Origin: a virus
Length of the DNA stretch: 64,000 nucleotides
Reading direction: 5' to 3' (one strand)
IMG/VR virus record: IMGVR_UViG_3300042887_000976
Location: 1 to 64,000 of that record
Shown here: piece after piece, positions 1 through 64,000 of the stretch
Layout of the letters: the number at the start of each line of letters is the position of its first letter
How positions within the stretch are numbered: the stretch's first letter is position 1
Position numbers and translations under genes: made by a program
The notes under the pieces: model-generated
Told to the model about the DNA's origin: nothing
The model's input: the letters and a program-made list of their open reading frames with translations, nothing else
The model's database searches: none

Positions 1-2
1 TG

Positions 3-179
3 CTGGGCGTGAAGGCAGATGGCACTCGCACGATTGACGACCGCTTGTGGGGCTTGCTGGAGGGCAAGTTCCGTGAAGCCAAGGCAGTCATGGATGGCGA
101 GATGGTGGACACCATGGTGGGCGAGTCAGAAGAGTCGCTGGCGATGGCAATCCTGCGCTCCTACCTCGCAGACCTCTAA
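3..179 (+). CDS. C-terminal end of probable SNF2-family helicase (partial, begins before window)
   Basis: Manual translation LGVKADGTRTIDDRLWGLLEGKFREAKAVMDG...ADL*; the TIDD..W..L..K......V.DG pattern resembles SNF2 helicase C-termini; followed by a terminator. Confidence 0.55.
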   Translation: MGVKADGTRTIDDRLWGLLEGKFREAKAVMDGEMVDTMVGESEESLAMAILRSYLADL

Positions 180-193
180 CCACCCAGCGGTCG

Positions 194-230
194 GAGCCCC
201 TGCCCTTCGGGGTGGGGGCTCTTTCCGTTT
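194..230 (+). terminator. Intrinsic terminator
   Basis: GAGCCCCTGCCC-TTCG-GGGTGGGGGCTC hairpin followed by TTTCCGTTT, 14 nt after the stop codon. Confidence 0.85.
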
Positions 231-247
231 CCAGAGTTTCTGTAATG

Positions 248-1250
248 TCCTGCGGGCTCAGATTGTTCGGGTCGCATAGCAGGGGATTGTTTGCGAACAC
301 ATAACGGAAACATAATTTTGACATAAGCCCCGTGGGGGCTCGCGAACACGGCTTGACAAAACCCTTGCGCAGTAAGGCTTTGCTGGGGGCTGATGCGGCG
401 CATTCATTCTGAAACCCTTGCCCCACAAGGCTCTGCGGGCGTTCGTTTCTACGGGCACTGGGAGGCTCTACGGGGGCACGCCCCCACTGTGGGCACTGTG
501 ACACCCGACCGACCGTTGTCGCCCCCATACGGGCTCCCAGTGGGCTCTGCGGGAGTCTCCATGTGGGTGCTGGGTTACGGGCTCGGTCAGGTGCTGGCTA
601 GACCAATAGTCTGTTAGGTGCGCCTAACAAAACAGGGGTTTGGAGACACCCCGAAACACCCCAAACCCTGTCAGACGCTACAGGAGCCGTTTTGGGGGCG
701 ATACCCCCCTGTAGGCACCCTTCATACCTTTTCGGGCTCAATCGCCCCCATACGGGCTCTGAATGGGCAATCCTGAAGGCTCCCGTGGCTCGGTGGCTGG
801 CTCGGTCTCGGTCAGGCTCGGTGTTAGGTGCGCCTAACGGGGCGAGTCGGGGCTCGGCTCGGTCTCGGTCTCATGGCAGGTCAGTGACGGTCTCGGTCAG
901 GGCGAGCCTGCGAGATTCTGTACGAACGCTCACGGGCAGGCGTGCGTGCGCAGGTGCGTGCGTGCGCAGGTGCGTGCGTGCGTGCGCACACGGGCGTGGG
1001 CGCAGGCGTGTGTGGGCGTGTGTGTATGCGTGTGTTTTTGTTTTGTGTTTCACGGATTCAAATGTGTTGGGCGAACTCGTAAACAATCAAACAAACTTTC
1101 ACGAACCCACAACGAACCCGACAACAATCAAACAATCCCTCACGGAATCACAACAACAGCGAACAACGAAACAATCCCTCACGGACAGCGTGAATGAAGC
1201 AACACCACCGAGCGCAGACATCACAGCACACGGGCTGACACGCCGTGGGG
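248..1250. other. Repeat-rich non-coding block (candidate genome end, packaging or origin region)
   Basis: No credible ORF; palindrome GTTAGG-TGCG-CCTAAC twice (613, 823); TCGCCCCCATACGGGCTC twice (519, 742); AAACAATCCCTCACGGA twice (1130, 1169); GTGC runs at 940-1035; bounded by convergent terminators. Confidence 0.6.
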
Positions 1251-1375
1251 ACATTACAGAAACTCTTGCAGGCATTGGGAAAGGCTCAAAAAAACGAGGT
1301 CGGTTTTTCAGTGACATCGGTTTTTTGGAGACATCAAAAAACACCATCGGTTTTGCTGGAGACATTACAGAAACT

Positions 1376-1406
1376 GAAAAGCCCCCGCCCCGAAGGGCGA
1401 GGGCTC
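1376..1406 (-). terminator. Intrinsic terminator
   Basis: Minus strand GAGCCCTCGCCC-TTCG-GGGCGGGGGCT-TTT, just after the DUF932 gene. Confidence 0.85.
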
Positions 1407-1428
1407 ACAGTGGAGGGTCGCTGTGCTG

Positions 1429-2454
1429 TTAGGCGTTGGCGAGGACGAGGTCAATCGCTTGCAAGACCTGAAGGTCAGCGTCATCGGTCTTGCCCATGAC
1501 TGCGTTGCTCAGGTTGCGCTGGGCACGATTCTTGTCGGTGCCACTGATGTGGTGGGCATAGGTGTTGAAAGCCTGAATGACTCCCAACTTGGTGCCCTTC
1601 CATGGAGCGACCATTGGGTTCTTGCTGTACAGGTCAAAGATTGCGTCCTGCTTGTTGCCCAACTTGGTGCGTGCGCTGTTGGTGGTTTCACCCATCTCAG
1701 CGATTGGCACAAGGCGGTTCACGATGTCAAAGAACTGCTTGTCGGTCACCGAGACAGAAGCCAAAGCCTCAATCTCAGCCATGATGTTGTCGGTCATGGT
1801 GTGAACCACGCCGATGGCATCACGCACTGACTGAACCTTGAAGCCTGAGTGCTTTGAGTGACGGGTGCGGTGAGCAGACTTGCCATCGTTGAGACCCATG
1901 GACAGCGTGTTGTCGCAGACGACCACGGTGTTGGTCATCTTGTGGGTCGTGGCAAGCGAGCCGTTGTGGCTGGTCGTTGCGAGCAACTGCGGGCGAACGG
2001 TGAAGCCCGATGGGGTTTCAATGTTCTCAGGCAACTCAATGCTGACCCATGCAACTGCGCCACCCTTGAGAAGCCCAGCCTGACCGATGGCAAGGTTGCT
2101 GTCGTCCACGATGTTGGCGACTGCGTCAATGAGCCATTCGCCATACTGGTGGATTTGGTAGCCATCCTTGAAGATGCCAAGCACGCTCTGGTCATCGGAG
2201 CGAACGATGAACTTGCGGTCATTTTGCAAGACATAGTTGAAGCCCTCAGCGGTCGGGATACCAACGAATGCTGGTGCCTCTACTGCCTGCCAGTTGAGCA
2301 AACGGCGATACACATCGGCAACGGGGATTGCGCCAATGTAGTGATTGCTTTCCGAGCCCTGCTCAGATGCTTTGTAGTGCCATGCGTTTCCACGGCGTTC
2401 AGTGAATCCAATCAGAGTGTTCTGATTGAGCCATTCCAGTGTTTCCTGTGACAT
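1429..2454 (-). CDS. DUF932-family phage/plasmid protein
   Basis: MSQETLEWLN start after AGGAGG RBS; GxLKGGAVAW, LLATTSHNGS, VVCDNTL and RHS motifs typical of DUF932; the track ORF is over-extended upstream. Confidence 0.85.
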   Translation of the reverse strand: MSQETLEWLNQNTLIGFTERRGNAWHYKASEQGSESNHYIGAIPVADVYRRLLNWQAVEAPAFVGIPTAEGFNYVLQNDRKFIVRSDDQSVLGIFKDGYQIHQYGEWLIDAVANIVDDSNLAIGQAGLLKGGAVAWVSIELPENIETPSGFTVRPQLLATTSHNGSLATTHKMTNTVVVCDNTLSMGLNDGKSAHRTRHSKHSGFKVQSVRDAIGVVHTMTDNIMAEIEALASVSVTDKQFFDIVNRLVPIAEMGETTNSARTKLGNKQDAIFDLYSKNPMVAPWKGTKLGVIQAFNTYAHHISGTDKNRAQRNLSNAVMGKTDDADLQVLQAIDLVLANA

Positions 2455-2499
2455 TTGATGTCCTCCTGTATCGGAAGGGGCGGTATTGCCCCACGACCG

Positions 2500-2529
2500 A
2501 TTGTAGGGGCGGTCATGTGAGTAAAGCAA
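2500..2529 (-). promoter_or_regulatory. SigA/sigma70-type promoter
   Basis: TTGCTT-18bp-TACAAT; 13-mer motif 15 bp upstream of the -35. Confidence 0.7.
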
Positions 2530-2570
2530 CAATCGCTCGGTGAAAGTTTCTGTAATGGTCTGAGAACGAC

Positions 2571-2600
2571 AAAAGCCCCCGCCCGTAAGGGCGAGGGCTC
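2571..2600 (-). terminator. Intrinsic terminator
   Basis: GAGCCCTCGCCC-TTAC-GGGCGGGGGC-TTTT; near-identical to the 1376-1406 terminator. Confidence 0.85.
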
Positions 2601-2623
2601 CTGCTGGGGGAGTTGTTGGGGGG

Positions 2624-3262
2624 CTAGAAGGGCTCGGTGAAGCCATCAATCTCGTCTGCTGGTTCGGGCAATTCGTCAGGCTCGCCGCCGAACAACTCGG
2701 TCTCGTCCGAGTAAGACACGAACTTGTAAGTGCCATCAGGAAGGGTGGCAGTGCCACCCTTCTCGCCCCAGTGAGCCAACTTTGCGCCGTACCTGAAGAA
2801 CCCGAATGTGGGGTCGTCAGACGACTTGGTGATGTTTGCCAAGAACGCAAGTGTGTCACCCTCGTTGAGAACCACACGCATCTTGGTGAAGTCAACCACG
2901 GGAATGGTGCCCCACAACTTGGTGCCATCTTCACGCTCAAGGATGACCTTGGCAATCGGGGTGTTGTTGTTGCGCCCATCGGTGTCAAACTTGAGAGACA
3001 CAATTTTGCCAATGACGCTCTTGTTGCGACCGCCTACGACAACTTGCTTGTTGGCAATCATTTCAGCCTTCTTCTCAGCCTTGACCTTGTCGGTCTCAAA
3101 GTTGCGCTCAACGCAAGCCATCTGACCTTCAGAGAGAACGAAGCGCATGGACTTGTTCAAGATGTCGGTGTAGAAAGAGTTGCCATTGGCATAGGTCATC
3201 AAGTGCATGATGACTTTTTGCTCACGCTCAGATGGCGCAGGTCGTGGTTTGTATGTTGTCAT
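2624..3262 (-). CDS. Hypothetical protein, possible OB-fold with acidic tail
   Basis: MTTYKPRP start after AGGAGG; beta-rich middle (GKIVSLK...KLWGTIP...GFF); acidic C-terminus ending EPF. Confidence 0.7.
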   Translation of the reverse strand: MTTYKPRPAPSEREQKVIMHLMTYANGNSFYTDILNKSMRFVLSEGQMACVERNFETDKVKAEKKAEMIANKQVVVGGRNKSVIGKIVSLKFDTDGRNNNTPIAKVILEREDGTKLWGTIPVVDFTKMRVVLNEGDTLAFLANITKSSDDPTFGFFRYGAKLAHWGEKGGTATLPDGTYKFVSYSDETELFGGEPDELPEPADEIDGFTEPF

Positions 3263-3306
3263 TTTTGATTCCTCCTGTGGAAACGGGACGGGATGCCCCA
3301 CCACCA

Positions 3307-3335
3307 AAGATAGAGCAATCGCCCACAAGACACAA
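3307..3335 (-). promoter_or_regulatory. SigA-type promoter
   Basis: TTGTGT-17bp-TATCTT; 13-mer 6 bp upstream of the -35. Confidence 0.7.
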
Positions 3336-3365
3336 CACCAAAGTTTGTGTAATGTCCTGACAACG

Positions 3366-3397
3366 AAAAAAGCCCCCGCACCGAAGTGCGAGGGCTC
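3366..3397 (-). terminator. Intrinsic terminator
   Basis: GAGCCCTCGCAC-TTCG-GTGCGGGGGC-TTTTTT. Confidence 0.85.
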
Positions 3398-3414
3398 GTT
3401 CCGTGGGGGGCTGA

Positions 3415-3768
3415 TTAGCAGAAGATTGCGTACAGTTGCTCGCACTGCTCAAGTGAATATGTGCCAGCCGAATACTTGCCAACGAGGTGGTTGACGAATG
3501 GCTTCAATGTGCCGAGCCACATCTGCATTGCAGGCTCGCCAAAGTTTGTGGTCACGAACTCTTGCGTCCACAGCACATCTGCGAACTCGTGGTGATTCTT
3601 CATGCGAACTTTGTGACCTGTGTCTGCGCTGTGACGATGACCCCAGTTCTTGGCACCACGCTCGTTGCCACGATGATAGAACTGCTCCCATTCGCACTCT
3701 GTGCAAACTGTGTATGGGTAAGCACCAAACACTGCTGTCCCTGTTGGGTTAGGTGAGATAGTTGACAT
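3415..3768 (-). CDS. Hypothetical protein with C2H2-like motif
   Basis: MSTISP start after AGGAGG; CTEC...RHSADTGH. Confidence 0.7.
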   Translation of the reverse strand: MSTISPNPTGTAVFGAYPYTVCTECEWEQFYHRGNERGAKNWGHRHSADTGHKVRMKNHHEFADVLWTQEFVTTNFGEPAMQMWLGTLKPFVNHLVGKYSAGTYSLEQCEQLYAIFC

Positions 3769-3809
3769 TTGATTCCTCCTGTGGAATTGGACGGGATTGC
3801 CCACTGCCA

Positions 3810-3838
3810 AAGATAGGGCAATCTCTTGCGAAGAGCAA
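3810..3838 (-). promoter_or_regulatory. SigA-type promoter
   Basis: TTGCTC-17bp-TATCTT; 13-mer 6 bp upstream of the -35. Confidence 0.7.
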
Positions 3839-3864
3839 CATGAAAGTTTCTGTAATGTGATTCA

Positions 3865-4239
3865 TCAGACAATCCGTTCTCGCAACTCGTCATAACTGAT
3901 GTTGACCCACCCTGTCAGGGAGTCATTTGGAACTCGTGGTGAGTTATCTTCCGTGGTAGAAAATGAATGCGCACAGCAGGGCTTGTCTTCCCAACAGGGG
4001 TGGCACCCTGCGCCAAACTTGAGTCGCAAGATTGGAAACAATTCCACAAGGCGAATTACACAGTCATGGCAAATGTCAAGTCGGCTAAGGAAATGTAAAG
4101 GTTTCTGAAAGTTGTCGGTGAAGCCTGCGTATGAACCAGTGATGTCAAATGACAACCCACGGTCAGGTGGTTCTTCAGGCAACCACCGTGTGACTGGCGC
4201 ACCACACCCGTCACAGGTGTTGGGAAGAGTTTCTGTCAT
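3865..4239 (-). CDS. Cys-rich hypothetical protein
   Basis: CDGC, GSYAGFTD, ICHDC; AAGGA RBS. Confidence 0.7.
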   Translation of the reverse strand: MTETLPNTCDGCGAPVTRWLPEEPPDRGLSFDITGSYAGFTDNFQKPLHFLSRLDICHDCVIRLVELFPILRLKFGAGCHPCWEDKPCCAHSFSTTEDNSPRVPNDSLTGWVNISYDELRERIV

Positions 4240-4295
4240 GTCCTTGTCTTTCGTTTAGTTGGGAGTGAGTCCGTGAGAGTTTGTGTAATGTTCCA

Positions 4296-4625
4296 TTACA
4301 GGTCGTCCTCATCACGATGCTCAAAACTCCAGCAGACCTCACCAGTGACAACACCAGCAATGAAGGCATCAGCCTGCAAACGGTCGTAGCACGATGGTGA
4401 GTCAAGAACGAGTACAAACTCATAGCCCAAGAGGCATCCGTGTACGAATGCGTTGCGCAGGTCAAGGTTTACACAATCGTTGGTGTCAGGGTATGTCATT
4501 TGTGCAATCTCGCCCCACTTCTCAAGATGTGCTTTTGTATAAGTTCTTGGTTGCTTGTGGTAACGCAAAGCGTTGCGTGTGTCACGCACTGCTTGCGAGT
4601 AATCCGTTATTACTGTCATGTCCAT
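4296..4625 (-). CDS. Hypothetical protein
   Basis: ORF with AGGAGG RBS downstream of a promoter. Confidence 0.7.
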   Translation of the reverse strand: MDMTVITDYSQAVRDTRNALRYHKQPRTYTKAHLEKWGEIAQMTYPDTNDCVNLDLRNAFVHGCLLGYEFVLVLDSPSCYDRLQADAFIAGVVTGEVCWSFEHRDEDDL

Positions 4626-4648
4626 CCTCCTGTGGTTGGGTTGACTTC

Positions 4649-4677
4649 ATCGTAGGGAATAAAACGGTCGGTTGCAA
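4649..4677 (-). promoter_or_regulatory. SigA-type promoter
   Basis: TTGCAA-17bp-TACGAT; 13-mer 5 bp upstream of the -35. Confidence 0.75.
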
Positions 4678-4770
4678 CAGAGAGTTTCTGTAATGTTGGT
4701 TTTTTAGTGACATCGGTTTTTCAGTGACATCGGTTCGTCAGATTCTGTATTAGTTTCTGTAATGGGGTGC

Positions 4771-4802
4771 AAGAAAAAGGGACGGTTTGCACCGTCCCTT
4801 CT
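4771..4802 (-). terminator. Intrinsic terminator
   Basis: AAGGGACGGT-loop-ACCGTCCCTT hairpin with T-run on the minus strand. Confidence 0.8.
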
Positions 4803-4828
4803 CCCTCACTGGGGGCGTGAGATGTTAC

Positions 4829-5146
4829 TTAGTTCTCTTCTTCGTCTTCTGCTTCGTTCCAGCAATCTTCGCACATTGCATCTGCATAGATGTCAGAGTC
4901 CATTCCACAGATACCACAGTATGTTACTGTTTCTTCGCTCATACCAATGTCACAGGTGACCCACGCCATCGTGGTGCGGAGCAAGTGACCGTAGTCGGCT
5001 GATGTGGCTTCCTCGTGGTACGCAGTTACTTCATCGCTGGGCACGCCTGCTTTGCGCAATGCCTTCATCGTGCGAGCAAGGATTGAGAACGCATTACCGT
5101 CCTCACCTACTAGTTGCACTTGTGCTTCGGGGTATTTGGTTGTCAT
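4829..5146 (-). CDS. Conserved small phage protein
   Basis: VQLVGEDGNAFSILART.KALRKAG pattern common in phage hypotheticals; CxxC pairs; AGGAGG RBS. Confidence 0.75.
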   Translation of the reverse strand: MTTKYPEAQVQLVGEDGNAFSILARTMKALRKAGVPSDEVTAYHEEATSADYGHLLRTTMAWVTCDIGMSEETVTYCGICGMDSDIYADAMCEDCWNEAEDEEEN

Positions 5147-5391
5147 GATTCCTCCTGTGGAACTTGGTTGTTGATAAATGTATCGGTCTTGGTCAGGACT
5201 TGCAACTTAGGAGTTTGTGTAATGTCTGCCAAGTTGGATTGTGCGTCTTGCTCAAGTTTTTTGATGAGTGTTTCCATGCGTGCATACAATTCTTCAAACG
5301 CTTCATCACTAAGTTCGTTGTAGAAAGAAAGAATGCCATCAAAGGTTTTACGCAGTTCCTTTACCGTCTTGAGTAACTCTTGTGGTGCCAT
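5143..5391 (-). CDS. Hypothetical coiled-coil protein
   Basis: Overlap-coupled ORF, MAPQELL start. Confidence 0.65.
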   Translation of the reverse strand: MAPQELLKTVKELRKTFDGILSFYNELSDEAFEELYARMETLIKKLEQDAQSNLADITQTPKLQVLTKTDTFINNQVPQEES

Positions 5392-5816
5392 CACTCGTCC
5401 TCGTCCTCGTCTTCTTCGGCGCACCAGTCGCATGAAGTTTCTGTCATGTCAGAGCCACAGTCAGGGCACTCCTCAACGGGGTCACCATTCTTGGTCAACC
5501 TTGCACCGTCAAGCATTATACGAAACTCCATTGCTGTGCCATTCTCGTAACGCACATACACAGGGAACACACCGTCCCCACCAGCAGTGGATGTTGCTAC
5601 GCCGAGACTCTTTCCTAACTGACCTGCTGTGTGACGAATTGTTGTAACGCACGCACCGTCATACGAGAAATCATTCTTGTCTTCATCAGTGCTGGATGTG
5701 AACTCATTGCTATCCCAATGTGACTTGATGTAACACGGGTCGCAGACCATGAGTTGACCTGAGTCAACTGCACATTCTCCTACGAGTGTCCATCCATTTT
5801 TTGTACTGTTTTCCAT
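5391..5816 (-). CDS. DUF4241-like protein
   Basis: G.CAVDSGQLMVCDPCY and TAGGDGVFPVY motifs. Confidence 0.65.
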   Translation of the reverse strand: MENSTKNGWTLVGECAVDSGQLMVCDPCYIKSHWDSNEFTSSTDEDKNDFSYDGACVTTIRHTAGQLGKSLGVATSTAGGDGVFPVYVRYENGTAMEFRIMLDGARLTKNGDPVEECPDCGSDMTETSCDWCAEEDEDEDE

Positions 5817-5848
5817 TTTCTCTACTTCCTGTAATGTTGAGATGTTGT

Positions 5849-6190
5849 TTATTTGTTGAGAATGTTATTCACGACTAAACCGATTGGTGAAGCGTTGAAC
5901 TTTTCTGCAAGGGTCTTGAGTTCTGTGGACTCGTCAGATTCTGTATCAGTTTCTGTAATGTCATCGTCTTCGGTAATGGCATTGAAGTTGTCAACTAAGT
6001 TGGCAACTTGCTCTTCAAGCAATGCAATAATTTCTTGTGGTGTCATTGGAAGAAAGATGTTTATTGCGTTGTAATCATTCAAAACAACCTTAAAAGTTGT
6101 CGTGCCAAACTGAGGCATATGGTGTAAGTCAAATGACATTTCTTTTGAGTGTGGATGGATATTTGTTGATGTGCTCATGTCTCGTGACAT
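5849..6190 (-). CDS. Hypothetical protein
   Basis: ORF with GAGGAGG RBS below a promoter. Confidence 0.65.
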   Translation of the reverse strand: MSRDMSTSTNIHPHSKEMSFDLHHMPQFGTTTFKVVLNDYNAINIFLPMTPQEIIALLEEQVANLVDNFNAITEDDDITETDTESDESTELKTLAEKFNASPIGLVVNNILNK

Positions 6191-6224
6191 TGTCCCTCCT
6201 CGGAACTAGTTGTTGGTAGTTGTA

Positions 6225-6253
6225 AATATAACGGTCGGTTTATGGAAACACAA
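6225..6253 (-). promoter_or_regulatory. SigA-type promoter
   Basis: TTGTGT-17bp-TATATT; 13-mer 5 bp upstream of the -35. Confidence 0.75.
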
Positions 6254-6271
6254 CACAAAGTTTGTGTAATG

Positions 6272-6514
6272 TCAGATGTAGGTGATTGTCTGAATTGATG
6301 TGATTGGTGCCATGACTTGGTATGAAGGTTCGTCAACTGAAGAGCCAACAGTGAACCACAGAACTCCATCGCTGTAATCGGTGACTTCTACATAACCCCA
6401 TGAATGACCATCACGGAGTTGTATGCGAACAAACAAATCCTTGAGTGCGTGAAGAACTGTACAGTCTTCAATTTCTTTATTGGATTCTTCAAGATAGATG
6501 ATTGGGTAAGACAT
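6272..6514 (-). CDS. Hypothetical protein
   Basis: ORF track; GAGGA RBS. Confidence 0.65.
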   Translation of the reverse strand: MSYPIIYLEESNKEIEDCTVLHALKDLFVRIQLRDGHSWGYVEVTDYSDGVLWFTVGSSVDEPSYQVMAPITSIQTITYI

Positions 6515-6517
6515 TGT

Positions 6518-6826
6518 TTATTCCTCAGTTTCTGTAATGGTGTTCATGAGGGCAAGGTACCAGTCATGAGTTGCGGCAGTACCTGCCAACGATGCGATTC
6601 GGGCATCATAATCGCTGGCATCACACCCGTCATAGACAATAGTTGTGTAGTGACCTTGAAGAATGACTGCTTGTGCCCAATGGGTTTCGCTATCATGAAT
6701 CCTGTTGTCAACTTTGTCAATGTGCAAGATTGCTTCAGAGACAATGTCATTTGCTTCACTTTCTGATTCGGCAAAAACAAAATAAGTTCCTGTCATGGTT
6801 ACGGTGTATGGCTTTTTGTTAGACAT
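6518..6826 (-). CDS. Hypothetical protein
   Basis: Y.V...GT..V.AESE.EA N-terminus; coupled. Confidence 0.65.
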   Translation of the reverse strand: MSNKKPYTVTMTGTYFVFAESESEANDIVSEAILHIDKVDNRIHDSETHWAQAVILQGHYTTIVYDGCDASDYDARIASLAGTAATHDWYLALMNTITETEE

Positions 6827-6829
6827 TAT

Positions 6830-7132
6830 TTATTCCTCGGTTTCTTCGTGGTCTTCGCTGATGCCATGCTTCTCAGAGTCATAGCATTCTTCGTGGTAGT
6901 TTCCGTAATGGTAGTTACCTTCTTCATCTGTGAACTCCACACGAATCTCACAGTCAAGATAAATCTGTTGGTTGCACTCGTCACATTCAAATCCTGAACA
7001 CTCGGCACAGCCCCAACCATCGTCAACTGGGATACGGTTAACGAATAAACCAAATCCCGCACCAAACGCTGTTGAGCGTTTGCAATATACACATGGGTCA
7101 ACTGTCCCCAGTGCTTGTTCTGCTACATTCAT
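6830..7132 (-). CDS. Cys-rich hypothetical protein
   Basis: CVYC, FVNRIP, CAEC, CDEC; GAGGAGG RBS. Confidence 0.7.
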   Translation of the reverse strand: MNVAEQALGTVDPCVYCKRSTAFGAGFGLFVNRIPVDDGWGCAECSGFECDECNQQIYLDCEIRVEFTDEEGNYHYGNYHEECYDSEKHGISEDHEETEE

Positions 7133-7239
7133 AATTCCCTCCTCAGAAAATTAGTTTGTTTTATGTGAAAGGTTCCCTGTCATTCTCGTGTAAGAAATTA
7201 ATCTCGTGTAAGAAATCGGGGAACCCCCACACACTTATT

Positions 7240-7268
7240 ACCTTACAGGAGAGGTAATAAGAAAACAA
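7240..7268 (-). promoter_or_regulatory. SigA-type promoter
   Basis: TTGTTT-17bp-TAAGGT; 13-mer 5 bp upstream of the -35; overlaps inverted repeat CTTATTACC...GGTAATAAG. Confidence 0.6.
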
Positions 7269-7286
7269 CACAAAGTTTGTGTAATG

Positions 7287-7472
7287 TCACCACTCATTTG
7301 TGCGAACTGAAGAAGCAATCATTGCTCCAACTCCTGCAAAAATGATTCCCCATACTCCGTAAGCAATAGAACCATTTTCCATACCAAATGAAAGAAAGAT
7401 TCCGACAAGAAGTAAACTGACGCTCAAGCGTTTCTTGAAGCGTGTCCATTTATGCCAATCTGCTACTTTCAT
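7287..7472 (-). CDS. Small membrane protein
   Basis: Two hydrophobic segments. Confidence 0.65.
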   Translation of the reverse strand: MKVADWHKWTRFKKRLSVSLLLVGIFLSFGMENGSIAYGVWGIIFAGVGAMIASSVRTNEW

Positions 7473-7948
7473 GACTCATCACTTTCTGTATTGTTGTATT
7501 CGGCGTACATCCAATCCAATGCTGTGACAACGGCTGTGCGCCAATGAATCCATAGTTCATCATCTTGTAAAATGTAACTGGACAGCAAATCAAATTGGTT
7601 TTTGTTTAGATGTGCGCCCCACTCAAGAATCTTTTTAATCTCTTGGGCACCTTCAATGTGGTCAACATCACCAATCATTGCAGGAATCTCTTCAAACTCT
7701 TGTTGCAGTGTGATTGGTGTCAACGCAAGACAGTTTCCGTAATGTAAATCACCGTAACCACATCCTTCTAAGATGTCAGACAATTTTGTACCGTGACGAT
7801 TGGACACAGAGAGTGCGTCAGATTCTGTACCAAAGTTCAACAGTGTTTGGTCTGCTTCGCTCAACTCGTTCTCATCAAAGATTGCACAACGATTGACATC
7901 AAGAATGATGCCATCATCGGTACCTACAATAATCATTTTCTTTTTCAT
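7469..7948 (-). CDS. Hypothetical protein
   Basis: 159 aa coupled ORF. Confidence 0.7.
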   Translation of the reverse strand: MKKKMIIVGTDDGIILDVNRCAIFDENELSEADQTLLNFGTESDALSVSNRHGTKLSDILEGCGYGDLHYGNCLALTPITLQQEFEEIPAMIGDVDHIEGAQEIKKILEWGAHLNKNQFDLLSSYILQDDELWIHWRTAVVTALDWMYAEYNNTESDES

Positions 7949-8076
7949 TTCTTTCCTTTTGTTGCGTTACGAGCAGACTCGCAAAGTTCTTTGATATCTT
8001 TTTCTTCTTCGTGAAGACCAATGAGTGTCAGGATGCCCCACAAAGCACCAATGCCAATGATTACATAAGTCAACAT
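7945..8076 (-). CDS. Small membrane protein (43 aa, not in track)
   Basis: Manual translation MLTYVIIGIGALWGILTLIGLHEEEK...; overlaps both neighbours. Confidence 0.55.
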   Translation of the reverse strand: MLTYVIIGIGALWGILTLIGLHEEEKDIKELCESARNATKGKK

Positions 8077-8429
8077 CAGAATGGTGCCTTAATAATTGTA
8101 ATTTCGTATCCTTCGGATTCAAGAGCCGTTTCTAAAATCTCCCAGCCGTATTGCGTGGAGACTTCTCGTAGGGGCTTTGAAACTTTCTGTAATGCCTCAA
8201 GAGCCTCTTCGTATGTCAAATGCATTGACAATGTTTGTACATCTTCTGCATCCCAAGAGATGTGAACTTGGTCGGGGTTACGGTACTCAAGAACTGGTAT
8301 ACCTACTGATTCGGCATAATCCATAAAGGCTTCCTCTTCGTCAAAGTCAGTATTGGAATCGTCAACGATTACACAGTTCTCTGCGTCTACTAATGTGCCT
8401 GATTGGATGTCTAAAATCCACTTACTCAT
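8076..8429 (-). CDS. Hypothetical protein
   Basis: MSKWILD start after AGGAGG; ISWDAEDV...LTYEEA pattern. Confidence 0.7.
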   Translation of the reverse strand: MSKWILDIQSGTLVDAENCVIVDDSNTDFDEEEAFMDYAESVGIPVLEYRNPDQVHISWDAEDVQTLSMHLTYEEALEALQKVSKPLREVSTQYGWEILETALESEGYEITIIKAPF

Positions 8430-8727
8430 CTTTGTCCTCCTGTTGGTCAAGATATTGAGATACTACAGTTGTGAGATGTTCAATCACAACCTGTGAAGCC
8501 GACATAAGAATGTCATGCAAATCAATGGTGTCACGAATTGTTTCAAGTTCAGTTTCTGTAATGGGGTGCCCTGCAACTTCATGGAATACTGCGCTGATGT
8601 CTAAATCACCAAACACCAATCCTTGCCAGTTGAACTGCTCACAGAGTTTGTCAAAAACATTGAAGCCAACAAACTCGTCATCGTCAAGGTTTGTAATAAA
8701 TCGTGCAATCTGCTGTGATGTTGTCAT
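8422..8727 (-). CDS. Hypothetical protein
   Basis: Coupled ORF. Confidence 0.65.
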   Translation of the reverse strand: MTTSQQIARFITNLDDDEFVGFNVFDKLCEQFNWQGLVFGDLDISAVFHEVAGHPITETELETIRDTIDLHDILMSASQVVIEHLTTVVSQYLDQQEDKDE

Positions 8728-9032
8728 TACTTGCTCAAATCAATCTTTACATAAGTTTCTGTAATGATATTTTCACCATCGTAAAGGTAAGCAGTTACAT
8801 ACATGGTTGGCTTTTGGTCACTTGGGTAATCCATTTGATTACCGTCTGTATAGTAATTGAGGTCGGTGACTACATCAAATGAATCCCACTGGTCAACTTC
8901 AGGGAACCAACTTTTGTTTTCTTTGTCCCACACTTCGGGGTCTTTGCGCATCTTCCACACAGCCTTTAAACATTTACTGCGAATCTCTGTGTAATTTTGT
9001 GCAATGTGTTCGTAGAACTCTTGTGCTTGCAT
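8727..9032 (-). CDS. Hypothetical protein
   Basis: Coupled ORF. Confidence 0.65.
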   Translation of the reverse strand: MQAQEFYEHIAQNYTEIRSKCLKAVWKMRKDPEVWDKENKSWFPEVDQWDSFDVVTDLNYYTDGNQMDYPSDQKPTMYVTAYLYDGENIITETYVKIDLSK

Positions 9033-9034
9033 GA

Positions 9035-9322
9035 CTAATTACCTGCCTTGAAATTGGTTGCCCATTCTGTTCCATTGATTTCTGTCAGAAGGCGCATAAA
9101 GTTATACAGATGCACACCTCGTGCGTCTTCAATCATCTCTACGACATCTTCTCGTGGTGCGTACTCGTACTGTTCCCAAATCAAGGGTGCGTTAGAGCCA
9201 GCCTCTACGAGTGCGAGGATGTCACTGAGGATAAAACCATTATCCATCAGTTCTTCTACATTGCAAAGATGGTGTTCTAAAGAACAGAACAGTGCGTAAT
9301 CCTGTAATTGCTGATAATTCAT
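9035..9322 (-). CDS. Hypothetical protein
   Basis: AGGAGG RBS. Confidence 0.65.
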   Translation of the reverse strand: MNYQQLQDYALFCSLEHHLCNVEELMDNGFILSDILALVEAGSNAPLIWEQYEYAPREDVVEMIEDARGVHLYNFMRLLTEINGTEWATNFKAGN

Positions 9323-9350
9323 TGTTTGTTGCCTCCTGTTGGCGTTGTTG

Positions 9351-9761
9351 TCAGACTACCCACACATATGGCAAATCACTCACCACATTGGGATAAAAGT
9401 TTCTGTAATGTTCGGGGAACTTTGCAACGAGGTTAGAACGATGTGATTCAATGATGTCAGTGCGTCCCCACCAGTCGGGAAGGTCATTCGCATCGGGTCG
9501 TATTAACTCTTGCATTTTATAAGCACAAGTATCTTTGTAACCTTTGGCAGTCCATGCGTCACACATTGCGAGACCATAAGCGCAGAGACCTGCTTCGTGA
9601 CCTGCCCACATCTTTGATGCTGGATGGTTGACCCATCCTTTGGTGAGCCCAAGGTTGGCACGCAAGATTTGTAATACTTCTACACGCTGTTTACCAAGAC
9701 GCTTGTAGTCAAGAACTAAAGCAATGTCTGCAAAAGTGCGTTCGGGTACAAAAGTTTGCAT
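9351..9761 (-). CDS. Pyrimidine-dimer DNA glycosylase / endonuclease V-like (MSMEG_6728 family)
   Basis: MQTF.P...LD.KRLGKQRVE.LQI, W.NHPA..MW.G, P.W.G....H.SH.SNL..K.PEHY, LPYVW. Confidence 0.85.
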   Translation of the reverse strand: MQTFVPERTFADIALVLDYKRLGKQRVEVLQILRANLGLTKGWVNHPASKMWAGHEAGLCAYGLAMCDAWTAKGYKDTCAYKMQELIRPDANDLPDWWGRTDIIESHRSNLVAKFPEHYRNFYPNVVSDLPYVWVV

Positions 9762-10111
9762 CAGTCCACCATCTCATCTTTGGTGACTGCCATGTGGACG
9801 ATGTTGTCCTCATACGCAAGTTCGTAAATAAACTCGTATGGTTCTGAGAGGTCAATAAACCACTCTTCACCAATGTCAAAAGCATTGACATAGTTTTTTT
9901 CTATCGCTTTATGTAATGACTCTTGTTGAGCATCATCTAAATAAAAGAAGATGTTGTCATCACGGACTCCGTAGATGTCCTCTTCGGCTGGTTGTCCTTC
10001 GTGGTTCAACAACTCTTCACTAAATGAGAAGTAAAAGTAATCTTGGCTATCAGGGCTGTCCTTCCAACAGACAGTCCCTTCAAATCCAATCGGTTTGTGT
10101 GTCAACATCAA
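9761..10111 (-). CDS. Hypothetical acidic protein
   Basis: Coupled ORF. Confidence 0.65.
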   Translation of the reverse strand: MMLTHKPIGFEGTVCWKDSPDSQDYFYFSFSEELLNHEGQPAEEDIYGVRDDNIFFYLDDAQQESLHKAIEKNYVNAFDIGEEWFIDLSEPYEFIYELAYEDNIVHMAVTKDEMVD

Positions 10112-10125
10112 AATGGTTCCTTTTC

Positions 10126-10752
10126 TTAATTAGAGTTTGTGTAATGTTTGTTTGCCATAAACAACACATACTCGGCATGAATCGTATCGCTGTTTTTTAC
10201 TTTCCACTCTTCGTACTTGTCCATAGATTCACAATCGTCCCAATCAATCGGATGTGGGTAATTGCAAGGCTCGTACATGGATTCAAAGATGATGTTGCCG
10301 TTATGAAATACATGAAGACCTGAGAAGAATCCAGCCTCTTCGTCATAGTCAAAAGTAAAATACAAAGATGGAAACATTTGAGAGACTTTGAGAAAGCCTG
10401 TGTCAGCACAAGACCAAGCAGTTTGGTATTGAATGATGACTTCCCACACACCAAAAGAGTCTTCAGAAACTGGTTGGATGTCTGTATCACAGTCACCCCA
10501 TTTGCTACCCCAGTTATCATAAGCCCAGTCGTACCAATCTTTGTGACCATACTTGGCAATGTTGGACTCTTTTTGCTTACGGTGTTCTTCTGCCTTGTCT
10601 TCGGGGACAGAGCCTGCAACAGTGTTTTGAAGTTCTTCAGGACATGGCACATAAGATTGAAGAATCTTTGAGTCAGTTATCCCATCAATGAAACGATGTA
10701 CTTCTTCTTTGGAGCCTTTGACGCTCAGTGTGGTTGATACCCAGTTTGGCAT
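10126..10752 (-). CDS. DUF1281/YubB ferredoxin-like domain protein
   Basis: MPNW, DWYDW...NWG.KW, TAWS, Y.EE.G.F.G motifs. Confidence 0.8.
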   Translation of the reverse strand: MPNWVSTTLSVKGSKEEVHRFIDGITDSKILQSYVPCPEELQNTVAGSVPEDKAEEHRKQKESNIAKYGHKDWYDWAYDNWGSKWGDCDTDIQPVSEDSFGVWEVIIQYQTAWSCADTGFLKVSQMFPSLYFTFDYDEEAGFFSGLHVFHNGNIIFESMYEPCNYPHPIDWDDCESMDKYEEWKVKNSDTIHAEYVLFMANKHYTNSN

Positions 10753-10754
10753 TT

Positions 10755-10928
10755 TTATCCCTCTTCTTCTTCGTCAGATTCTGTAATGTCTTCTACATCA
10801 ATGGAGTAGACCTCGCTGTATTGGATGTATTCTTCCCAATTCCAACCTTGGTTGGTTGCGTCTTCCTCGTTGTCGCATTCCACTTCGTATTCCAAGTCAA
10901 CACGAACATATACTTTGTAAGTTGCCAT
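10755..10928 (-). CDS. Small acidic phage protein
   Basis: MATYKVYVRV..EYEVE.D.EEDA; GAGGAGG RBS. Confidence 0.65.
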   Translation of the reverse strand: MATYKVYVRVDLEYEVECDNEEDATNQGWNWEEYIQYSEVYSIDVEDITESDEEEEG

Positions 10929-10930
10929 GA

Positions 10931-11113
10931 TTAGTCCTCCTCGTACAAGGTAATTTCCCATGGGCTGTCCCAGCCCACAGAACCATCTGAATCTTCTGTG
11001 ATGAGTTGGTCATCATCATAAGAGTAATAAACTGCCTCGGCTTCTTCGGCTGAGTTTGCTTCAACCACATACATATGGTTAACAGTTTCAGTTACATAAA
11101 TTGCATATTTCAT
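10931..11113 (-). CDS. Small acidic phage protein (DpnD/PcfM-like)
   Basis: MKYAIYVTETV....VVEANSAEEA; AAAGGA RBS. Confidence 0.6.
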   Translation of the reverse strand: MKYAIYVTETVNHMYVVEANSAEEAEAVYYSYDDDQLITEDSDGSVGWDSPWEITLYEED

Positions 11114-11139
11114 GTTGGGTTCCTTTCTTCCCTGCCGAT

Positions 11140-11168
11140 AGAGTACAACCACCACAAACAAAAAGCAA
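11140..11168 (-). promoter_or_regulatory. SigA-type promoter, divergent from the whiB-like gene
   Basis: TTGCTT-17bp-TACTCT; no 13-mer adjacent. Confidence 0.6.
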
Positions 11169-11186
11169 CAATTATTTTGGAGGAAT

Positions 11187-11495
11187 ATGACCGTAGAGCA
11201 AATTGAATACAATATGTTGAAATCACCTGACAATGGTGCATGGCGTGACCATGCATTGTGTGCTGGTATGGGCAACACTCACTTTTTTGAGTTTGGTGCT
11301 GGGCGCACTGTCAAAACAGTGGCGTTAAGTATTGCCAAGGCAGTTGACACTTGTGCTGAATGCCCCGTGACAGTTGAGTGTTTGCGCTTTGCAGTAGACA
11401 ATGACATCAAGCATGGTATTTGGGGTGGGTTGATGCCTAAAGAGCGTAAGGGTCTTCTAAAGAGTTTCTGTAATGTTTCAGAGCAAAGCGTTTAG
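11187..11495 (+). CDS. whiB: WhiB-family transcriptional regulator
   Basis: W...ALC...FF...C..CPV..EC...A......GIWGGL...ER; GGAGG RBS. Confidence 0.92.
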   Translation: MTVEQIEYNMLKSPDNGAWRDHALCAGMGNTHFFEFGAGRTVKTVALSIAKAVDTCAECPVTVECLRFAVDNDIKHGIWGGLMPKERKGLLKSFCNVSEQSV

Positions 11496-12563
11496 GTAAG
11501 AGTTAAAGGTATCAGCACCTACGAGGATGTCTCTTGACCAAGAGGCTTCTCGTAGTGCTTGCCCTTCTTCTGCACGAACCTTTGGGTCACATAATGCTGT
11601 GATGTGCTTCTGCCATTCTTTTGCTTTGTTCTTTTTGGCAACTCTGCCAACTCCCCAAAGTTTCTGTAATGTCTCATAAGCAGGTAACCCCGATGCAACC
11701 CACGGAATACCTGAAGCAGAGTATTCAAGAATCTTGATGTCAGACTTAGCATGATTGAATGGGGTGTCCCGTAGAGGTGCAATACCAATATCCATTGTGA
11801 GTAAGTTTGGATAATCTTCAGGGTCAGTTGCTGGGAGCGAAGTTACAGAAGTTTCTGTAATGTTCCATTTGGATGCAAGCGAAGGTGCATTGGGGTGCGC
11901 ACCACTATGCTGGAGAGAGATTAAACCAAGTTTCTGTAATGGTGGGATAGTGCCAGCAACAGTTTCAAGGTCACCACTTCTGTGGTTGGTTGAGCCCACC
12001 CATCCAACAATTGGTTTAGTTTCTGTAATGTGTTCGTGGATATTGAATCGCTTTACATCAACAGTATTCAGTAACACATCTATGGGTGGACAATTACTAA
12101 ACATTTTTAGTAGTCGGTCTCTTAGGTACGGTGTGGATACGGTTATTCTGTCGCTTGTAGCAAGTACCTTTTTGTAATGATTGGTGTTTTCGTTTGGGCT
12201 GGTTTTTGGGTGACTTGCAGCAAAAGCAAGGTTGGTTGTGTCCAGTCCCCAGTACCAGTCATCAAGGTCATTGATAATAATCTGACCCGCTTTCTGTGCC
12301 AACTTCATGTGTTCAGGAAGGGTGTCATGCATTAGTCGTTGCATGATAATGATGTCAACATCATGGAGCGTAGAATCTCCATCGGTTTGTATAGAGAAGT
12401 GCGTTCTGTTCCATACAAGAGTCCCAATAAAAGTATCGGTTTCTAGCAAGGGTTCGTACTGTCCTAGTCGTACCCAACCTGCACCACCCCAATGGCTTTT
12501 GTTATCAGGTGACCTCTGTGGTGGGACTCTGTCCCCGCTGGCTATTCCCAGTTTCAACTTCAA
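11478..12563 (-). CDS. Glycosyltransferase (GT-B, GT4-like)
   Basis: IIMQR, DLDD, ITVSTP.L, VGWVGS..H..DL, DIGIAPL....FN..KS.IK.LEY.A.G.P.VAS. Confidence 0.85.
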   Translation of the reverse strand: MKLKLGIASGDRVPPQRSPDNKSHWGGAGWVRLGQYEPLLETDTFIGTLVWNRTHFSIQTDGDSTLHDVDIIIMQRLMHDTLPEHMKLAQKAGQIIINDLDDWYWGLDTTNLAFAASHPKTSPNENTNHYKKVLATSDRITVSTPYLRDRLLKMFSNCPPIDVLLNTVDVKRFNIHEHITETKPIVGWVGSTNHRSGDLETVAGTIPPLQKLGLISLQHSGAHPNAPSLASKWNITETSVTSLPATDPEDYPNLLTMDIGIAPLRDTPFNHAKSDIKILEYSASGIPWVASGLPAYETLQKLWGVGRVAKKNKAKEWQKHITALCDPKVRAEEGQALREASWSRDILVGADTFNSYLNALL

Positions 12564-12721
12564 TTAATTTCCTCGTTTTATTAGCGTGCTTTGAGCAAGG
12601 GTGTGTAGGATTTTCTGTAACGGGTACGAATACTGTCAGTGTGACATTACATGAGTCGCATTTATATGTCTTCCTATACATAAGTACTAGTCTAGATTAT
12701 TTAGTCGGTTTCTGTCAACAG

Positions 12722-13279
12722 TTACTTATCTGTTTCTGTGTACTTGTCCCTGAGTGGTTTGCGTGTCTTCCAATTAACACAATTCTTTCCCCACTTTGTC
12801 ATGTTCCTCCAACCTTGGGCTGGACGGAAAAAAGGCTCATTGTTTAATTTGTCGTCCAATGTAATGTACTCATTTGTTGTTTGGTACCCAAAAAAAGCAA
12901 TACGGTTACCAACAATAATTTGTTCTTCTTTGGTGGCTTTCTTTGCTGTCTTTGCAAACTCCCATCCACCGTAACCCTTCCAAGTAGATTGGGCAATCCC
13001 AAGACCACCTGCGTAATAACCACCGTCTTTCCAATCATGGTTGGTTTCACACCAAGAGACTGCTTCCCAAAACTTTATTGAGCCAGCCTTCCGTGTCTGT
13101 AATTGTGCAAAAAGTTCAGGGTGGATTATTTTGACACTTGCAGTGTGTACGAGAATTGCAGGAATAGTGGTTACAACAGTTGTTGTACTCGCCTCTGGCG
13201 CATCACCTCCTGTTGTTGTTAGGGCACCAAAAGTGGTGGTAACTGAAAGGGTGAGTGCGGTAAGAAGGCGATAAACCAT
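12722..13279 (-). CDS. Resuscitation-promoting factor (Rpf)-type transglycosylase with signal peptide
   Basis: Hydrophobic N-terminus, Thr-rich linker, then W.A...CE...W....YYAGGL.....TW..YGG.EFA.....AT.EEQI. Confidence 0.8.
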   Translation of the reverse strand: MVYRLLTALTLSVTTTFGALTTTGGDAPEASTTTVVTTIPAILVHTASVKIIHPELFAQLQTRKAGSIKFWEAVSWCETNHDWKDGGYYAGGLGIAQSTWKGYGGWEFAKTAKKATKEEQIIVGNRIAFFGYQTTNEYITLDDKLNNEPFFRPAQGWRNMTKWGKNCVNWKTRKPLRDKYTETDK

Positions 13280-13301
13280 TTTTCTCCAATGTCCATACAA
13301 T

Positions 13302-13365
13302 AAAAAAGACCCCGTACCAATTGAGTACTGGAGGTACTCGGAGGTGAATCCTTGGTATGGGGTCT
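13302..13365 (-). terminator. Branched hairpin with U-tract between the whiB-like and rpf-like genes
   Basis: AGACCCCATACCAA...TTGGTACGGGGTCT-TTTTT enclosing GAGTAC-5nt-GTACTC. Confidence 0.65.
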
Positions 13366-13382
13366 GTCTACAGGTTACAGGG

Positions 13383-13793
13383 TTATTGGTTGAAAAGCAA
13401 GAACCTCAGGATATCTAAATCACCCAATTCTTCGGTCATAAGTGGCACCGAATTAATATTCAAAGTTTCATGCTTGGTTTCTGCAACAGCATTGCAATCT
13501 GTGCATCGGCAACCTTGTCGGTAACGCACCCAAGTACCGTGTGACCTTATGGCACTTGGTTTTGGTGTCTTATTGGTAATGACTGTCCGTTCTAGGGGGG
13601 TCAGTCCACCCCACATTCCCCAAGTTTCTGTAGTGCCTGCGTCTAAGCATTCTTTCCATACAGGGCATCTACGACACACTTCTCGTGCAACTCCATAGTA
13701 TTTGTCAGGGTTGTCGGTATCTAATGGGGGGTACCAAATATCAATATGTCGGTTTTTACAAAGACTCTTAGAAATCCATTGTGGTGTGTCCAC
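13383..13793 (-). CDS. whiB: WhiB-family regulator with C-terminal HGT..Y..GCRC..C domain
   Basis: W....LC...C..CPV..EC......WGMWGGLT..ER. Confidence 0.9.
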   Translation of the reverse strand: MDTPQWISKSLCKNRHIDIWYPPLDTDNPDKYYGVAREVCRRCPVWKECLDAGTTETWGMWGGLTPLERTVITNKTPKPSAIRSHGTWVRYRQGCRCTDCNAVAETKHETLNINSVPLMTEELGDLDILRFLLFNQ

Positions 13794-14104
13794 TACTCAT
13801 CTTGCCTAACTACACAGTCCCATCCAAGACCTGTGTATCCCCCAAGGTCAGCCCAATGGTCTCTTTTTTCAGGAGACCACGAGATTCGTGCAATCTTTAA
13901 CAAGTCCATCATGACTGCTATGTCATGTGGCTTTATGTCAAAACCACCACGTGCCTCTATGGTGCGTTCAAGGTACGTCTGCCAAAATGTAGCGGTCGTT
14001 TGAAAATCATATATTGGGTCACCGTAAGCATCGTTACGGTCACCATTAATGAGATTAATTGACTCTTTAAGTATGTCTGTACGGTGATTATCTATAGTTG
14101 TCAT
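13793..14104 (-). CDS. DUF6378-like phage protein
   Basis: INGDR...YGDP...F...A..W..YL...D.A.MM.LLKIAR.......D.W.D..GY. Confidence 0.8.
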   Translation of the reverse strand: MTTIDNHRTDILKESINLINGDRNDAYGDPIYDFQTTATFWQTYLERTIEARGGFDIKPHDIAVMMDLLKIARISWSPEKRDHWADLGGYTGLGWDCVVRQDE

Positions 14105-14807
14105 TAGGCCATGTCCACTTGCTTGATTTCTTTGCGTGAGGGTTTGTGTCTTTGTAAATCTGTGTGTAGGTGCTTGTTGGGTTTTTATTGGGTTCCCAAA
14201 TAATGTGTGACTTTGATTTTGGTGCTACGGGTAACTCAATAAGTACCTTTTGGGCTTCATTGATTGTTACAACTTTTTTAGCAAAATCTAAAAGGTCGGT
14301 TACTCTGCGTGCGTACACTTGTTCGTTCCATGGCTGTGTACGAAGGAATGAAATAACTCCTGCACGGTCATATTGGGTGTAATACAAAGGATAGTCGTCT
14401 ATTGCGGCACATTCGTCTGTCGCAAATGCTTTTAAAATACCTTTGTTTGTACCAAAATGTAGGCTGTCAGGATAAAACCCAAAGCGTTCTAGCCAGTGAA
14501 TAGTTTGTTCATAAGAAACAGAACCTCTGTGGGTCAGCAAATGAATTTTTATGTTGTTTTCCTTCAGAAGGTTCCAACCTTCAACAGTGTTGTCCATAGG
14601 AGCATCACAATTAAACAATTGTGCTTTCTGCACACCTTCTACAAGCCATTCATCAAACTGTTGGTCTGTCAAACCCCACTCTTTATAAAAATCCCATGTA
14701 GTAGGTAAGGGCAGTTCTTTGCCCATCTTAGTTTGAGCGTATGCATGAAACACTTTGGCAAAGTCGTATATGACTCCGTCCATATCAATTCCAACATCAG
14801 TAATCAC
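14088..14807 (-). CDS. HAD-family 5'(3')-deoxyribonucleotidase
   Basis: GIDMDGVIYDF, LTHR, K, IDD, PWN motifs. Confidence 0.85.
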   Translation of the reverse strand: MITDVGIDMDGVIYDFAKVFHAYAQTKMGKELPLPTTWDFYKEWGLTDQQFDEWLVEGVQKAQLFNCDAPMDNTVEGWNLLKENNIKIHLLTHRGSVSYEQTIHWLERFGFYPDSLHFGTNKGILKAFATDECAAIDDYPLYYTQYDRAGVISFLRTQPWNEQVYARRVTDLLDFAKKVVTINEAQKVLIELPVAPKSKSHIIWEPNKNPTSTYTQIYKDTNPHAKKSSKWTWPNDNYR

Positions 14808-15837
14808 TGAGCCACCTCTTATTCTCATCACGGGTTACCCACGCTACGGTTTTTTCTAGAGCAGTTTCAAGATTAAAAGGTGGTTTCCACCCTGCGTTAT
14901 GAATCTTGGAAGAATCCAAAGCGTAACGATGGTCATGACCTGGGCGTGTTGAATGGTAATCCACCCAGTCAATCTCACAGGCAGTATTAAGGATGTCCGA
15001 GATAATCTCAGTCATCTCAAGTACAGACTTTTCTTCACCAGCGACATTCCAACGGTTTGGTTTCTGAGTTTCTACAGAGTTTTTGTAACGTACTGCTGGT
15101 GCTTGTGTAAGAACCCACAATAAAGCATCGGCGTGGTTACGGGCATGAAGCCAATGGCGCTCGGATGCTTGCCAGTTTGGAAACCCATCTGTAAGACCAT
15201 GATAAATACCATGAAGTTCTACAGAGGTTCCATTTGCAATAGAACGAATAGTTTTTGGAAGGAACTTCTCAGGATGTTGGCGTTCTCCAAACAGGTTCAT
15301 TGTGTTGGTAATGGTCAATGGAAGACCATAAGTGCGCCAGTATGAAATACCAATTGCTTCTTGACCAACCTTGCTGGCTGCATAAGGGTTGGAAGGGAGC
15401 ATGGGGTCAAGCCATTCTTGGTGGGCGTGCCCTGCTGGTGCGGCTCCATAAACTTCATCTGTTGAAATCTGAACAAAGTGCTCTAAGTTGTCATGAGTGC
15501 GTGCCCATTCATACATGTTGAGTGACCCAATAACGTTGTTATGGATGAAAGGTGCTGGGTCAGTAATACTGCGGTCAACATGGGATTCAGACGCAAGGTG
15601 TAAAACATGCGTAATATCCTTCAGTTTTTCAGAAACAGGTTGTAAAGGTGCCCTTAGGTCGTGCCACATAATTTTTACTCGGTTTGAGTCGTAATTATGG
15701 ATATCCAGAACTCTGTCTACTTTACCCGCATAGGTCAGCGAATCAAGTACCAAAATTTCACTATCGGTATTGGTAAGGAGGTGTTCAATAAGGTGATGCC
15801 CAGCAAAGCCGCATCCCCCAGTTACTAGGATTTTCAT
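14797..15837 (-). CDS. rfbB: dTDP-glucose 4,6-dehydratase
   Basis: VTGGCGFAG, D.LTYAG, HLASESHVDRSI, ISTDEVYG, PYAASK, RPGHD.RYALD. Confidence 0.92.
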   Translation of the reverse strand: MKILVTGGCGFAGHHLIEHLLTNTDSEILVLDSLTYAGKVDRVLDIHNYDSNRVKIMWHDLRAPLQPVSEKLKDITHVLHLASESHVDRSITDPAPFIHNNVIGSLNMYEWARTHDNLEHFVQISTDEVYGAAPAGHAHQEWLDPMLPSNPYAASKVGQEAIGISYWRTYGLPLTITNTMNLFGERQHPEKFLPKTIRSIANGTSVELHGIYHGLTDGFPNWQASERHWLHARNHADALLWVLTQAPAVRYKNSVETQKPNRWNVAGEEKSVLEMTEIISDILNTACEIDWVDYHSTRPGHDHRYALDSSKIHNAGWKPPFNLETALEKTVAWVTRDENKRWLSDY

Positions 15838-16036
15838 TTAATATTCCTCTTCAGGGTCTTGTGATTCTATGTATTCAGCAAAGATGTCCCAAAGGTCATC
15901 ATTTGTAGGGTTTAGAGACATGTATCTAAGGGTACTGAGAATCTTCCAAAGAAGATAAGTGTTAAATACTAATAAACCAATTATTATCATTTTATGCTCC
16001 AAACTCAGTTGATTTTAGGTGGTACTTATGGTTATG

Positions 16037-17476
16037 TCAAGAGTCTTCATCAGAAAAGTCAATGACATCTGCATACAGGGCATCGGTGGCTTCTTCGCTT
16101 AATCCACCATTAGGAAGCATCTTGCTGGTCTCCCCAACTTTTTGTCCAAACAGTCTTGAAAGAACGCCACTAGACCCACGAGTCTCAACTTCAATACGAA
16201 GCATTTCTCGGTTGTCACTGATGCGAGCCATTTTCTCCACAAGGTTAAATACTCGGTCAATTTCTGTAGAAAGGCTGGAATCAAGACCTTGTCCTTCTAG
16301 TTCTTCAGCGAACCTAGCGAACATTACACGACCTACTTGCATCTCCAATAAAGCCTTCATAGCAGCCTGAAGTTGGTCTTTGGACTTAATCTCTAAAGGC
16401 AAAGAAAACGCACATGTCGCATTTTCGTTAAATTGAGGGCATCGGGGAGCCAAATAGCAATTATTGCACTCCCTTAGTGGGTCAGCATTATATTTTAGAA
16501 GGTTAACCTTCTCAGGCTCAATTTCTAGTTCTTCTCCATCATTTCCAACGGTTCTATGGCCTAAAGACACCACAGATTCAATGCCCATTACGGGTAGTAA
16601 TGACCGCCCTCTTTCGTGCCGCTCATTTGATGGGGCTGTAGTAATACTTGACCCCCCTGGAGCCACTTTTTGAAAAGGAGGGGTAACACCCCCAATAGTA
16701 ATTATTGGGGGGTCAGAAGGGGGTCCAAACTCGTCTTCGTCATCAGCCACAGAAGGGTCATAGGCCCCAAAAGTATGGGTCTCCCATTGTTGCCAAGAAC
16801 GGATAGCAAGAGTGCCAACAGTGGCAACATCATCCTCCATTACAGAATCTATGTCCACATCAAGTCGTATAATATCTGCTCGGTGCTTCTTTCTGGCAGA
16901 CTCTTTTTGCTGGGCTGGATAACGGCGCAAACCATGACCATCCCAAACCTGAGTTTCCCCGTAGCGGATGACAGAAGTCCAAGAATTGACAATAACAGCA
17001 TCCCAAGGAAGGTGCTCAATGAGGTCAGGCTTAGAAGTAATGCCAATAAGTTTGGCTCCCCAACGGGCTGCCAATTGGCGAATTCTGACCATGTTACGAG
17101 GGTTTACAGCCTTGTCTGAGATGGCTACACGACCATACTTTTGACAAAGCCACGCAAGGCGTTCTAAGTCAGTTTCATCATTCCATACAGGAACATACTT
17201 ATCCCCAAGCCATGCTCCATCATAATCAGGGCGACCAATAACAATGGAAATGTCATCTGCGTAATTACGTACAAAATCATCAAAACGAGTCAAATCTTCA
17301 TCATTTTCAGAAGTATAGATAATGATTTCGTTACCTTGAAAAATGTCTGACAATACAAATTCCTTCTTTTTAGGAATTGGTAAATGTGTGAGATTTAGAG
17401 CAAAATGCTTGACGTTGTTGTCAAGCAACATACGCCGATATGAACCTTTTTCTGACCCTCCGAAAAAGACTTTCAC
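16037..17476 (-). CDS. Conserved phage protein: alpha/beta N-terminal domain, CxxC-x5-C-x8-C cluster, helical tail
   Basis: 479 aa; YVPVW, NSW....RYGET.VWDG; RECNNCYLAPRCPQF....TC. Confidence 0.7.
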   Translation of the reverse strand: MKVFFGGSEKGSYRRMLLDNNVKHFALNLTHLPIPKKKEFVLSDIFQGNEIIIYTSENDEDLTRFDDFVRNYADDISIVIGRPDYDGAWLGDKYVPVWNDETDLERLAWLCQKYGRVAISDKAVNPRNMVRIRQLAARWGAKLIGITSKPDLIEHLPWDAVIVNSWTSVIRYGETQVWDGHGLRRYPAQQKESARKKHRADIIRLDVDIDSVMEDDVATVGTLAIRSWQQWETHTFGAYDPSVADDEDEFGPPSDPPIITIGGVTPPFQKVAPGGSSITTAPSNERHERGRSLLPVMGIESVVSLGHRTVGNDGEELEIEPEKVNLLKYNADPLRECNNCYLAPRCPQFNENATCAFSLPLEIKSKDQLQAAMKALLEMQVGRVMFARFAEELEGQGLDSSLSTEIDRVFNLVEKMARISDNREMLRIEVETRGSSGVLSRLFGQKVGETSKMLPNGGLSEEATDALYADVIDFSDEDS

Positions 17477-17766
17477 TCCCAACCTGGCCTGCGCCAGATT
17501 GATGGAGAATGGGCAGATTCCACGAGTAGACGCTCTGCAACATCGTGGTAGGGGCGAATCATGTGGATGCAGGGGTCAAGCCCTTGTTCAAACTCTTCGT
17601 ATTCTCCCTCGGTCATTGGTTCTCCATCATGGGTGATGCATACAGGGGGTCCACAAAAACTGTTTTCCAACCCGTAAGCCATCCATTCATCAAAATTCAT
17701 TATGAGTGGTTTTGGTGGACCGTATGGTTCTGAACCAACGCCCCCATGTTCATTAATCTGACTCAC
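17473..17766 (-). CDS. Hypothetical protein
   Basis: CGPPVC.THDG.P....E...F..G.DPC.H.IR. Confidence 0.7.
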   Translation of the reverse strand: MSQINEHGGVGSEPYGPPKPLIMNFDEWMAYGLENSFCGPPVCITHDGEPMTEGEYEEFEQGLDPCIHMIRPYHDVAERLLVESAHSPSIWRRPGWE

Positions 17767-18229
17767 GCCATGTCCTTTCTGCCTTCGCTAATGCTTGGCT
17801 TTCAATTTCCTCAACAAGTACATCCCAACTTTTTAGAACTCTTTCTTCGTTCCATTCAAGTCGGATGGTGTCGGGTACCGTCAATAGTAGCGTGGGTATA
17901 CCCATATGCGCAACCTTCGCAACAGCAATTGGGTCAATATCTATGTACCAATTAATTTTGCCGTAAACAGCATTAAAAGAAGCAACACGGTCAATCTTTA
18001 CATCCACACTGTCTTCTAAAACAATGTCTACGGTAGTGGCTTTGTAGCCTTCACGCTTTAACCATTCAAGAAGAATGGGAGTATTTGTAATGCCTGTAGC
18101 CATGATGGCTAACTTGTTGTTGTACCCAGCATTTAGGGCTCCCCATAGTCGGCGCATTTCTTTTCGTGGAATACGAGCACCAATTTCATCACCAGGGGAA
18201 GCAATGGCATCAAAATTAATTAGAATCAC
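17753..18229 (-). CDS. HAD-like fold protein, probably degenerate
   Basis: MILINFD start, W YID.DP. Confidence 0.6.
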   Translation of the reverse strand: MILINFDAIASPGDEIGARIPRKEMRRLWGALNAGYNNKLAIMATGITNTPILLEWLKREGYKATTVDIVLEDSVDVKIDRVASFNAVYGKINWYIDIDPIAVAKVAHMGIPTLLLTVPDTIRLEWNEERVLKSWDVLVEEIESQALAKAERTWRESD

Positions 18230-18693
18230 TTGTCGTAAAGACCCATTTCAGTGCGTTGGCGATGCGTATAGTATTCGGCGGCAGGGCAGTACATACACAC
18301 ATATTGTCGTTTTTCTTTAGGAATACCAGTTTTACGTCCAATAGTCTTATCGTCATTGCACCAATCAATGCAACCCTGACTTGGTCGGTTGTGACGACTA
18401 AAACATTTGAGTGCATCAACTTTTAACTCATCTCGGAAGTCACGGATGTAAACATCTTGGTCTTGCAACTCTCTTTTAAGTGCTGTTTCTACATCTAACT
18501 TAGATGCAGTTTCTGGGTCTGTGCGATAGATTAATGCTCTACAGTTCTGAGGGTCGGGTACCTGTGCGTTATGTCGGTCACATAGTTCACGCAACTCTTG
18601 GTCATATTCAGGTGGTCCATCATACGGACGCATCTTCCACATAACCCCATGGGTTTTGCATACAAGTAGACGGTCAAAGTCTTTATCAGCCAT
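18226..18693 (-). CDS. Cys/His-rich hypothetical protein
   Basis: C..H, C..H.RP...C.DW, C.YCP. Confidence 0.7.
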   Translation of the reverse strand: MADKDFDRLLVCKTHGVMWKMRPYDGPPEYDQELRELCDRHNAQVPDPQNCRALIYRTDPETASKLDVETALKRELQDQDVYIRDFRDELKVDALKCFSRHNRPSQGCIDWCNDDKTIGRKTGIPKEKRQYVCMYCPAAEYYTHRQRTEMGLYDK

Positions 18694-18754
18694 TTTGTGC
18701 TCCTAGTAGTTTCTGTAAGGTATCTTACATGATACCTAGTGGTGTTGTCTACTG

Positions 18755-18952
18755 TTACTGAAGGTGCGATTCAAAATTTGGGAAGTTTGGTGCTTCTTGA
18801 ATATTATATTGAATTTGAAGCATGTTTTTGCGAATAGCGGCTGCTGTTGGGTCAACATTGCCACCACGGTTTGGGGTAAGTGATTTAAACTTGCCATCGC
18901 CTGCACCTAGAGTGAGGTCACGATTGCATGAGCGGGATTCATTAACTGCCAT
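18755..18952 (-). CDS. Small hypothetical protein
   Basis: MAVNESRS.N.DL..GA.DGKFK. Confidence 0.65.
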   Translation of the reverse strand: MAVNESRSCNRDLTLGAGDGKFKSLTPNRGGNVDPTAAAIRKNMLQIQYNIQEAPNFPNFESHLQ

Positions 18953-18955
18953 AAT

Positions 18956-20485
18956 TTACTTCTTTCCTTTGGGTTTTGCGGCTGCTTTTTTAGCAGGTGC
19001 TTTAGAGGCAACTGACTTTGGGCCTTCAACTGTTTGTGGAATTAAAGTAGTTAAAGGTTTCATTGATGCTTTATCATTTAAAGGATTTTTACCCATGACT
19101 GGTTTATAGTCTGGGTCACCAATTTTTGGTTTTGGTTTTGCTGGACCATATTTTTTAGCGCCAACTCCACCTTGCTCGTTAATCTTACGACCCTGAGTCT
19201 TGGGAGCACCAATGTTACCTGTAGCAGCAGCAGTTGCTTCTTGAGCAGTAGCATACCCAGACTTAGGACCTTGAACAGGTTGTGACATTGGTCCTGCTGC
19301 TGGCGCTTGTGGACCTGCTGTTTCGGAAAGCCAAGGTCCATTAACACCTTTTTCATTTAATTTTTGACGGGCTGTGGCAGCCTCAGGACCACCCTTTTCG
19401 TCATTAGCATGAGCGTAAAGACCATCTGGCACTTTAGTACGGTTACTTTCGTCAAGTTGACCCATAGGTTGTGGACCTGATTCAATAGCACCAGCAGGTT
19501 GTGGTCCTGCACCAATTGCAGGAGTACCTGGACGCTGTGGACCCGCAACAGGTGTTTGTGGACCTACTGGTGGAGCACTAGTTTGCTGTCCAACTGGAAT
19601 TTGTGGGCGACCAGGACCTACTGGAGGAGCACCAATTTGTGGAGGAGTTCCAGGAGGCTGCATCTTTATTGGTGGCGGTGCTGGTGGAAAAGGAGGTGGC
19701 GGTGGTGGGCCATAAATTGGCGGAGTAGGACCTACTGGCGGAGTTGGAGGCGGAGTAGGACCGACTGGAGGAGTCGGCGGTGGCGGCGGTGGAGTCGGCG
19801 TTGTGGGACCAACTGGAGGAGTTGGACTACCACCACCGAATGTACTGTTGTTTCCGCTGAAGGCTGTCTGTCGTCCTCCACTATTTTTGGATTGAAAGGA
19901 GTTATCGTAATCGCCGTTTCCAACATTAGCGCCTCCCATATTACCGTAGACAGTTCCGTAGTTGTCGTTACCTTGAACCATGGTAATGCCATGTGATGCT
20001 AACGCACCACTAAAATCTCCACGCCGACCACGGCGCATACCACGACTATTAGCAGGGGAAGTAATAGATGCATTTTGGCTTCGTCCACCACCTGCAACTG
20101 GAGGACCCATTAAACCATCGTCTGCCATATCGGAACCATTTCTTGAAGAGGCGGTTGAGCCTGAATTGTCTTTATCCATTTTACCATCACGTGAGTCTTT
20201 GTATTTTTTAGCGGCCCAGCCACCTACGCCACCAACAGTCTTTTCAATGGTATCGTTCAAGCCTGTAAACATGTTGTAATGGTTTACACCAGTATCATAA
20301 TTGGGTCCACCGCCACCGCCACGGACACCCCGAAAGGTAGAAGGTGAACCTGGAGGTGCTTGGTACGTCCCAGGTTGTCCTGTCTTACGCCACATTTCCC
20401 AGTCCATGTGGCTTTGTGGAGCACGCCCTTGCTGTTGCAAGTAGCGGTTAATATCTTTATTTGTATTGAAGTCTGAATCTGTCAT
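18956..20485 (-). CDS. Gly/Pro-rich low-complexity protein
   Basis: 509 aa; TPPVGP repeats; Lys/Ala-rich tail. Confidence 0.75.
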   Translation of the reverse strand: MTDSDFNTNKDINRYLQQQGRAPQSHMDWEMWRKTGQPGTYQAPPGSPSTFRGVRGGGGGPNYDTGVNHYNMFTGLNDTIEKTVGGVGGWAAKKYKDSRDGKMDKDNSGSTASSRNGSDMADDGLMGPPVAGGGRSQNASITSPANSRGMRRGRRGDFSGALASHGITMVQGNDNYGTVYGNMGGANVGNGDYDNSFQSKNSGGRQTAFSGNNSTFGGGSPTPPVGPTTPTPPPPPPTPPVGPTPPPTPPVGPTPPIYGPPPPPPFPPAPPPIKMQPPGTPPQIGAPPVGPGRPQIPVGQQTSAPPVGPQTPVAGPQRPGTPAIGAGPQPAGAIESGPQPMGQLDESNRTKVPDGLYAHANDEKGGPEAATARQKLNEKGVNGPWLSETAGPQAPAAGPMSQPVQGPKSGYATAQEATAAATGNIGAPKTQGRKINEQGGVGAKKYGPAKPKPKIGDPDYKPVMGKNPLNDKASMKPLTTLIPQTVEGPKSVASKAPAKKAAAKPKGKK

Positions 20486-20487
20486 TA

Positions 20488-20715
20488 CTATTGACCTGCT
20501 TGTGCAGACTTTTCAATTTGGTTAGCAAGAATACTTTGCAAAGTAGATGTGGTGCCATGTTGCTTCAAAAGGTCAGAGGCGCTTCCCCATGCTTCAGTTT
20601 CTGACATACCATGGTTGCGCTGGATATGTTGCGCAAGAATGGCTGTAAGAACATGAGGAGAATGGGTCTCCATCAATTTACGAGCCTCTTCATGGTAGTT
20701 TGTTTCATTTTCCAT
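20488..20715 (-). CDS. Small hypothetical protein
   Basis: TAATG-coupled ORF. Confidence 0.65.
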   Translation of the reverse strand: MENETNYHEEARKLMETHSPHVLTAILAQHIQRNHGMSETEAWGSASDLLKQHGTTSTLQSILANQIEKSAQAGQ

Positions 20716-21020
20716 TATGCCCACAATCCTTGCATTGAGTAGCGACTAGAACCTTCAAAGTTGTCTTCCATAAAACCATTACGGAACATAACTGGAGCAC
20801 CTGAAACCCAACGGCTATAAGTTGGCATAGTTCTTGGAGTATCAAGTACATCCATTATAGTCATTTCTTGACGGTTAAACCCACGGGTTTGTGGAAACAA
20901 CTGTTGTGGTACAAGCGGACGAATTGCTCTAATTTGTTCTGGGGGTAGCAAATAAGATTGTAAAGCCTGGTCTACCAGCATCTCTGTATGAGACTGATTG
21001 GGCTTGTACGGAACTTGCAT
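20715..21020 (-). CDS. Small hypothetical protein
   Basis: TAATG-coupled ORF. Confidence 0.65.
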   Translation of the reverse strand: MQVPYKPNQSHTEMLVDQALQSYLLPPEQIRAIRPLVPQQLFPQTRGFNRQEMTIMDVLDTPRTMPTYSRWVSGAPVMFRNGFMEDNFEGSSRYSMQGLWA

Positions 21021-21274
21021 TATTGGATGTCAGCAACAACTTGTGGTGATTGTGAAAGAGATGCAATAATGTCACGGCGGGTACCCTGCATACGGCTCAT
21101 TGCACGCATGTCATGGTTAGTTTCTGCAATGCCACCTGGGTCATGGCTATTTGGAATGTTATTTGCATTTAAAGCATTGTAAGCGCCCAAAGCAGCAGCA
21201 AGAACTTGTGGTTCTGCTGCCATCATGTGTGCAATTCTTGCGGGGTTATCCCGCTCGTCAATTCCTCTAGTCAT
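21020..21274 (-). CDS. RGxD...PxR-tag family protein
   Basis: N-terminus MTRGIDERDNPAR. Confidence 0.75.
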   Translation of the reverse strand: MTRGIDERDNPARIAHMMAAEPQVLAAALGAYNALNANNIPNSHDPGGIAETNHDMRAMSRMQGTRRDIIASLSQSPQVVADIQ

Positions 21275-21471
21275 TGGGGTTCCTTAGGTGTATTAGATGG
21301 GTGGGCGGCACGAGAACTTTGTTGTTTTTGTTCCATAATATATTCTGTAACTGCATCGTGCGGTTCAGACGGATTAGCAAAGTTAACCCAAAGAACATTA
21401 GGAGTATTAACATTCCGCACAACTACTGGGTTGCGCTTAGGATTATTTCGTTCATCACGCCCTCGTGACAT
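21271..21471 (-). CDS. RGxD...PxR-tag family protein
   Basis: N-terminus MSRGRDERNNPKR. Confidence 0.75.
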   Translation of the reverse strand: MSRGRDERNNPKRNPVVVRNVNTPNVLWVNFANPSEPHDAVTEYIMEQKQQSSRAAHPSNTPKEPQ

Positions 21472-21758
21472 TACTGCTCCTCGTTGTCTTTTTGCGCTTC
21501 TAAGTGTTTACGCAAATTTGTAAGACGCTCTTTTTCACGTGGGTGAGGAGCGCCATAATCTAAAGTTTGGTTAATTTCCGCAAAAGTACCTTCACTGATT
21601 TCACCTTTTGATGCAAAACGTCCTAAAGCAGTATCATTACCCTGTGACCAGTCACGGGCTACTTGCTGTGGTCCATCATTAAGTTCAAATTGAGGGGTCG
21701 GTTTTGGACGACCTACTTGGCGCTTTGGGTGGTCACGAGTATCTTTTCCACGAGGCAT
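21471..21758 (-). CDS. RGxD...PxR-tag family protein
   Basis: N-terminus MPRGKDTRDHPKR (start moved to the TAATG overlap). Confidence 0.75.
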   Translation of the reverse strand: MPRGKDTRDHPKRQVGRPKPTPQFELNDGPQQVARDWSQGNDTALGRFASKGEISEGTFAEINQTLDYGAPHPREKERLTNLRKHLEAQKDNEEQ

Positions 21759-21994
21759 TATTTTGCTCCACATCCAACACAAGGAACACGCTTACTAGGG
21801 TGGATAGATTCCCTGTCGTGCCACTCCAATGCTTCTCCCATGTCGTCAGTGCAATTGCTACAAAGTGGTCCGTCTTCGTCTTGACCAGCATTGGCACGAT
21901 TTTGGTAGTATTCCATATCTGCACCCGTCATCATGAATGATTGACGGTCAACACCACGATTAGGGTGTTTACTAGTATCTTCTCCACGAGGCAT
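21758..21994 (-). CDS. RGxD...PxR-tag family protein with Zn-ribbon-like payload
   Basis: N-terminus MPRGEDTSKHPNR; CSNC...CVGC. Confidence 0.75.
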   Translation of the reverse strand: MPRGEDTSKHPNRGVDRQSFMMTGADMEYYQNRANAGQDEDGPLCSNCTDDMGEALEWHDRESIHPSKRVPCVGCGAK

Positions 21995-22185
21995 TAGTAA
22001 TCCTCGTTTTCTTCACGGTTGTCAAAATACTGATTAGTAGCATGCGCTGCTACGCCACCTACAATAGCACCTATTGGACCATATCCAGCAGCACCAATAG
22101 CAGCACCACCTGCTACTCGCAACATGTTATGTAGTTTGTGATGGTCCATTCCATGTCCATCATCAAAAGACTTTCTGCGTGCCAT
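21994..22185 (-). CDS. Small glycine-zipper protein
   Basis: AGGAAIGAAGYGPIGAIVGGVAA. Confidence 0.7.
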   Translation of the reverse strand: MARRKSFDDGHGMDHHKLHNMLRVAGGAAIGAAGYGPIGAIVGGVAAHATNQYFDNREENEDY

Positions 22186-22481
22186 TATTGATTATTCCAT
22201 CCTAGTTTGCCACCCTCTACCATGCCACCTTGCGTGATGGCTCCACGAATAGCCAAATGGCGAGCATTTTGAGGTGACTCACCATAACCTCGGTAAGTGC
22301 GGTATGATGCACGAGCATTCGCAGCACCTTCGGGATTTAACATAGTTGTTGGTCCTGTGGGATGGGAGTATCCCTGTGCTCTATAGCCTGCCAAAGTGTC
22401 CTTAGACATTCCACGGAACTCACTACGTGGTGTTGAGCGGTGGTTACCACCAACTGAATTTCCTCTATGGTCAGTAGTCAT
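22185..22481 (-). CDS. TDHRGN-tag protein
   Basis: N-terminus MTTDHRGNSVGGNHRSTPR. Confidence 0.7.
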   Translation of the reverse strand: MTTDHRGNSVGGNHRSTPRSEFRGMSKDTLAGYRAQGYSHPTGPTTMLNPEGAANARASYRTYRGYGESPQNARHLAIRGAITQGGMVEGGKLGWNNQ

Positions 22482-22876
22482 TAGTAAAAAATACCTTCAG
22501 CAGGGTCTTTTGACTCTTTGTATTTTACCGTGGGTGGGTACTCGTAGGGAGAACTGTAGCCCATTGAGTTTTTACCTGAACGAGCGTCTACTGCTTCAGA
22601 AATAGCCGTAGGAATGTGGTCAATACGGTTACCAACATTGTCATCGTCTGGAACGGGTTTGTCAGGGTGGTAAGGGGTTGAGTAATCAACACCATAATGT
22701 GCATCGTCTAGGTAATCGTTTCCTTTGCGGTGCTCATCAATAACTTCCTGTGCGGTGTCTGAATCAATTTTATAGTAACGTTGAAGCGCTTGGATAACAC
22801 GGGGGGTAGGGCGGTGCCCACCATGTGATGTATCAGGGTTTCCTACTGGATTTCCTCTATGGTCAGTTGGCGGCAT
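22481..22876 (-). CDS. TDHRGN-tag protein
   Basis: N-terminus MPPTDHRGNPVG...GGHRPTPR. Confidence 0.7.
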   Translation of the reverse strand: MPPTDHRGNPVGNPDTSHGGHRPTPRVIQALQRYYKIDSDTAQEVIDEHRKGNDYLDDAHYGVDYSTPYHPDKPVPDDDNVGNRIDHIPTAISEAVDARSGKNSMGYSSPYEYPPTVKYKESKDPAEGIFY

Positions 22877-23136
22877 TAGTAGTGTCCTTTCTTCAGACGC
22901 TCTTCTCTAAGGTTATACTCTTCTTCAACATCTTCAGGGTCCCAGGGGTCAAGTACTTCATCTAAGTTAGGGCGAGGGATACCATGTGGAGGTGCGTCAT
23001 CTTCATGGCGGATGTTAGACGTATCAGGGCGAGGGATACCATGTGGAGGTGCATCATCATTATCTTGGGTATTCGTGATACGTGGGTCAACTGGGCGGCG
23101 ACCTGGATGGTCTCGTGAATCTTTACCTCTTGGCAT
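22876..23136 (-). CDS. RGxD...PxR-tag family protein with internal repeat
   Basis: N-terminus MPRGKDSRDHPGR; DDAPPHGIPRP twice. Confidence 0.75.
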   Translation of the reverse strand: MPRGKDSRDHPGRRPVDPRITNTQDNDDAPPHGIPRPDTSNIRHEDDAPPHGIPRPNLDEVLDPWDPEDVEEEYNLREERLKKGHY

Positions 23137-23150
23137 AACTCTATTTTACC

Positions 23151-23642
23151 TTATTTCCACGGCGGTGCTAATGATTTAAGAAGAGCACGCCGTTCAGCAC
23201 TAATCTCTTGAACCTGTTCTTCTCCTTGGCGAGAAGGGATGCCACGAGGACCTACTTTTCCATCATTGGTAAGACGAACAGGTTCTGCTCCAGGGGGAGC
23301 AAATTTAAGACCTTGAGATTCTAATTGAATTCCTGTCCAAAGGTTAAACTCTTCGGGCCAAACGTAGTCACCAGGGTTGATGCGCTCACCTTTATGGACA
23401 CCACGGCTGTACTGCCGAGCATTCATACGACTTAATGTTCCAAGAATCTTGTCTTGGCGGCGGTTAGAAGACATGGTGCCAAGGTATCCGTCTGGATACT
23501 GTTCTTCTACACCTGTGCGGTACCCCGATAGCAACTGGTCTTTAGAGTTGCGCCAAACTGGAGAAGGCCCCATGCTGGCAGCAGTTCCCATACCAGGAGG
23601 TTCATTAGCGCTACCCCACTGAGTAAATGTATTAGCAGCCAT
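23151..23642 (-). CDS. Hypothetical phage protein
   Basis: YPDGYLGT..S.RR.D, Y.RGVHKGERI.P.DY.WP; C-terminal P.WK. Confidence 0.75.
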   Translation of the reverse strand: MAANTFTQWGSANEPPGMGTAASMGPSPVWRNSKDQLLSGYRTGVEEQYPDGYLGTMSSNRRQDKILGTLSRMNARQYSRGVHKGERINPGDYVWPEEFNLWTGIQLESQGLKFAPPGAEPVRLTNDGKVGPRGIPSRQGEEQVQEISAERRALLKSLAPPWK

Positions 23643-23782
23643 TACTGTAACCCACCTGCGCTAGGACCACCTACAAGACCCCCTTGACCACCACCTACTG
23701 TGGAAACGGGACGAGGGGGGCGTGACATAAACTTTTGGTATTTGCCACTAGCGGGTTGACGGTTACGCTTACGAGAAGGCAT
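23642..23782 (-). CDS. Small basic/Gly-rich protein
   Basis: MPSRKRNRQP...; TAATG overlaps at both ends. Confidence 0.55.
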   Translation of the reverse strand: MPSRKRNRQPASGKYQKFMSRPPRPVSTVGGGQGGLVGGPSAGGLQ

Positions 23783-23952
23783 TAATATGAAGTCTTCGGT
23801 GGTTCGTGGGACGGGTCTTTCTCCATCTTCCGATATTGTTCGTCTTCCCAAGCGGTCTGTTGTTCTTCTGGATTCAACTTTGCGTATACTTTCCCGTACT
23901 CGCCATCCATGCCACCACGTTGCGTAATACGTTTTCCGTTATGTGTTGTCAT
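23782..23952 (-). CDS. Small protein (56 aa, not in track)
   Basis: Manual translation MTTHNGKRITQRGG...KTSY*; AAGGA RBS. Confidence 0.55.
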   Translation of the reverse strand: MTTHNGKRITQRGGMDGEYGKVYAKLNPEEQQTAWEDEQYRKMEKDPSHEPPKTSY

Positions 23953-23961
23953 AATCAGTCC

Positions 23962-24252
23962 TTACTTAATAATTGGTTTAAAAGAAATTGCAGAAATTGT
24001 TTCTCCGTCATTGCCTGGGATGTCATCAAACCCAATAACAAAAGATAAATCAATTCCACGTGGGGCAACAAAGCCACGGGCGATAGCGCAGGCTTTGGCT
24101 GCTTGGTTTACTGCTGATGCGCCAATAGCACGCATTTTAGGCATTTGCCCAGCATTAATAGCACGAGCCATGATGGAACCTACGGATTGCGGGTTACTAG
24201 AACCCGATACCTTCAGAATATCGTCAATGGTGGTGTTCAGTTCTTGTGACAT
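23962..24252 (-). CDS. spoVS: SpoVS-like (Alba-fold) protein
   Basis: ILKVS.SS.P.SV, AIGA.AVNQA.KA.AIARGFVAP.G.DL...F.DI; matches the SpoVS consensus along its whole length. Confidence 0.9.
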   Translation of the reverse strand: MSQELNTTIDDILKVSGSSNPQSVGSIMARAINAGQMPKMRAIGASAVNQAAKACAIARGFVAPRGIDLSFVIGFDDIPGNDGETISAISFKPIIK

Positions 24253-24286
24253 AAAAGACTCCTAGTAGAATAGTTATACCTTTATT

Positions 24287-24652
24287 TTACTGATAACCAG
24301 CCTCATCTAAGAGCCCTGTGAGGTCTTCTAGACGCATCACAACGTATGAATCACCCAATGCTTTTTCCCCCTTACCAGGGCGTTTAACAACCAACACAGG
24401 AACTGCACCACCAAGGCGTTCAGCCTGTTCTACAGTGTCATTAAGCCATTGGCTCAGTTGGAATGCTTTTTGGTTTTTGCATTGAACCGCCACTTTTCTA
24501 AGAGGGCTCTTGCGAGCAATCCCATTGATATCCCCAGTGTCATTGCCACCAGATAATGCAGGACGGTGAGCATTGATAAACCCCTTGTTGATTAAGTAGT
24601 CCCTTACAGAAACTTCAAACGATGTGCCTTTGGCTTTAGCCTTATTTGACAC
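24287..24652 (-). CDS. Holliday junction resolvase-like PD-(D/E)xK nuclease
   Basis: K.KGT.FE..V..YL...GF..A.R..L.G..D.GDI.G, QCKN; GTG start. Confidence 0.8.
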   Translation of the reverse strand: MSNKAKAKGTSFEVSVRDYLINKGFINAHRPALSGGNDTGDINGIARKSPLRKVAVQCKNQKAFQLSQWLNDTVEQAERLGGAVPVLVVKRPGKGEKALGDSYVVMRLEDLTGLLDEAGYQ

Positions 24653-24717
24653 GGTAATTTTCCCGTTGCCAAAGAATAATGACAAGCATTGCGCCAATAA
24701 AAAAACCTGCAATAAAA

Positions 24718-24999
24718 CTACTCATTATGGACTACTTCTTTTGTCAGGTTTTTATGAATGTCTAGTATGTGGGACCACTCTGAGTACCAACGCTTTGCGT
24801 TGGCTTCCTCCCTTTTGGCTTCAGTACGCCAAATACCTACTTCTCTACGAGTCACATCTAGTTCAGACCTAATCAGTTCTATTTCTGAGATTAAAGACTC
24901 AATGTGCTTTTTGTGCTCATCTCGCTCTGAGAGGGCTTGCACTAACTTTTCATTTAAAGATGATGCGGCGCATTCATCTACACATACTAAATTAACCAT
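24718..24999 (-). CDS. Coiled-coil hypothetical protein
   Basis: ORF track. Confidence 0.55.
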   Translation of the reverse strand: MVNLVCVDECAASSLNEKLVQALSERDEHKKHIESLISEIELIRSELDVTRREVGIWRTEAKREEANAKRWYSEWSHILDIHKNLTKEVVHNE

Positions 25000-25244
25000 T
25001 GTTTTTATTTGTCCTTAAACATTTGTCCAGTAAATGCACCACAGCAAAAGACTGCGGTTACCATAATTATGAGTGTAAAAAAATCAGCCATAGGATAGCC
25101 TTTCTAGTCGTGCAATTTCTGCTTCAAGTTCTCGTACTCTACTGCGTAGATTTACAATTTCCTCAGCAGCACGATGAACTATTTCGTTAGCAAAAAGGTC
25201 GCTGTAACCAAAACGGTCAAGAAGTTCGTCTACAAGGTCGTAAG

Positions 25245-25436
25245 TCATACACGCTCCGTAACTTGCACAGAAACAATGTGCTTTTTAAATTCACCACACC
25301 AGCCATTTATAGGAGATGTTGGAAATCCAGAATTGGTAGTAGTGGAACCAACAGGTGGATACCTACGACACTCCACCCAATCAGAACCATTAATTGGCAT
25401 TGCAAATTCGCAAATAATACATGACTTATTGCCCAT
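25245..25436 (-). CDS. Small Cys-rich protein
   Basis: C..C, ECRRYPP, FP......WCGEF. Confidence 0.7.
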   Translation of the reverse strand: MGNKSCIICEFAMPINGSDWVECRRYPPVGSTTTNSGFPTSPINGWCGEFKKHIVSVQVTERV

Positions 25437-25565
25437 AAAATGACCTTACTTTTTCTTTTAGTTTTTCGTTTTCTTCTTCTAATTTTTTACAACGTTCAAC
25501 CCAAAACTTAATAACCCTGCGTTGTTCTGTCAGTTGGTCACTAATCGGTAAATCAGGCATGTGGG

Positions 25566-25829
25566 TCATTTAAACTCACCTAAATAAAGTTTAGAGATGT
25601 TTGTAAGGTGGTCAATACCACGATTGGTGATTACCCAACCTTTTTTAGTTTCTGTAAGGAGGCCATGTCGGGTTAAAGTATTAAAAGATTCTTTAACTCT
25701 GCTGGGTTTACTAAACTTGTGGGGGAACAATGCCAGAGTCTGTTCAACACTAATTGGGCGTGTACGGTTCATACGAGCGTAGCGAAGTGCAACATGGGTG
25801 CCCCCACCATAAGTAAATTTGTCTCTCAT
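25566..25829 (-). CDS. Small winged-helix-like protein
   Basis: L...GLL......W.IT.RG pattern. Confidence 0.55.
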   Translation of the reverse strand: MRDKFTYGGGTHVALRYARMNRTRPISVEQTLALFPHKFSKPSRVKESFNTLTRHGLLTETKKGWVITNRGIDHLTNISKLYLGEFK

Positions 25830-26284
25830 GCTGAGTACCGTGCCTGCCTGCGCTCTTGAGGAGCAAGGCTAATGCGCCTGCTTAACTCACGACTAATTAC
25901 CTGAGCACCACGTTCACAACGTTCAAAAACAGACTCAACTAGTTTACGGTAAGCACGCTTTTCTGAGTACAATTGCTGGGCTTCAATAACCTCAGGTTTT
26001 GTGTCTCTACGTGCTTTAGCGAGTGTGACAGTGTCACCTTTTTCTTTGTCACTCCATTGACCGATAAGAGTTTCTGCTTCAATGACCTTTAAATCATTTG
26101 CAGCACGCTCTTCATCAATCTCAGCCAAAACCATATCGGCTTTAGCAAATGAAACCCAGGCCATAAAAAGAGTATAAAACTCCATAAGTTGGTTGTCTGG
26201 AAGTTCATCTAGGTACAATGGAATATCAGGAACGCTACCTTCAGGGCGGTCAGGTAACGAAAACTTCTTAAGGAAGTCTCCCAT
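25826..26284 (-). CDS. Helical hypothetical protein (possible recombination mediator)
   Basis: Coiled-coil ending SRELSRR; next to the exonuclease and RecA. Confidence 0.6.
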   Translation of the reverse strand: MGDFLKKFSLPDRPEGSVPDIPLYLDELPDNQLMEFYTLFMAWVSFAKADMVLAEIDEERAANDLKVIEAETLIGQWSDKEKGDTVTLAKARRDTKPEVIEAQQLYSEKRAYRKLVESVFERCERGAQVISRELSRRISLAPQERRQARYSA

Positions 26285-26294
26285 GATGGAATGC

Positions 26295-27089
26295 TTAGGA
26301 GTCAGCGGATTGTTCAATGTAGTCTTCCTTCCAACAAACTTTTGAATAAGGGCAATATTTGCAAATGCGACTTGATGAATCTTCTGCAAGAGTCGGTCGC
26401 ATTGGTGGTATCCCAGAATCTAGCGCCCTAATAACACTTTGACAACCTGCCAAGATGTCTTCAATCAACTCTGCTTGATACTTAACTGAAAACTCTTTTA
26501 CGTCCTGATTGGCTTTCCATTCATAAAGGAACACACCTTCATGGATACCAAGACAGTACATATACAAGTTAAGTTGACGCAGGTGTGTTGGAAAGGGTTG
26601 GCGCACCCTCTTCCACATGTCATTCTCAGATGTAGCAGATTTGAATGACTCGTAGTCTTCCATGCGGATAGTGCCAGCGCCTACGCTCTTAATCTCAAGG
26701 ATGGCACGACCTTTCTTGTCATTGATGATGCCATCAGCGTGCCCCATAAGGCGATATTCCTCATTAAGGATGGGTACTTCAACTTGTTCAAGTACACCTG
26801 CGTCTGTGAGCCACTTCTGCCACTTAGCGTGGATGGCATGGCCTTCAGCAAAGATGTTGAGTTTCTGAAATGTAAAGGTCTCACCTTGCTTTTCGTAACC
26901 CTTGATGGTGTACCAAGAAGAACGAGGGCACCAATCCTTTTTACAAATCTCCGAAGGGTGAAGATGCAAAGTATCACGAGTGCTATTGAGTTGTTCTTTA
27001 ATAAGTTCTTTTTCAACTACGGGAACAAGACGACCTTTAGAAGTAATCAAATTCTTATAGTTTTTGAGATGCCATGGTGTGTCTGTCAT
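26295..27089 (-). CDS. Cas4-like PD-(D/E)xK exonuclease
   Basis: HPSE...WCPR, G..IH, GHADG, ILEIKS, QL.LY, CKYCPY...C. Confidence 0.85.
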   Translation of the reverse strand: MTDTPWHLKNYKNLITSKGRLVPVVEKELIKEQLNSTRDTLHLHPSEICKKDWCPRSSWYTIKGYEKQGETFTFQKLNIFAEGHAIHAKWQKWLTDAGVLEQVEVPILNEEYRLMGHADGIINDKKGRAILEIKSVGAGTIRMEDYESFKSATSENDMWKRVRQPFPTHLRQLNLYMYCLGIHEGVFLYEWKANQDVKEFSVKYQAELIEDILAGCQSVIRALDSGIPPMRPTLAEDSSSRICKYCPYSKVCWKEDYIEQSADS

Positions 27090-27466
27090 TTTAGTTCCTT
27101 GTATAAACGTTCCGCTAAGTCTAAAGAGTGTGTATTGCCTGTTGTTACGTAATCATGGTAGAGGTCAAGACATCGTTTTTTGTCATCAATTTTTTTATGT
27201 TTAAAAACAATGTCCATAGGTTTGTAGTTGTGTGCAAACTTATGATGGAAGTAAACAATTAGGCCTTTACGTTTTTGCCCAACAACATTAAAAATTTGTT
27301 GTTCCTCATGAAGGTTACTCAAAGGACCTGTTATACGACCTGTTGACTTAATGTTTTCTCCATGACTACGCAGAAACTCAACAAGTTCATCAGCAGTCAT
27401 ACCGTCAGGACAACCAGACAAGATATTTAAAAGATGGTCAACCCTTTTAGTCACTCTGTTCTTCAA
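27086..27466 (-). CDS. Winged-helix-like hypothetical protein
   Basis: P.GMT..EL...LS.LH pattern. Confidence 0.6.
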   Translation of the reverse strand: MKNRVTKRVDHLLNILSGCPDGMTADELVEFLRSHGENIKSTGRITGPLSNLHEEQQIFNVVGQKRKGLIVYFHHKFAHNYKPMDIVFKHKKIDDKKRCLDLYHDYVTTGNTHSLDLAERLYKELK

Positions 27467-27782
27467 TCATCGCTAAAAAATCGTCCTCAACAAGAACCAC
27501 ATAACCACGGTTATTGAGGTCAAATTGAAGAATAGGTATGCGGTCTTCAATAATCGCACGTTGTCTTAACTCCCTTAAATCTAGTTCTTTGATTGTAATG
27601 CTTTTGGTGCCCGTTGTAAACTTGTTCTCAATAAGAAGTGTTTCAGAACGAACATCATTTTTGCGAAGCCAACCTGAGCCACTACCAGCGTTACGACTTC
27701 CTTTGTAGGCTCCCGCTGAACGCTTCTCTTGTTTTACAGACTTTTTAAGGATGGCTTTGCGGTCTTCTTTATCAAGAGCCAC
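27447..27782 (-). CDS. Small PD-(D/E)xK nuclease / resolvase-like protein
   Basis: QEKR.A....G....SGS...K.DV......IE.K.T. Confidence 0.75.
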   Translation of the reverse strand: MALDKEDRKAILKKSVKQEKRSAGAYKGSRNAGSGSGWLRKNDVRSETLLIENKFTTGTKSITIKELDLRELRQRAIIEDRIPILQFDLNNRGYVVLVEDDFLAMIEEQSD

Positions 27783-28807
27783 TAAGCGTCCAATCCAAAC
27801 TTTTCCCAAACCTCTGCTTTGATAGCAGCCTGTAGGTCAAGGTCTTCACGAATACCTGCAATGAGTGCTTCTTTACCTTGCCACTTTTGGTCATGGTACG
27901 AATAGAAAGCGCCAGCACGAGTAATGATGTCTTCAGATGCTGCAATGTTTACAATGTCTTTAATAACATCAAAGTCACCAAAGTTAAAACCTTTGCTCTG
28001 TGTAAAATAAAAATCAATAACGGCTACTTGTTGTGGCTTGTAGGTTTTGTTCTTCATAGTACGAGCCTTAATGGTTTGACCAACAGTCTCGTCTTTCTCT
28101 TTGAGCCATTCATCACGCTTAACTTCTACACGGCAGAAGTAATGAAAGTTCTTTGCTTTTCCACCTGGTGTAGTGCGATTATCGCCCCACATGACACCAA
28201 TCTTTTCACGCCACTGATTAATGATAATCCCTGTACAACCTCGGTCCTCATGGACAAGAGAACGCTTCTGTGATTTGGATGACTTACGAAAAAACTTACC
28301 AGTAAGGCGTGCTCCGAGCCCCATGGTGAATTCCTCCATTGTCTTCTCAGCCTCATCTGTTGGAACAAGTGCAGGAAGCGAGTCAATAACAATCAAGTCA
28401 ATTGCACGGTTGTCCATAACTTTCAATACGAAGTCATACACATTTTCCATGATGTTGGATTCAACTACCCACAAGCGGTCAAGGTCTACACCAATAGCCT
28501 TTGCGTATTCAGGTACATACTCTTCAGCAGCAATCCATAGGGCACAAAAATCAGGGTCTGCCGCTTGGTTAGCCGCAATGGTTTTGTATGCCAATGCAGT
28601 CTTACCTGATGATTCTTCACCAATAATTTCACTCCATTGATTGACAGGCCAACCTCCGCCAAGCATGAGGTCGTATGCCAGCACGCCTGTGGTAATACGA
28701 GGAAGTTCTTCTTGAATGCGGGAACCTTGTACAACCACCTCTTCTCCATACTTTTTATTCATAGATGAAATTAGTGCTTGTAATGTTTCGTGTGTTGCTG
28801 TTGACAT
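27782..28807 (-). CDS. recA: RecA-family recombinase
   Basis: TG....D..LGGG.P, GEESSGKT, VIDS, INQ.REKIGV..G....TPGG.A..F. Confidence 0.93.
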   Translation of the reverse strand: MSTATHETLQALISSMNKKYGEEVVVQGSRIQEELPRITTGVLAYDLMLGGGWPVNQWSEIIGEESSGKTALAYKTIAANQAADPDFCALWIAAEEYVPEYAKAIGVDLDRLWVVESNIMENVYDFVLKVMDNRAIDLIVIDSLPALVPTDEAEKTMEEFTMGLGARLTGKFFRKSSKSQKRSLVHEDRGCTGIIINQWREKIGVMWGDNRTTPGGKAKNFHYFCRVEVKRDEWLKEKDETVGQTIKARTMKNKTYKPQQVAVIDFYFTQSKGFNFGDFDVIKDIVNIAASEDIITRAGAFYSYHDQKWQGKEALIAGIREDLDLQAAIKAEVWEKFGLDA

Positions 28808-28816
28808 ATTGACTCC

Positions 28817-29191
28817 TTATGACCAGTTTGCTTCGTCACCTTGGTGGTAGATGCCATTCCAACCACATGTATAACAACGTGGAGCAGGTGCATTACCACC
28901 TACGGTGGTTCCCCCAGTTGACTTAGTACGACTAAAAACATAACCGCCACCGCAAGCAGGGCATGTCATCGTATCACGGCGAGTAGCCTCTCCGCCATTC
29001 GTAATGCCCATTCTTAGTGCTTCACTAAAAGATTCTGGTTGAGCAGTTGGTTGCTGTGAAGGACTTTGTGTAATGGGTGTTTGTGTTACAGGCTGTATGT
29101 GTGTAGGAACAGATGTAACAGGATGCGTAAATTGTTGTCGTGGTGCAGTTGGTTTTTCACCTGCAAGTTTTTTTGACCACCAGTCAGTCAT
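28817..29191 (-). CDS. Zn-ribbon hypothetical protein
   Basis: CPACG...RCYTCGW. Confidence 0.7.
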   Translation of the reverse strand: MTDWWSKKLAGEKPTAPRQQFTHPVTSVPTHIQPVTQTPITQSPSQQPTAQPESFSEALRMGITNGGEATRRDTMTCPACGGGYVFSRTKSTGGTTVGGNAPAPRCYTCGWNGIYHQGDEANWS

Positions 29192-29537
29192 AATCTTCTT
29201 CTCCATAAGGTACTACGAACGCCAGTTTTTCAGCATCCATAATTTTGTTGAGCATCGCTACTCCATAAATAGTGAGAAGGCTTTGAAAGTCTTCGCTATT
29301 TGTTTCTGGAGAAACTTTTTCAGTTTTCTTTAAAAATTGAGTAAACCACTTAGATGATTGTTCAATTTCTTTAAGAAGACCATAATGCATGAAAACTGCC
29401 CACCTTGTCAAGACATCTTTATGCTCTTCTTCTTCTACATCTGCTGAGGGGTATGCAAACCCCATATCGGCTGCAAATGTTTGACCTTCTACAGTTGACA
29501 TTCTTAGATAAAAGTTGCGTTTATCTAGACTTGTCAC
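29184..29537 (-). CDS. Hypothetical protein
   Basis: Coupled ORF. Confidence 0.65.
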   Translation of the reverse strand: MTSLDKRNFYLRMSTVEGQTFAADMGFAYPSADVEEEEHKDVLTRWAVFMHYGLLKEIEQSSKWFTQFLKKTEKVSPETNSEDFQSLLTIYGVAMLNKIMDAEKLAFVVPYGEEDYD

Positions 29538-31603
29538 CCTTTTGCCTCCGCCCAGGTACTTGCCATGTCACAGGACACACGAAGAGGAACACCTTGGATA
29601 ATAGTATTATGCCCCATTGCCTTCATAAACAATTCTTTCATTTCTACTGCCTCTTCTATTGGAGCAACTGCTATTAGTTCGTCATGAACCTGAACAAGGA
29701 CTTTTAAGTTAGTCCCCTTAAAGGCTCGGTCAATGTCAATCATAGCCTGCTTGCAAAGGTCTGCTGCTGAACCCTGAACCACCGCATTAACGGCTTGGCG
29801 CTCTGCACGGGACCTAAACTCTGAGTTGACGGAAAGGAGGTCAGGAAGCCTTCTACGCCTTCCTGTGATGGTTTCAACATAACCAAGCCTGCGTCCTTGT
29901 GCAACTACCTTCTGCTTCCATTCAGTGAGACCTGAGAATTGGCGGTAATACTCCTGAATCATATGTTGGGCTTGCTCAAAGGAGATACCAGTGGTGCGTG
30001 CCAACTTACCAGCGCCACCTCCATAAGCCGTTAGAAAGTTAACTCCCTTACCAATCTGGCGTTCCTCACTTGTTACGTCTTCTATTGACTTGCCAAAGAG
30101 TAGGGCAGCCGCACCAGTGTGAATGTCAATGTTGTTGTTAAAAACTTTAAGTAATTCTTTGTCTTGGGAAAACATTGCCATTACCCGTAGTTCAATCTGG
30201 TCATAGTCGGCAACCAACATAGTTTGACCTTCAGGAGCAACAAACAGACTGCGAATACTTGATTCACGAGGGATGTTTTGAAGGTTGGGTCCAGAAGATG
30301 ACAAGCGACCAGTGGCTGTTCGGTGAAGGTGAAATGATGGGTGTAGGCGACCCTGGTTCAACTGAGGGATAAGACCATCAACATAAGTTGATTTAAGTTT
30401 TTTAGTTTCAGCCCAACCTAAAAGCATTGTAAGAGCAGGGTGCTTGTGCTCTAAAAACTTGAGACTCTCTTCGTCTACAGATGGTTGCCCTGTAGCCGTG
30501 GTCTTGTGTGGTTTAAGGGCTAAACCACCCTCACGCTTCTTATTAAACAAAAACTGTTGTTTATGTTTTGTAGAGTCAGGATTAAAGCCAATAGGAGTGT
30601 AATCAGACAAATCTAATAAAATAGTTTGTAACTTGGTATCTAACTCTTTTCCAAGATTTACTAACTGCCTTTCATTTACAGGAATGCCGTTGTTCTCCAT
30701 ATGCATAAGAACTTCCAACACTTGTGAGTCTTGGTAAAAACAACGAAGTAACCCTTCGTGGGTACAAATCTTGGGCCATAAACGCTGGTGCAAAAGCCAT
30801 GTCCAACGAACGTCCAAGTGCACATACCTAATGGCCTTGTCGTAGGGAACAAAGTCAATGACTTTACCTAACTTGCCATCACGAGCGTAAGCATCATGCT
30901 TACCGTAATTTTTCATAATGATGTTCTCAAGAGAGTAAGACATTAAATTCTCGTCTACAAGGTGTTGCATCAACATGGTGTCGGCGTAGGGGCCAACAGG
31001 GATGTCTCCTCCGTAGTACTTGCTGATAGAACGAGCGTCAAACTTAACGTTCTGCCCAATCTTTACAAGAGAATCGTCAAAGAACAATTCTTTTAAAGCA
31101 CGAAAAACATCAGCCTTATTTAGTTGTTCAGGTGCTTCATCGTAAGTTGCAGGGATTACATACTTGGCTTTAGCCATAGACTCTTGCCCATTTTTGAGCA
31201 ACTTTCTGTAACCCTCAGGTGGGGTGGTTGTACCATCCCCTACCTGTTCTGGTGTCAAAGTGATACCACGCTTGTGACCCATGGGAATAGCCCATGATTT
31301 ACCAGCAGTGGCTAAACCAATCCAAAACACTTCATTGCGTAGAGGGTCAAGAGCCAAAGACTTTCTGTACTGTGCTTCAAAGTTTTCACGAGCACGATTA
31401 GCAATCTCAGGACTTGGATTCTTAAGAGTGGAAAGATGTTTCTTCCAATCTTGAATCATTACTTCTTCTACGTCAGGGTGGCGCTCTAAAACTCCACGGG
31501 TTTCAACGTCAAAAGCAAACATGCCAACGTTGCGAATCTCTTCAACAACGTTGGCAAGTTCGGCAAGACTTGAAATAACGTGGGGTGTTGACCCCACCGT
31601 CAT
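29534..31603 (-). CDS. polA: Family A DNA polymerase with 3'-5' exonuclease
   Basis: FDVET, N.KFD, TGRLSSSGPNLQNIP, DYDQIELR, R...K.VNF...YG, QGSAAD, QVHDE. Confidence 0.95.
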   Translation of the reverse strand: MTVGSTPHVISSLAELANVVEEIRNVGMFAFDVETRGVLERHPDVEEVMIQDWKKHLSTLKNPSPEIANRARENFEAQYRKSLALDPLRNEVFWIGLATAGKSWAIPMGHKRGITLTPEQVGDGTTTPPEGYRKLLKNGQESMAKAKYVIPATYDEAPEQLNKADVFRALKELFFDDSLVKIGQNVKFDARSISKYYGGDIPVGPYADTMLMQHLVDENLMSYSLENIIMKNYGKHDAYARDGKLGKVIDFVPYDKAIRYVHLDVRWTWLLHQRLWPKICTHEGLLRCFYQDSQVLEVLMHMENNGIPVNERQLVNLGKELDTKLQTILLDLSDYTPIGFNPDSTKHKQQFLFNKKREGGLALKPHKTTATGQPSVDEESLKFLEHKHPALTMLLGWAETKKLKSTYVDGLIPQLNQGRLHPSFHLHRTATGRLSSSGPNLQNIPRESSIRSLFVAPEGQTMLVADYDQIELRVMAMFSQDKELLKVFNNNIDIHTGAAALLFGKSIEDVTSEERQIGKGVNFLTAYGGGAGKLARTTGISFEQAQHMIQEYYRQFSGLTEWKQKVVAQGRRLGYVETITGRRRRLPDLLSVNSEFRSRAERQAVNAVVQGSAADLCKQAMIDIDRAFKGTNLKVLVQVHDELIAVAPIEEAVEMKELFMKAMGHNTIIQGVPLRVSCDMASTWAEAKG

Positions 31604-32250
31604 TAGACTTCTTCCGCTGCTATTGAAAGGAGGTCCGAACGATTCGGAATCTGAATGATGTCAGCGGTGTACGCCTTCTCCGACCAGAGTGCATGGTCTG
31701 CATCTGTGAAAGAACTGATGCCCCACTCTTCAAGGTCACGGTCACGTACCAACTGGTGAGCGGTTGCACTAGTGGCACCCTTACCAGTCTTGCTGACTGC
31801 CCAGAAATGCTTAGACAAAGGTCCAGTGCGTGGGTCGTTGTGGAAGTTCTTCAACTGGTCAATGACACGAGGTCCAACTTCGTATGAACGTAGTGCGTGG
31901 TTGCCATCGCTGGCAAGAAGTACAACGTTAAAAGCAATACGAATAGATGGACGGTTGCCTGCGTCACAAAGTGGGCACTCATCAAACTCACCGATGCAAA
32001 CGAATGATTTCTGACCTTGGCGCTCAACCCAGTGCTGTCGCCATGATGCGTATGGCTCATCGCTGAGAAACTTAATGATGATGGGCTCGTCCTCAATGCG
32101 GAGGCGAGTTGCGTAAGGGGAGTCTGCATCTTTTACAGCAGAGACACCTTCCCATCCCGAACGGATAATGCGGCGAGCAGCAGGTGCTGCGGCTGCGGGT
32201 GTTGGTGCAGAAGTTGGTACTTCTGCTTCTTCGTCAAAGTCGTGGGACAT
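31603..32250 (-). CDS. Probable ssDNA-binding protein (gp32-like)
   Basis: I.FL, QHW, C......CPLC; adjacent to the polymerase. Confidence 0.65.
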   Translation of the reverse strand: MSHDFDEEAEVPTSAPTPAAAAPAARRIIRSGWEGVSAVKDADSPYATRLRIEDEPIIIKFLSDEPYASWRQHWVERQGQKSFVCIGEFDECPLCDAGNRPSIRIAFNVVLLASDGNHALRSYEVGPRVIDQLKNFHNDPRTGPLSKHFWAVSKTGKGATSATAHQLVRDRDLEEWGISSFTDADHALWSEKAYTADIIQIPNRSDLLSIAAEEV

Positions 32251-32263
32251 TTCTTTACTTTCG

Positions 32264-32698
32264 TTATCTAGGCCAGTTTTGTTTTATGTGTTGTTTGGCA
32301 GACTCCCATTGACAATGCAGTGGGTCATCCAATTGGAATCTTTCCACAGTATCAATGATAAAGTCAAGTTGCCTCAGACTATAAAGTCTGTGTCCTTTAG
32401 GTTCCGTACCTGGCAGTTGGGAACCTTCGGGAGGTGGTGTGCGGAAGTTAGCCTTTGGCAAGATGCCTCGGTACTCCCACATACGGATGGTATTGGCTTT
32501 GCGACCTAACGCTTTACCAAATTCTCCAACCGTAAAAAACTGTTGGGCTTCACCGTTAATGATGAAGACCTTAGATTTTGCCCCATTGTATCGGTCAAAG
32601 CCGTGGGTCGCAACCTTCTTTTCAACAAGTTTATTTTTAGGTGGTGTCTTTCCAGGAAAATCAGGAAGGTCACCAAATAAATCAAGAGGGTCTCTCAT
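32264..32698 (-). CDS. MerR-like HTH DNA-binding protein
   Basis: FTVGE..KALGR...TIR.WE..G.LP...R.YS..Q. Confidence 0.8.
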   Translation of the reverse strand: MRDPLDLFGDLPDFPGKTPPKNKLVEKKVATHGFDRYNGAKSKVFIINGEAQQFFTVGEFGKALGRKANTIRMWEYRGILPKANFRTPPPEGSQLPGTEPKGHRLYSLRQLDFIIDTVERFQLDDPLHCQWESAKQHIKQNWPR

Positions 32699-33084
32699 GC
32701 TTTGAAAGCCCAAGTTTCTTTCTCAATGTAAAACGCTTGGATAGTTTCTGCAACGTCATCGTTTTCCCAAGCAAGAGCAAGTAGTTTATCTTCGTCAAGC
32801 AGTTCTACGACACGCTTAAGGTCATCCCAGCGCCCTGTTTCGTGAGCCCAGTTATCTGCGGCACCTTCATCAAAAGAACGGCTTACACGGCGTTCGTACT
32901 TCAATTCAAGTGAGCCAACCTTGAGCCACTTGTGACCTTTGTCGTCTTCAAAACCTTGGTCTTTGATTGCTTCAATAAGTTCAGCCTTCATGTCGTTCTG
33001 ACGCTTTGTCAGCATGTCAAGGGCTTCTTTGGATTTCTTAAATTCTTGTGCAAGTCGTTCGTAATAGTCAATTGTTTTTTCCAT
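32695..33084 (-). CDS. Hypothetical phage protein (coiled-coil N-terminus)
   Basis: ORF track; coupled. Confidence 0.7.
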   Translation of the reverse strand: MEKTIDYYERLAQEFKKSKEALDMLTKRQNDMKAELIEAIKDQGFEDDKGHKWLKVGSLELKYERRVSRSFDEGAADNWAHETGRWDDLKRVVELLDEDKLLALAWENDDVAETIQAFYIEKETWAFKA

Positions 33085-33085
33085 G

Positions 33086-34630
33086 TTACACCTCTGAGTT
33101 AGCCATAAACTCTGTTAATGAGCCTACGTTTAGTTCAAACTTACCATGGCTGTCGTACCCTTTGTCAATAAACGCACCATTAATTCCACGTTTTTGTTGA
33201 AGCATTTCGTACTGCCTTTCTTCAATAGAGCCTTTCATTACGAATGAAGTAATTGTAACGTGGGGGTGTATTGAAGATAAACGGATAATACGGGCATCCC
33301 GTTGGTCTAGTTTTCCAGCAGACCATGGGAGGTCGTAGGAAATGAGGTAGTTGGCGTTCGGTAAGTCCACGCCATACCCACCTGCGTCTGACGATAAAAA
33401 AAGACGGACATTTGGGTCAGTTGCAAACTTCTGTTTAGCAATGTCCCGTTCTTCAGCAGACATTCCTCCCATGAATAAAACGCTTTCAGAAACTTTCTGC
33501 GTTGCTTCCTGGATAATCCGTAAGTTCTTTTTAAAGAATGAGAATAAAACAACCTTATTATTCGGGTCTTCATCTAATACATCCTTAATGTATTCAAGTA
33601 CTGCGTCTAGTTTAGGACTAGTTGCTGATTTAGTCAACCAACCGTGTGCAACCACATGGCTGGCGTACTCACTACCATCAGATGTATTGGGGTCAAGGTA
33701 CTTTTCTGCGGATTCAAAAACAAGTTGTGGGTTGTCACAAAGCATACGAAGAACTGTAAGTCGGGACATAATCTGACCTTGGGCTTCTCCTCCTGCGCCA
33801 GTGTTGTAGTGAGCCCACAAGTCAAAACCTTTACCGTATTGGTTAACCGCCGATTGAAGTTCCTGGAGAAGGTCAGCCGCAATCATGCGGTATGCCTTAC
33901 CACCTGAGTTATCAAATTGAACTGGAATAACTTGGTTAATAACCTTAGGAAGTTGGTCTTGGATGTCTTCACGGGTACGGCGAACCATTACGTCACCAAT
34001 CGTTTTGTTTAGTTGTTGTAAGTTTCTGTAACGCACGGGTTTGCCGTAACTGTCACGCACAATAAAGGTGTTATCAAAGATGTCAAACCGACCAAGAACA
34101 TTAGGGTTTACAAACTGCATGATAGAAAACAGTTCTTCAGGACGATTTTCAATAGGCTGGCCTGTCAATGCAAAACGATAATGGCAAGTCTTACCAAGCC
34201 GTTTAAGTAACTTAGAACGTTTAGCACTAAACGATTTAATGATAGTGGCTTCATCAATAACCATTGCATCAAAGGCTGCTTTTTTAAACAATGGTTCATC
34301 GTGGATAAGCATCTCAGGATTAATGATTGTGTATTGAGCAGAACGAGATAAACGCCAAAGGGCTTCACGTTCTTTGGGGGTGCCATCAATAACTACTGCA
34401 CGAGATGTGGTGAACTTTTTGATTTCACGGAGCCATTGGTATTTTAAAGAAGAGGGAACAACGACAATGACACGGTCAATATCTCCAACATCTAAAAGAT
34501 GCTCAACAGCCGATAGGGTGGTTGGCGTTTTGCCTGCACCCATAACCATTGCAAGAAGGATTTGACCACGGTCAACCATCTTTTCTTGTGCTTCTTGTTG
34601 AAAAGGATAGAGAGTTCCTGTAAATGTCAT
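33086..34630 (-). CDS. SNF2-family helicase
   Basis: L.PFQ, MG.GKT, QW..EI, IDEA, LTG.PIEN..EEL, S.AGG.G..L, YDLPW, Q...RI.R. Confidence 0.92.
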   Translation of the reverse strand: MTFTGTLYPFQQEAQEKMVDRGQILLAMVMGAGKTPTTLSAVEHLLDVGDIDRVIVVVPSSLKYQWLREIKKFTTSRAVVIDGTPKEREALWRLSRSAQYTIINPEMLIHDEPLFKKAAFDAMVIDEATIIKSFSAKRSKLLKRLGKTCHYRFALTGQPIENRPEELFSIMQFVNPNVLGRFDIFDNTFIVRDSYGKPVRYRNLQQLNKTIGDVMVRRTREDIQDQLPKVINQVIPVQFDNSGGKAYRMIAADLLQELQSAVNQYGKGFDLWAHYNTGAGGEAQGQIMSRLTVLRMLCDNPQLVFESAEKYLDPNTSDGSEYASHVVAHGWLTKSATSPKLDAVLEYIKDVLDEDPNNKVVLFSFFKKNLRIIQEATQKVSESVLFMGGMSAEERDIAKQKFATDPNVRLFLSSDAGGYGVDLPNANYLISYDLPWSAGKLDQRDARIIRLSSIHPHVTITSFVMKGSIEERQYEMLQQKRGINGAFIDKGYDSHGKFELNVGSLTEFMANSEV

Positions 34631-35532
34631 TTAAACCACTTTGGAATAGCAGAGGCTGAGGAAACGGCTTCTACGATTTTATCGTCAGTCATATCCCCAA
34701 TATCTTTTGCGTTAGTACCATCATAGTTTAGCCAAAGAACGCCCTTGCGAAAACGTGGCAAGGTATCAAATAACTTTTTAGAAGCGGTAATACCTGCTTC
34801 ATCATTGTCCATGGCAACAATCAAACGGTCAGCATATTGTTCTAGCAAGTTAATCTGAGTCGTGCTGATAGCAGCCCCAAAACTAGCGAGACCCTGAATT
34901 TCTGAATGAATGCTTGTAAGGCGAACAACATCTAAGGGTGACTCAAGCAAAATTGCAGTCCCTCCTTTAAAGCGTTCAAGACCAAATAAAGTTTCAGACT
35001 TCTTAACACCTACAGGGTAGTTACGAACCCACCCACTCTTTTTAGATTGCCACCCCAAAAGTTCTCGTTCACGAGTAAACAAAGGAAGAACCCAACACTC
35101 ATTCTTTGTATCCCAACGCACAGAGTGCAACCTACAGGCTTCTTCTGTAAGGTTTTTTGTTTGTAATACATCTTGAGGAATATCGGCAAACTTGGAGTAC
35201 TGCACAATGTCCGCTTCTTGTCTATGCACAACAGTTGGCATAGTAAGACGTTCTAGTCCCATAGTTGCAATAGTTGCGTAGTAGTCATATGCAGGTTGGT
35301 CAGAACCTGTTAAGTCTTGTACAAGTCCCATTAGTGAACCACGAGCACCACAAGAAAAACAAATCCATGCTCCTGTTGAAGCATTCATAGACCATGAAGG
35401 AGACCCATCTGCTTTGCCAGTTCTTGTTATGTGTACAGGACAGCGACCACTAATCTCACGTTCACCAACATTAGTGACTTCAACACCAATGGAGGTAAGC
35501 ACATCTACAAGACTAGTAGTACCAGTTTCCAT
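34627..35532 (-). CDS. dnaG: DNA primase (CHC2 zinc finger + TOPRIM)
   Basis: CPVH...CFSCG; LESPLD; MDNDEAG; KD.GD. Confidence 0.88.
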   Translation of the reverse strand: METGTTSLVDVLTSIGVEVTNVGEREISGRCPVHITRTGKADGSPSWSMNASTGAWICFSCGARGSLMGLVQDLTGSDQPAYDYYATIATMGLERLTMPTVVHRQEADIVQYSKFADIPQDVLQTKNLTEEACRLHSVRWDTKNECWVLPLFTRERELLGWQSKKSGWVRNYPVGVKKSETLFGLERFKGGTAILLESPLDVVRLTSIHSEIQGLASFGAAISTTQINLLEQYADRLIVAMDNDEAGITASKKLFDTLPRFRKGVLWLNYDGTNAKDIGDMTDDKIVEAVSSASAIPKWFK

Positions 35533-36763
35533 GACTGTCATCTTCATCTACCTCCGTAAAGTCCATGTTGTCCCAATCCCATTTAATGCGCACTTCACCT
35601 TTAGGAGCAGTACGAGCAAGAAGGACTCGGATGATTGCTTGGTTATCAATGTCAGGGTCTGATTCAACACCCAACACTAAGTCAGAGTCTTGAGCAAACG
35701 AAGAGGTGTATCCAATTGCATCAGCAGTTACTTGACGAGTTTTCTTGTTCCCCAACTTCCATGACAACACCTGGGTTGTAATAACGATAGGGATATCAAA
35801 ACGCTGTGCAAGACGCTTCAGAGAGCGTGTGATGTTAGTAAGCGCTTGTGGGCTACCTTTGGGTTCACCTTGCTCGTCATCCATCAAGTACACACCGTCA
35901 ACAAACAGAACGCTTGGGCGATACTGCTGTACTTTTCCAGTCAGTGCTGAAACAGTTGTAAGAGAAGAAGTGTCTTCAGTCATTACGAAAGGGTGCATGT
36001 TCTTTTGAAGACGCAAAGCCTTTGACAACTTCTCCATGTCTTTTTGAGACATGTCTCCACGCAAGATGCGGGTATGCGAAACACCCGATAGCAGTGCGTC
36101 ATAACGAGCAGTCTGCTCTTCAATACTCATTTCAAAAGAAACATACATTGGTGATGTTCCGTGCATGTGAGCAGCACTTGCCATGATGAGTGTCATTAAT
36201 GACTTACCCTTTTTGGCTTCACCAACAAAAGTAATTAACTGTTGTGGACGTAACCCTGCGGTAATGCGGTCAAGACCTGTAAAACCAGTTGGTATACCAC
36301 GCAATGAGTTTGGTGTGTTACGCATCTCTTCATAACGAGCAAGGCGTTCCTCCCAGTTACTAATGATGTCCACATCCCGAAGGCGAGCAGTTTCTGTACT
36401 GGCACGTTGTAGACCTGCGGAAAGTTCTTTATAGGCTTCTTCAATGTGGTTGTTGTTCAACGCAGGCATCGCAGCCGCAATTGATTGAATCAAATGTTCA
36501 CGTTTGAACGCTTCATAAATTTCATCTACAAGAGCAGAGAAAGGTTCAGCAGATGCATCCAGCAATAAAGTATCTGCGTACTCTTGCTTAAACGCACGAG
36601 CAGATGGAACTGCACTGTGTTCACGCCAATATGAAAGAATCCAAATCCATACTTCAGAAAAGTTAGGGCTGAAGTGCGAAGGCTTGATACCTGCGTTTAC
36701 AACTTCTGTAACCGATGATTCTTGGATGACTTTGCTAATTAAGAGATGTTCGGCGCTTGCCAT
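35513..36763 (-). CDS. dnaB: DnaB-like replicative helicase
   Basis: GIPTGF..LD..T.GL, G..K.GKS, SFEM, VDG.YLM, TQ, QDSD. Confidence 0.92.
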   Translation of the reverse strand: MASAEHLLISKVIQESSVTEVVNAGIKPSHFSPNFSEVWIWILSYWREHSAVPSARAFKQEYADTLLLDASAEPFSALVDEIYEAFKREHLIQSIAAAMPALNNNHIEEAYKELSAGLQRASTETARLRDVDIISNWEERLARYEEMRNTPNSLRGIPTGFTGLDRITAGLRPQQLITFVGEAKKGKSLMTLIMASAAHMHGTSPMYVSFEMSIEEQTARYDALLSGVSHTRILRGDMSQKDMEKLSKALRLQKNMHPFVMTEDTSSLTTVSALTGKVQQYRPSVLFVDGVYLMDDEQGEPKGSPQALTNITRSLKRLAQRFDIPIVITTQVLSWKLGNKKTRQVTADAIGYTSSFAQDSDLVLGVESDPDIDNQAIIRVLLARTAPKGEVRIKWDWDNMDFTEVDEDDSHGNWYY

Positions 36764-37188
36764 TACAGCATCCATGCTTTCTGTGGGTCAACTACTGTTG
36801 CACGGATACCAATGATAGCGGCCTGTTCTTGAGTAGGAACAAGTATCCTACGGATAGAATGCTTAAAACGCAAGTCGTATGCCAACTCTTCAATATTTGA
36901 GTAAGCAAGCACTGGCAGTGATACACCTTTGCGAAAGAACCAACTTTCAATTTCTTCAGGGTACGGCAAGAAAGTATAAATTTCTGTGCTAACGCCTAAA
37001 CGGTCTGAGGTGTCAATCAATGCTTTCAAAGGTAGGTCATTAGGTTTCCAATGACGAATCTCTTTCTCAGCAGTTTCTGTACTGCGCTTAAAGATGTTGT
37101 ACTTTTTATCAGGAGGAGTTGCAAGCAGTCCTTCAAAGATAACGCCCTGACCAGCGTCTACGCCAAGACTAATATCGTTACCCTGCAC
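36763..37188 (-). CDS. Hypothetical protein (degenerate HAD-like)
   Basis: MQGNDIS...VIFEGL; GTG start. Confidence 0.6.
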   Translation of the reverse strand: MQGNDISLGVDAGQGVIFEGLLATPPDKKYNIFKRSTETAEKEIRHWKPNDLPLKALIDTSDRLGVSTEIYTFLPYPEEIESWFFRKGVSLPVLAYSNIEELAYDLRFKHSIRRILVPTQEQAAIIGIRATVVDPQKAWML

Positions 37189-37819
37189 GGCGTGTCCTAT
37201 AGTCCAGTCCTGCTGTTTCAATAATGAAACTGCTCTCATGGATGACTGATGCAAGGTGTTGCCCGTAGCGGTGTGCAATTGTGTCTGGTGTCAAAATAGA
37301 AGTGATAAGAGTTGTTTTCTTTTCTTCATAGCGATTGTCAATTAATGCTGCCAACGCACTGCGTGCGAAGTCAGTTGTTGTGCGTTCTGAGCCAAGACTG
37401 TCCAAAACAAGGATGTCAAAAGTACGGCGCATGTACATAAGCAAGTTTGGGTCTGAGTAGCCATCCGACAACTCACCGTGGTTGCGAGTCTCGTCATAAA
37501 CCATATCCAAGTAACGGTCAGCAGTAATAAAGATTCCTGAAAGCAAATTGTTTTGCAGGGCTTCTTTCAAGGCTGCTTGAACCAAGTGGGTCTTACCTGT
37601 ACCTGTTGGCCCAAATAGAAAAATACCCATTCCATTTTGAACATGCTTTTCAGCAGAGCCAGACCACTTCTGTACACCTGCAAAAGAAGCAGGGTCTCCT
37701 TTATCCTGGTCATAAGTTGTAAAACTCTTATCTGCATAACGAGCAGGTACACGAGCATTTTTTAAACGTTCATCTACTGGTCGGTTTCTCCAGTAGCGGT
37801 CGCTACGCCATTCAGCCAT
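37178..37819 (-). CDS. DnaC/IstB-like AAA+ helicase loader
   Basis: P.RY....F..Y, GPTGTGKTHL, LVLD.LG.E, RY.....T.ITS. Confidence 0.88.
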   Translation of the reverse strand: MAEWRSDRYWRNRPVDERLKNARVPARYADKSFTTYDQDKGDPASFAGVQKWSGSAEKHVQNGMGIFLFGPTGTGKTHLVQAALKEALQNNLLSGIFITADRYLDMVYDETRNHGELSDGYSDPNLLMYMRRTFDILVLDSLGSERTTTDFARSALAALIDNRYEEKKTTLITSILTPDTIAHRYGQHLASVIHESSFIIETAGLDYRTRRAG

Positions 37820-38235
37820 TAATCCTCCATCAATCTAGCGTCAAGTCCCCACTTGCCGTATTCTTCATTAGGGTTGCTGGTACGGAAACTTTGAGCAAGT
37901 GCGTCAAGGTCTCCCAAGAATACACGCCAAGCCAAAAGTTCTGGCTTTAAAGGTTTCGTCCGCAACTTACTAGCGAAGGTGTCAATCATGCCACGAATAT
38001 CTGCGTGTGTAAAGCCCGCTTCAACAAGTTTTTTAAAACCTTTAATTAGGGCGGGACCATTGACGGGGGCACCTATGCGAGCCATGGTTTCTATTGGCAT
38101 TGCATTACTAAAATAATAAACTAATCCTGTTAGGCTATCCTGACGGGGTTTCTTCTTGGGGACTGCAACTTCTTTTGGGCTGTCGGGGTCACTCCCAATG
38201 GCGTTGCCCCAGTCATCATGATGTCGTGATGTCAT
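37819..38235 (-). CDS. Hypothetical protein
   Basis: Coupled between the initiator and the loader. Confidence 0.7.
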   Translation of the reverse strand: MTSRHHDDWGNAIGSDPDSPKEVAVPKKKPRQDSLTGLVYYFSNAMPIETMARIGAPVNGPALIKGFKKLVEAGFTHADIRGMIDTFASKLRTKPLKPELLAWRVFLGDLDALAQSFRTSNPNEEYGKWGLDARLMED

Positions 38236-38723
38236 GACATCAACCTAGAGTCAATCCTCTCAAATCCTTTCTTCTTCTTTTCTTCTTGTTCTTTACTCTT
38301 GTTAGGGGTGTCAGGGGTGACACTACCTATGGTGTCAGGGGTGACACTACCTGGTGTCAGGGGTGACACTAGGGGGGTGGTATCACCAGTGACACCATCA
38401 GGCAGTTTAAAAGTGTTTGGATTGTTAAAGTTCATGGAGTAAATGTTGGGTGCATTGCGCCCACCTTTAGAGCGTTTTGTCTTTATAAGCACACCCATTT
38501 CACAGAGTTTCTGTATTGCCCTAATGACCGTGCTACGGCTCAAACCTGAGTTCTTTGCCAAGGTGTTGTAACTAGCCCAGACGTTCTGGTCGGCATCTAG
38601 ATAACAACACAAATGCATCAGAACTAACGCCGTAGTTCCATCGTCATTCAGGTACTGGAGTACCCACCGTGGAATAGCCAGAAAGGGCCCTGAGAAGCGA
38701 TTTAAAGGGCGTTTAGTAGACAT
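38232..38723 (-). CDS. HTH replication initiator-like protein
   Basis: S..TLA...GLSRSTV.RAI..L...G.L......N.Y winged helix; internal iterons; upstream of the DnaC-like gene. Confidence 0.8.
   Translation of the reverse strand: MSTKRPLNRFSGPFLAIPRWVLQYLNDDGTTALVLMHLCCYLDADQNVWASYNTLAKNSGLSRSTVIRAIQKLCEMGVLIKTKRSKGGRNAPNIYSMNFNNPNTFKLPDGVTGDTTPLVSPLTPGSVTPDTIGSVTPDTPNKSKEQEEKKKKGFERIDSRLMS
38308..38395. repeat. Iteron-like palindromic repeats (candidate origin)
   Basis: GTGTCA-GGGG-TGACAC at 38308, 38332, 38354; degenerate GTATCACCAGTGACAC at 38380; pyrimidine-rich AT tract at 38266-38300. Confidence 0.8.
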
Positions 38724-38746
38724 GTGGTACCTCCGTAGGGGTTGTA

Positions 38747-38784
38747 AGTGTACACCCACCTGAGGGCGTATGCAACGCTATACT
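38747..38784. promoter_or_regulatory. Back-to-back promoters
   Basis: Minus: TTGCAT-17bp-TACACT (38775-38747); plus: TATACT at 38779. Confidence 0.6.
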
Positions 38785-38790
38785 GGTTAA

Positions 38791-39039
38791 ATGACTCAAG
38801 AGCCAGAATCTATTGATGTTACCCAAGATGGTGATGTTCACCACCTTGAAGATACGGGTGTAACCAAAGGGATTAACTTCCTTAACTACCACGTTTTTAA
38901 CAGTGGTGGCAAGCACCTTATGACTGGTACCGCTTTAGGTAAACGTAACCTTGAATTCCGCCGAGCAGAAGCCACATCGGGTGGCTGGCACTTTAAAGAG
39001 TGCACAGGCGATAACTGCAATCATGAAAGTCCTGAATAA
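38791..39039 (+). CDS. Hypothetical protein
   Basis: First gene of the + strand operon. Confidence 0.6.
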   Translation: MTQEPESIDVTQDGDVHHLEDTGVTKGINFLNYHVFNSGGKHLMTGTALGKRNLEFRRAEATSGGWHFKECTGDNCNHESPE

Positions 39040-39206
39040 TGGCTAGTAAAAAAGAAGTATGGGATAAACCAGACCCATCTAAAAAAGATAAGAAGTTGAC
39101 TCCTGAGCAGAAGTCCGAGGCTAAAGCCCGTGCCAAAGCAGCAGGTCGTCCTTACCCCAATCTCGTAGACAACATGGCTGTGTCTAAGAAAGATAAAAAG
39201 AAGTAA
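39039..39206 (+). CDS. Small basic protein (55 aa, not in track)
   Basis: Manual translation MASKKEVWDKP...AKARAKAAGRPYPNLVDNM...; TAATG coupling at both ends. Confidence 0.7.
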   Translation: MASKKEVWDKPDPSKKDKKLTPEQKSEAKARAKAAGRPYPNLVDNMAVSKKDKKK

Positions 39207-39475
39207 TGGCTGCAAAGAAGCGAGACCCACGCTTGGAGCGTGCAGGTGTATCAGGTTTCAACAAACCAAAAGCAACACCTGACCATCCAACCAAATCACA
39301 TATTGTTGTGGCTAAACAAGGCGACCAGATTAAGACCATCCGTTTTGGTCAGCAAGGTGTAGAAGGTTCACCTGATGGTTCTGCACGCAACAAAGCATTT
39401 AAAGACCGACATGCCAAGAACATTGCCAAAGGCAAGATGAGCGCTGCTTATTGGGCAAATAAGGAGAAATGGTGA
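39206..39475 (+). CDS. Small basic conserved phage protein
   Basis: NKPK.TP.HP.KSH.V......IRFGQQG, F..RH, SAAYWA.K.KW. Confidence 0.8.
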   Translation: MAAKKRDPRLERAGVSGFNKPKATPDHPTKSHIVVAKQGDQIKTIRFGQQGVEGSPDGSARNKAFKDRHAKNIAKGKMSAAYWANKEKW

Positions 39476-39906
39476 GCACATTAACTAACGACCTAAAGAC
39501 ACTGTTATCTGATTCGGTAACAATGTACTTTGTTGCCCATGGTTACCATTGGAACGTAGAAGGTTCCGATTTCAGTCAATACCATTCTTTGTTTGCGGAC
39601 ATTTATGAAGATGTGTATTCCAGCATTGACCCCATTGCTGAAAACCTTCGTAAACTGGATGAGTATGCACCGTTCACTCTAAGCAAGTTCATTGACCTCA
39701 GAACGGTTGAAAGTGTTGAAGTGGCACCTAACCCCAAAGCAATGGCAAAAGCCCTGCTAAAAGTTAACGAGGGTGTTCTCGTAACAATTGGCAAGGCGTT
39801 TGCTTCGGCTACTAAAGCCAATGAACAGGGTATTGCTAATTTCTTGGCAGAGCGTGAAGACATGCACAAGAAATGGCAGTGGCAGTTGACTGCCTCCACT
39901 AAGTAA
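39469..39906 (+). CDS. dps: Dps-family ferritin-like protein
   Basis: H.YHWNV.G..F...H..F...Y......D..AE..R.L; H.K..W.L. Confidence 0.92.
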   Translation: MVSTLTNDLKTLLSDSVTMYFVAHGYHWNVEGSDFSQYHSLFADIYEDVYSSIDPIAENLRKLDEYAPFTLSKFIDLRTVESVEVAPNPKAMAKALLKVNEGVLVTIGKAFASATKANEQGIANFLAEREDMHKKWQWQLTASTK

Positions 39907-40659
39907 CTAAGCGGTTTTTAACTCTTCAATAAACCACTTAACCAAGATTGGTGGAAGTGGGTGAGTATGTACTTCACCATTTTGAAGCCATGTAAAGAAA
40001 CCATTTCCAATCTCTTGGGACTCATGTACATCAGCAACCACAATGGGTTCATCTTCTACTAAGACATCTACTAACTCTTGTTTAGACATCCCACTTGCGT
40101 CAGCAATTCCTTGTGCAAAAGCAGCCTTCTTCAAAAGACCAATAGTCATGTCGCCCAATTCATCACGAGTAAGTGGTTCTAATTCCACCTCTGCTTTTGG
40201 TGTCGGTGTTTCTGTAATGGTCGGTTCTTCAACTGTAGCCTCAACCACAAATGGAGTAAGACCATTACTAAGTTCCAAAACGTTAACTCCCAAATCAGTC
40301 GCAGCAACTACTAACCGATTCATGCGCCGTTCGTCTACATCATCCCAAAGGATAAGAAGAGTGCCAGCATTAGCGGCAAGTTCTTTGATGATAGTAACGT
40401 CTGCGGAGTCTCCACCGTCCACAATGTAATCGGCTGTTTCAACAAGCACCTTTGGTGCTGAACCATTTTGAGATACTGCCAAGAATGGGATGTTATTATC
40501 CAGCACGTATGTGTACACACGCTTCTCAGATTCTGAAGCGCCCTTACGGCAGTTCAAATACAGAATGTGGTCGGCATCATTGCTGTAAATGTCTTTTAAG
40601 CAATCTTCAATAATGTTTTCTGGGTGTTCGCCACCGCCTACAATTCCATAATGTGTCAT
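39907..40659 (-). CDS. Hypothetical protein with Rho-N-like C-terminal motif
   Basis: L..MT...LK..A...GI.....M.K.ELV..L. Confidence 0.7.
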   Translation of the reverse strand: MTHYGIVGGGEHPENIIEDCLKDIYSNDADHILYLNCRKGASESEKRVYTYVLDNNIPFLAVSQNGSAPKVLVETADYIVDGGDSADVTIIKELAANAGTLLILWDDVDERRMNRLVVAATDLGVNVLELSNGLTPFVVEATVEEPTITETPTPKAEVELEPLTRDELGDMTIGLLKKAAFAQGIADASGMSKQELVDVLVEDEPIVVADVHESQEIGNGFFTWLQNGEVHTHPLPPILVKWFIEELKTA

Positions 40660-40662
40660 TTT

Positions 40663-40917
40663 TTACCTCAATACTTTTCGTTGTGTCATGTCCCCCACAA
40701 GCACTAGCAAGCGGAGGAACGCATGCACTGTACCAGCAAGGGTAGCAATTGCACAACCTGCAACAAAGATATTAGGTAGACCTAACACAAGTGCAAGTAT
40801 AAAACTGACCAAAAGGGAGAAAATTACCTTTACCCAAGGCATGGCTTCTTTAGGTGTGAGCGTGTCCAACACATGTGTAATTTTGTAAACTGCTAGTGCT
40901 CCAAGTATATAATCCAT
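40663..40917 (-). CDS. Small membrane protein (holin-like)
   Basis: Three hydrophobic segments, basic tail, at the end of the tail module. Confidence 0.5.
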   Translation of the reverse strand: MDYILGALAVYKITHVLDTLTPKEAMPWVKVIFSLLVSFILALVLGLPNIFVAGCAIATLAGTVHAFLRLLVLVGDMTQRKVLR

Positions 40918-40920
40918 TTT

Positions 40921-42594
40921 TTACTTTCCGTAGTAGTAGTTCCATACTATGTCTATTTGGTCTTTAATGGTTACAGGCGCAATATAATTTATAATGATGT
41001 CTCTGGTAACCGTGTTGATTTTTTGGTAATCAAGCATGTAATACGAAAAAGAGTTTTTTGCTGTACCGTGCCAACGATAGTCTGAAATACCTGTACCGAT
41101 TCCAGAAGCGGCTGGAAGCAAACCACCTTCACGGGTATTACCATCAAAGTATGAGCCAACAGAGAAGGGTTCTACTAGCCAGTTTGTTAATGTCACAATG
41201 GCATTAGCAGCAAGAGTAAAATACAACACAGGTACAAGGTTAACAGTTGTTTCGCTTGTACTGTTATACGGAATTTCGTAACGTTCTTCAAGAGGGTTAA
41301 ACGTGTCTACAGGAAGTTTTTGTTGTGTGGTATTCCAAGTGTCATAAAGGATGTTTGATGGCACAGACCCTCCAGAAACATTAGATTCCCATGATGACAT
41401 TTTGTCAGTTGTAGCAAGATGAAAATTATTAAAAGAAGCGCCAGCCGTTTGAGTGCTTGTAAAGTTAGTGTAAAGGTCACCCGCTGGGTAATAAGGAAAG
41501 GCTGTACGTTGGTACACCAAAACATCTATAGTTCCAGTTCCCACATTCTTTACGGTAAGTGTAGAACCATTGGTAGTTACAGATGCCCCAGTTGTACTGG
41601 TTGTACCATACGAGTAAACACCCCAAGTAGCAGAACGTGTTAAAGAGGTTTTGAAAATAGCGCCCGTACCAGTTGTGGTTGCTACCACAGCCTGATTGAA
41701 CGTTGGGTCAGCAGCAAAGTTAACTCTTTGAGAATGTACTTTAAAAGTATAAGAAGCGCCAGCGCCTGTCCCTGTTGTTTCATAACTAATAGCACAACCA
41801 GTTAACGCTGAAAGGTAATAAGAAATACTTTCAATAGTTCCTTTTCGGCGGCGAATATAACCAATGTTATTAAGAAGGTTACGAACTCTTGTAGTGCCAA
41901 CAATATCAATGCTTGTTTCTAATCCTAGTTGTGTTGCAAGTTCGTGTAATGCTGGGGTTACAGCAAGTTCAGGGTCAATAGACAGGGGTATTGTTTCAAT
42001 AAGCGTTCGTGTTTTATCTATTTCCCACCCAAACAACTCTAAAAAATTGTAAAGAGGATTACCTTCTTGGTTAGCGTCTAAAATTCTGTAATACTCAGGA
42101 ATACGTGCCCAAAGGTTGTCTATAGAATTATAAGCAATAGGTATTTGAATGTAAAGTTTTGCTACTCGTTCATACCAAGTTGTTCCTGCAAAATCTGAAT
42201 ATTGAATAAACAACGAATAGTAAACCCACCTACCTGGTGAAACTCTAATTGTGTCATATATTGAAAGTACATCATTACGACTATCTTTATAAATCTGTGC
42301 GCCATCTTTAATGGTAAGTGGTTCACCTGTAGTAGAGGCTACTATTGCCATAGATATAGGTGCCGCTGATTCACCTGCTGGTAAAGAAGTTTGAAATGTA
42401 AAAGAAAAATCCCAAGAAAGCGTTAATTTGTCAGTATCAATAATATTGGCAGTAAACAAGTTAGCATCTGCATCGCCTACATTTGCTAACGAAACGTATG
42501 CGTCTGACCGCAGGGCCGTGTCTTCACCCGTACCTTGAAGGAACGAACCATAACCTGCACTAAGTTTTCTAAGAGTAAAGGAAGTAGTTGTCAT
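40921..42594 (-). CDS. Baseplate wedge / tail protein (P2 gpI-like domain)
   Basis: IPEYYR.D, FL..F, L..LA..LG, RRKGT..SI; follows the baseplate J gene. Confidence 0.7.
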   Translation of the reverse strand: MTTTSFTLRKLSAGYGSFLQGTGEDTALRSDAYVSLANVGDADANLFTANIIDTDKLTLSWDFSFTFQTSLPAGESAAPISMAIVASTTGEPLTIKDGAQIYKDSRNDVLSIYDTIRVSPGRWVYYSLFIQYSDFAGTTWYERVAKLYIQIPIAYNSIDNLWARIPEYYRILDANQEGNPLYNFLELFGWEIDKTRTLIETIPLSIDPELAVTPALHELATQLGLETSIDIVGTTRVRNLLNNIGYIRRRKGTIESISYYLSALTGCAISYETTGTGAGASYTFKVHSQRVNFAADPTFNQAVVATTTGTGAIFKTSLTRSATWGVYSYGTTSTTGASVTTNGSTLTVKNVGTGTIDVLVYQRTAFPYYPAGDLYTNFTSTQTAGASFNNFHLATTDKMSSWESNVSGGSVPSNILYDTWNTTQQKLPVDTFNPLEERYEIPYNSTSETTVNLVPVLYFTLAANAIVTLTNWLVEPFSVGSYFDGNTREGGLLPAASGIGTGISDYRWHGTAKNSFSYYMLDYQKINTVTRDIIINYIAPVTIKDQIDIVWNYYYGK

Positions 42595-44117
42595 TATGCG
42601 CCAACCACACCACCTGTAATGCCACTTAAATCGTAGTCAACGGCTTTCTTTAAAAGACTTGTAGGTGCAGCAGTTATTTTGTTTCCTGAAGCAATAGCAA
42701 CTCCTGATGAAGTGTTAAACCTTGAAATGCTTACGTAATCTACACCTTCTACATTCATAATTAATTTATAGATTTCTCCAAGAGATAAAACTTGTCCAAA
42801 ATACACTGCATCAAATTCAAAAATAGTATCAAGAGCAGCAGTTACTGCATCTCTAACTGAACGTTGTACATAACCGTCTTTAACTACTACATTTGCAGTA
42901 ATGTAAACAGAAGTTAAATCCACAGAACTTGCTGCTGTAGCACTCGCACCAAGCATTATTTTTGGTTCAAAATACGTAATTGCATTTGTTTGTATGTTTG
43001 CTGGAATACTAATTGTTGAACCAAATGAAGGAAGTAAATAGTCAGTTTGAAAAGGCACTGCATAAAGTGTGACTGTACTGCCAGCATTTGAAGCAGTTGC
43101 CTTAGAAACACCAGGAATGCGCAATGACAAATCTTTAAAATCTTGTAATGAAACTGCTCTGTCTTGTGTTCTAAGTAACGCAGGTATATTTGCTTTCATA
43201 GAAAGTACGGACTCTGCGTCATAACCACCAACAGCAGCCGTTGAAGAATCTACCTTTACACCTATAGGGGTGTTACTCGCAAAAGCAGTAATTTTGTTTG
43301 CTTTTATGTTGCCATAACTACCAGACGACCTGATATACGAAACTTTAATTTCTGCACCACTTTGTGGAATTTTACCATTAATACCATTACCAAAAACAAT
43401 TTGACTGATATTGTCAGCAGATGTTGCTAATGAAAAAACACGTTCATAAGAAGCCACATCAATCAAACGGTCAACATACCGATAAGAAACTGCTGTAGGT
43501 AAACCATTTACATCTAAAGCACCTTCATATACTAGAACACTTATACTACTTGCTAAAACATTACTGTATCTAAGATTAAATTTTTGATTAGATGTACCAT
43601 TACTAAAGTTTGCACTAATACTAGTTGTATTAGTAGGCGATTCGTTTATAACAGCAATTCCTTCTGTAAGGGGGATGGTTACAGCAGTAGACGATGAAGC
43701 CATAGATGCAGAGGTAGTTGATACAAAATAAACAGTTGTTTCATTATCATTTTGTGCTGGGGCTACAAACGAAGTGTAGGCAGGTATTTCTACAAGTCCT
43801 GTCCAAGCCGCCGTAGAAACTAAAGTAACAGTGGCTTTTGCTGCGTTCATTTTAATAGGTTCGTAATCTACAAGATTTGAAAAAGCAAGTAACGATTCAC
43901 GTTGCGTAGCAGTGCTTACAAAAGTTTCAGCAGCAGCACGGTCTACATAAAAATGAAGAACGTCACCCATGTATGCCCAAAGGTCTACAAGCATTACACC
44001 AAAATCTGAGGTGGAACGAGTATTCCAAGAAGCCCCAATAGGGAGTTCAGCGGCACGTGACAATAAGTCTTCTTTAATAGAATAATAATCACGGCTTGTA
44101 TAATCAAAAATTGGCAT
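42594..44117 (-). CDS. Baseplate wedge protein (J / gp6-like)
   Basis: DYTSRDY, D.G..L..L.AY.GD.L.FY.D, FGNG..GK.P, GG...ES, DRAV...D. Confidence 0.9.
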   Translation of the reverse strand: MPIFDYTSRDYYSIKEDLLSRAAELPIGASWNTRSTSDFGVMLVDLWAYMGDVLHFYVDRAAAETFVSTATQRESLLAFSNLVDYEPIKMNAAKATVTLVSTAAWTGLVEIPAYTSFVAPAQNDNETTVYFVSTTSASMASSSTAVTIPLTEGIAVINESPTNTTSISANFSNGTSNQKFNLRYSNVLASSISVLVYEGALDVNGLPTAVSYRYVDRLIDVASYERVFSLATSADNISQIVFGNGINGKIPQSGAEIKVSYIRSSGSYGNIKANKITAFASNTPIGVKVDSSTAAVGGYDAESVLSMKANIPALLRTQDRAVSLQDFKDLSLRIPGVSKATASNAGSTVTLYAVPFQTDYLLPSFGSTISIPANIQTNAITYFEPKIMLGASATAASSVDLTSVYITANVVVKDGYVQRSVRDAVTAALDTIFEFDAVYFGQVLSLGEIYKLIMNVEGVDYVSISRFNTSSGVAIASGNKITAAPTSLLKKAVDYDLSGITGGVVGA

Positions 44118-44129
44118 ATCTATATCCTA

Positions 44130-44519
44130 CTAAAAATCGGAACTTACATTAAAAGTAAAAGTTGTAATTGAATTTGTGGTAGGTAAAGAATACACCACAG
44201 TTATAGCAATTGTACTGTCTTCTACAAAGGCTGTTTGAATAAGGTCTTCTTGAGCAATTGATATGTCTAACACGCTACCAGTATCAAGAACTTCATTAAT
44301 TTTTACAAGTGCTTCTGATTTAAAATCATCAAAAAGTAGGCTGTCTATGGACTCATACAAAAGCGACTGTATACCTACCCCATAACTAGTATTAATAGCC
44401 CTTTCGGCACTATTTGTGATTAACACATCTACAATTTTATTTTGGGTAATAATAGCAATATCTGAGGATTCACTGACTCCCCCATTACTAAATGAAAATG
44501 GAATATTAATTGATTTCAT
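44130..44519 (-). CDS. Baseplate wedge subunit (gp25-like)
   Basis: I.IPF.F, VL.T...ER.....YG.....LL.E. Confidence 0.8.
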   Translation of the reverse strand: MKSINIPFSFSNGGVSESSDIAIITQNKIVDVLITNSAERAINTSYGVGIQSLLYESIDSLLFDDFKSEALVKINEVLDTGSVLDISIAQEDLIQTAFVEDSTIAITVVYSLPTTNSITTFTFNVSSDF

Positions 44520-44528
44520 AATAACTCG

Positions 44529-45701
44529 CTAACTGTATATAACCGCAGAATGCGTAGAGGAAACCCAAACATCAGAAACCAATGAAGAGGTAGGAGGTTC
44601 TACAAATGTTTCTACAGTATTAGATACAGGAGTTGTTGTAGTTGTACCATCTGTAGCAATCATCAATGTAGTAAATAATTCTGATTTAGTAAGTTCATGT
44701 TTAGCAGACTTTACATACCAAAAACCATCTAATTTAGAATTATATTTGTCTACTTTAACAATGCTTCCAGGGCGTAGTTCAGGGCTACTTGTAACTACAA
44801 CTTTTGCAGTATTTGAAAACTTTCTACGAAGAGCACCTTCTACTATACGTTTTCCCATTTCATAGTTGTCAACATTAATATTTAACGTGTCAGTAAATAA
44901 AGATTCTAAAGAATTACTTAACCCAGAAGTATCATCAGTTATAGAACTGGATAGGCTCATTAGTAATCCATCTTTATCTAGAATATGCAAAGTATCAGAA
45001 GTTCTTGTTGCAGAAGTAGTAACAGCACCAATACGTCCTTCAAAACTAATTATTTGTCCGTAAGTTGGTACAACATTTCCATATGAACCTGTAATGCTTT
45101 TTAAAACAGCATAAGAAATGTTTCTACCAAATAATTTATAAGGGTCCCAAATATGAAGATTAGTTCCTGTAATGGTTATTGAGTATCCAAGTTTTTTGCA
45201 TGCGTCAACAAGAAACGACCAATCAGATTGGTTAGTTTGGACTAACCTAGTAAACCTGTATGAATCTTTAGGAACTGCAACAGATAACTTGTAGGTGTCT
45301 GCAATACTTACAGCAATGTCTGAAATAGTTACATTTTCCCAAGATTTAGATTTTTTAGATTTCATGATGTAACTAGAACTCATGCAATACATGCGGGTAA
45401 TTTGAAATGAACTGTGGTTTACAAGACCGTCATGAGTAACAGATGTAGGTTCTAAAAAAACAATGTACCCAACAAAATTAATACCTGTTACACCATCAAA
45501 ATCAATTTTAATGCTTATAGGTTTATCAATGTAATCAGAAACTGTTTCTGGGTTTATACCACTAATATCAATAGTTACTAATGTATGTTTGTTTTCTTCT
45601 TCTTCAATAGTAACACGTTGCATTTGGGTATAGTCCGTAGGGACTTTGTCAATGCTTATATCAACAGTAGGAGATAAAGGAGATGCAGACTTAAAAATCA
45701 T
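44529..45701 (-). CDS. Baseplate hub protein (gp27/GPD-like)
   Basis: S.W...T.SDIA..IA, Q...SDW.FL.....K.GY, L.PG..V, G.WYV....H. Confidence 0.8.
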   Translation of the reverse strand: MIFKSASPLSPTVDISIDKVPTDYTQMQRVTIEEEENKHTLVTIDISGINPETVSDYIDKPISIKIDFDGVTGINFVGYIVFLEPTSVTHDGLVNHSSFQITRMYCMSSSYIMKSKKSKSWENVTISDIAVSIADTYKLSVAVPKDSYRFTRLVQTNQSDWSFLVDACKKLGYSITITGTNLHIWDPYKLFGRNISYAVLKSITGSYGNVVPTYGQIISFEGRIGAVTTSATRTSDTLHILDKDGLLMSLSSSITDDTSGLSNSLESLFTDTLNINVDNYEMGKRIVEGALRRKFSNTAKVVVTSSPELRPGSIVKVDKYNSKLDGFWYVKSAKHELTKSELFTTLMIATDGTTTTTPVSNTVETFVEPPTSSLVSDVWVSSTHSAVIYS

Positions 45702-45958
45702 GGCAATGGAATCACAAGCACTGTCCCAATAGGGATTTGGTCAGGAAATCTAACATACGGGTTTAATCCTGCAATTTTCCAATATTGTGTAGAATCATTT
45801 AAAACACGTGCTGCAATAATATCAAAGGTGTCTCCATATGTAGACACAATAGTGGTAGTACGTTGTGCAGTGTACCTAGCACCTTTTACAGCAATAGGCA
45901 CGGAAACATTATCTTTTGTAGCAACTGATGCTACATAACGGGAATTTGAAAAAATCAT
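45698..45958 (-). CDS. LysM / tail X-like baseplate protein
   Basis: SRY, GDT.D.IA........W.IA..NP......I..G..L.IP. Confidence 0.85.
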   Translation of the reverse strand: MIFSNSRYVASVATKDNVSVPIAVKGARYTAQRTTTIVSTYGDTFDIIAARVLNDSTQYWKIAGLNPYVRFPDQIPIGTVLVIPLP

Positions 45959-47838
45959 CGTCTACCAAATGTTGGGTCGTTAACTGCATTAATACCCTGA
46001 GTATTGGGATTTATTATGTGCCCACTTGCTTTGGTAACACGGTTTTTTACATTATCACCAACTGCTGCTTTTGATTCTGCTGTTATTACAAGAACAAAAA
46101 CAACATAAACTGAGGTGCCAAAATAGGCGCTAGGGGTTTTTAAACGTTCTTCGTCAAGACCTGCTTCGTTTAAAGAAGTACCAAAGTAGTCGTGGTTAAA
46201 CTTCCCAAATGTTTTTTCTTGTTCCCATTTGTCACTGTCTAGTTCTGACCACTCTCGTAACTGTGGGTTTTTCTTAGTATTAATATATCTAAATTCAGAA
46301 GTAGCAATAGGTCGTAAATCTCCTATTACGCCATCAAAATTACCTTTTTCTGCTACTTGAACAATATCATTGGGGTTGTTATATTTTGCTTTGTTAGCGT
46401 CCGCAGCACTATAAATATACATAGTATAAGATTCAATACCAAGATTCATTGCAGTGTCTTGTTCCTGCCGAAATGTTGAACCCGCAGTTAAAATTAGTTT
46501 GTTCCTGAAGGCGGTCTGGAGTACCTCCCCTGGTTGGTAACCAAACTCTAAGTTAGGTATTTGTGAATAGTTATTGTCAATTTTATTTTGATACCGTCTA
46601 TAAAACCAACCATTTAAAGTTTCGTTGTCTTGCCAATTAAGGTCAACTGTAGCCTCTTCGTATTGGGCAAATGTTGGGTATGCATAGTCTACGCCTTCTT
46701 GGATACAAATTACCTGTTCTTTTACAAGTTGTATGCAATCTGCAATATTTTTACTTGTTTCTGCGTCATTTGCAGCATCAGTTTGAAGTGCTTCAGTAAG
46801 TTGTGTGCTAACGTAAGAATCTTTTTTAGCAAAGCCAATGTACATTGCTTGAACACTTAGGGTCACTTGACAAACTGTTGGAACCATGTTTCTACTGAAT
46901 TTATGAAAAGCCACGTTAGAAGCAGTTACAAAACCTTCAACCATAAACAAAGATGAAAAAACAATACGAATAGGCATTGGGTTAAGGAACGCAGAGTTAC
47001 CCAATACTTTGTTAAGACTGTCTGCATATTTAGTGTCTGTACCTGTACCTAAAAAATCTGTGTCTCCATATGGTTGTACAGGCTTTCCATCTTTATCAAG
47101 TTCATCTGAAGGGCGCAATTTTTTGGTTGCCTCCCAGTAAGCCTGAATGCTTCTAATAGAGTCAAATGTGATTGATTGACCAATAATAGAATCAAGTACA
47201 TACAAATCTACAAGTACACCAAGGTCACCTAATTGGTTTTGTTTATAAGCAAGACCACCTGCCTTGAGGTCTGCTCCATAATTAGCAAGGTTTGCTGAAA
47301 GGGCAGATGTTTTTTCAAGTTTTCCATTAGCATTAATGTATTCTTGCGCTGATACTTCGTGTTCACGATTAAACAACAATTGAAATTCAAAACTTGCTTG
47401 ACCTGGAATAGGTTGAAGTAACTGAGTAGGGTCTTGAAGTAGCGGGTTAAGCGTGGTAGTGCTGGCTTGCACTGAACGTAAAATAAGGCTTGGATTAAAC
47501 TGAAAAAAACAACGCCGAGTAGGTGGTGTAATACCTGTATATTTAGTAGTTAGTTGTTTATTTGTTTTAGGGTCTTTTGCTGCATTAATCTGGGTAAGTA
47601 CTTCAGGAAAAATGCCTCTAATAAAACCACGTTGGATATTAGTGTTGGTTTTAGGAGCCCCAGGAACATCATAAACATTTGGTGGAGTTTTACCTGGAAA
47701 ATAAAACTCTGGGTTGTCTTCAGCCGTTCGTGATACTCCACGAGTTTCAGCGCCACTAGTAACTAAATTTAAAAACTGGTCTGAGGAATAGCCAGTTGTG
47801 TTAACATTTGCATTTGTGTTTGGGTTATATGTTGTCAT
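45955..47838 (-). CDS. Tail tube initiator / baseplate protein
   Basis: FQFNP, F.L.F.R, F...F.VEG.V......F..F...M.P; position after the tape measure. Confidence 0.65.
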   Translation of the reverse strand: MTTYNPNTNANVNTTGYSSDQFLNLVTSGAETRGVSRTAEDNPEFYFPGKTPPNVYDVPGAPKTNTNIQRGFIRGIFPEVLTQINAAKDPKTNKQLTTKYTGITPPTRRCFFQFNPSLILRSVQASTTTLNPLLQDPTQLLQPIPGQASFEFQLLFNREHEVSAQEYINANGKLEKTSALSANLANYGADLKAGGLAYKQNQLGDLGVLVDLYVLDSIIGQSITFDSIRSIQAYWEATKKLRPSDELDKDGKPVQPYGDTDFLGTGTDTKYADSLNKVLGNSAFLNPMPIRIVFSSLFMVEGFVTASNVAFHKFSRNMVPTVCQVTLSVQAMYIGFAKKDSYVSTQLTEALQTDAANDAETSKNIADCIQLVKEQVICIQEGVDYAYPTFAQYEEATVDLNWQDNETLNGWFYRRYQNKIDNNYSQIPNLEFGYQPGEVLQTAFRNKLILTAGSTFRQEQDTAMNLGIESYTMYIYSAADANKAKYNNPNDIVQVAEKGNFDGVIGDLRPIATSEFRYINTKKNPQLREWSELDSDKWEQEKTFGKFNHDYFGTSLNEAGLDEERLKTPSAYFGTSVYVVFVLVITAESKAAVGDNVKNRVTKASGHIINPNTQGINAVNDPTFGRR

Positions 47839-50633
47839 TATGAGTTCCTTAACAAAGCCATACGAACTTCACGGTCTAGAAGATGCGCAACATCTTTTGC
47901 CATACGTTCTACGTCACCGCTGTAATTATTGCCACCATTTAAATTAATTGTTGGAGCAATACTAACATGAAAAGTGTTGCCACTATCTCCTTGGACGACT
48001 ACAGACCCACCACGGGTGGGAGCAGACATTGCCATACCCATGCCTGATACAGGGTCACCCTGTTTGGGGTGTCCTGAGGTGGCATAACCCGCTTCTTTAA
48101 CGTACTTAGTGGCTTGTGGGATATTGGTGTTTCCTAATGGGTTACCTGTGTCGTCTTTCCAATGCTCCCAGTTATTACCGTGCCCAGACAATTTCCAAGC
48201 AACTCGTGCATTTGTAGCAGGGTTAAACAGTTCTTCATTCTTTTTAAGGTTATAGTAACCTCTACGAGCAGGGCCCATAGAACCTTTCATATTAATTTGC
48301 ATCAAACCATATGAAAGGTCATCGTCATCATCAGCGAATGATTTAGGGTTAAACCTAGATTCTCGGTGCGCAATGGCTACTGCCTCTACTAACCGTTTTC
48401 CTCTAAAGCCTGCTTTGTACATAATGGCTGCTACTTGACGACCCGTTAGGGGACCTTTGCCACTGTAACTTCCAACACTAGATGACCCACTAGATGACCC
48501 ACTACCTGGACTTCCACCACCCAAAGATGCGGCGCTAAGGCTTCCTCCCCCTCCTGCTCCTTGTAAGTCAAGACCCATTGCTTCAATAGCCGCACCCATG
48601 CTAAGTCCTGCGTATCCTTGGATTTTAATGTCTACTCCCTGTTTACCAGAAGAGCCACCCATGCTACTAACACCACCATGCATCATTGTTTCTAGCCCTT
48701 TAATAGCCGCATTGGTATCTGTGGGTTCTGCAACTACACCGTTGTGTCCCCAAGGGGCACCCATCTTTTCGTACTGAGAGCGAGAGCCAGGAAGTTCAGC
48801 AGGTTGTACGTGCCAAGGTTCGTTATTGACATCATGAAATGAACGAAGTCCAAAGTCTTTGGCGTGTTCCTTTACCCAATCAAATTCTGTTGATGGTGCA
48901 AAGTCAACTGCCAAACCAATTTCGTGCATGGACATACCTGGAGGGGCTGCGGCTGCACCACGAACACGTTTCCAATATTGTCCTTTCCAGAAAACATCTG
49001 TTTTTTCTGGAGTTGGCTCATAACGTGATTCAAACAGTTGTTTCTGTTGTTCAGTAGAGCGCACACCACCACCAATGTAAAGGCGTGGGTTAGCCTTCAT
49101 CATTGCTTCTACTTTTTCACGCATTTTTGGGTGAAGTTTTGAAAGTTGACCACTGCTTTTAGCAACGTTTCCGCCAGTACCACCCTTTTTAGCACCTGGT
49201 TCTTTTTCACCTGTAGCGTCACCCAGGAATGCACCCGCAACACCTGCGGCAATACCTAAGGCTGGTCCAACTCCAGGAATAAAAGATAATGGAAGTGCAG
49301 CCCCCTTAAGAGCAGCACCCGCTATCCCAGCGGCTCCACGATTACGTGCTTTAAAGCCCATAGCACTAGAGAAAGTGTCATCTAGTTTTTGTAATGCACG
49401 TGTAAGGGATTGCATTCCCTTTTCCATAGCAGCGTAGTTATCCGCTTGCTTGTCATACATATTTTCTTCACGACTTGCTTTTACACGCTCGGTCTCTTCA
49501 TTTTGGTTAGCATAAGTATCTTCAACGCCAGCAATTTTGCGGTCATACTTATTGGCTGCGTCATACATACCTCTACCACCCTTCTTCTTAAACGCAATGT
49601 TTTCTTTTGCGTATTGAAGGGTAATATCTTGCATTTCTTCGGGGACACCTGATTGACGCAGACGTTCACGAGTCATTGAACCTTGTGTCATAGCACCTTG
49701 AAGAGAACTTTCGGTAGTTAACCCAAGGCGCTGAACAGTCCGTTGCACAACTTCCTTAGCACTGCGCTGTTGACCACCAACGCCGTACATACCAGTTCCC
49801 ATAGTCATAAACATACGGTTGGCTGATTCAGGACCAGCCATAGTTTTTGTCATTTGGTTTACTTGGTCAGTTGAATAACCATAACCAGAAGCAGCACGTA
49901 AAAACTCAACGCTGTTACCTTGTTTGTTAGCGTCAATACCTGTAGAGGCTTCTAAACTTAAAACACTATTAATTCCACCAGCACCTAGTTTGTATTGGGT
50001 AAGTGGTTTGCGCTTATTATCTCGTACTTCTTGACCACTCATGCCTGTGGTTTGTTGAAGAAGCATGTCCATGCGGTTGGCTGATAATGAATAAGCAGCG
50101 TTATTATTAATACGGTTGTTCAGTGCAGCACCAATAGCCCCTGCAATTTGCTTGGCAATGTCTGCACCAGTAGCAGCAGCACCTCCGCCGCCTCCTCTAC
50201 CGCCTCCTCCGCCCATCATTGTTAAGTTTTGACTACGGTCAGTAGTGATATGGTATGTATTGAACATACCTCCACCGCCACCGCCACCAAGGAGGCTATC
50301 GGTAAGGGTGCCCGCAGGAGCCCCGTTAGGGCTTGCAGGTCCACTAGGGCTTGTAGGTCCGCCTTTACCACCGCCCATACCATTCATGGCATTGGCAACC
50401 TTCTGCATTTTGGCAGCCCATTGCTCAGTTAAAGTAATAACTTTAGGAAGGTCTGTTTTAAACTTGTTAATGTTTGTATGCAACTTGGTAAGAGCCGCAT
50501 CAAGTTCTTGTAATGGTTTTAAGTCTGCGGAAAAACGATTGTTGCCACTAGCAGCAGGGTTACCCATACGCTCGCCAGGACGAACACCACTATCAAGGGT
50601 GTCTCTGCTATCTGCTATAGGATTTTCTGCCAT
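47838..50633 (-). CDS. Tape measure protein with M15 peptidase and lytic transglycosylase domains
   Basis: Helical Ala/Gly-rich N-half; RS..QQ..L, SMHE.GLAVD, EPWH (M15); AIA.RES..NP, YGLMQIN (SLT-like). Confidence 0.85.
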   Translation of the reverse strand: MAENPIADSRDTLDSGVRPGERMGNPAASGNNRFSADLKPLQELDAALTKLHTNINKFKTDLPKVITLTEQWAAKMQKVANAMNGMGGGKGGPTSPSGPASPNGAPAGTLTDSLLGGGGGGGMFNTYHITTDRSQNLTMMGGGGGRGGGGGAAATGADIAKQIAGAIGAALNNRINNNAAYSLSANRMDMLLQQTTGMSGQEVRDNKRKPLTQYKLGAGGINSVLSLEASTGIDANKQGNSVEFLRAASGYGYSTDQVNQMTKTMAGPESANRMFMTMGTGMYGVGGQQRSAKEVVQRTVQRLGLTTESSLQGAMTQGSMTRERLRQSGVPEEMQDITLQYAKENIAFKKKGGRGMYDAANKYDRKIAGVEDTYANQNEETERVKASREENMYDKQADNYAAMEKGMQSLTRALQKLDDTFSSAMGFKARNRGAAGIAGAALKGAALPLSFIPGVGPALGIAAGVAGAFLGDATGEKEPGAKKGGTGGNVAKSSGQLSKLHPKMREKVEAMMKANPRLYIGGGVRSTEQQKQLFESRYEPTPEKTDVFWKGQYWKRVRGAAAAPPGMSMHEIGLAVDFAPSTEFDWVKEHAKDFGLRSFHDVNNEPWHVQPAELPGSRSQYEKMGAPWGHNGVVAEPTDTNAAIKGLETMMHGGVSSMGGSSGKQGVDIKIQGYAGLSMGAAIEAMGLDLQGAGGGGSLSAASLGGGSPGSGSSSGSSSVGSYSGKGPLTGRQVAAIMYKAGFRGKRLVEAVAIAHRESRFNPKSFADDDDDLSYGLMQINMKGSMGPARRGYYNLKKNEELFNPATNARVAWKLSGHGNNWEHWKDDTGNPLGNTNIPQATKYVKEAGYATSGHPKQGDPVSGMGMAMSAPTRGGSVVVQGDSGNTFHVSIAPTINLNGGNNYSGDVERMAKDVAHLLDREVRMALLRNS

Positions 50634-50641
50634 AGTTAACC

Positions 50642-50791
50642 TTAGGATTGATTACGCCAACGAGCCATTGATTTCCAATAATCTCGCTGACGTACTGTCA
50701 TATGTTTTAGGTCGTCCAGACCAAACCCTGTATAAACAGAAGCAATCGTTTCGTATTCCCAATAAGTAAGCGTGAGGTTAACTGAATAAAA
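50642..50791 (-). CDS. Tail assembly chaperone C-terminal extension (probable frameshift product)
   Basis: Y.EY..I.....GF.L.D...M.VR.R..W; no good start; overlaps the end of the chaperone gene. Confidence 0.6.
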   Translation of the reverse strand, partial: FYSVNLTLTYWEYETIASVYTGFGLDDLKHMTVRQRDYWKSMARWRNQS

Positions 50792-51572
50792 GTGAGACCC
50801 AGTCCATGATGATGAGGAGTTCTTCACTGCACTTAGCGCACTGAGTCTTCACCTCCTCCATCTTTGGCCCAGGAGGGTTGTTGGTGAGCGCTCGTACCAA
50901 CTTGCTGCGGTCACTTACACCAAGGTGTTTTGCCCATTGTTCCGTATTTGTAGGTTGGTTATCGTCCCATTCGGAACAACGAGCCAACATCATTGTGTTC
51001 TGTTCAGCAGTTGTCTTAGCCTTTTTTGCTACATGTGAACTATCTGCGCCAGTTGGGTAACGTAGTTTAACGATAGAACCATCACGCAATTCAACTTCTA
51101 TTGGAAGTGTGAAATCTTTTTCTGGAAACTCAAATGAAAAATCTTCATCAAGGTTTAGTGTTACAAAGTTAGTTTCTCCGCAGTTTCCACAAGACACTTC
51201 CATTTCACGGAAACGACCGTAGGTTGCTTTCATAGCACCAATAAACAAAAGGTCTCGGTCACCAATCATCAGTTGGTCAATTAGTCCTTGATTTTTTGCA
51301 ATGGGTACATCCCCAATAGTTACAACTGCTCGTTTAAGTAAAGCACTCATATAATCACTATAAACCATGTCGGATTTTGTAGTTAAAGAAACAATGGCTT
51401 CTTCATCTTCTCCGTTTAACTCACGAATAATTGCATTTTGCAACCACTCGTCTTCATGTTTTATTCCACGCATTAGTTTTACAGACGCTGGAGGCGCTGA
51501 ACCCATACGTGGGGCTGAATCTTTAATTGCTTCGTTAGCGGCTGATACCACTGATTCTGAAATATTTGACAT
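50778..51572 (-). CDS. Tail assembly chaperone / gp26-like protein
   Basis: RELNG.DEE, L.IGDRD.L, C..C, RYPTG.D, C..C; between tube and tape measure. Confidence 0.8.
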   Translation of the reverse strand: MSNISESVVSAANEAIKDSAPRMGSAPPASVKLMRGIKHEDEWLQNAIIRELNGEDEEAIVSLTTKSDMVYSDYMSALLKRAVVTIGDVPIAKNQGLIDQLMIGDRDLLFIGAMKATYGRFREMEVSCGNCGETNFVTLNLDEDFSFEFPEKDFTLPIEVELRDGSIVKLRYPTGADSSHVAKKAKTTAEQNTMMLARCSEWDDNQPTNTEQWAKHLGVSDRSKLVRALTNNPPGPKMEEVKTQCAKCSEELLIIMDWVSLLFS

Positions 51573-51596
51573 TTTATTCTCCTATTTGTTAATTTT

Positions 51597-52256
51597 TTAG
51601 ACTTGTGCGTCTAGTGCTGCAATTTCTGCATCTGTCCACGCAAGCATAAAACCTTCGTGAACCAAACTTAGTTCATGCACCATAATCTCGCTACCACTTG
51701 CATTAAGACCACTCATTGTGAATGATGCAGGCCATGCATTGAAAATTTTGATACCAAGTTTTTTCTTGCCATTTTGTGTTGTAGTACTATTACCAACATT
51801 GTCAGTGTATGAAGCATTAGAGTGTGGGTGGTCGTATACCCATACAACAACGTCACAACGATAATCAGAACCACCTGTAGAACCAGGAGCACCTGACTGC
51901 CAGTTGTGGATAAAGCGTTGCCATTTCCACAATTGGTCTTGTTTTTCAATAACACCACGTTGGAATGAAATAGGTGCAAAGTCAGTCTGACCAACCATCT
52001 TGTGTGGGTGGGTGTTCATTCCACCTTCACGGTATTGAATAACTTCGTTAGTTACAGCCAAACCACTCATAGCGGCAAAGCCAAGGTTTTCTAAACCAAC
52101 AGCAAATTTTGCAAGACTGTTGTCAGCAGAACCAGGAGCACCTGGGGCGACTGTTCCAGGTGTGTTTGGTGAATCACTTGATGCTGTGGTTGTTGGTACT
52201 AGAAATTGTACTTCAAACTTAAATGAGCGGATTGGGTCTGTGCGTGTAGTAGGCAT
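51597..52256 (-). CDS. Tail tube protein (T4 gp19-like)
   Basis: DP.R.F.F.V, GF...SGL......YREGG, PI...RG, NAWP, E..LVHEG. Confidence 0.92.
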   Translation of the reverse strand: MPTTRTDPIRSFKFEVQFLVPTTTASSDSPNTPGTVAPGAPGSADNSLAKFAVGLENLGFAAMSGLAVTNEVIQYREGGMNTHPHKMVGQTDFAPISFQRGVIEKQDQLWKWQRFIHNWQSGAPGSTGGSDYRCDVVVWVYDHPHSNASYTDNVGNSTTTQNGKKKLGIKIFNAWPASFTMSGLNASGSEIMVHELSLVHEGFMLAWTDAEIAALDAQV

Positions 52257-52265
52257 AATTACTCC

Positions 52266-53801
52266 TTAGAGTGTCTCGGTAACGGTGCTTCCACCGCTGA
52301 ATTGGCTTACGTTAATAACAATAAATTCAGCAGGAGTTTGCAAAGCAACACCCACTTCAACATTTACTTCTCCTGAATCAATTGTAATGCTTGTGTTGTT
52401 TGTTTCATTACAGGTAACATAAAATGCTTCAGAAGCATTATTACCTTTAAGAGCACCAGAAGAATATAAACCACTCAACATTTTAGCAATGTTTCCAGAG
52501 ATGCTAGTCCACAAGCGAGGACCATTTGGTTGGAACAATGCTGGCTTTGTAAGTTCTTCAACTTGGGCTTTAACGTAGTTAAGAGTACGGCGGCTAGGGA
52601 TGTACTTTGTATTGTCTGTTTTAATAAGGGTACGGGCACCATTAACAATAACTCCTGCACCAGGAACGTTCTTAAGCGTGTTTACATGGTTGTTATATAA
52701 AGTACCAATAGTACTCTCATTGAAGTTAACTGTAGTGCCAAAAGTATTTGCTAACGAGTAAGCGTAACCAGCAGGTGCACGACCAACCCCACGTTCTGCG
52801 TCAACACGTTGGTACAAACCAAGAATTGCGCCACCTGGGTAGGTGTCACGAAGTGCGGCTGCTCCACGAACAGCAGGGTTACTCATAGAAAGTGTTGGGT
52901 AATACACAGCAGCGTAAGAGGTACCTGAACCATAACCTTGGATACGGGTGTTAATGTCTGCGGCTGTTGTGAGTGTCTTGTCTGGGTCAATGACTAAGAA
53001 AGAATTCTTACGGGAACCTTCAACGGCTCCATCAACATAACTAATAGCGTTAGTAATAATAGATGTAGAACTTTGTCCTACAAGGTTAATTGTTAATTGA
53101 CCTTCAACATTATCCAACAAGCGCAAAGTACGTGCCCAGTCAGCATCTGTAATAACACTTCCATCTGCTCCTGCTGTAAAAGCCTGGTTAGAAGCGTTGC
53201 TAACTGTGTAGGCTGTCCCCGCTGCAAAAGCGGCTGAGGCAGCAGCATTGTACATAACATCATACGCTTGGACATAAGAAGAGTAATTGTTTAAAACTGC
53301 TGCAATATAACGAGAGTTATCAGGGTTAAGACTTAACTCTGACCAACTTTCTACTTCAGACCCACCGTAACTAATAACCAAATTAAAAGTAGGAGTAGTT
53401 CCTGTAATGTTTCCTGCGCTTACTGTTGCAGTGATTGCATTACCCCAAATTCCTGGGTTAGGAGCCCTAAGTTTAAATACTGTTTGAGCACTACTATTTG
53501 CAGTACCAGTAAAAGTACTTGAGGAAACAGCAGTTGTGCTTGCACCAGAAGTAACACGAGTTACATAAGCACTACGTCCACCATTTGAAAAGAAATGATA
53601 AAGGGCATAACCCATTTCGTAGTTTGCTGTTAAATCACCAAATTGGTTTTTGTATGAAGCCCATGATTGTACAAGTGCTGGTGTAGAAGGACCACGTTCA
53701 GCGGTTCCTACAAAAGCAGCAGCAACCGTAGCGGGGCTACTGGTTACATTAGTTGTAAATGGTCCTTCGGTAACGTAAATACCTGGGCGTGAATATGTCA
53801 T
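52266..53801 (-). CDS. Tail sheath protein
   Basis: Y.RPG.Y..E, F.G...RGP, FF.NGG, YYP, RGV..APAG, GART, F.PN...LW, PAEFI. Confidence 0.95.
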   Translation of the reverse strand: MTYSRPGIYVTEGPFTTNVTSSPATVAAAFVGTAERGPSTPALVQSWASYKNQFGDLTANYEMGYALYHFFSNGGRSAYVTRVTSGASTTAVSSSTFTGTANSSAQTVFKLRAPNPGIWGNAITATVSAGNITGTTPTFNLVISYGGSEVESWSELSLNPDNSRYIAAVLNNYSSYVQAYDVMYNAAASAAFAAGTAYTVSNASNQAFTAGADGSVITDADWARTLRLLDNVEGQLTINLVGQSSTSIITNAISYVDGAVEGSRKNSFLVIDPDKTLTTAADINTRIQGYGSGTSYAAVYYPTLSMSNPAVRGAAALRDTYPGGAILGLYQRVDAERGVGRAPAGYAYSLANTFGTTVNFNESTIGTLYNNHVNTLKNVPGAGVIVNGARTLIKTDNTKYIPSRRTLNYVKAQVEELTKPALFQPNGPRLWTSISGNIAKMLSGLYSSGALKGNNASEAFYVTCNETNNTSITIDSGEVNVEVGVALQTPAEFIVINVSQFSGGSTVTETL

Positions 53802-53840
53802 TTCTTCTCCTAGATGGGGTAGATGGTATGAAGTCTTTTA

Positions 53841-54518
53841 TTAATTCGTATAGTCAATATTAGCGACTATCTCGGTGGTCTGCTGGGTGCCATATATATC
53901 AGTTGAAGGCAGTTCTGCCGACATCTGCAACGTATAAACCTTGCGGAAAATGCGCTTACGGTAACCCGCTTCGGGGTCCAATAAGTCAGCAGTTGACCAG
54001 TCAAGGAGTTCTAATCTGCGGTCAGTGTTGTCCGCATCAATGTGAATGGAACCCCTTCGGAAGGGGAAAACCTTAGTAAGCATGTTTGCTGACAACTGAC
54101 GGTCATGAAGGGCGCTACGGGTAAAAGTAGACACTTGATACAGAAGGTCAACAGGAACAAATTCATTACTTACAAGAACTTGAAAATCATTTTTATTATC
54201 TAAATAACCAAAATCAGGGGAGTTGCTAGGCCAGTAATTCATGGCATTTGGCATAACCGAAGCACCTGTTGGGGCAGATGCTCCCCCAGCGGTGTTGTAA
54301 TAGTAGATAGGAAGTTCTGAATGCTGGCGGTTTTTAGCATGGACAATGTCAAGCATTTCAATAGTGACAAAAGGGTATTCACGTTCAGTTTCAGCATCAG
54401 GGTATCTAAAGAACACCTGTACTGGGCGAGTGTTATTACGGTCATCTGTAACAGTAAGACCCGTTAAACGCTTTTTAATAGCCTCATCTTCGGCAAGTAG
54501 AAACCCTGTACGTGTCAT
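53841..54518 (-). CDS. Tail terminator / completion protein
   Basis: Position before the sheath; V.F..P..E....YP..TI, LYQ. Confidence 0.65.
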   Translation of the reverse strand: MTRTGFLLAEDEAIKKRLTGLTVTDDRNNTRPVQVFFRYPDAETEREYPFVTIEMLDIVHAKNRQHSELPIYYYNTAGGASAPTGASVMPNAMNYWPSNSPDFGYLDNKNDFQVLVSNEFVPVDLLYQVSTFTRSALHDRQLSANMLTKVFPFRRGSIHIDADNTDRRLELLDWSTADLLDPEAGYRKRIFRKVYTLQMSAELPSTDIYGTQQTTEIVANIDYTN

Positions 54519-54940
54519 TAGTAACCACCACTTAGGAGTTCATAAGCCTTATCAGTGACTTGTGAGCCAAAGTTCTCTTTGCTTGCATGGGCAGATGAGC
54601 GTAGTAAAGGTGCTGGTGGTCTGTCTCCGTCACCAAACTCCAAAGATAACGCTTTATTGTTTTCTTTTACGTCCTCAGTAGCAACAGAATACTTAAGCAT
54701 ACGCTCTTCAGGAGAGTATTGAACTTGAATTTTGTCTGCCAAAGGAGCCCAACCTGTGTCTGATTGGCGGGCTTTATCCCTAATCATGGCTTGTTCAGCG
54801 GTAGATACATGGTCAATAGCGGTGCTTATAGCGGCATGATAGTTATTAATAACTTGCTCAAAGTGGCCTACAAATGCAAACATGCCCGACAAAAGGGGTG
54901 CAGAACTGTCGTTAAGTTGTGTTGAAGAAGAGCCTGTCAT
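54518..54940 (-). CDS. Neck / tail completion protein
   Basis: LEFG....PP.P.LR motif; position. Confidence 0.6.
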   Translation of the reverse strand: MTGSSSTQLNDSSAPLLSGMFAFVGHFEQVINNYHAAISTAIDHVSTAEQAMIRDKARQSDTGWAPLADKIQVQYSPEERMLKYSVATEDVKENNKALSLEFGDGDRPPAPLLRSSAHASKENFGSQVTDKAYELLSGGY

Positions 54941-55008
54941 GGCTTGGTCCTTACGCAGTTCTAGGCAAATGTAGCACCTTGACGCTCATCAAGGATAGTA
55001 CAAGTTTA

Positions 55009-55545
55009 TCAGATGGTAGGTAGTTTTGTGGGCCAAGGATAGTTCTTAACCGCATATGCTGTAGGACCTGGGTCAAAGGGCATTTCTTGGTTAAGATACA
55101 CCTCTAGCCCTTCCACAACTACCAAAATGTCATCCCGAAGACGACCACGTACACGATAGGACATTACAGAAAAGTACCTACCATCATACAAAAACATGTC
55201 ATTAAGGTGTTGTTTGTACTCAAAAACAGTTTCAATTCCTGCATCTCGGAAGTCTGAAACAGAAGCCACTAGGTTAACAATTTCTACGGGTTGGCGACCC
55301 TCAGGGATTGCACGCTTAGTATCTTCAGATTCTGTAATCATTAAAATAGGCACTGTAATTCCTGTTTTAAAAGATTTACCACCGCCACCTATTGCTCCCT
55401 CGTCATACACATCATCGTAGTAGGAGCCTGCACTAGCAGCATTTGCTAAAGGAGAGTGTTCGTACCAAACGACACTTTCACCAGCATAGGATTGGTAACT
55501 GCGGTACTGCTTGCGAATGTTGTTCGCTTCTGAACGTAGGTCCAT
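55009..55545 (-). CDS. Head closure protein
   Basis: DDVYDEG, HLND.F.Y.G; position in the neck module. Confidence 0.6.
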   Translation of the reverse strand: MDLRSEANNIRKQYRSYQSYAGESVVWYEHSPLANAASAGSYYDDVYDEGAIGGGGKSFKTGITVPILMITESEDTKRAIPEGRQPVEIVNLVASVSDFRDAGIETVFEYKQHLNDMFLYDGRYFSVMSYRVRGRLRDDILVVVEGLEVYLNQEMPFDPGPTAYAVKNYPWPTKLPTI

Positions 55546-56345
55546 TAGAAGTAGGCGTTGCTCGTATAACTAGCAGGAGGCTCTGTATCAATAAAGACAT
55601 CTTCCCGCAATGGCTCATCCTTTTCAGTAATAAGAATTTGACCCTCTGAGTCTTCAGTAAAGATGCGCTCCATTGGTCCGTACTCCCCAAGTTCTTTGGC
55701 TTTGTAAAGTGGTACAAGACGGTTAGTTGTGCGAGAAACACGGCGAAGGCTGAACTGCTCAATGCGCTCAGGACCAATGTTAAGGTTATTGGCACGCTTA
55801 CGGTACTCAAGTTCCCACTGTTGACAAAGGCTCTGGAGCATGCGGAAACGCTGAGAACCAGGTATATGAATGGACTCAGAAGTCATGACATCAATGTCAC
55901 GAGCATATTCTGTCATAAGAGCCTGTAGGGCTTCTACAAGGGCACCAATGCCAATGACATCCAAGACTGCTGGATTAGCCTGTTCTAAGGGAACATTGAT
56001 AGTTGGTTTATGGTAATTAATTGAATGTTTTGCGTAAAACTCAAGGTCGGCAGGTAACATCCACTCGTAATAATAACCTTCAATAATAATTTTACTGTTG
56101 GCAGCAGGGGTATCAGCCAACCTCACAATACCATTTCGGGCATCTATTGAGTAGTTAGTAGACGTAAGTGGTGTAACACTTGCACCAACAATGTTTGCAA
56201 CCCAAATAGTGTTGGTGTCAATGTTAGGTTGTCCTAACTCAAATGTACGCCCAACAGCGTCAAAGTTAACTTGAAAGAACTTAGGAAAATCACGCAAATA
56301 GTTTCGTGCTACTTCTACAACATATTGAAGGGGTGTCTGCGCCAT
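55545..56345 (-). CDS. Head-tail adaptor / neck protein
   Basis: A.DID.......IP.SQRF..L, LRRVSRTTNRLVP.Y...E; position. Confidence 0.65.
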   Translation of the reverse strand: MAQTPLQYVVEVARNYLRDFPKFFQVNFDAVGRTFELGQPNIDTNTIWVANIVGASVTPLTSTNYSIDARNGIVRLADTPAANSKIIIEGYYYEWMLPADLEFYAKHSINYHKPTINVPLEQANPAVLDVIGIGALVEALQALMTEYARDIDVMTSESIHIPGSQRFRMLQSLCQQWELEYRKRANNLNIGPERIEQFSLRRVSRTTNRLVPLYKAKELGEYGPMERIFTEDSEGQILITEKDEPLREDVFIDTEPPASYTSNAYF

Positions 56346-56494
56346 TATTGGTCTCCTGAGCCCTTTCCAGGGATAGTGTCACTAGACGGTTCATTCATCT
56401 GTGGTTGTTGTTCACGAAACCTATGAGCGGTAACACTACGAATTTTTGTAATGTCCGCAACCGTTCCCGTGGGGTTTGGGATTGGTCGTTCCAT
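56345..56494 (-). CDS. Small protein (49 aa, not in track)
   Basis: Manual translation MERPIPNPTG...; TAATG coupling at both ends. Confidence 0.5.
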   Translation of the reverse strand: MERPIPNPTGTVADITKIRSVTAHRFREQQPQMNEPSSDTIPGKGSGDQ

Positions 56495-58092
56495 TACTGG
56501 GCCTCTAAGGTATCAATACGTGCGGTTAAACTTGCTATAGCAGTTTCTTGTTGTTTAATAACACCTAGAAGTTCTACAGCAAGCATTGTGTAGTTAATTG
56601 CTTCTGGTTGGTTATTTTTGTCGTAATGAACAAGATGATTTAGACCAGCATCATGCATATCTTCAGCAATTAAGCCAAACTGATTAAAACGAGTATCTTG
56701 TGAATCTTCTTCAATATACTCTGCTTTGTAATCAAAAGTCACTGGATTAATATTTAAAATTCTTTTTGTTAAATCGGTGTAATCAACAATATTTTCTTTA
56801 ACCTTACGGCTAGATGCTGATGTACCTAAAGTTAGGTTAGAACTAACAAGGACAGTACGACCTGAAACTGCCTGACTATAAACATCACTTGAGTTTATAA
56901 CACGGAGGCAATTCAAGCCAAGGTAAGTATAAGAACCACCTGCTCTAAAATGTGAGCCCGATGAAGTATCGGTGGCTAAAAATTGACTAGCCTCAACTCC
57001 CGCAGCACTGCCAGTTCCCCAATAGTTACCAGATTGCATAGACCAATAAAAGTTAGTACCTGAATCGTACAGATAACCAGCGTAATTAGAGTACCCAGCA
57101 GCCGCAGCAGTCTGAGCAGAATTAACATTAAAGTTAGAAGGGTTCCAGACATAATGGTTAGAACCATCATTGCTACCCCAAAGCCATGTAGGTTGACCAC
57201 CTTGACCAGACCAGTTGAAAGTCATGGCAGTACCATTACCTCCACCTTGTGACAAAGTAGACGCTTTAGCGGCTAAAGTAGCGTTTGTAGCCGTAGCAGC
57301 GTTACCAGTAGTGCTTCCTGAACTGCCTGTGACATTTCCTGTGACATTTCCTGTGACATTTCCTGCAAGGTTTGCGGTAATAGTGCCAGCAGAGAAGTTT
57401 CCTGAGGCATCACGTAGCACAAGGTTATTTGCAGTATTGGTACTAGATATTGCAGTGTACTTAGCAAGGTTTTCCCAAGCGCCTGCGACTTTAAGCCATA
57501 CACTAGATTTACCAAATGCAGCATTTGCTGTGGTAATCCAGATGTCACCGTTAGCGGCTTTAGCGCCATCACTGTTAGCAGCAAGGGTAGGTTCATTTGC
57601 ATTAATCCAAGTAGTGTTACTTGAAATAAAGAAACGTTTATCTACAATGTTGGGTGTATCAATGTACCCAGCAGAACCTGAGCCTGAGCGATAAATAGCA
57701 GCAAGAACAATGTCACCATCAACAAGGGAAGGAAATTCTGGGTTAGTGCTACTAGATGTACCTTTACGAAACTTAGGTATTAGTGGAGTTTCTTTAGGAA
57801 TGACTACAAGGTCAAAACGCTTGTTTGCATCACCACCGTCTAATACAAGTGTAAAAATTTCGTGGTTGTGGTAATAGGTACCATCAATGCGCACTTTGTA
57901 CGGAGCAATATTAACAGAGTTACTAGTTGTTGAGGTCTTAGTAACAACACCGTTAGTTGCATAGTTGGTGGGGTCAAATACCACACCATTGGATGAGTTT
58001 CCAAGAATTTGGAAATCTACACTGTCGGGCTCTGCCTGGTCGCCAACCCCAGTAGCAACTGCATTGGTGTAGTTGGGAATGGTAAAGCCCAT
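56494..58092 (-). CDS. Fibre protein with C-terminal intramolecular chaperone (peptidase S74)
   Basis: RDASGNFSAGTITA, (GNVT)x3, SSRKVKENI, GLIAED, INY......L...IK.Q coiled coil. Confidence 0.85.
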   Translation of the reverse strand: MGFTIPNYTNAVATGVGDQAEPDSVDFQILGNSSNGVVFDPTNYATNGVVTKTSTTSNSVNIAPYKVRIDGTYYHNHEIFTLVLDGGDANKRFDLVVIPKETPLIPKFRKGTSSSTNPEFPSLVDGDIVLAAIYRSGSGSAGYIDTPNIVDKRFFISSNTTWINANEPTLAANSDGAKAANGDIWITTANAAFGKSSVWLKVAGAWENLAKYTAISSTNTANNLVLRDASGNFSAGTITANLAGNVTGNVTGNVTGSSGSTTGNAATATNATLAAKASTLSQGGGNGTAMTFNWSGQGGQPTWLWGSNDGSNHYVWNPSNFNVNSAQTAAAAGYSNYAGYLYDSGTNFYWSMQSGNYWGTGSAAGVEASQFLATDTSSGSHFRAGGSYTYLGLNCLRVINSSDVYSQAVSGRTVLVSSNLTLGTSASSRKVKENIVDYTDLTKRILNINPVTFDYKAEYIEEDSQDTRFNQFGLIAEDMHDAGLNHLVHYDKNNQPEAINYTMLAVELLGVIKQQETAIASLTARIDTLEAQ

Positions 58093-58100
58093 TAATTACC

Positions 58101-58334
58101 TCAGAGAGTGTCGTAGATGTTTCCGTTGGTCTTGAGGTACTCATAGAGGTCTGCTGGAATATGGAAGGTTTTTCCATCTTCAAAGTTAAACTTTTGATTA
58201 CCCCAATGCATCAGCCATGTGCCTTTAATACGAGCACGGCGAATGTTTGAATCAGTAGCGGGTTTAGAGACAACTGTTTCAGTCTCATCTTCCTCAACTG
58301 GTTCTGCAAATATGTTGGTCTTTTTTGTGGTCAT
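58101..58334 (-). CDS. Small capsid-associated protein
   Basis: Directly after the capsid gene; F.F..G..F..P..L..YL...G. Confidence 0.6.
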   Translation of the reverse strand: MTTKKTNIFAEPVEEDETETVVSKPATDSNIRRARIKGTWLMHWGNQKFNFEDGKTFHIPADLYEYLKTNGNIYDTL

Positions 58335-58372
58335 TTTGACTCCTAGTTTATGTAACGTAATTGTTGTGCTGA

Positions 58373-58399
58373 AGGGAGGGTCTTAAGGGACCCTCCCTC
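58373..58399 (-). terminator. Hairpin after the major capsid gene
   Basis: AGGGAGGGTC-loop-GACCCTCCCT; weak U-tract. Confidence 0.6.
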
Positions 58400-58428
58400 C
58401 GACATCTTAGTAGATTGCAGGCTCCTTA

Positions 58429-59508
58429 TTAGGAGATTGCGCCACCCTTTGTGTTGATTACAACACGAGACTCTGCGGTGATGACACCGAAGCCCCAGAT
58501 TGCATACCATGACAAACCGTGCTCACGACCGAAGTCAATGACACCACCGTCACGCAGTTCAACTGGCAATGCGATTGCCTGACCGAATGCGTTGTCACCA
58601 ATCATGATTGCTGAGTACGAGTCAGCATCTGGGTTTTGGTAACCAGCGGTTGCTGGGTTGAGGTCAACGATGCTGGTTCCACCCTTGAGAACTTGGGTGG
58701 TCTCAATGAAGACTACGTCATACAGACGACCAATTTCACCGAGCATGAAGTTACCTGGAGCGGCATACTTTGTTACTTCAATGAATTCAGGCCAGTCACG
58801 AAGCGCACGGCTCTGTGAAGGGTGTACGAAACATACGTAGGTATCGCCAAGGCGAGGGATGTTCTGACCAGCAAGTACTTCAACTGCGTCTTTTACAGCA
58901 GCAGGTGAGAGCCAGCCTGGGTTAGATGCGTTACCAAGGGTACCTGCATCGTATGGCGAGATAGAACCACGAGCCGCAGCAGGTGAACGACCGAAGACTA
59001 CCGAAGGAGCAACGGCTGCGCCGCCACCGAATGGTGTTCCTGGTGCGTACAACGTGTTACGAGCCTGGATGTCCATGGACTGAGCCATGTGACGACCAAG
59101 AAGTCGTGAAGATGATGCCATAACGTCATCAAATGATGCGTTGAGGAGGAGTTCAGTAACTGCAACAGCCTGACCTTGTTCCTTAACGGTGATTTGAATT
59201 TGACTTGCAGAAAGAGCAACTGGCTCCATACGTACACCTTCAGTAAGTTCAGCACCAGTGGCTTCGCTAGTCGTAAGGTTGTTGTAACGCATAAAGTTGA
59301 TTGTCAAACCAGGCATAACTCCGAGTTCCGTCTTCTTGACGGCAAACTGTTCAAAGCGTAGAACTGGCATTGCTTGGAACAAGATTTCCTTGGACCAAAT
59401 TTGCTGAATTGCTGGAGAAAGTGTTGAATCACTTGAGTAGCCTGTGGTTGTAATTGAACCAAGACCTGCTCCTGTAATTGCGCCACCTTGTGGGGCTGGA
59501 AGGGCCAT
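58429..59508 (-). CDS. Major capsid protein (N4-gp56-like, HK97 fold)
   Basis: F.QFA, G.TI.F.RY..L, L.EGV, E.G.AV..T, Y...VHP.Q...L, GEIG....V.FIET, DFGR...L.WY. Confidence 0.92.
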   Translation of the reverse strand: MALPAPQGGAITGAGLGSITTTGYSSDSTLSPAIQQIWSKEILFQAMPVLRFEQFAVKKTELGVMPGLTINFMRYNNLTTSEATGAELTEGVRMEPVALSASQIQITVKEQGQAVAVTELLLNASFDDVMASSSRLLGRHMAQSMDIQARNTLYAPGTPFGGGAAVAPSVVFGRSPAAARGSISPYDAGTLGNASNPGWLSPAAVKDAVEVLAGQNIPRLGDTYVCFVHPSQSRALRDWPEFIEVTKYAAPGNFMLGEIGRLYDVVFIETTQVLKGGTSIVDLNPATAGYQNPDADSYSAIMIGDNAFGQAIALPVELRDGGVIDFGREHGLSWYAIWGFGVITAESRVVINTKGGAIS

Positions 59509-59543
59509 AAAATTATCCTCCGTGGATAGTTGTTGTTGTTAGG

Positions 59544-60347
59544 TTAAAACCTGCCCCGTGAGGGGCGGGCGTTGAGGAGCCTGTCTCGCATCTTCATGTA
59601 CTGGTCCATCGGCATGTTGCGGATATCCTCCGCTGTCAATGTTTGGTATTCCGTCTGAGTTTCCATTGGCCCAACAGGGGGAGCCGTTACTGGCGCACCC
59701 CGCAGGCGACCTTGCTGTTGCGCAGTCGCTTGCTGGATTGATTCAATAATAGCATTACTTCTCTCAGTAAGCACTGCAATTGAGTTTTCTATCTCTTCTT
59801 CGGTATTACCAAAGACGAGGTCTTGTAATTCAGGGATAATGCTGTCAGCAGCATCTTGAACACGGCTGTTGCGATAAGCCGTTAATTCTTGGATACGGCG
59901 CTCTTTTTCAAGGAGTGCTTCCTGTGCGGCACGCTGGGTTTCAATGGCATCAATACGTGCTTTGTAGTCTTTTTCTACATTTTCAAAACGCTGAGTCCAC
60001 TCATCTTCCTTTTTAAGAAGCAGTTCTTTAGCACTAAGTTCGTTGTGCTCACGTTGCTTAAGAATTTCTTGTTCTTGCTTTGCACGCTCTTCTGCTTCTT
60101 GGCGGGCTGCTTCACGCTCTGCGGCGATGATAGCCATTTGCTCTTCCATGCTTTTTACACGGGTGTCAGCCTCTTCAAGACGCTTGTACATCTTGTCTTT
60201 TTCCTGTTTACGGATGTTTTCTACTTCATCCTCAGAAAAGAGTTTAGAGTTACTTTTCTTCATTGCGTCTTCAACGAATTGCTCTACTTGGGGAGCATCC
60301 GCAGGGACTGAAATAATGTCCCCTTCGGGACCTGGGTTTCTTGCCAT
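59544..60347 (-). CDS. Capsid scaffolding protein
   Basis: R.QEK.K.Y, long coiled coil, I.PEL...V.G...EEI..SI, I..M.M..Y...R..LL. Confidence 0.85.
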   Translation of the reverse strand: MARNPGPEGDIISVPADAPQVEQFVEDAMKKSNSKLFSEDEVENIRKQEKDKMYKRLEEADTRVKSMEEQMAIIAAEREAARQEAEERAKQEQEILKQREHNELSAKELLLKKEDEWTQRFENVEKDYKARIDAIETQRAAQEALLEKERRIQELTAYRNSRVQDAADSIIPELQDLVFGNTEEEIENSIAVLTERSNAIIESIQQATAQQQGRLRGAPVTAPPVGPMETQTEYQTLTAEDIRNMPMDQYMKMRDRLLNARPSRGRF

Positions 60348-60400
60348 GAGTATTACCTACTTTGTTAGTTTGGCTTATATGAACTTGTTTAGTGCTACGT

Positions 60401-62092
60401 TTAGTTATCTTCGTCAGGGTTACGGCGTTGTGCAAAACGAGCGCCATAAGCCCTGGATACTATTTTATTTACAATTTCCTCTTCCATCGGCATTGCTGCA
60501 CCAAGTCCAGGCATCGGGGAAGCGGGGCTTTCCGATGTGGATACATTACCACCTTCTGAAGGTGCAGGCTGGGCACCTCCGTCAGGCTGTGTAACCATTC
60601 CAGTAGCAAGCATGATGGCTTGCTGAATCTGCGCACGCATCATGTCCAAGGCACCTTGGTCAATAGCGTCATCTTGCAGTTCTTCAAAAATTTCAGACAA
60701 CTTCTCACGTGGGAATTCTTCACCAAGGATGCGCAAAGCGCCTTCTTTTGATTCAAGCCCAAGTTGCATCTTGGCTTGCACTTCATTCAACTTAATAAGA
60801 ACATCAATAGGAAGTGGCTCAGGCCAGTGAATACTTGTTCGGTAAGTTAGAGGGTCAGCAGGGTCTAACTGTGGAAGTTGGTCACGCTCTGGTTCTGAAG
60901 CCTTACTTGGGTCGTAATTTAACAACCATGGTTCAAAAATTGCAGCAGTACGAATAATGATTTCGTTAACACGCTCAAGACCCTTAGTAAAGTGAATCTT
61001 CTTCATGCTGTAGCGGTTCATCATTGGCTGGTATTGAATAGCCAAAGCCACGCCAGAAGTGTTTGAAATGGGTTGCATTTGCCCAAGAGCAGTTTCAGGG
61101 ACACCTGTAATCTCATGCATTGTGCGCTTAATGAAATTGACGTACTCCAAGGCACCAGACATTTCACCACGAGATTCAAGGTTAAAGACGTTGGCATCTT
61201 TAGGAAGACCTGCCCACACCTTCTTAGGTCCACGCTCCAATTGAGAAGCCTTAGCGCCAGTAATAATTGTTACAGGAGCAGCGTGATAGTTAATGATGTC
61301 TGAAACTTCAGTCATCTTCTCGTTTAGTTCACGGTTAAGTGGGATGATATCCCAGATGTCTGACTGACCCCAAGGAGAAGACGAGATAGTTGTATTAGGA
61401 ATGTGTACAACAGGAATTTGACCCAAAGCATTAGGGTATTGGTCAATCAGTTCGTCATTAACAAACTGTTGAACCATATCGTCAGACAAGATTTCAACAA
61501 AAGTGTAAACCTGACGAGTACCTTCAGGGGATGTTCCCCAAAAACGATACTTAAGTTTAAAACGAATTAGACGGTCACGGTCATGCGGGTGGTACTCAGG
61601 GAAACAATGCGCTGGGTTAAGAGGGATAATACGAATACGTCCCTCGTGCTGCAAGCCCACAGAATCCACATAAGGCTCTTCGTAGGCAATCTTTACGAAG
61701 CAATCGCCTGTTACTGACGCTAGTTGTCCCATTTCCCAAAGAACATAATGCTTGTTGTTATCGCCATCCCACACTTTGTGAAGAAGTGGTGGGATTACAG
61801 CAGCATTCTGCTCAGGGACATGAAATTGAATACCTTTACCAAAACAAAAGTTAGTAATGTAGTCCGACATAGTGCGGACGTAGTTCATATAGAACTGTGA
61901 TTCGCCCATCTCACGGCGGTAGGACCAGTGGTGACCAAGATACCAAGCCCATGCGGCTGAGTAGCGGTTTAGGCGTGGGCCATGGACTTCAAACTCTTCG
62001 TCTGCAAGTTCTACTAGCCCTAACGGGCTAATAGCAACTGTTAGGTCGCTTGATGCTGCTCTATATGAGGGTGACCAAAAGTCAACTGCCAT
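60401..62092 (-). CDS. Portal protein
   Basis: 563 aa upstream of scaffold and capsid; GD.F.K, IP.VHIPN, WG.SD, SG.AL, W...LP.D. Confidence 0.9.
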   Translation of the reverse strand: MAVDFWSPSYRAASSDLTVAISPLGLVELADEEFEVHGPRLNRYSAAWAWYLGHHWSYRREMGESQFYMNYVRTMSDYITNFCFGKGIQFHVPEQNAAVIPPLLHKVWDGDNNKHYVLWEMGQLASVTGDCFVKIAYEEPYVDSVGLQHEGRIRIIPLNPAHCFPEYHPHDRDRLIRFKLKYRFWGTSPEGTRQVYTFVEILSDDMVQQFVNDELIDQYPNALGQIPVVHIPNTTISSSPWGQSDIWDIIPLNRELNEKMTEVSDIINYHAAPVTIITGAKASQLERGPKKVWAGLPKDANVFNLESRGEMSGALEYVNFIKRTMHEITGVPETALGQMQPISNTSGVALAIQYQPMMNRYSMKKIHFTKGLERVNEIIIRTAAIFEPWLLNYDPSKASEPERDQLPQLDPADPLTYRTSIHWPEPLPIDVLIKLNEVQAKMQLGLESKEGALRILGEEFPREKLSEIFEELQDDAIDQGALDMMRAQIQQAIMLATGMVTQPDGGAQPAPSEGGNVSTSESPASPMPGLGAAMPMEEEIVNKIVSRAYGARFAQRRNPDEDN

Positions 62093-62113
62093 GGATTAGA
62101 CCTTACTACAGTT

Positions 62114-62422
62114 TTACTGGGCAGTTTTCTTAGGGGCTGCCTTTTTGGCTGGAGCCTTCTTAGCGGCTTCCTTTTTTTCTTCAACTGCTACAGTTACTTC
62201 TTCTACAAGTTCAGGAAGTTCCTGTGATGCCTTAGTGAGGAAGTTTGCTGTTCCCTTGTCACCTACAAGTGTGCTTGCGTATGCAAGACCTGTAATGACA
62301 AGAGGCATGATTGCGGCTTGTGCGCCAGCATCAATGTTTGCCTTAGCAAGAAAATAAGAAAGTGCGCCAACAACTGCACCCTTTAGAGTTTGGTCTGCGA
62401 CCTGTTGATTCTTCGTAGCCAT
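62114..62422 (-). CDS. Membrane protein with Lys/Ala-rich tail
   Basis: Two hydrophobic segments; KKAPAKKAAPKK. Confidence 0.65.
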   Translation of the reverse strand: MATKNQQVADQTLKGAVVGALSYFLAKANIDAGAQAAIMPLVITGLAYASTLVGDKGTANFLTKASQELPELVEEVTVAVEEKKEAAKKAPAKKAAPKKTAQ

Positions 62423-62471
62423 GAGTGCTCCTTGTGATAGGGTATCCTTTAATAATACTGTATCTAGAGAC

Positions 62472-63077
62472 TTACTGCTCTTGAATCTGTGCATAGAATG
62501 GAGCACCCGTATGAGGGTCATAATGAGCCGCAACGGTAAGGGCCTTGAGGGCAAGACTTTTCGCTTGGGGAGCGGTCAACTTCTTCTTGGGAAAAAGAGC
62601 CTTAAGAGCACCCAATGCGTATGGGCCCCCCGTCCCCAAAGCGTAGAGACCATTGTTGTCGGAAGCCCACGAATAGTCGCTATCAATAACATAGATAACA
62701 CCGTTAATAGCCACGAGGATTGATGACCCTTGCTCTGCAACATGGTCTGATTGGTCATTATTAGGGGACGAATAACCCTGTGAATCAAAGCATTCTCGTA
62801 AATCAGGAATAAACTTTGAAGTAAAAAACTTGTCTAAACGTATTCCAAGAAGAGTTGCTGGTGGTGCTGGAGGGTTAAAGACATGGTGCAAAAGGTTAAT
62901 TGCACGCATATCTCCAGCCGCTCCAATGATATATTTGCCGTTTTTGGCAACCTTGCCAGAACCAGGGCGCACTGTAGATATCCGTGATACAAACCCATTT
63001 GAGTCTGTATCCGAAATGCGTGAATCGTTAGCAATTATGGCGTAACCATCACCCTGTATTCCAACAATAGTTGTCAT
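62472..63077 (-). CDS. Ntn-hydrolase protease (proteasome-beta / HslV-like)
   Basis: MTTIVG......IA.DSR, K, G.AG, A.G.GG.YALGAL, D..TG. Confidence 0.85.
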   Translation of the reverse strand: MTTIVGIQGDGYAIIANDSRISDTDSNGFVSRISTVRPGSGKVAKNGKYIIGAAGDMRAINLLHHVFNPPAPPATLLGIRLDKFFTSKFIPDLRECFDSQGYSSPNNDQSDHVAEQGSSILVAINGVIYVIDSDYSWASDNNGLYALGTGGPYALGALKALFPKKKLTAPQAKSLALKALTVAAHYDPHTGAPFYAQIQEQ

Positions 63078-64000
63078 TCTCCGAACACTTTTCCTTTGTA
63101 AAACATTGTTCCATCGTGGATTGGAAGCATTTCAGGATGAAACGGACCATCACCTTCTTTGTAGTGTATTACCCCTAAGCCTTGTTGCCAGTCTTCCACA
63201 ATGGTTAGTGGGCGACCATCAAGGTCAATACCACCCTTAGTTGAAGGTACTTCACCTGATACACGAGCAAGGCAACCAAATGAAATAGCAGCAACTGTTT
63301 TTGCACCATCCCAATCTTGGCGTGTGCGTTCTGCCCATTCACGGCGATGGATATGTCCATACACAACAGAAACTTTCTCTGTGCTTAGGTACTTGTGGGC
63401 AGTAGAACCACCTGAAGCAACTTTGTGACCATGAATAATTTTAATTCGGTTGTTTAACCAAAGTTGACTTGCAGGGTATCCAGCAAGGTACTCAACACCA
63501 AAGTCGTCCAAACGGCACAGGAAGGGCACAGAGAGCACAGGAAAACTATCTGGCTTGTTACCCTGCTTTAAACCAAAAGATGCTTTTGCGTTATCTAAAA
63601 TTGAGTTTGTAAGGCGTGCCTCGTGGTTACCTTCAATCCAAACAATACGAGCATACGGTGCAGCATCTCGTAGTTGTGCACAAAGGGTAGTCATGTAGTC
63701 AATGGTTGCTTGTGTAGTCAATGCATACGCAGGGCTTAGACGGTACTTACCAAATTCTGGAAAGTCAGTGTTATCCCCATTTAATGCAATGATGTCAGGC
63801 TTTTCTGCTTTAACAACTGCTACTGCATAAGAAATAGCAAGGGGGTCATGCGTAGGGGTTAGATTTCCATCTCGTCCTCTAAAAAAACCTGCCTGAATAT
63901 CAGGAAGTACAACGCATTTCTTCCAATCAGAAAGAGATGGCTTTACAGTAACTTTTGGAAGTTTAATTGCAGGACCTTGGCGTACTGGGTCCCATGATGG
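63074..64000 (-). CDS. Calcineurin-like metallophosphoesterase (start beyond window)
   Basis: Frame open to the window end: VVLPDIQ, GD..DF, GNHE, HGH, GHIHR, WQQG. Confidence 0.88.
   Translation of the reverse strand, partial: PSWDPVRQGPAIKLPKVTVKPSLSDWKKCVVLPDIQAGFFRGRDGNLTPTHDPLAISYAVAVVKAEKPDIIALNGDNTDFPEFGKYRLSPAYALTTQATIDYMTTLCAQLRDAAPYARIVWIEGNHEARLTNSILDNAKASFGLKQGNKPDSFPVLSVPFLCRLDDFGVEYLAGYPASQLWLNNRIKIIHGHKVASGGSTAHKYLSTEKVSVVYGHIHRREWAERTRQDWDGAKTVAAISFGCLARVSGEVPSTKGGIDLDGRPLTIVEDWQQGLGVIHYKEGDGPFHPEMLPIHDGTMFYKGKVFGE

Follow-up and report, generated by a model that had tools for sequence, protein, structure and literature searches.

A 13-nucleotide word, CATTACASAAACT, forms an array in the first 12 kb of the genome of a lake-water actinobacterial phage, and we consider it slightly better than an even chance that this is a stoperator-like operator array through which a phage factor controls transcription. 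The phage is contractile-tailed and apparently lytic, and is represented by a 77.7-kb contig (G000, ~82% complete); the window is its first 64,000 nucleotides. The word occurs exactly 23 times in 235-12030, whereas 0.03 copies are expected from dinucleotide shuffles. 21 of these copies lie on the - strand and two (1252 and 1363) on the + strand. In addition, 6-7 copies with one mismatch and 5 with two mismatches were found in 1-12100. An earlier reading of the sequence alone (the sequence-only reading) had reported about 23 exact copies and about 7 near-matches in 1-12,030, all but those two in one orientation, which agrees with these counts.

Two further exact copies lie past the window, at contig positions 68546 and 70865, and the whole contig holds ~25 one-mismatch copies, nearly all on the coding (-) strand. 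Instead of the five scattered one-mismatch copies noticed before outside the sector, the stretch of 12.1-77.7 kb holds 22, all but two on the - strand. Examples within 12100..64000 are:

13623, 18708, 21119, 25647, 26860, 29063, 34021, 36389: - strand, one-mismatch 13-mers
37072, 38506, 40207, 41939, 45162, 49384, 53397: - strand, one-mismatch 13-mers
16838, 24602: + strand, one-mismatch 13-mers

The limit of the sector, first taken as an absolute boundary, is a density step, with 2.4 copies per kb in the 12-kb sector and 0.34 per kb in the rest. The 13-mer is a genome-wide motif with a steep, seven-fold step in density, rather than a sector-restricted one.

The 13-mer is a discrete asymmetric unit of 13-16 bp with the effective form aA-CATTACASAAACT-nT. 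Conservation in its flanks ends at -2/-1 and +2, so the sites are not copies of a longer repeat. Such a unit would need a sequence-specific reader. The sector contains small, acidic, lineage-specific genes of early type. Its features are listed below, together with their state in G001, a relative with 80-95% identity:

180..1410: non-coding, GC-rich 1-kb block that separates two convergent transcription units, with iteron-like repeats inside; bounded by inverted terminators (193-222, 1379-1406) and reversed 13-mers
235..247, - strand: exact 13-mer at the left edge of the block; part of an 18-nt perfect inverted repeat with its partner at 1249-1266; 13/13 kept in G001
1252..1264, + strand: exact 13-mer, reversed, at the right edge of the block; 13/13 kept in G001 against 65/80 in the flanks
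1363..1375, + strand: exact 13-mer, reversed; comes right after the - strand terminator 1379-1406
2545..2557, - strand: exact 13-mer between terminator hairpin 2575-2592 and the promoter of a DUF932 gene
3342..3354, - strand: exact 13-mer, C variant; after terminator 3370-3397, with its end 6 nt upstream of a TTGnnn-17-TAnnnT promoter (~3307-3335)
3845..3857, - strand: exact 13-mer; end 6 nt upstream of a promoter-like element (~3810-3838)
4278..4290, - strand: exact 13-mer, C variant, with a stop codon 5 nt before it; a one-mismatch 13-mer (4228-4240) lies across the next start codon
4683..4695, - strand: exact 13-mer; end 5 nt upstream of a promoter (~4649-4677); at a G000/G001 homology breakpoint
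4752..4764, - strand: exact 13-mer right after a hairpin that resembles a terminator; a second, half-site-like TACAGAATCT comes next
5212..5224, - strand: exact 13-mer, C variant, in the 3' part of ORF 5143-5391; end 6 nt upstream of a promoter (~5177-5205)
5948..5960, - strand: exact 13-mer in the 3' part of ORF 5849-6190
6259..6271, - strand: exact 13-mer, C variant; begins right after a stop codon; end 5 nt upstream of a promoter (~6225-6253)
6527..6539, - strand: exact 13-mer, located 9 nt ahead of the ORF 6518-6826 stop, with the next start codon 12 nt downstream; at a homology breakpoint
7274..7286, - strand: exact 13-mer, C variant; begins right after a stop codon; end 5 nt upstream of a promoter (~7240-7268)
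8551..8563, - strand: exact 13-mer within ORF 8422-8727; kept in G001
8754..8766, - strand: exact 13-mer; next start codon 26 nt downstream
9398..9410, - strand: exact 13-mer at the 3' end of a pyrimidine-dimer glycosylase gene
10134..10146, - strand: exact 13-mer, C variant; a stop codon 8 nt and the next start codon 25 nt downstream; at a homology breakpoint
11187..11495, + strand: WhiB-family gene (PF02467, 1.1e-17), the sole + strand gene of the sector
11463..11475, - strand: exact 13-mer, 2 nt past the glycosyltransferase stop and within the 3' end of whiB (+)
11659, 11850, 11929, 12018, - strand: four exact 13-mers, spanning 11659..12030, in the glycosyltransferase gene 11478-12449
13383..13793, - strand: second WhiB-like gene, beyond the sector (136 aa, Cys-rich extension at the C-terminus); holds the one-mismatch 13-mer 13623

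The placement of these sites points to transcription. The sector has ~1 site per gene, at the gene junctions. The pattern TTGnnn-N17-TAnnnT, which is found only about once per kb, begins 5-6 nt past six of the 13-mers and 15 nt past a seventh, and the promoter-linked sites lie at about -41 to -53. Composites of terminator, site and promoter are found at 2545, 3342 and 4752/4683. Reversed copies lie directly beyond each of the two convergent terminators. At the sector entrance five sites are clustered, four in the glycosyltransferase gene, as the earlier reading had it, and one just past it. Most in-gene 13-mers (11/12, p=0.006) are located in the 3' part of the genes, which could just mean that protein tails better tolerate a fixed 13-mer. 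A further 11 are intergenic, after stops or terminators and before starts. Nearly all copies stand in mRNA sense orientation at gene junctions, several of them 7-26 nt before a start codon, and the word might be read in the sense transcripts for processing, stability or translational control at cistron junctions. We hold such an RNA-level signal to be very unlikely, since the transcripts that the promoter-linked copies would serve begin downstream of them, the distance to the start codon varies from 7 to 140 nt, the reversed copies in the untranscribed block are conserved, and the equivalent words of related phages are promoter DNA elements (see below).

Sequence comparisons indicate that selection on the 13-mer acts at the DNA level, as had been proposed. 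In codon-order shuffles of the sector genes, 0 exact and 0.02 one-mismatch copies are expected, against 11 and 5 observed. The enrichment persists outside the sector, where the - strand genes hold 15 one-mismatch copies against 0.23 expected from codon shuffles, so codon usage is no explanation for the sites. Identity to G001 is 95.8% in the sites and 86.2% in their flanks. In the glycosyltransferase gene, none of the 17 degenerate third positions inside 13-mers is changed, compared to 59 of 286 outside. The ITET/LQKL residues encoded there at the 13-mers occur only in G000 and G001, and these positions are variable in other lineages. The copies within ORFs do occur in all three frames, with the I-T-E-T frame favoured.

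Related phages were examined for an equivalent motif, and different lineage-specific 12-mers were found in the homologous sector of G003, G004 and G005. Here, the 12-mers are the -35-region element of leaderless promoters, one per gene (15-35 promoters), with the form motif-N15-17-TAAGGT/TAAGAT-N6-ATG. The site in G000 is located ~11-12 bp upstream of the position of the relatives' motif, that is one helical turn away on the same helical face. Whole-genome scans of five array-less relatives revealed no array.

It is conceivable, but rather doubtful, that the 13-mer is an activator or promoter-specificity element, which recruits RNA polymerase via a phage factor like T4 MotA boxes or class I activators. 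Phage WhiB proteins, which bind sigma region 4, would possibly take part, and the in-gene copies would be weak internal promoters, boosters or decoys. In every sector promoter of the relatives the motif stands in place of the -35 or overlaps it, and the -10 (TAAGGT/TAAGAT) does not vary between lineages, a factor-dependent architecture comparable to T4 middle promoters (PMC2988021, PMC6755090), and the shared helical face of the G000 site agrees with this. However, canonical TTGnnn -35 hexamers are already present in the G000 sector promoters, no -10-like element stands at a fixed distance from ~20 of the exact copies, and there is no gene in front of the reversed copies at the non-coding block.

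The relatives also bear on the polarity of the array. Almost all genes of the contig are on the - strand and, with exact and one-mismatch copies counted together, 46 of 51 run in the same direction as the genes. "One orientation" is thus the same as "co-directional with transcription", and polarity set by the genome is inseparable from polarity set by the genes in this window alone. The claim that polarity follows the genome and not the local gene goes beyond this window, and the copy at 11463 in the + strand whiB gene leaves the matter undecided, because it also follows the stop of the - strand glycosyltransferase gene. The 12-mers of G003-G005 flip with the direction of the promoter and its gene. 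In G001, two 13-mers are antisense within three opposite-strand genes, which fits genome-set polarity as well as polarity for the control of read-through. The word might instead be a polar DNA signal to which some machinery besides RNA polymerase responds. It could give Chi-like protection from end-entering nucleases, guide a translocase or packaging, form a fork barrier, or mark a nicking site on one strand. Such a signal would account for these two G001 copies, which keep the genome orientation, and for the location of almost all copies on one strand genome-wide; the array also adjoins the block with iteron-like repeats, a possible origin or packaging site. The signals of this type that are known measure 5-8 bp and have no link to promoters or gene junctions, the copies nearest to the block on either side point away from it, an arrangement compatible with neither direction of entry, and the fixed -35 spacing and the promoter role in the relatives would be left unexplained. 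We judge this the least probable of the alternatives.

Several sites coincide with breakpoints between close relatives. Endpoints of G000/G001 homology in the sector lie ≤5 nt from a site in 6 of 25 cases, with 1.3 expected (P ~0.002), and low-depth variant contigs from lake metagenomes have junctions that coincide with or adjoin sites, at 4762, 6254/9394 and 12031. The words could be cassette boundaries, swap points for small genes by microhomology or a dedicated recombinase, as in the PeSL cassettes of T4-type phages or integron attC sites. Direct orientation would avoid inversions, and one site per gene, the terminator-site-promoter composites and the hyperplastic sector, in which most genes have no homologue in other lineages, are in line with exchange. 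Conserved functional sites at junctions would mark breakpoints anyway. Moreover, a shared stretch of 13-16 bp offers little length for homologous exchange, none of the scanned proteins was seen to be a site-specific recombinase, crossovers would be harmful at the four glycosyltransferase copies and at weak copies in essential structural or replication genes, and the fixed distance to the -35 is left unexplained. A recombination function therefore seems unlikely.

The stoperator analogy of the sequence-only reading is apt. Cluster A mycobacteriophages carry operator/stoperator arrays, bound by L5 gp71 or the TipsytheTRex repressor (PMC9283540, PMC6550527). Common to these arrays and the present one is an asymmetric 13-bp site that recurs more than 20 times over the genome, whose orientation tracks transcription, which is placed at promoters and gene junctions, and whose lineage-specific sequence turns over between relatives. 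In contrast to cluster A, the sites of this contractile-tailed, apparently lytic phage are seven-fold concentrated in one sector, many lie within coding sequence, and those linked to promoters are upstream of the -35 and not over the promoter. A repressor homologous to L5 gp71 was looked for in this phage and not found. T4 middle promoters combine a MotA box with AsiA in sigma appropriation (PMC2988021, PMC6755090). The relatives similarly pair a host-type -10 with a phage-specific box for the -35 at dozens of promoters, but the word in G000 is not at -30 to -35, most copies are without promoter, and no MotA C-domain or AsiA homologue was identified in this phage. PeSLs are defined as composite terminator/promoter sequences (PMC2839356, PMC4122927). 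Like these, the sites are regulatory elements that recur between the small genes of a hyperplastic region, and insertions, deletions or replacements between close relatives have their boundaries there; unlike in PeSLs, just a word of 13-16 bp is shared, often standing alone and also within genes. The genome of the actinophage phiC31 likewise has highly conserved repressor operators in many intergenic regions. These are inverted repeats bound by the dimeric repressor of a temperate phage, whereas the 13-mer is asymmetric. We read the array as a variant of the operator-array kind with unrelated parts and not as a categorically new system. Calling it an undescribed system was too strong, as the placement at junctions, the fixed -35 distance and the promoter arrays of the relatives lead to ordinary transcription control by a phage factor.

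In a stoperator-like array, the 13-mer would be the recognition site of an asymmetrically binding, sequence-specific protein, probably phage-encoded, which acts on transcription of the 12-kb early-type gene block. The exact sites by promoters, at operon-internal gene junctions and in the five-site cluster at the sector entrance would have high affinity and face the direction of transcription, the reversed copies would guard both flanks of the non-coding block behind the two convergent terminators, and the one-mismatch copies would be weaker sites dispersed over the remaining genome. As the factor builds up, initiation at the sector promoters would be damped, and bound factor would halt elongating polymerase in a direction-dependent manner, so that the sector is switched off or insulated. 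We infer repression as the effect of the sites with a mild preference over activation. A simple repressor would be unusual at -41 to -53, a position that an activator could well take, and as stoperators the four sites midway through a conserved enzyme gene would block that gene too.

A candidate reader of the 13-mer was found outside the sector:

25566..25829, - strand: gene for a basic protein of 87 aa, predicted to adopt a winged-helix fold; itself holds the one-mismatch 13-mer at 25647

The model of this protein (pLDDT 80.5) matches MarR/ArsR-type DNA-binding domains and the T4 MotA N-domain with Z ~11. The MotA activation domain (1bja) is its best Foldseek match, which would favour activation, but is tied with generic winged-helix regulators. 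MerR-like and WhiB proteins had been suggested as binders; the MerR-like protein and WhiB1 are both kept in the array-less relative G006, and the 87-aa protein fits better. In a profile search the 87-aa protein was found in array-bearing lineages and in no array-less relative; in the array-less G007, however, the syntenic position is occupied by a divergent winged-helix protein. This co-occurrence extends over three or so independent lineages, probably of one clade, and may reflect a single event; another binder may be encoded in the missing part of the contig, which is ~82% complete. The 87-aa protein evolves fast, with 86% identity in G001 and 30-40% in G003-G005, where neighbouring proteins have 66-80%. 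Its putative recognition helix is not the same in the different motif classes, and the two lineages with C-rich motifs have it in common.

The contig of 77,672 bp, of which the window is the first 64 kb, is linear and about 82% complete according to its IMG/VR record and has a GC content of about 44%. In our gene calls nearly every gene lies on the minus strand. PHROG and Pfam matches indicate a contractile-tailed phage with sheath, baseplate and tape measure genes and a full replication set, including DNA polymerase, helicases and RecA, as well as two WhiB-family genes, a DpdA-like tRNA-guanine transglycosylase and sugar-modifying enzymes. Streptomyces phages are the nearest cultured ones (terminase identity 46%), and GenBank phages gave no megablast match to the sector, i.e. 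the first 12 kb or so with its small early-type genes. The stretch is present as contigs in 20 lake-water DNA metagenome runs and in none of the RNA runs. We read its source as an uncultured freshwater actinophage, which is apparently lytic.

The dense array of the 13-mer CATTACASAAACT is real. As reported by the sequence-only reading, 23 exact copies occur in the window, all within 235-12030, where 0.03 were expected; 21 of them are on the minus strand and 2 on the plus strand. With up to two mismatches, 66 matches were found compared to 5.4 expected. Over the whole 77.7-kb contig, 25 copies are exact and about 26 have one mismatch. Of these two kinds together, 29 are located in 1-12.1 kb (2.4 per kb) and 22 in the other 65.6 kb (0.34 per kb), where all but two are on the minus strand. 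The density thus has a seven-fold step, located at the glycosyltransferase gene. The weak copies outside the sector, thought to be few, had thus been undercounted, and two exact copies lie past the window at contig positions 68546 and 70865. The motif is therefore genome-wide and not restricted to the sector.

46 of the 51 copies run with the genes. Since almost all genes are on one strand, the polarity of the genome is the same as that of transcription in this phage. Beyond the left end of this contig, the close relative G001 continues with three genes of opposite strand; two copies within them, one of which is exact, keep the main orientation of the genome. These antisense copies fit a barrier to read-through from the main direction and fit a polarity set by the genome equally well. 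A polar signal unrelated to transcription is the reading to which we give the smallest probability. An RNA signal, with which the co-directional copies would agree, appears hardly more probable. Neither Rfam nor tRNA searches, run on 1-14 kb and on the window, gave a match.

For the copies in genes, codon order was shuffled within each gene, which keeps codon and amino-acid usage. The sector genes contain 11 exact and 5 one-mismatch copies (0 and 0.02 after shuffling), the other genes 15 one-mismatch copies (0.23 after shuffling). Copies occur in all three frames, as described before, and also in non-coding DNA. On the basis of the frames, the non-coding copies and the shuffled null, we rejected the idea that a repeated peptide (ITET in acidic tails) is the cause. 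In comparison with G001, a 39.9-kb relative of 80-95% nucleotide identity, exact sites are conserved to 95.8% and their 40-nt flanks to 86.2%; several sites have decayed or newly arisen, so the array turns over. The glycosyltransferase protein is 98% identical between the two, and of its degenerate third positions 0 of 17 changed inside the four sites compared to 59 of 286 outside. The unchanged third positions and the shuffled counts, far below those observed, bear out the earlier claim that selection acts on the nucleotide sequence. The residues at these four sites, ITET (twice) and LQKL (twice), are found only in these two phages, and other lineages carry unrelated residues at the same variable positions: the protein was altered so as to carry the word. 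Beyond the word, information content equals background except at -2/-1 (A) and +2 (T), i.e. outside -2 to +14, and there is no internal symmetry. As the flanks lack conservation, the unit is a discrete asymmetric site of 13-16 bp and not a piece of a longer repeat.

In the sector, about 29 sites were counted for about 28 genes. 11 sites are intergenic, typically directly past a stop codon or terminator hairpin and ahead of the next start, and 16 lie within ORFs, mostly in the 3' part; outside the glycosyltransferase, 11 of 12 in-gene sites fall in the 3' half (p=0.006). Five exact copies lie within 570 bp at the upstream entrance of the sector, four of them in the glycosyltransferase, as first counted, and one 2 nt past its stop. 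Seven sites are linked to predicted promoters of a loose pattern that occurs about once per kb:

3342, 3845, 4683, 5212, 6259 and 7274: site, 5-6 nt gap, then TTGnnn-N17-TAnnnT
2545: site, 15 nt gap, then TTGnnn-N17-TAnnnT

With the 5-6 nt gap, the word spans about -41 to -53, upstream of the -35 region and without overlap. The leaders of these predicted promoters carry AGGAGG ribosome-binding sites. We also rejected that the 13-mer serves as a -35 element in a separate class of promoters, because a -10-like signal is absent at any fixed distance. At the far end of the sector, two terminators close convergent units:

193-222, plus strand: terminator of one convergent unit, near-identical to 1379-1406
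1379-1406, minus strand: terminator of the other convergent unit, near-identical to 193-222

Directly past each of them lies a 13-mer copy which is reversed relative to the arriving polymerase. An 18-nt perfect inverted repeat has its two arms at 233-250 and 1249-1266, each around a 13-mer copy. The 1-kb block between the terminators is non-coding and GC-rich; its repeats comprise iteron-like direct ones and a 17-nt word that bears a palindrome and is present twice. Between 250 and 1250 its GC content is 58%, and tandem units of 41 nt are found there besides GCGTGCGTGCG-type repeats and both copies of the 17-nt word, TGTTAGGTGCGCCTAAC. A form skipping 368-490 is also present in 3 of 4 metagenome runs. 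The block is a possible origin or packaging region.

With modest confidence we favor an operator and roadblock array, through which a phage-encoded asymmetric DNA-binding protein would control transcription of the early-type sector. The main rival is activation by the same proposed binder; the position of the word upstream of the -35 hexamers would suit it, but we consider it unlikely. The logic of an operator and roadblock array seems closest to that of the stoperators of cluster A mycobacteriophages (PMC9283540), although no member of their repressor family was found and the layout is sector-biased and partly intragenic. An asymmetric site of 13-14 bp with more than 20 copies genome-wide is common to both. 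Stoperator orientation tracks transcription, as does that of the co-directional majority here, in a nearly one-strand genome. Stoperators include an early-promoter operator and sites in short intergenic spaces; here, sites lie beside promoters without overlapping them, and 11 are intergenic. A bound stoperator blocks elongation in one orientation only, which is a feature of that system. Its gp71 is a two-domain monomeric repressor, of which no homologue was found here: tblastn of gp71 from mycobacteriophage L5, a sequence search against G001 and this contig (about 82% complete), gave a best E of 2.9.

A glycosyltransferase search revealed 142 related viral loci, of which only two 98%-identical ones (G001 and G002) share the word. 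In an IMG/VR scan with the 14-mer ACATTACAGAAACT, single, chance-level occurrences were found among the matches listed. Other relatives carry words of their own. G004 has AGGA(T/A)TCGTGAC in the homologous sector (about 34 copies in 11 kb), G005 and G003 have CCCCCT(C/T)GGCT or CCCCCTACCCCA, and another group has GGATTTGGACAA. The layout in these word-bearing relatives is word, N15-17, TAAGGT/TAAGAT, N6, ATG, and the word plainly looks like a promoter element. One promoter is predicted per small gene, with leaderless transcripts, and the strand of the word flips with the gene. Arrays of 15-35 such near-identical promoters are located as follows:

G004 (locus L045): about 45.1-56.0 kb
G005: 80.8-89.6 kb
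G003: 63.0-72.3 kb

Many of the genes behind these promoters begin with M-T-T-T or M-S-N-D. The -10 element is common across lineages and the word in the -35 region is private, which suggests a lineage-specific reader. In T4 MotA middle promoters, a host -10 is combined with a phage-factor box near -30 that replaces the -35 element. This architecture is present in G003-G005 but absent here: the promoters have a TTGnnn hexamer, and the word is found farther upstream, at about -41 to -53. The whole genomes of five complete relatives in which the reader candidate was undetected (G006-G009 and G013) have no such arrays. Downstream of the glycosyltransferase in L058, L042 (G006) and G007, GACCTGAGGAGGTC is repeated at gene starts on the opposite strand. 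It is a 5-bp inverted repeat with a central Shine-Dalgarno GAGG, so an RNA hairpin could display or hide the ribosome-binding site.

The candidate reader is a basic 87-aa protein encoded outside the sector (25566-25829, minus strand). Its AlphaFold model is a winged helix (pLDDT 80.5) with the T4 MotA activation domain (1bja) as best Foldseek match. In VIA-align, 1bja (Z 11.2) ties with MarR/ArsR/PadR DNA-binding domains (Z 10-11.7). MotA has an N-terminal activation domain and a C-terminal double-wing DNA-binding domain; a second domain is absent from the 87-aa protein. The protein is 86% identical to that of G001 and 30-40% to those of G003-G005 (neighbour proteins 66-80%). The stretch aligned to the recognition helix varies by motif class and is common to G003 and G005, both with C-rich words. 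When a profile of the five sequences was run against eleven array-less relatives, no match was found up to an E of 1. Only 186 nt occupy the syntenic place in G008 and G009, and unrelated ORFs lie there in G006 and G013; array-less G007, however, has a divergent coiled-coil plus winged-helix protein in this place, which weakens the co-occurrence of reader and array. A locus search with the winged-helix alignment returned 13 loci; apart from one fragment that lacks the sector, all belong to the lineages already named. The array-bearing lineages are probably one clade, so the 87-aa protein is a lead and not proof. A predicted complex with WhiB1 scored 0.02, which counts for neither side.

Pfam scans of 27 small proteins of the sector and nearby gave no DNA-binding family. 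Other candidate binders were rejected. WhiB1 and the helix-turn-helix protein at about 38232-38712 are also present in array-less G006, and the MerR-like protein (32264-32698) maintains ordinary identity in that relative. A 509-aa protein found only in this phage and G001 (18956-20485, minus strand) is implausible as a sequence-specific binder because it is proline-rich and of low complexity. It is also glycine-rich, with a lysine/alanine-rich tail and no family match. The longer frame at about 38232-38712 (minus strand) encodes a classical helix-turn-helix protein that likely organises replication; its neighbours are the helicase-loader and DnaB genes. A one-mismatch copy at 38506 lies in the codons for its putative recognition helix.

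Endpoints of homology to G001 in the sector fall within 5 nt of a site in 6 of 25 cases, compared to 1.3 expected (P about 0.002). Four lake metagenomes contain contigs identical over the sector plus low-depth variants, which suggests co-existing relatives differing in cassette content. The variant junctions or ends are each at or beside a 13-mer:

4762/6000
6254/9394
11612-12031: 420-bp shared piece ending at 12031

These endpoints and junctions indicate that the sites mark cassette boundaries, similar to the promoter/stem-loop cassettes (PeSLs) of T4-type phages (PMC2839356, PMC4122927). PeSLs are composites of early promoter and stem-loop in a hyperplastic region and coincide with indel or replacement boundaries of close relatives. 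Such boundaries were seen here too, and terminator, 13-mer and promoter follow each other at 2545, 3342 and 4752/4683. Unlike PeSLs, most other copies lack terminator, promoter or both, and only -2 to +14 is common to the copies instead of a whole composite sufficient for homologous exchange. That the sites exist for recombination would account for these junctions but seems improbable. We regard boundary marking as a consequence of conserved junction sites and not as their purpose, because the shared length is only 13-16 bp, copies lie within essential genes and the fixed distance to -35 would go unexplained.

A broader possibility, which we hold as doubtful, is that this lake actinophage group uses a private 'promoter and roadblock code' that doubles as cassette junctions. 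The word, a lineage-specific 12-13-mer, would be read by a small winged-helix protein that evolves fast and possibly acts on sigma-A region 4 together with the WhiB proteins of the phage. Such a system would be the actinobacterial equivalent of sigma appropriation in T4. Every early-sector promoter would be defined by the word in most lineages; in the present lineage the word would have left the promoter and entered coding sequence as a one-way barrier array, and the same words would be the junctions for cassette exchange. If true, a co-evolving pair of factor and site governs both expression and modular evolution of the host-takeover region.

To our knowledge, asymmetric, direction-dependent arrays of regulator sites are so far described mainly in temperate cluster A-type actinophages with gp71-like repressors. 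The same logic in an unrelated, apparently lytic lake phage would suggest that sector-wide control arose more than once. An enzyme gene carrying four sites at amino-acid cost and the different private words of relatives as putative promoter elements stand out. The 87-aa protein and the 13-bp word may offer a compact pair for studying polar roadblocks or factor-dependent promoters in Actinobacteria, and a handle on early-gene cassette shuffling in abundant freshwater phages with hard-to-grow hosts. Phage-host pairs of Nanopelagicales have become available (PMC10202952).

Nearly all proteins encoded in 2600-11100 are short, carry a strongly acidic net charge of -5 to -22 and lack homologues beyond the lineage of this phage and G001, which is typical of host-takeover or anti-defence genes. 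The DUF932 gene (1429-2454, minus strand) ends the sector on the main strand, whereas in relatives its position is beside whiB and the glycosyltransferase. In this lineage the small-gene sector therefore apparently came to lie between whiB and DUF932 by insertion or rearrangement. The product of the second WhiB-like gene (13383-13793, minus strand) has 136 aa and a Cys-rich C-terminal extension that is conserved; the gene is far better conserved across lineages than the WhiB gene at 11187-11495. A gene run which could hypermodify DNA comprises the following members:

11478-17431: DpdA-like tRNA-guanine transglycosylase, GDP-mannose-dehydratase/epimerase-like enzyme, HAD/5'-nucleotidase-like protein, DUF6378 and the glycosyltransferase

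Follow-up and report, generated by a model that had tools for sequence, protein, structure and literature searches.

The capsid-targeting sequence (CTS) of the phage T4 internal proteins is MKTYQEFIAE, and the T4 prohead protease cleaves at hydrophobic-x-x-Glu sites. The T-even internal proteins include IPI, IPII and IPIII, which are encoded at hypervariable loci. The N-terminal part of the phage P1 Dar proteins routes them into heads. Encapsulin cargo-loading peptides are short, disordered and terminal, and they dock diverse cargo inside an HK97-fold shell. In systems of ribosomally made modified peptides, many precursors with a conserved N-terminal leader can be served by one maturase. [quoted passage not shown] An excerpt on MuF polymorphic toxins describes an N-terminal part that specifies transport and a variable C-terminal part that is active (PMC12226406).

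An array of small genes with a common N-terminus had been noticed in the window, a 64,000-nucleotide stretch of viral DNA (positions 1 to 64,000 of IMG/VR record IMGVR_UViG_3300042887_000976). Table 1 lists the features of the region. The ORF translations of five minus-strand genes at 21020-23136 reproduced exactly the N-termini quoted in the preliminary description, and all five follow the pattern M[PTS]RGxD[TES]xx[HN]PxR. The length of 13 residues assigned to this tag was an underestimate, as conservation spans about 17-20 residues: the tag, referred to here as class 1, has about 17 residues with the consensus MARGEDTxxHPNRKVGR, and there is a weak preference for an aromatic residue at position 20. 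Two further genes, of 98 and 131 aa, had been overlooked and bear an alternative, class-2 tag (M..DHRGN...). From 20715 to 23851, all gene junctions are 1-nt or 4-nt start/stop overlaps, in agreement with the overlaps described earlier, except for a 14-nt gap at 23137-23150. The true ATG of the 95-aa gene is located downstream of the listed TTG at 21782. Nothing conspicuous was found in a promoter and terminator scan of 17-27 kb.

Table 1. Features of the tagged-gene array, its flanks and two genes elsewhere in the window.
Feature	Coordinates	Strand	Length (aa)	Remarks
Core gene	23151..23642	(-)	163	upstream boundary of variable island; conserved
Tagged gene	22876..23136	(-)	86	class-1 tag at 23086-23136; acidic low-complexity payload
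Class-2-tagged gene	22481..22876	(-)	131	N-terminus MPPTDHRGNPVG...HRPTPR
Class-2-tagged gene	22185..22481	(-)	98	tag MTTDHRGNSVGGNHRSTPR
Untagged gene within array	21994..22185	(-)	63	Gly/Ala-rich hydrophobic stretch
Tagged gene	21758..21994	(-)	78	tag at 21944-21994; CxxC...CxxC payload
Tagged gene	21471..21758	(-)	95	true ATG at 21758; tag at 21708-21758; payload modelled as 4-helix domain
Tagged gene	21271..21471	(-)	66	DE..NP tag variant at 21421-21471
Tagged gene	21020..21274	(-)	84	tag variant ...NPARIAHM at 21224-21274
Core gene	20715..21020	(-)	101	downstream boundary of island; conserved
Untagged gene	20488..20724	(-)	78	homologue elsewhere (P0147) with class-1 tag
267-aa gene between portal and capsid	59544-60347		267	resembles scaffold-like DUF4355 clusters (lead only)
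HslV-family peptidase gene	62472-63077			in accessory island

The payloads that follow the tags in the window diverge as had been claimed, with no detectable mutual similarity (best BLASTP E 0.47, database of 8). The helical, zinc-ribbon and repeat types distinguished before were each seen again, as the modelled 4-helix domain of the 95-aa protein, the CxxC...CxxC payload of the tagged 78-aa protein, which looks like a zinc ribbon, and a second short motif, DDAPPHGIPRP, present twice in the 86-aa protein. In the model of the 95-aa protein the tag forms a flexible coil and makes no packing contacts with the helical payload. Fold searches with this model gave nothing at E<=0.001, and no families were returned when every array protein and ten larger tagged proteins were scanned against Pfam and PHROG. 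One strain variant, found in an RNA library from a lake, is missing precisely the tagged 78-aa gene; such contigs report presence in RNA libraries only and carry no timing or strand information.

Residues G4 and R13 of the tag are invariant, and residue 2 is A, P, S or T in 146/146 cases, which permits Met removal; the initiator Met is probably removed. Basic residues are conserved at the tag boundary (R13, K/R14 and R/K17), and the variants covary (DT..HP vs DE..NP). In the codons of the tag, positions 1 and 2 are kept whereas position 3 is almost random, so selection acts at the protein level and an RNA-level signal is excluded. The synonymous codon differences pointed out between tags are real (ATGCCTCGTGGA vs ATGCCAAGAGGT), and R13 is encoded by both CGN and AGR codons. 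The tag is hydrophilic from end to end with no hydrophobic stretch, and it does not qualify as a Sec, Tat or lipoprotein signal peptide, which would need a hydrophobic core behind a basic N-region and, for Tat, a twin-Arg motif. A six-frame translation of the entire 77,672-bp genome confined the class-1 motif to the five N-termini of the window, tag pairs were the top outliers among all N-terminal pairs in the genome, and a degenerate DNA pattern of the tag had 3 matches in the window vs 0 in 100 shuffles. The N-terminus of the actinobacterial ribosomal protein bL34, a candidate look-alike, was dropped because no bL34 chain matched the tag profile at E<=10 among the PDB sequences, which include mycobacterial ribosome structures. 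The sole PDB match of the profile was the tryptophan-binding loop of TRAP (MtrB), MTRGTDTRFH, at a non-significant E of 0.28.

A database search for the tag among 1.84 billion proteins found 202 clusters at E<=1e-3. The tag was located at residue 1 in 146/150 database representatives and began at the start codon in 135/142 matches in related loci. A word-index protein search recovered full-length orthologues only and no tag-only relatives. In all, the tagged proteins numbered 263 distinct sequences, with a median length of about 80 aa, and their payloads (median 62 aa) formed about 115 clusters. Acidic payloads predominate (71%; the median net charge is -3), and the payloads are mosaics with further short motifs, one of which, ...AP[PA][HG]GIPRP, is nearly confined to tagged proteins. 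The same payload can be found untagged, class-1-tagged or class-2-tagged, and payload homologues of the class-2-tagged 98-aa gene bear a class-1 tag elsewhere (P0141, P0154). The earlier proposal of an address tag with variable cargo is supported by the strictly N-terminal position, the protein-level conservation and the more than 100 unrelated payload families, as well as by gain, loss or swap of the tag on homologous payloads. We consider it likely that the peptide is a modular N-terminal address tag read in trans.

The tag bearers are uncultured lake-water phages of actinobacteria. All of the viral contigs matched by the tag DNA pattern (50/50) belong to a single lineage with Streptomyces phage BRock as a relative; BRock has no tagged genes, and its capsid shows 59% identity. 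The window stretch was present in 15 lake-water DNA runs, and the tag-bearing phages range from 43 to 65% GC. Tagged genes occupy several variable islands across the lineage, including the TerL-portal interval, and vary as cassettes between strains. A scan of 185,579 prokaryote genomes gave two matches, both in homologous Nitrososphaerales loci without a tagged ORF and judged to be chance, and no cellular protein with a similar N-terminus was found in the protein database or in the prokaryote genome scans. Among cultured phages, a DNA search and tblastn of one 86-aa tagged protein detected nothing related. Confinement to one phage lineage and absence from prokaryotes argue for a phage-encoded over a host partner.

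The window array is placed between replication and DNA-modification genes, outside the head module. Its annotated neighbours include a SpoVS-like gene, PD-(D/E)XK nucleases, RecA, a DpdA-like transglycosylase, HAD-type hydrolases, an epimerase and WhiB, and a large low-complexity protein (509 aa) is encoded beside it. IMG/VR contains 129 relatives of the 163-aa core gene, and BRock has a homologue of it that directly adjoins a weak syntenic homologue of the 101-aa core gene; both core genes were rejected as tag partners because they are present in this tag-less phage. The AlphaFold model of the 163-aa protein had a pLDDT of 52, too low for use, and an ESM Atlas search with the 101-aa protein gave no match. 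The model of the 95-aa tagged protein has a weak fold match to an uncharacterised BRock protein, which is a lead only. Co-occurrence analysis across tag-bearing genomes did not bring out a partner gene, and the genes found in all tag phages yet not in BRock were only divergent structural genes and weak matches.

Virion loading is a possible destination and, by analogy with T4, the most likely single use of the tag, a reading we adopt tentatively. A flexible tag of about 17 residues would be carried in this lineage by a wide choice of small, exchangeable accessory proteins and recognised in trans by a partner common to all of them. This partner is probably phage-encoded and may be the procapsid or scaffold. 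Tagged cargo would be drawn to the assembling procapsid, enclosed in the head and delivered along with the DNA at the next infection, like T4 internal proteins; its uniformly small size would suit passage through the tail. Several observations weaken virion loading. No prohead protease was recognised, as the head-module genes had no Pfam or PHROG protease match, and a T4-type cleavage motif is absent from the tag. Most payloads are acidic, whereas the T4 internal proteins use lysines for DNA contact. The window array lies outside the head module, BRock has the head genes yet no tagged genes, and co-occurrence yielded no partner.

It is rather doubtful, but worth setting beside virion loading, that recognition depends on a free, Met-trimmed N-terminus with invariant G4 and R13, in a previously undescribed system whose reader is a conserved machine distinct from the procapsid. 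The reader would be an actinobacterial hub or unfoldase, or else a phage-built compartment or scaffold such as the array-adjacent low-complexity protein, and would allow the phage to bring into play a reshuffled set of small, disordered effectors with further short motifs. A related reading, which we regard as unlikely, takes the tag as a docking motif that brings small phage proteins to one intracellular hub with no involvement of the virion; either a conserved actinobacterial machine or a complex for phage replication or modification might act as this hub. A short, flexible, disordered tag bordering variable sequence would fit docking, as would the mosaic payloads with their additional motifs and the position of the array amid replication and DNA-modification genes. 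Since the tags work in phages of such different GC content, a conserved partner would be needed. However, hub-binding motifs do not usually depend strictly on the extreme N-terminus, accessory genes addressing a host hub would be expected to reach unrelated phages of the same hosts instead of one lineage, and no cellular protein has a similar N-terminus.

The tag may have no reader at all if the proteins form one fast-diverging paralogous family whose N-terminus is kept as an active part or for early translation, which we judge improbable. The genes are tandem and translationally coupled, and single-linkage clustering joined 54 payloads, two of them from the window, in one mosaic super-cluster. 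However, the full-length homology expected of simple paralogues was not found among the 115 payload clusters, and hhalign comparison of the 19 clusters with at least 3 members gave no profile-profile relationship (0/171 pairs reached probability 80). The same payload also occurs untagged or under another tag, conservation up to residue 17-20 extends beyond known first-few-codon effects, and the free third codon positions leave no room for an RNA-level signal.

There is also little to recommend a processing or turnover signal, that is, an N-terminal degron or cleavage site that would limit the lifetime of the proteins or mature them, read, for example, by the phage HslV-like peptidase with a host unfoldase or by a host Clp or proteasome system. 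The N-terminal position, the probably processed N-terminus and the basic residues at the tag boundary are compatible with such a signal, and the HslV-family peptidase is present in 5/5 close tag-bearing genomes. However, it is missing from one CheckV-complete and one 85%-complete tag-bearing genome; it was thus rejected as an obligatory partner, and the suggested link of the tag to an Ntn protease found no support. A need for the same degron on dozens of unrelated proteins would also be hard to explain. Very unlikely is a leader for an enzyme modifying a tag residue such as R13, since, despite the invariant G4 and R13 and the covarying variants, no gene for a radical-SAM, ATP-grasp, kinase or transferase enzyme follows the distribution of the tags among the annotated genes or by co-occurrence, two tag-bearing genomes lack the glycosyltransferase-like gene, and payloads of 40-250 aa far exceed typical modified-peptide cores.

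Should the peptide prove to be an address label, sequence alone would suffice to delineate the complete accessory toolkit of a lake actinophage lineage that is widespread. This toolkit would comprise over 260 small proteins from over 100 families, probably with counter-defence and host-takeover factors among them, and the peptide would be a portable 17-residue handle for finding its reader. If heads are loaded without a T4-type protease, capsid targeting would be a general strategy of tailed phages and not a T4 peculiarity, and actinophage engineering would gain a packaging tag. Recognition by a host hub would make the tag a new viral short linear motif in bacteria.

Comparison with known systems shows partial likenesses. 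The tagged proteins resemble the precursors served by modified-peptide leaders in their hypervariable remainder and tandem gene arrays, but there is no maturase among the annotated genes, and the payloads are folded or long disordered regions instead of short cores. Encapsulin cargo-loading peptides are mostly C-terminal, differ in sequence and serve cellular compartments, not virions. The MuF toxins likewise combine an N-terminal routing part with a variable remainder; however, MuF and Dar proteins are large and are routed by a big folded domain or an extended region, as opposed to a peptide of 17 residues at the start of proteins of about 80 aa, and Pfam detected no MuF domain in the tagged proteins tested; the proteins span 44-265 aa. 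With respect to the T4 CTS, the consensus of the lake-phage tag is unlike MKTYQEFIAE and has no hydrophobic-x-x-Glu site, and the tag is hydrophilic and a predicted coil. The host is actinobacterial, the phage is BRock-like and not T4-like, the cargo is mostly acidic, a T4-type prohead protease was not found, and packaging in the lake phages is putative. The preliminary description of an undescribed system thus stands for the tag itself, which has no Pfam or PHROG match, and not for the architecture, which has its precedent in the CTS. In T-even and lake phages alike, a short peptide at the extreme N-terminus is common to small, otherwise unrelated and fast-changing accessory proteins, the genes are found in variable islands and the tag is portable.

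The preliminary description had reported five genes with a common N-terminal peptide, and five minus-strand ORFs of the window do open with the peptides quoted (see the table). When the whole genome was read in six frames, the motif of this class-1 tag (consensus MARGEDTxxHPNRKVGR, about 17 residues) was confined to these five ORF starts. The degenerate DNA pattern of the tag occurred at three sites, versus none in 100 shuffles, and among all gene pairs the tag pairs gave the strongest N-terminal similarities. The coordinates also bear out the coupling of the genes of the array, with start/stop overlaps of 1 or 4 nt at the joints. A second N-terminal peptide, M..TDHRGN..G...HR.TPR (class-2 tag), is common to two ORFs.

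Positions of the tagged ORFs and of other genes discussed in the text (window coordinates unless stated)
Feature	Position	Strand	Remark
Tagged ORF, class-1	21020-21274	minus	begins with shared peptide
Tagged ORF, class-1	21271-21471	minus	begins with shared peptide
Tagged ORF, class-1	21471-21758	minus	begins with shared peptide
Tagged ORF, class-1	21758-21994	minus	begins with shared peptide
Tagged ORF, class-1	22876-23136	minus	begins with shared peptide
Tagged ORF, class-2	22185-22481		
Tagged ORF, class-2	22481-22876		
101-aa gene	20715-21020		
78-aa gene, untagged	20488-20724		
509-aa low-complexity protein	18956-20485	minus	
SpoVS-like protein	23962-24252		beside or near array
PD-(D/E)XK endonuclease	24287-24712		beside or near array
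WhiB-like regulator	13383-13793		beside or near array
511-aa ORF	52266-53801		
HslV/proteasome-beta-like peptidase	62472-63077	minus	N-terminus MTTIVGI; terminase-portal accessory island
Metallophosphoesterase	G000 (genome record) 63074-64054		adjoins HslV-like peptidase

IMG/VR contains 129 relatives of the conserved 163-aa gene that lies immediately before the array, on its upstream side, and 80 of these loci formed the related-locus set. A tag profile gave 142 matches of at least 9 bits in 55 of 81 sequences. The match lay at the start codon in 135 of the 142, a 20-55 aa extension preceded the tag in three, with K or R replacing Met, and four were a longer hybrid form. The internal tags, in the related loci L049 (L049:3424), L050 (L050:10548) and L031 (extension, e.g., M[EQ]AKIYNLDEYRARKT...), result either from fusion to the ORF upstream or from a start codon of non-canonical type. 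It had been proposed to search, with a profile built from the tags, for N-terminal matches with variable C-termini, and a database-wide search returned such matches, with differing payloads. The profile, built from residues 1-32 of 50 diverse members and run against 1.84 billion representative proteins, produced 202 clusters at E ≤ 1e-3. Among the matches listed, 146 of 150 began at residue 1, three began at an internal Met preceded by 3 to 13 residues and are most likely mis-called starts, and one was a spurious low-complexity protein.

In the 146 database representatives matching from residue 1, G4 and R13 are invariant (146 each). M at position 1 is followed by A (114), P (26), S (5) or T (1) at position 2, R, K or N at 3, D at 6 (133), T (116) or E (26) at 7, H (115) or N (28) at 10, P at 11 (137), K, R or Q at 14, V at 15 (136), R (98) or K (22) at 17 and a weak aromatic at 20. 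Positions covary, with DT..HP versus DE..NP. The specificity of methionine aminopeptidase allows removal of the initiator Met when residue 2 is A, P, S or T, and every residue-2 choice of the tag would permit it. In the coding DNA, the first two codon positions are conserved and the third is close to random, and R13 is encoded by both CGN and AGR. Therefore, selection acts on the peptide rather than on a signal in the RNA or DNA, as had been claimed.

Pooling related loci and database matches yielded 263 distinct tagged proteins of 44-265 aa (median about 80); the array proteins and ten larger tagged proteins, scanned against Pfam and PHROG, matched no family. Their payloads, defined as residue 21 onward, diverge as first described: BLASTP separated them into 115 clusters, including 74 singletons, and none of the 171 pairs among the 19 clusters of at least 3 members showed remote homology at hhalign probability 80. 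The largest cluster (54 members, two of them window genes) is held together by short common modules such as ...AP[PA][HG]GIPRP, a motif nearly confined to tagged proteins. Roughly 6% of tagged proteins, but almost no untagged ORFs, contain the form [DS][DN].P[PA][HGQ]G[IT][PK]RP; it is present in window ORF 22876-23136 and in related loci, sometimes directly followed by a CxxC zinc-ribbon start. Payloads are acidic in 71% of cases (median net charge −3), and the tag has a median net charge of +2.

Judged from sequence, the tag is portable between payloads. The untagged 78-aa window gene has a tagged homologue in the database protein P0147, P0141 and P0154 carry the class-1 tag and are homologous to the class-2-tagged 98-aa window gene, and R[PD]TPRIA..L follows some class-1 tags and, in other proteins, the class-2 tag. 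Other shared N-termini were found at loci without class-1 tags: MA[HT]DHR[GM]NP..., MARG.HRPNGAGRVDR, MAGGRDSGGDGARVVDM and MAFN[VI]RSI.GRN. The last is common to two neighbouring ORFs (L077:10480-11930) and is also seen in L079 and L080, all of them relatives that lack the class-1 tag; it may represent one more class of tag. AlphaFold, with 18 orthologues, predicted a 4-helix domain in residues 30-94 of the 95-aa protein (21471-21758; pLDDT about 80) and free coil in residues 1-20 (pLDDT about 55). Foldseek matched the helical payload weakly (probability 0.54; TM 0.55 across 65 columns) with a 170-aa BRock protein that is uncharacterised and may, on these models, be an untagged relative (BRock is a Streptomyces phage).

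The array fills the gap between the 163-aa and 101-aa genes, a pair that flanks a variable island in all related loci extending that far. The BRock homologues of these genes lie directly side by side, and the BRock genome is free of tags throughout (best profile score 7.7 bits), which makes the array an insertion hot spot. The DNA pattern of the commonest tag variant was found in 50 IMG/VR stretches, all of the BRock-related lineage, 12 of them in a second island in the terminase-portal interval, which in the window is occupied by genes for a metallophosphoesterase and an HslV-family peptidase. The genome G006 (100,668 bp, 65% GC, capsid 49%; the record behind locus L124) is about as far from the window phage as BRock, yet has class-1 tags in this island, so the tag occurs in phages that differ greatly in GC content and presumably in host. 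Since 185,579 prokaryote species genomes contained two pattern matches and no real tagged ORF, the tag is neither cellular nor prophage-borne.

The virus record is a single contig of 77,672 bp, the window being its first 64 kb, with nearly every gene on the minus strand. PHROG and Pfam identified DNA polymerase, helicases, primase-type genes and RecA, a DpdA-like transglycosylase, a sugar epimerase, the WhiB-like regulator, portal, capsid and a tail tape-measure-like protein. The 511-aa ORF may be a tail sheath because it has a homologue in BRock, whose annotated products include one. No close cultured phage was found; the nearest relatives belong to the BRock group of Streptomyces phages (Borockvirus; capsid 59-60%, terminase 46-47%, DNA polymerase 33% identity), which together with WhiB support an actinobacterial host. 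BRock also has SpoVS-like homologues. The stretch occurs in fifteen lake-water metagenome runs. Contigs from four lake metatranscriptome libraries partly cover the array at 90-100% identity, weak evidence of transcription, silent on timing, because such libraries can contain DNA. One variant contig connects 21762 with 22009 through 13 other letters, so that precisely the 78-aa tagged gene is missing, which indicates cassette-level strain variation.

The tag is probably a peptide that one partner would recognise in trans, given its strict N-terminality with a probably trimmed N-terminus, predicted flexibility, portability and uniformly small cargo. The tag is confined to one phage lineage, whose hosts differ widely in GC content, and is missing from cellular genomes and other phage groups; this favours a reader that would be encoded by the phage rather than the host. 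The flanking 163-aa and 101-aa genes were rejected as reader, having homologues in tag-less BRock as well as in tag-bearing genomes. Genes present in each of the three tag-bearing genomes compared in full and not in BRock were divergent structural genes or weak matches. The tag profile had no significant match among solved structures (PDB); the sole hit, for residues 1-10, was a loop, MTRGTDTRFH, of the trp RNA-binding attenuation protein TRAP (9bds, E 0.28, not significant). The 509-aa protein, rich in G, N, S and P with long PPxP runs and an Ala/Lys/Pro-rich C-terminal tail, might be a condensate scaffold or DNA-binding protein; in relatives the corresponding place, following the 101-aa gene, is taken by differing large proteins (352-634 aa) rich in Q, G, N and P.

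Among specific readings we tentatively rank first, by analogy, that the procapsid would read the tag and small cargo be loaded into the virion, because the procapsid is the best precedent for a phage-encoded reader. T-even internal proteins are described in a review as diverse defence proteins with the capsid-targeting sequence (CTS) as their sole common part (PMC3012670). However, no prohead protease was recognised, the cargo is acidic, the array lies among replication genes and the tag-less relative has the same head genes. A docking motif acting in the cytoplasm is a somewhat less likely explanation, and an N-terminus intrinsic to a family is improbable. A degron or processing signal is about as improbable: the HslV-like peptidase, suggested earlier as one possible tag partner, is in all five close tag-bearing genomes but missing from tag-bearing G008 (CheckV-complete) and G006 (85% complete), and from BRock. 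A leader for an enzyme is very unlikely, as no modifying enzyme accompanies the tags among annotated genes.

Loading into the virion would recall the T4 CTS, which had been offered as the analogue. The likeness extends to architecture but not to sequence, and no T4-type cleavage motif or prohead protease was recognised; the class-1 tag was consequently not filed as a CTS. No Pfam or PHROG family covers it; the tag family is new, as are its size and its occurrence in actinophages.
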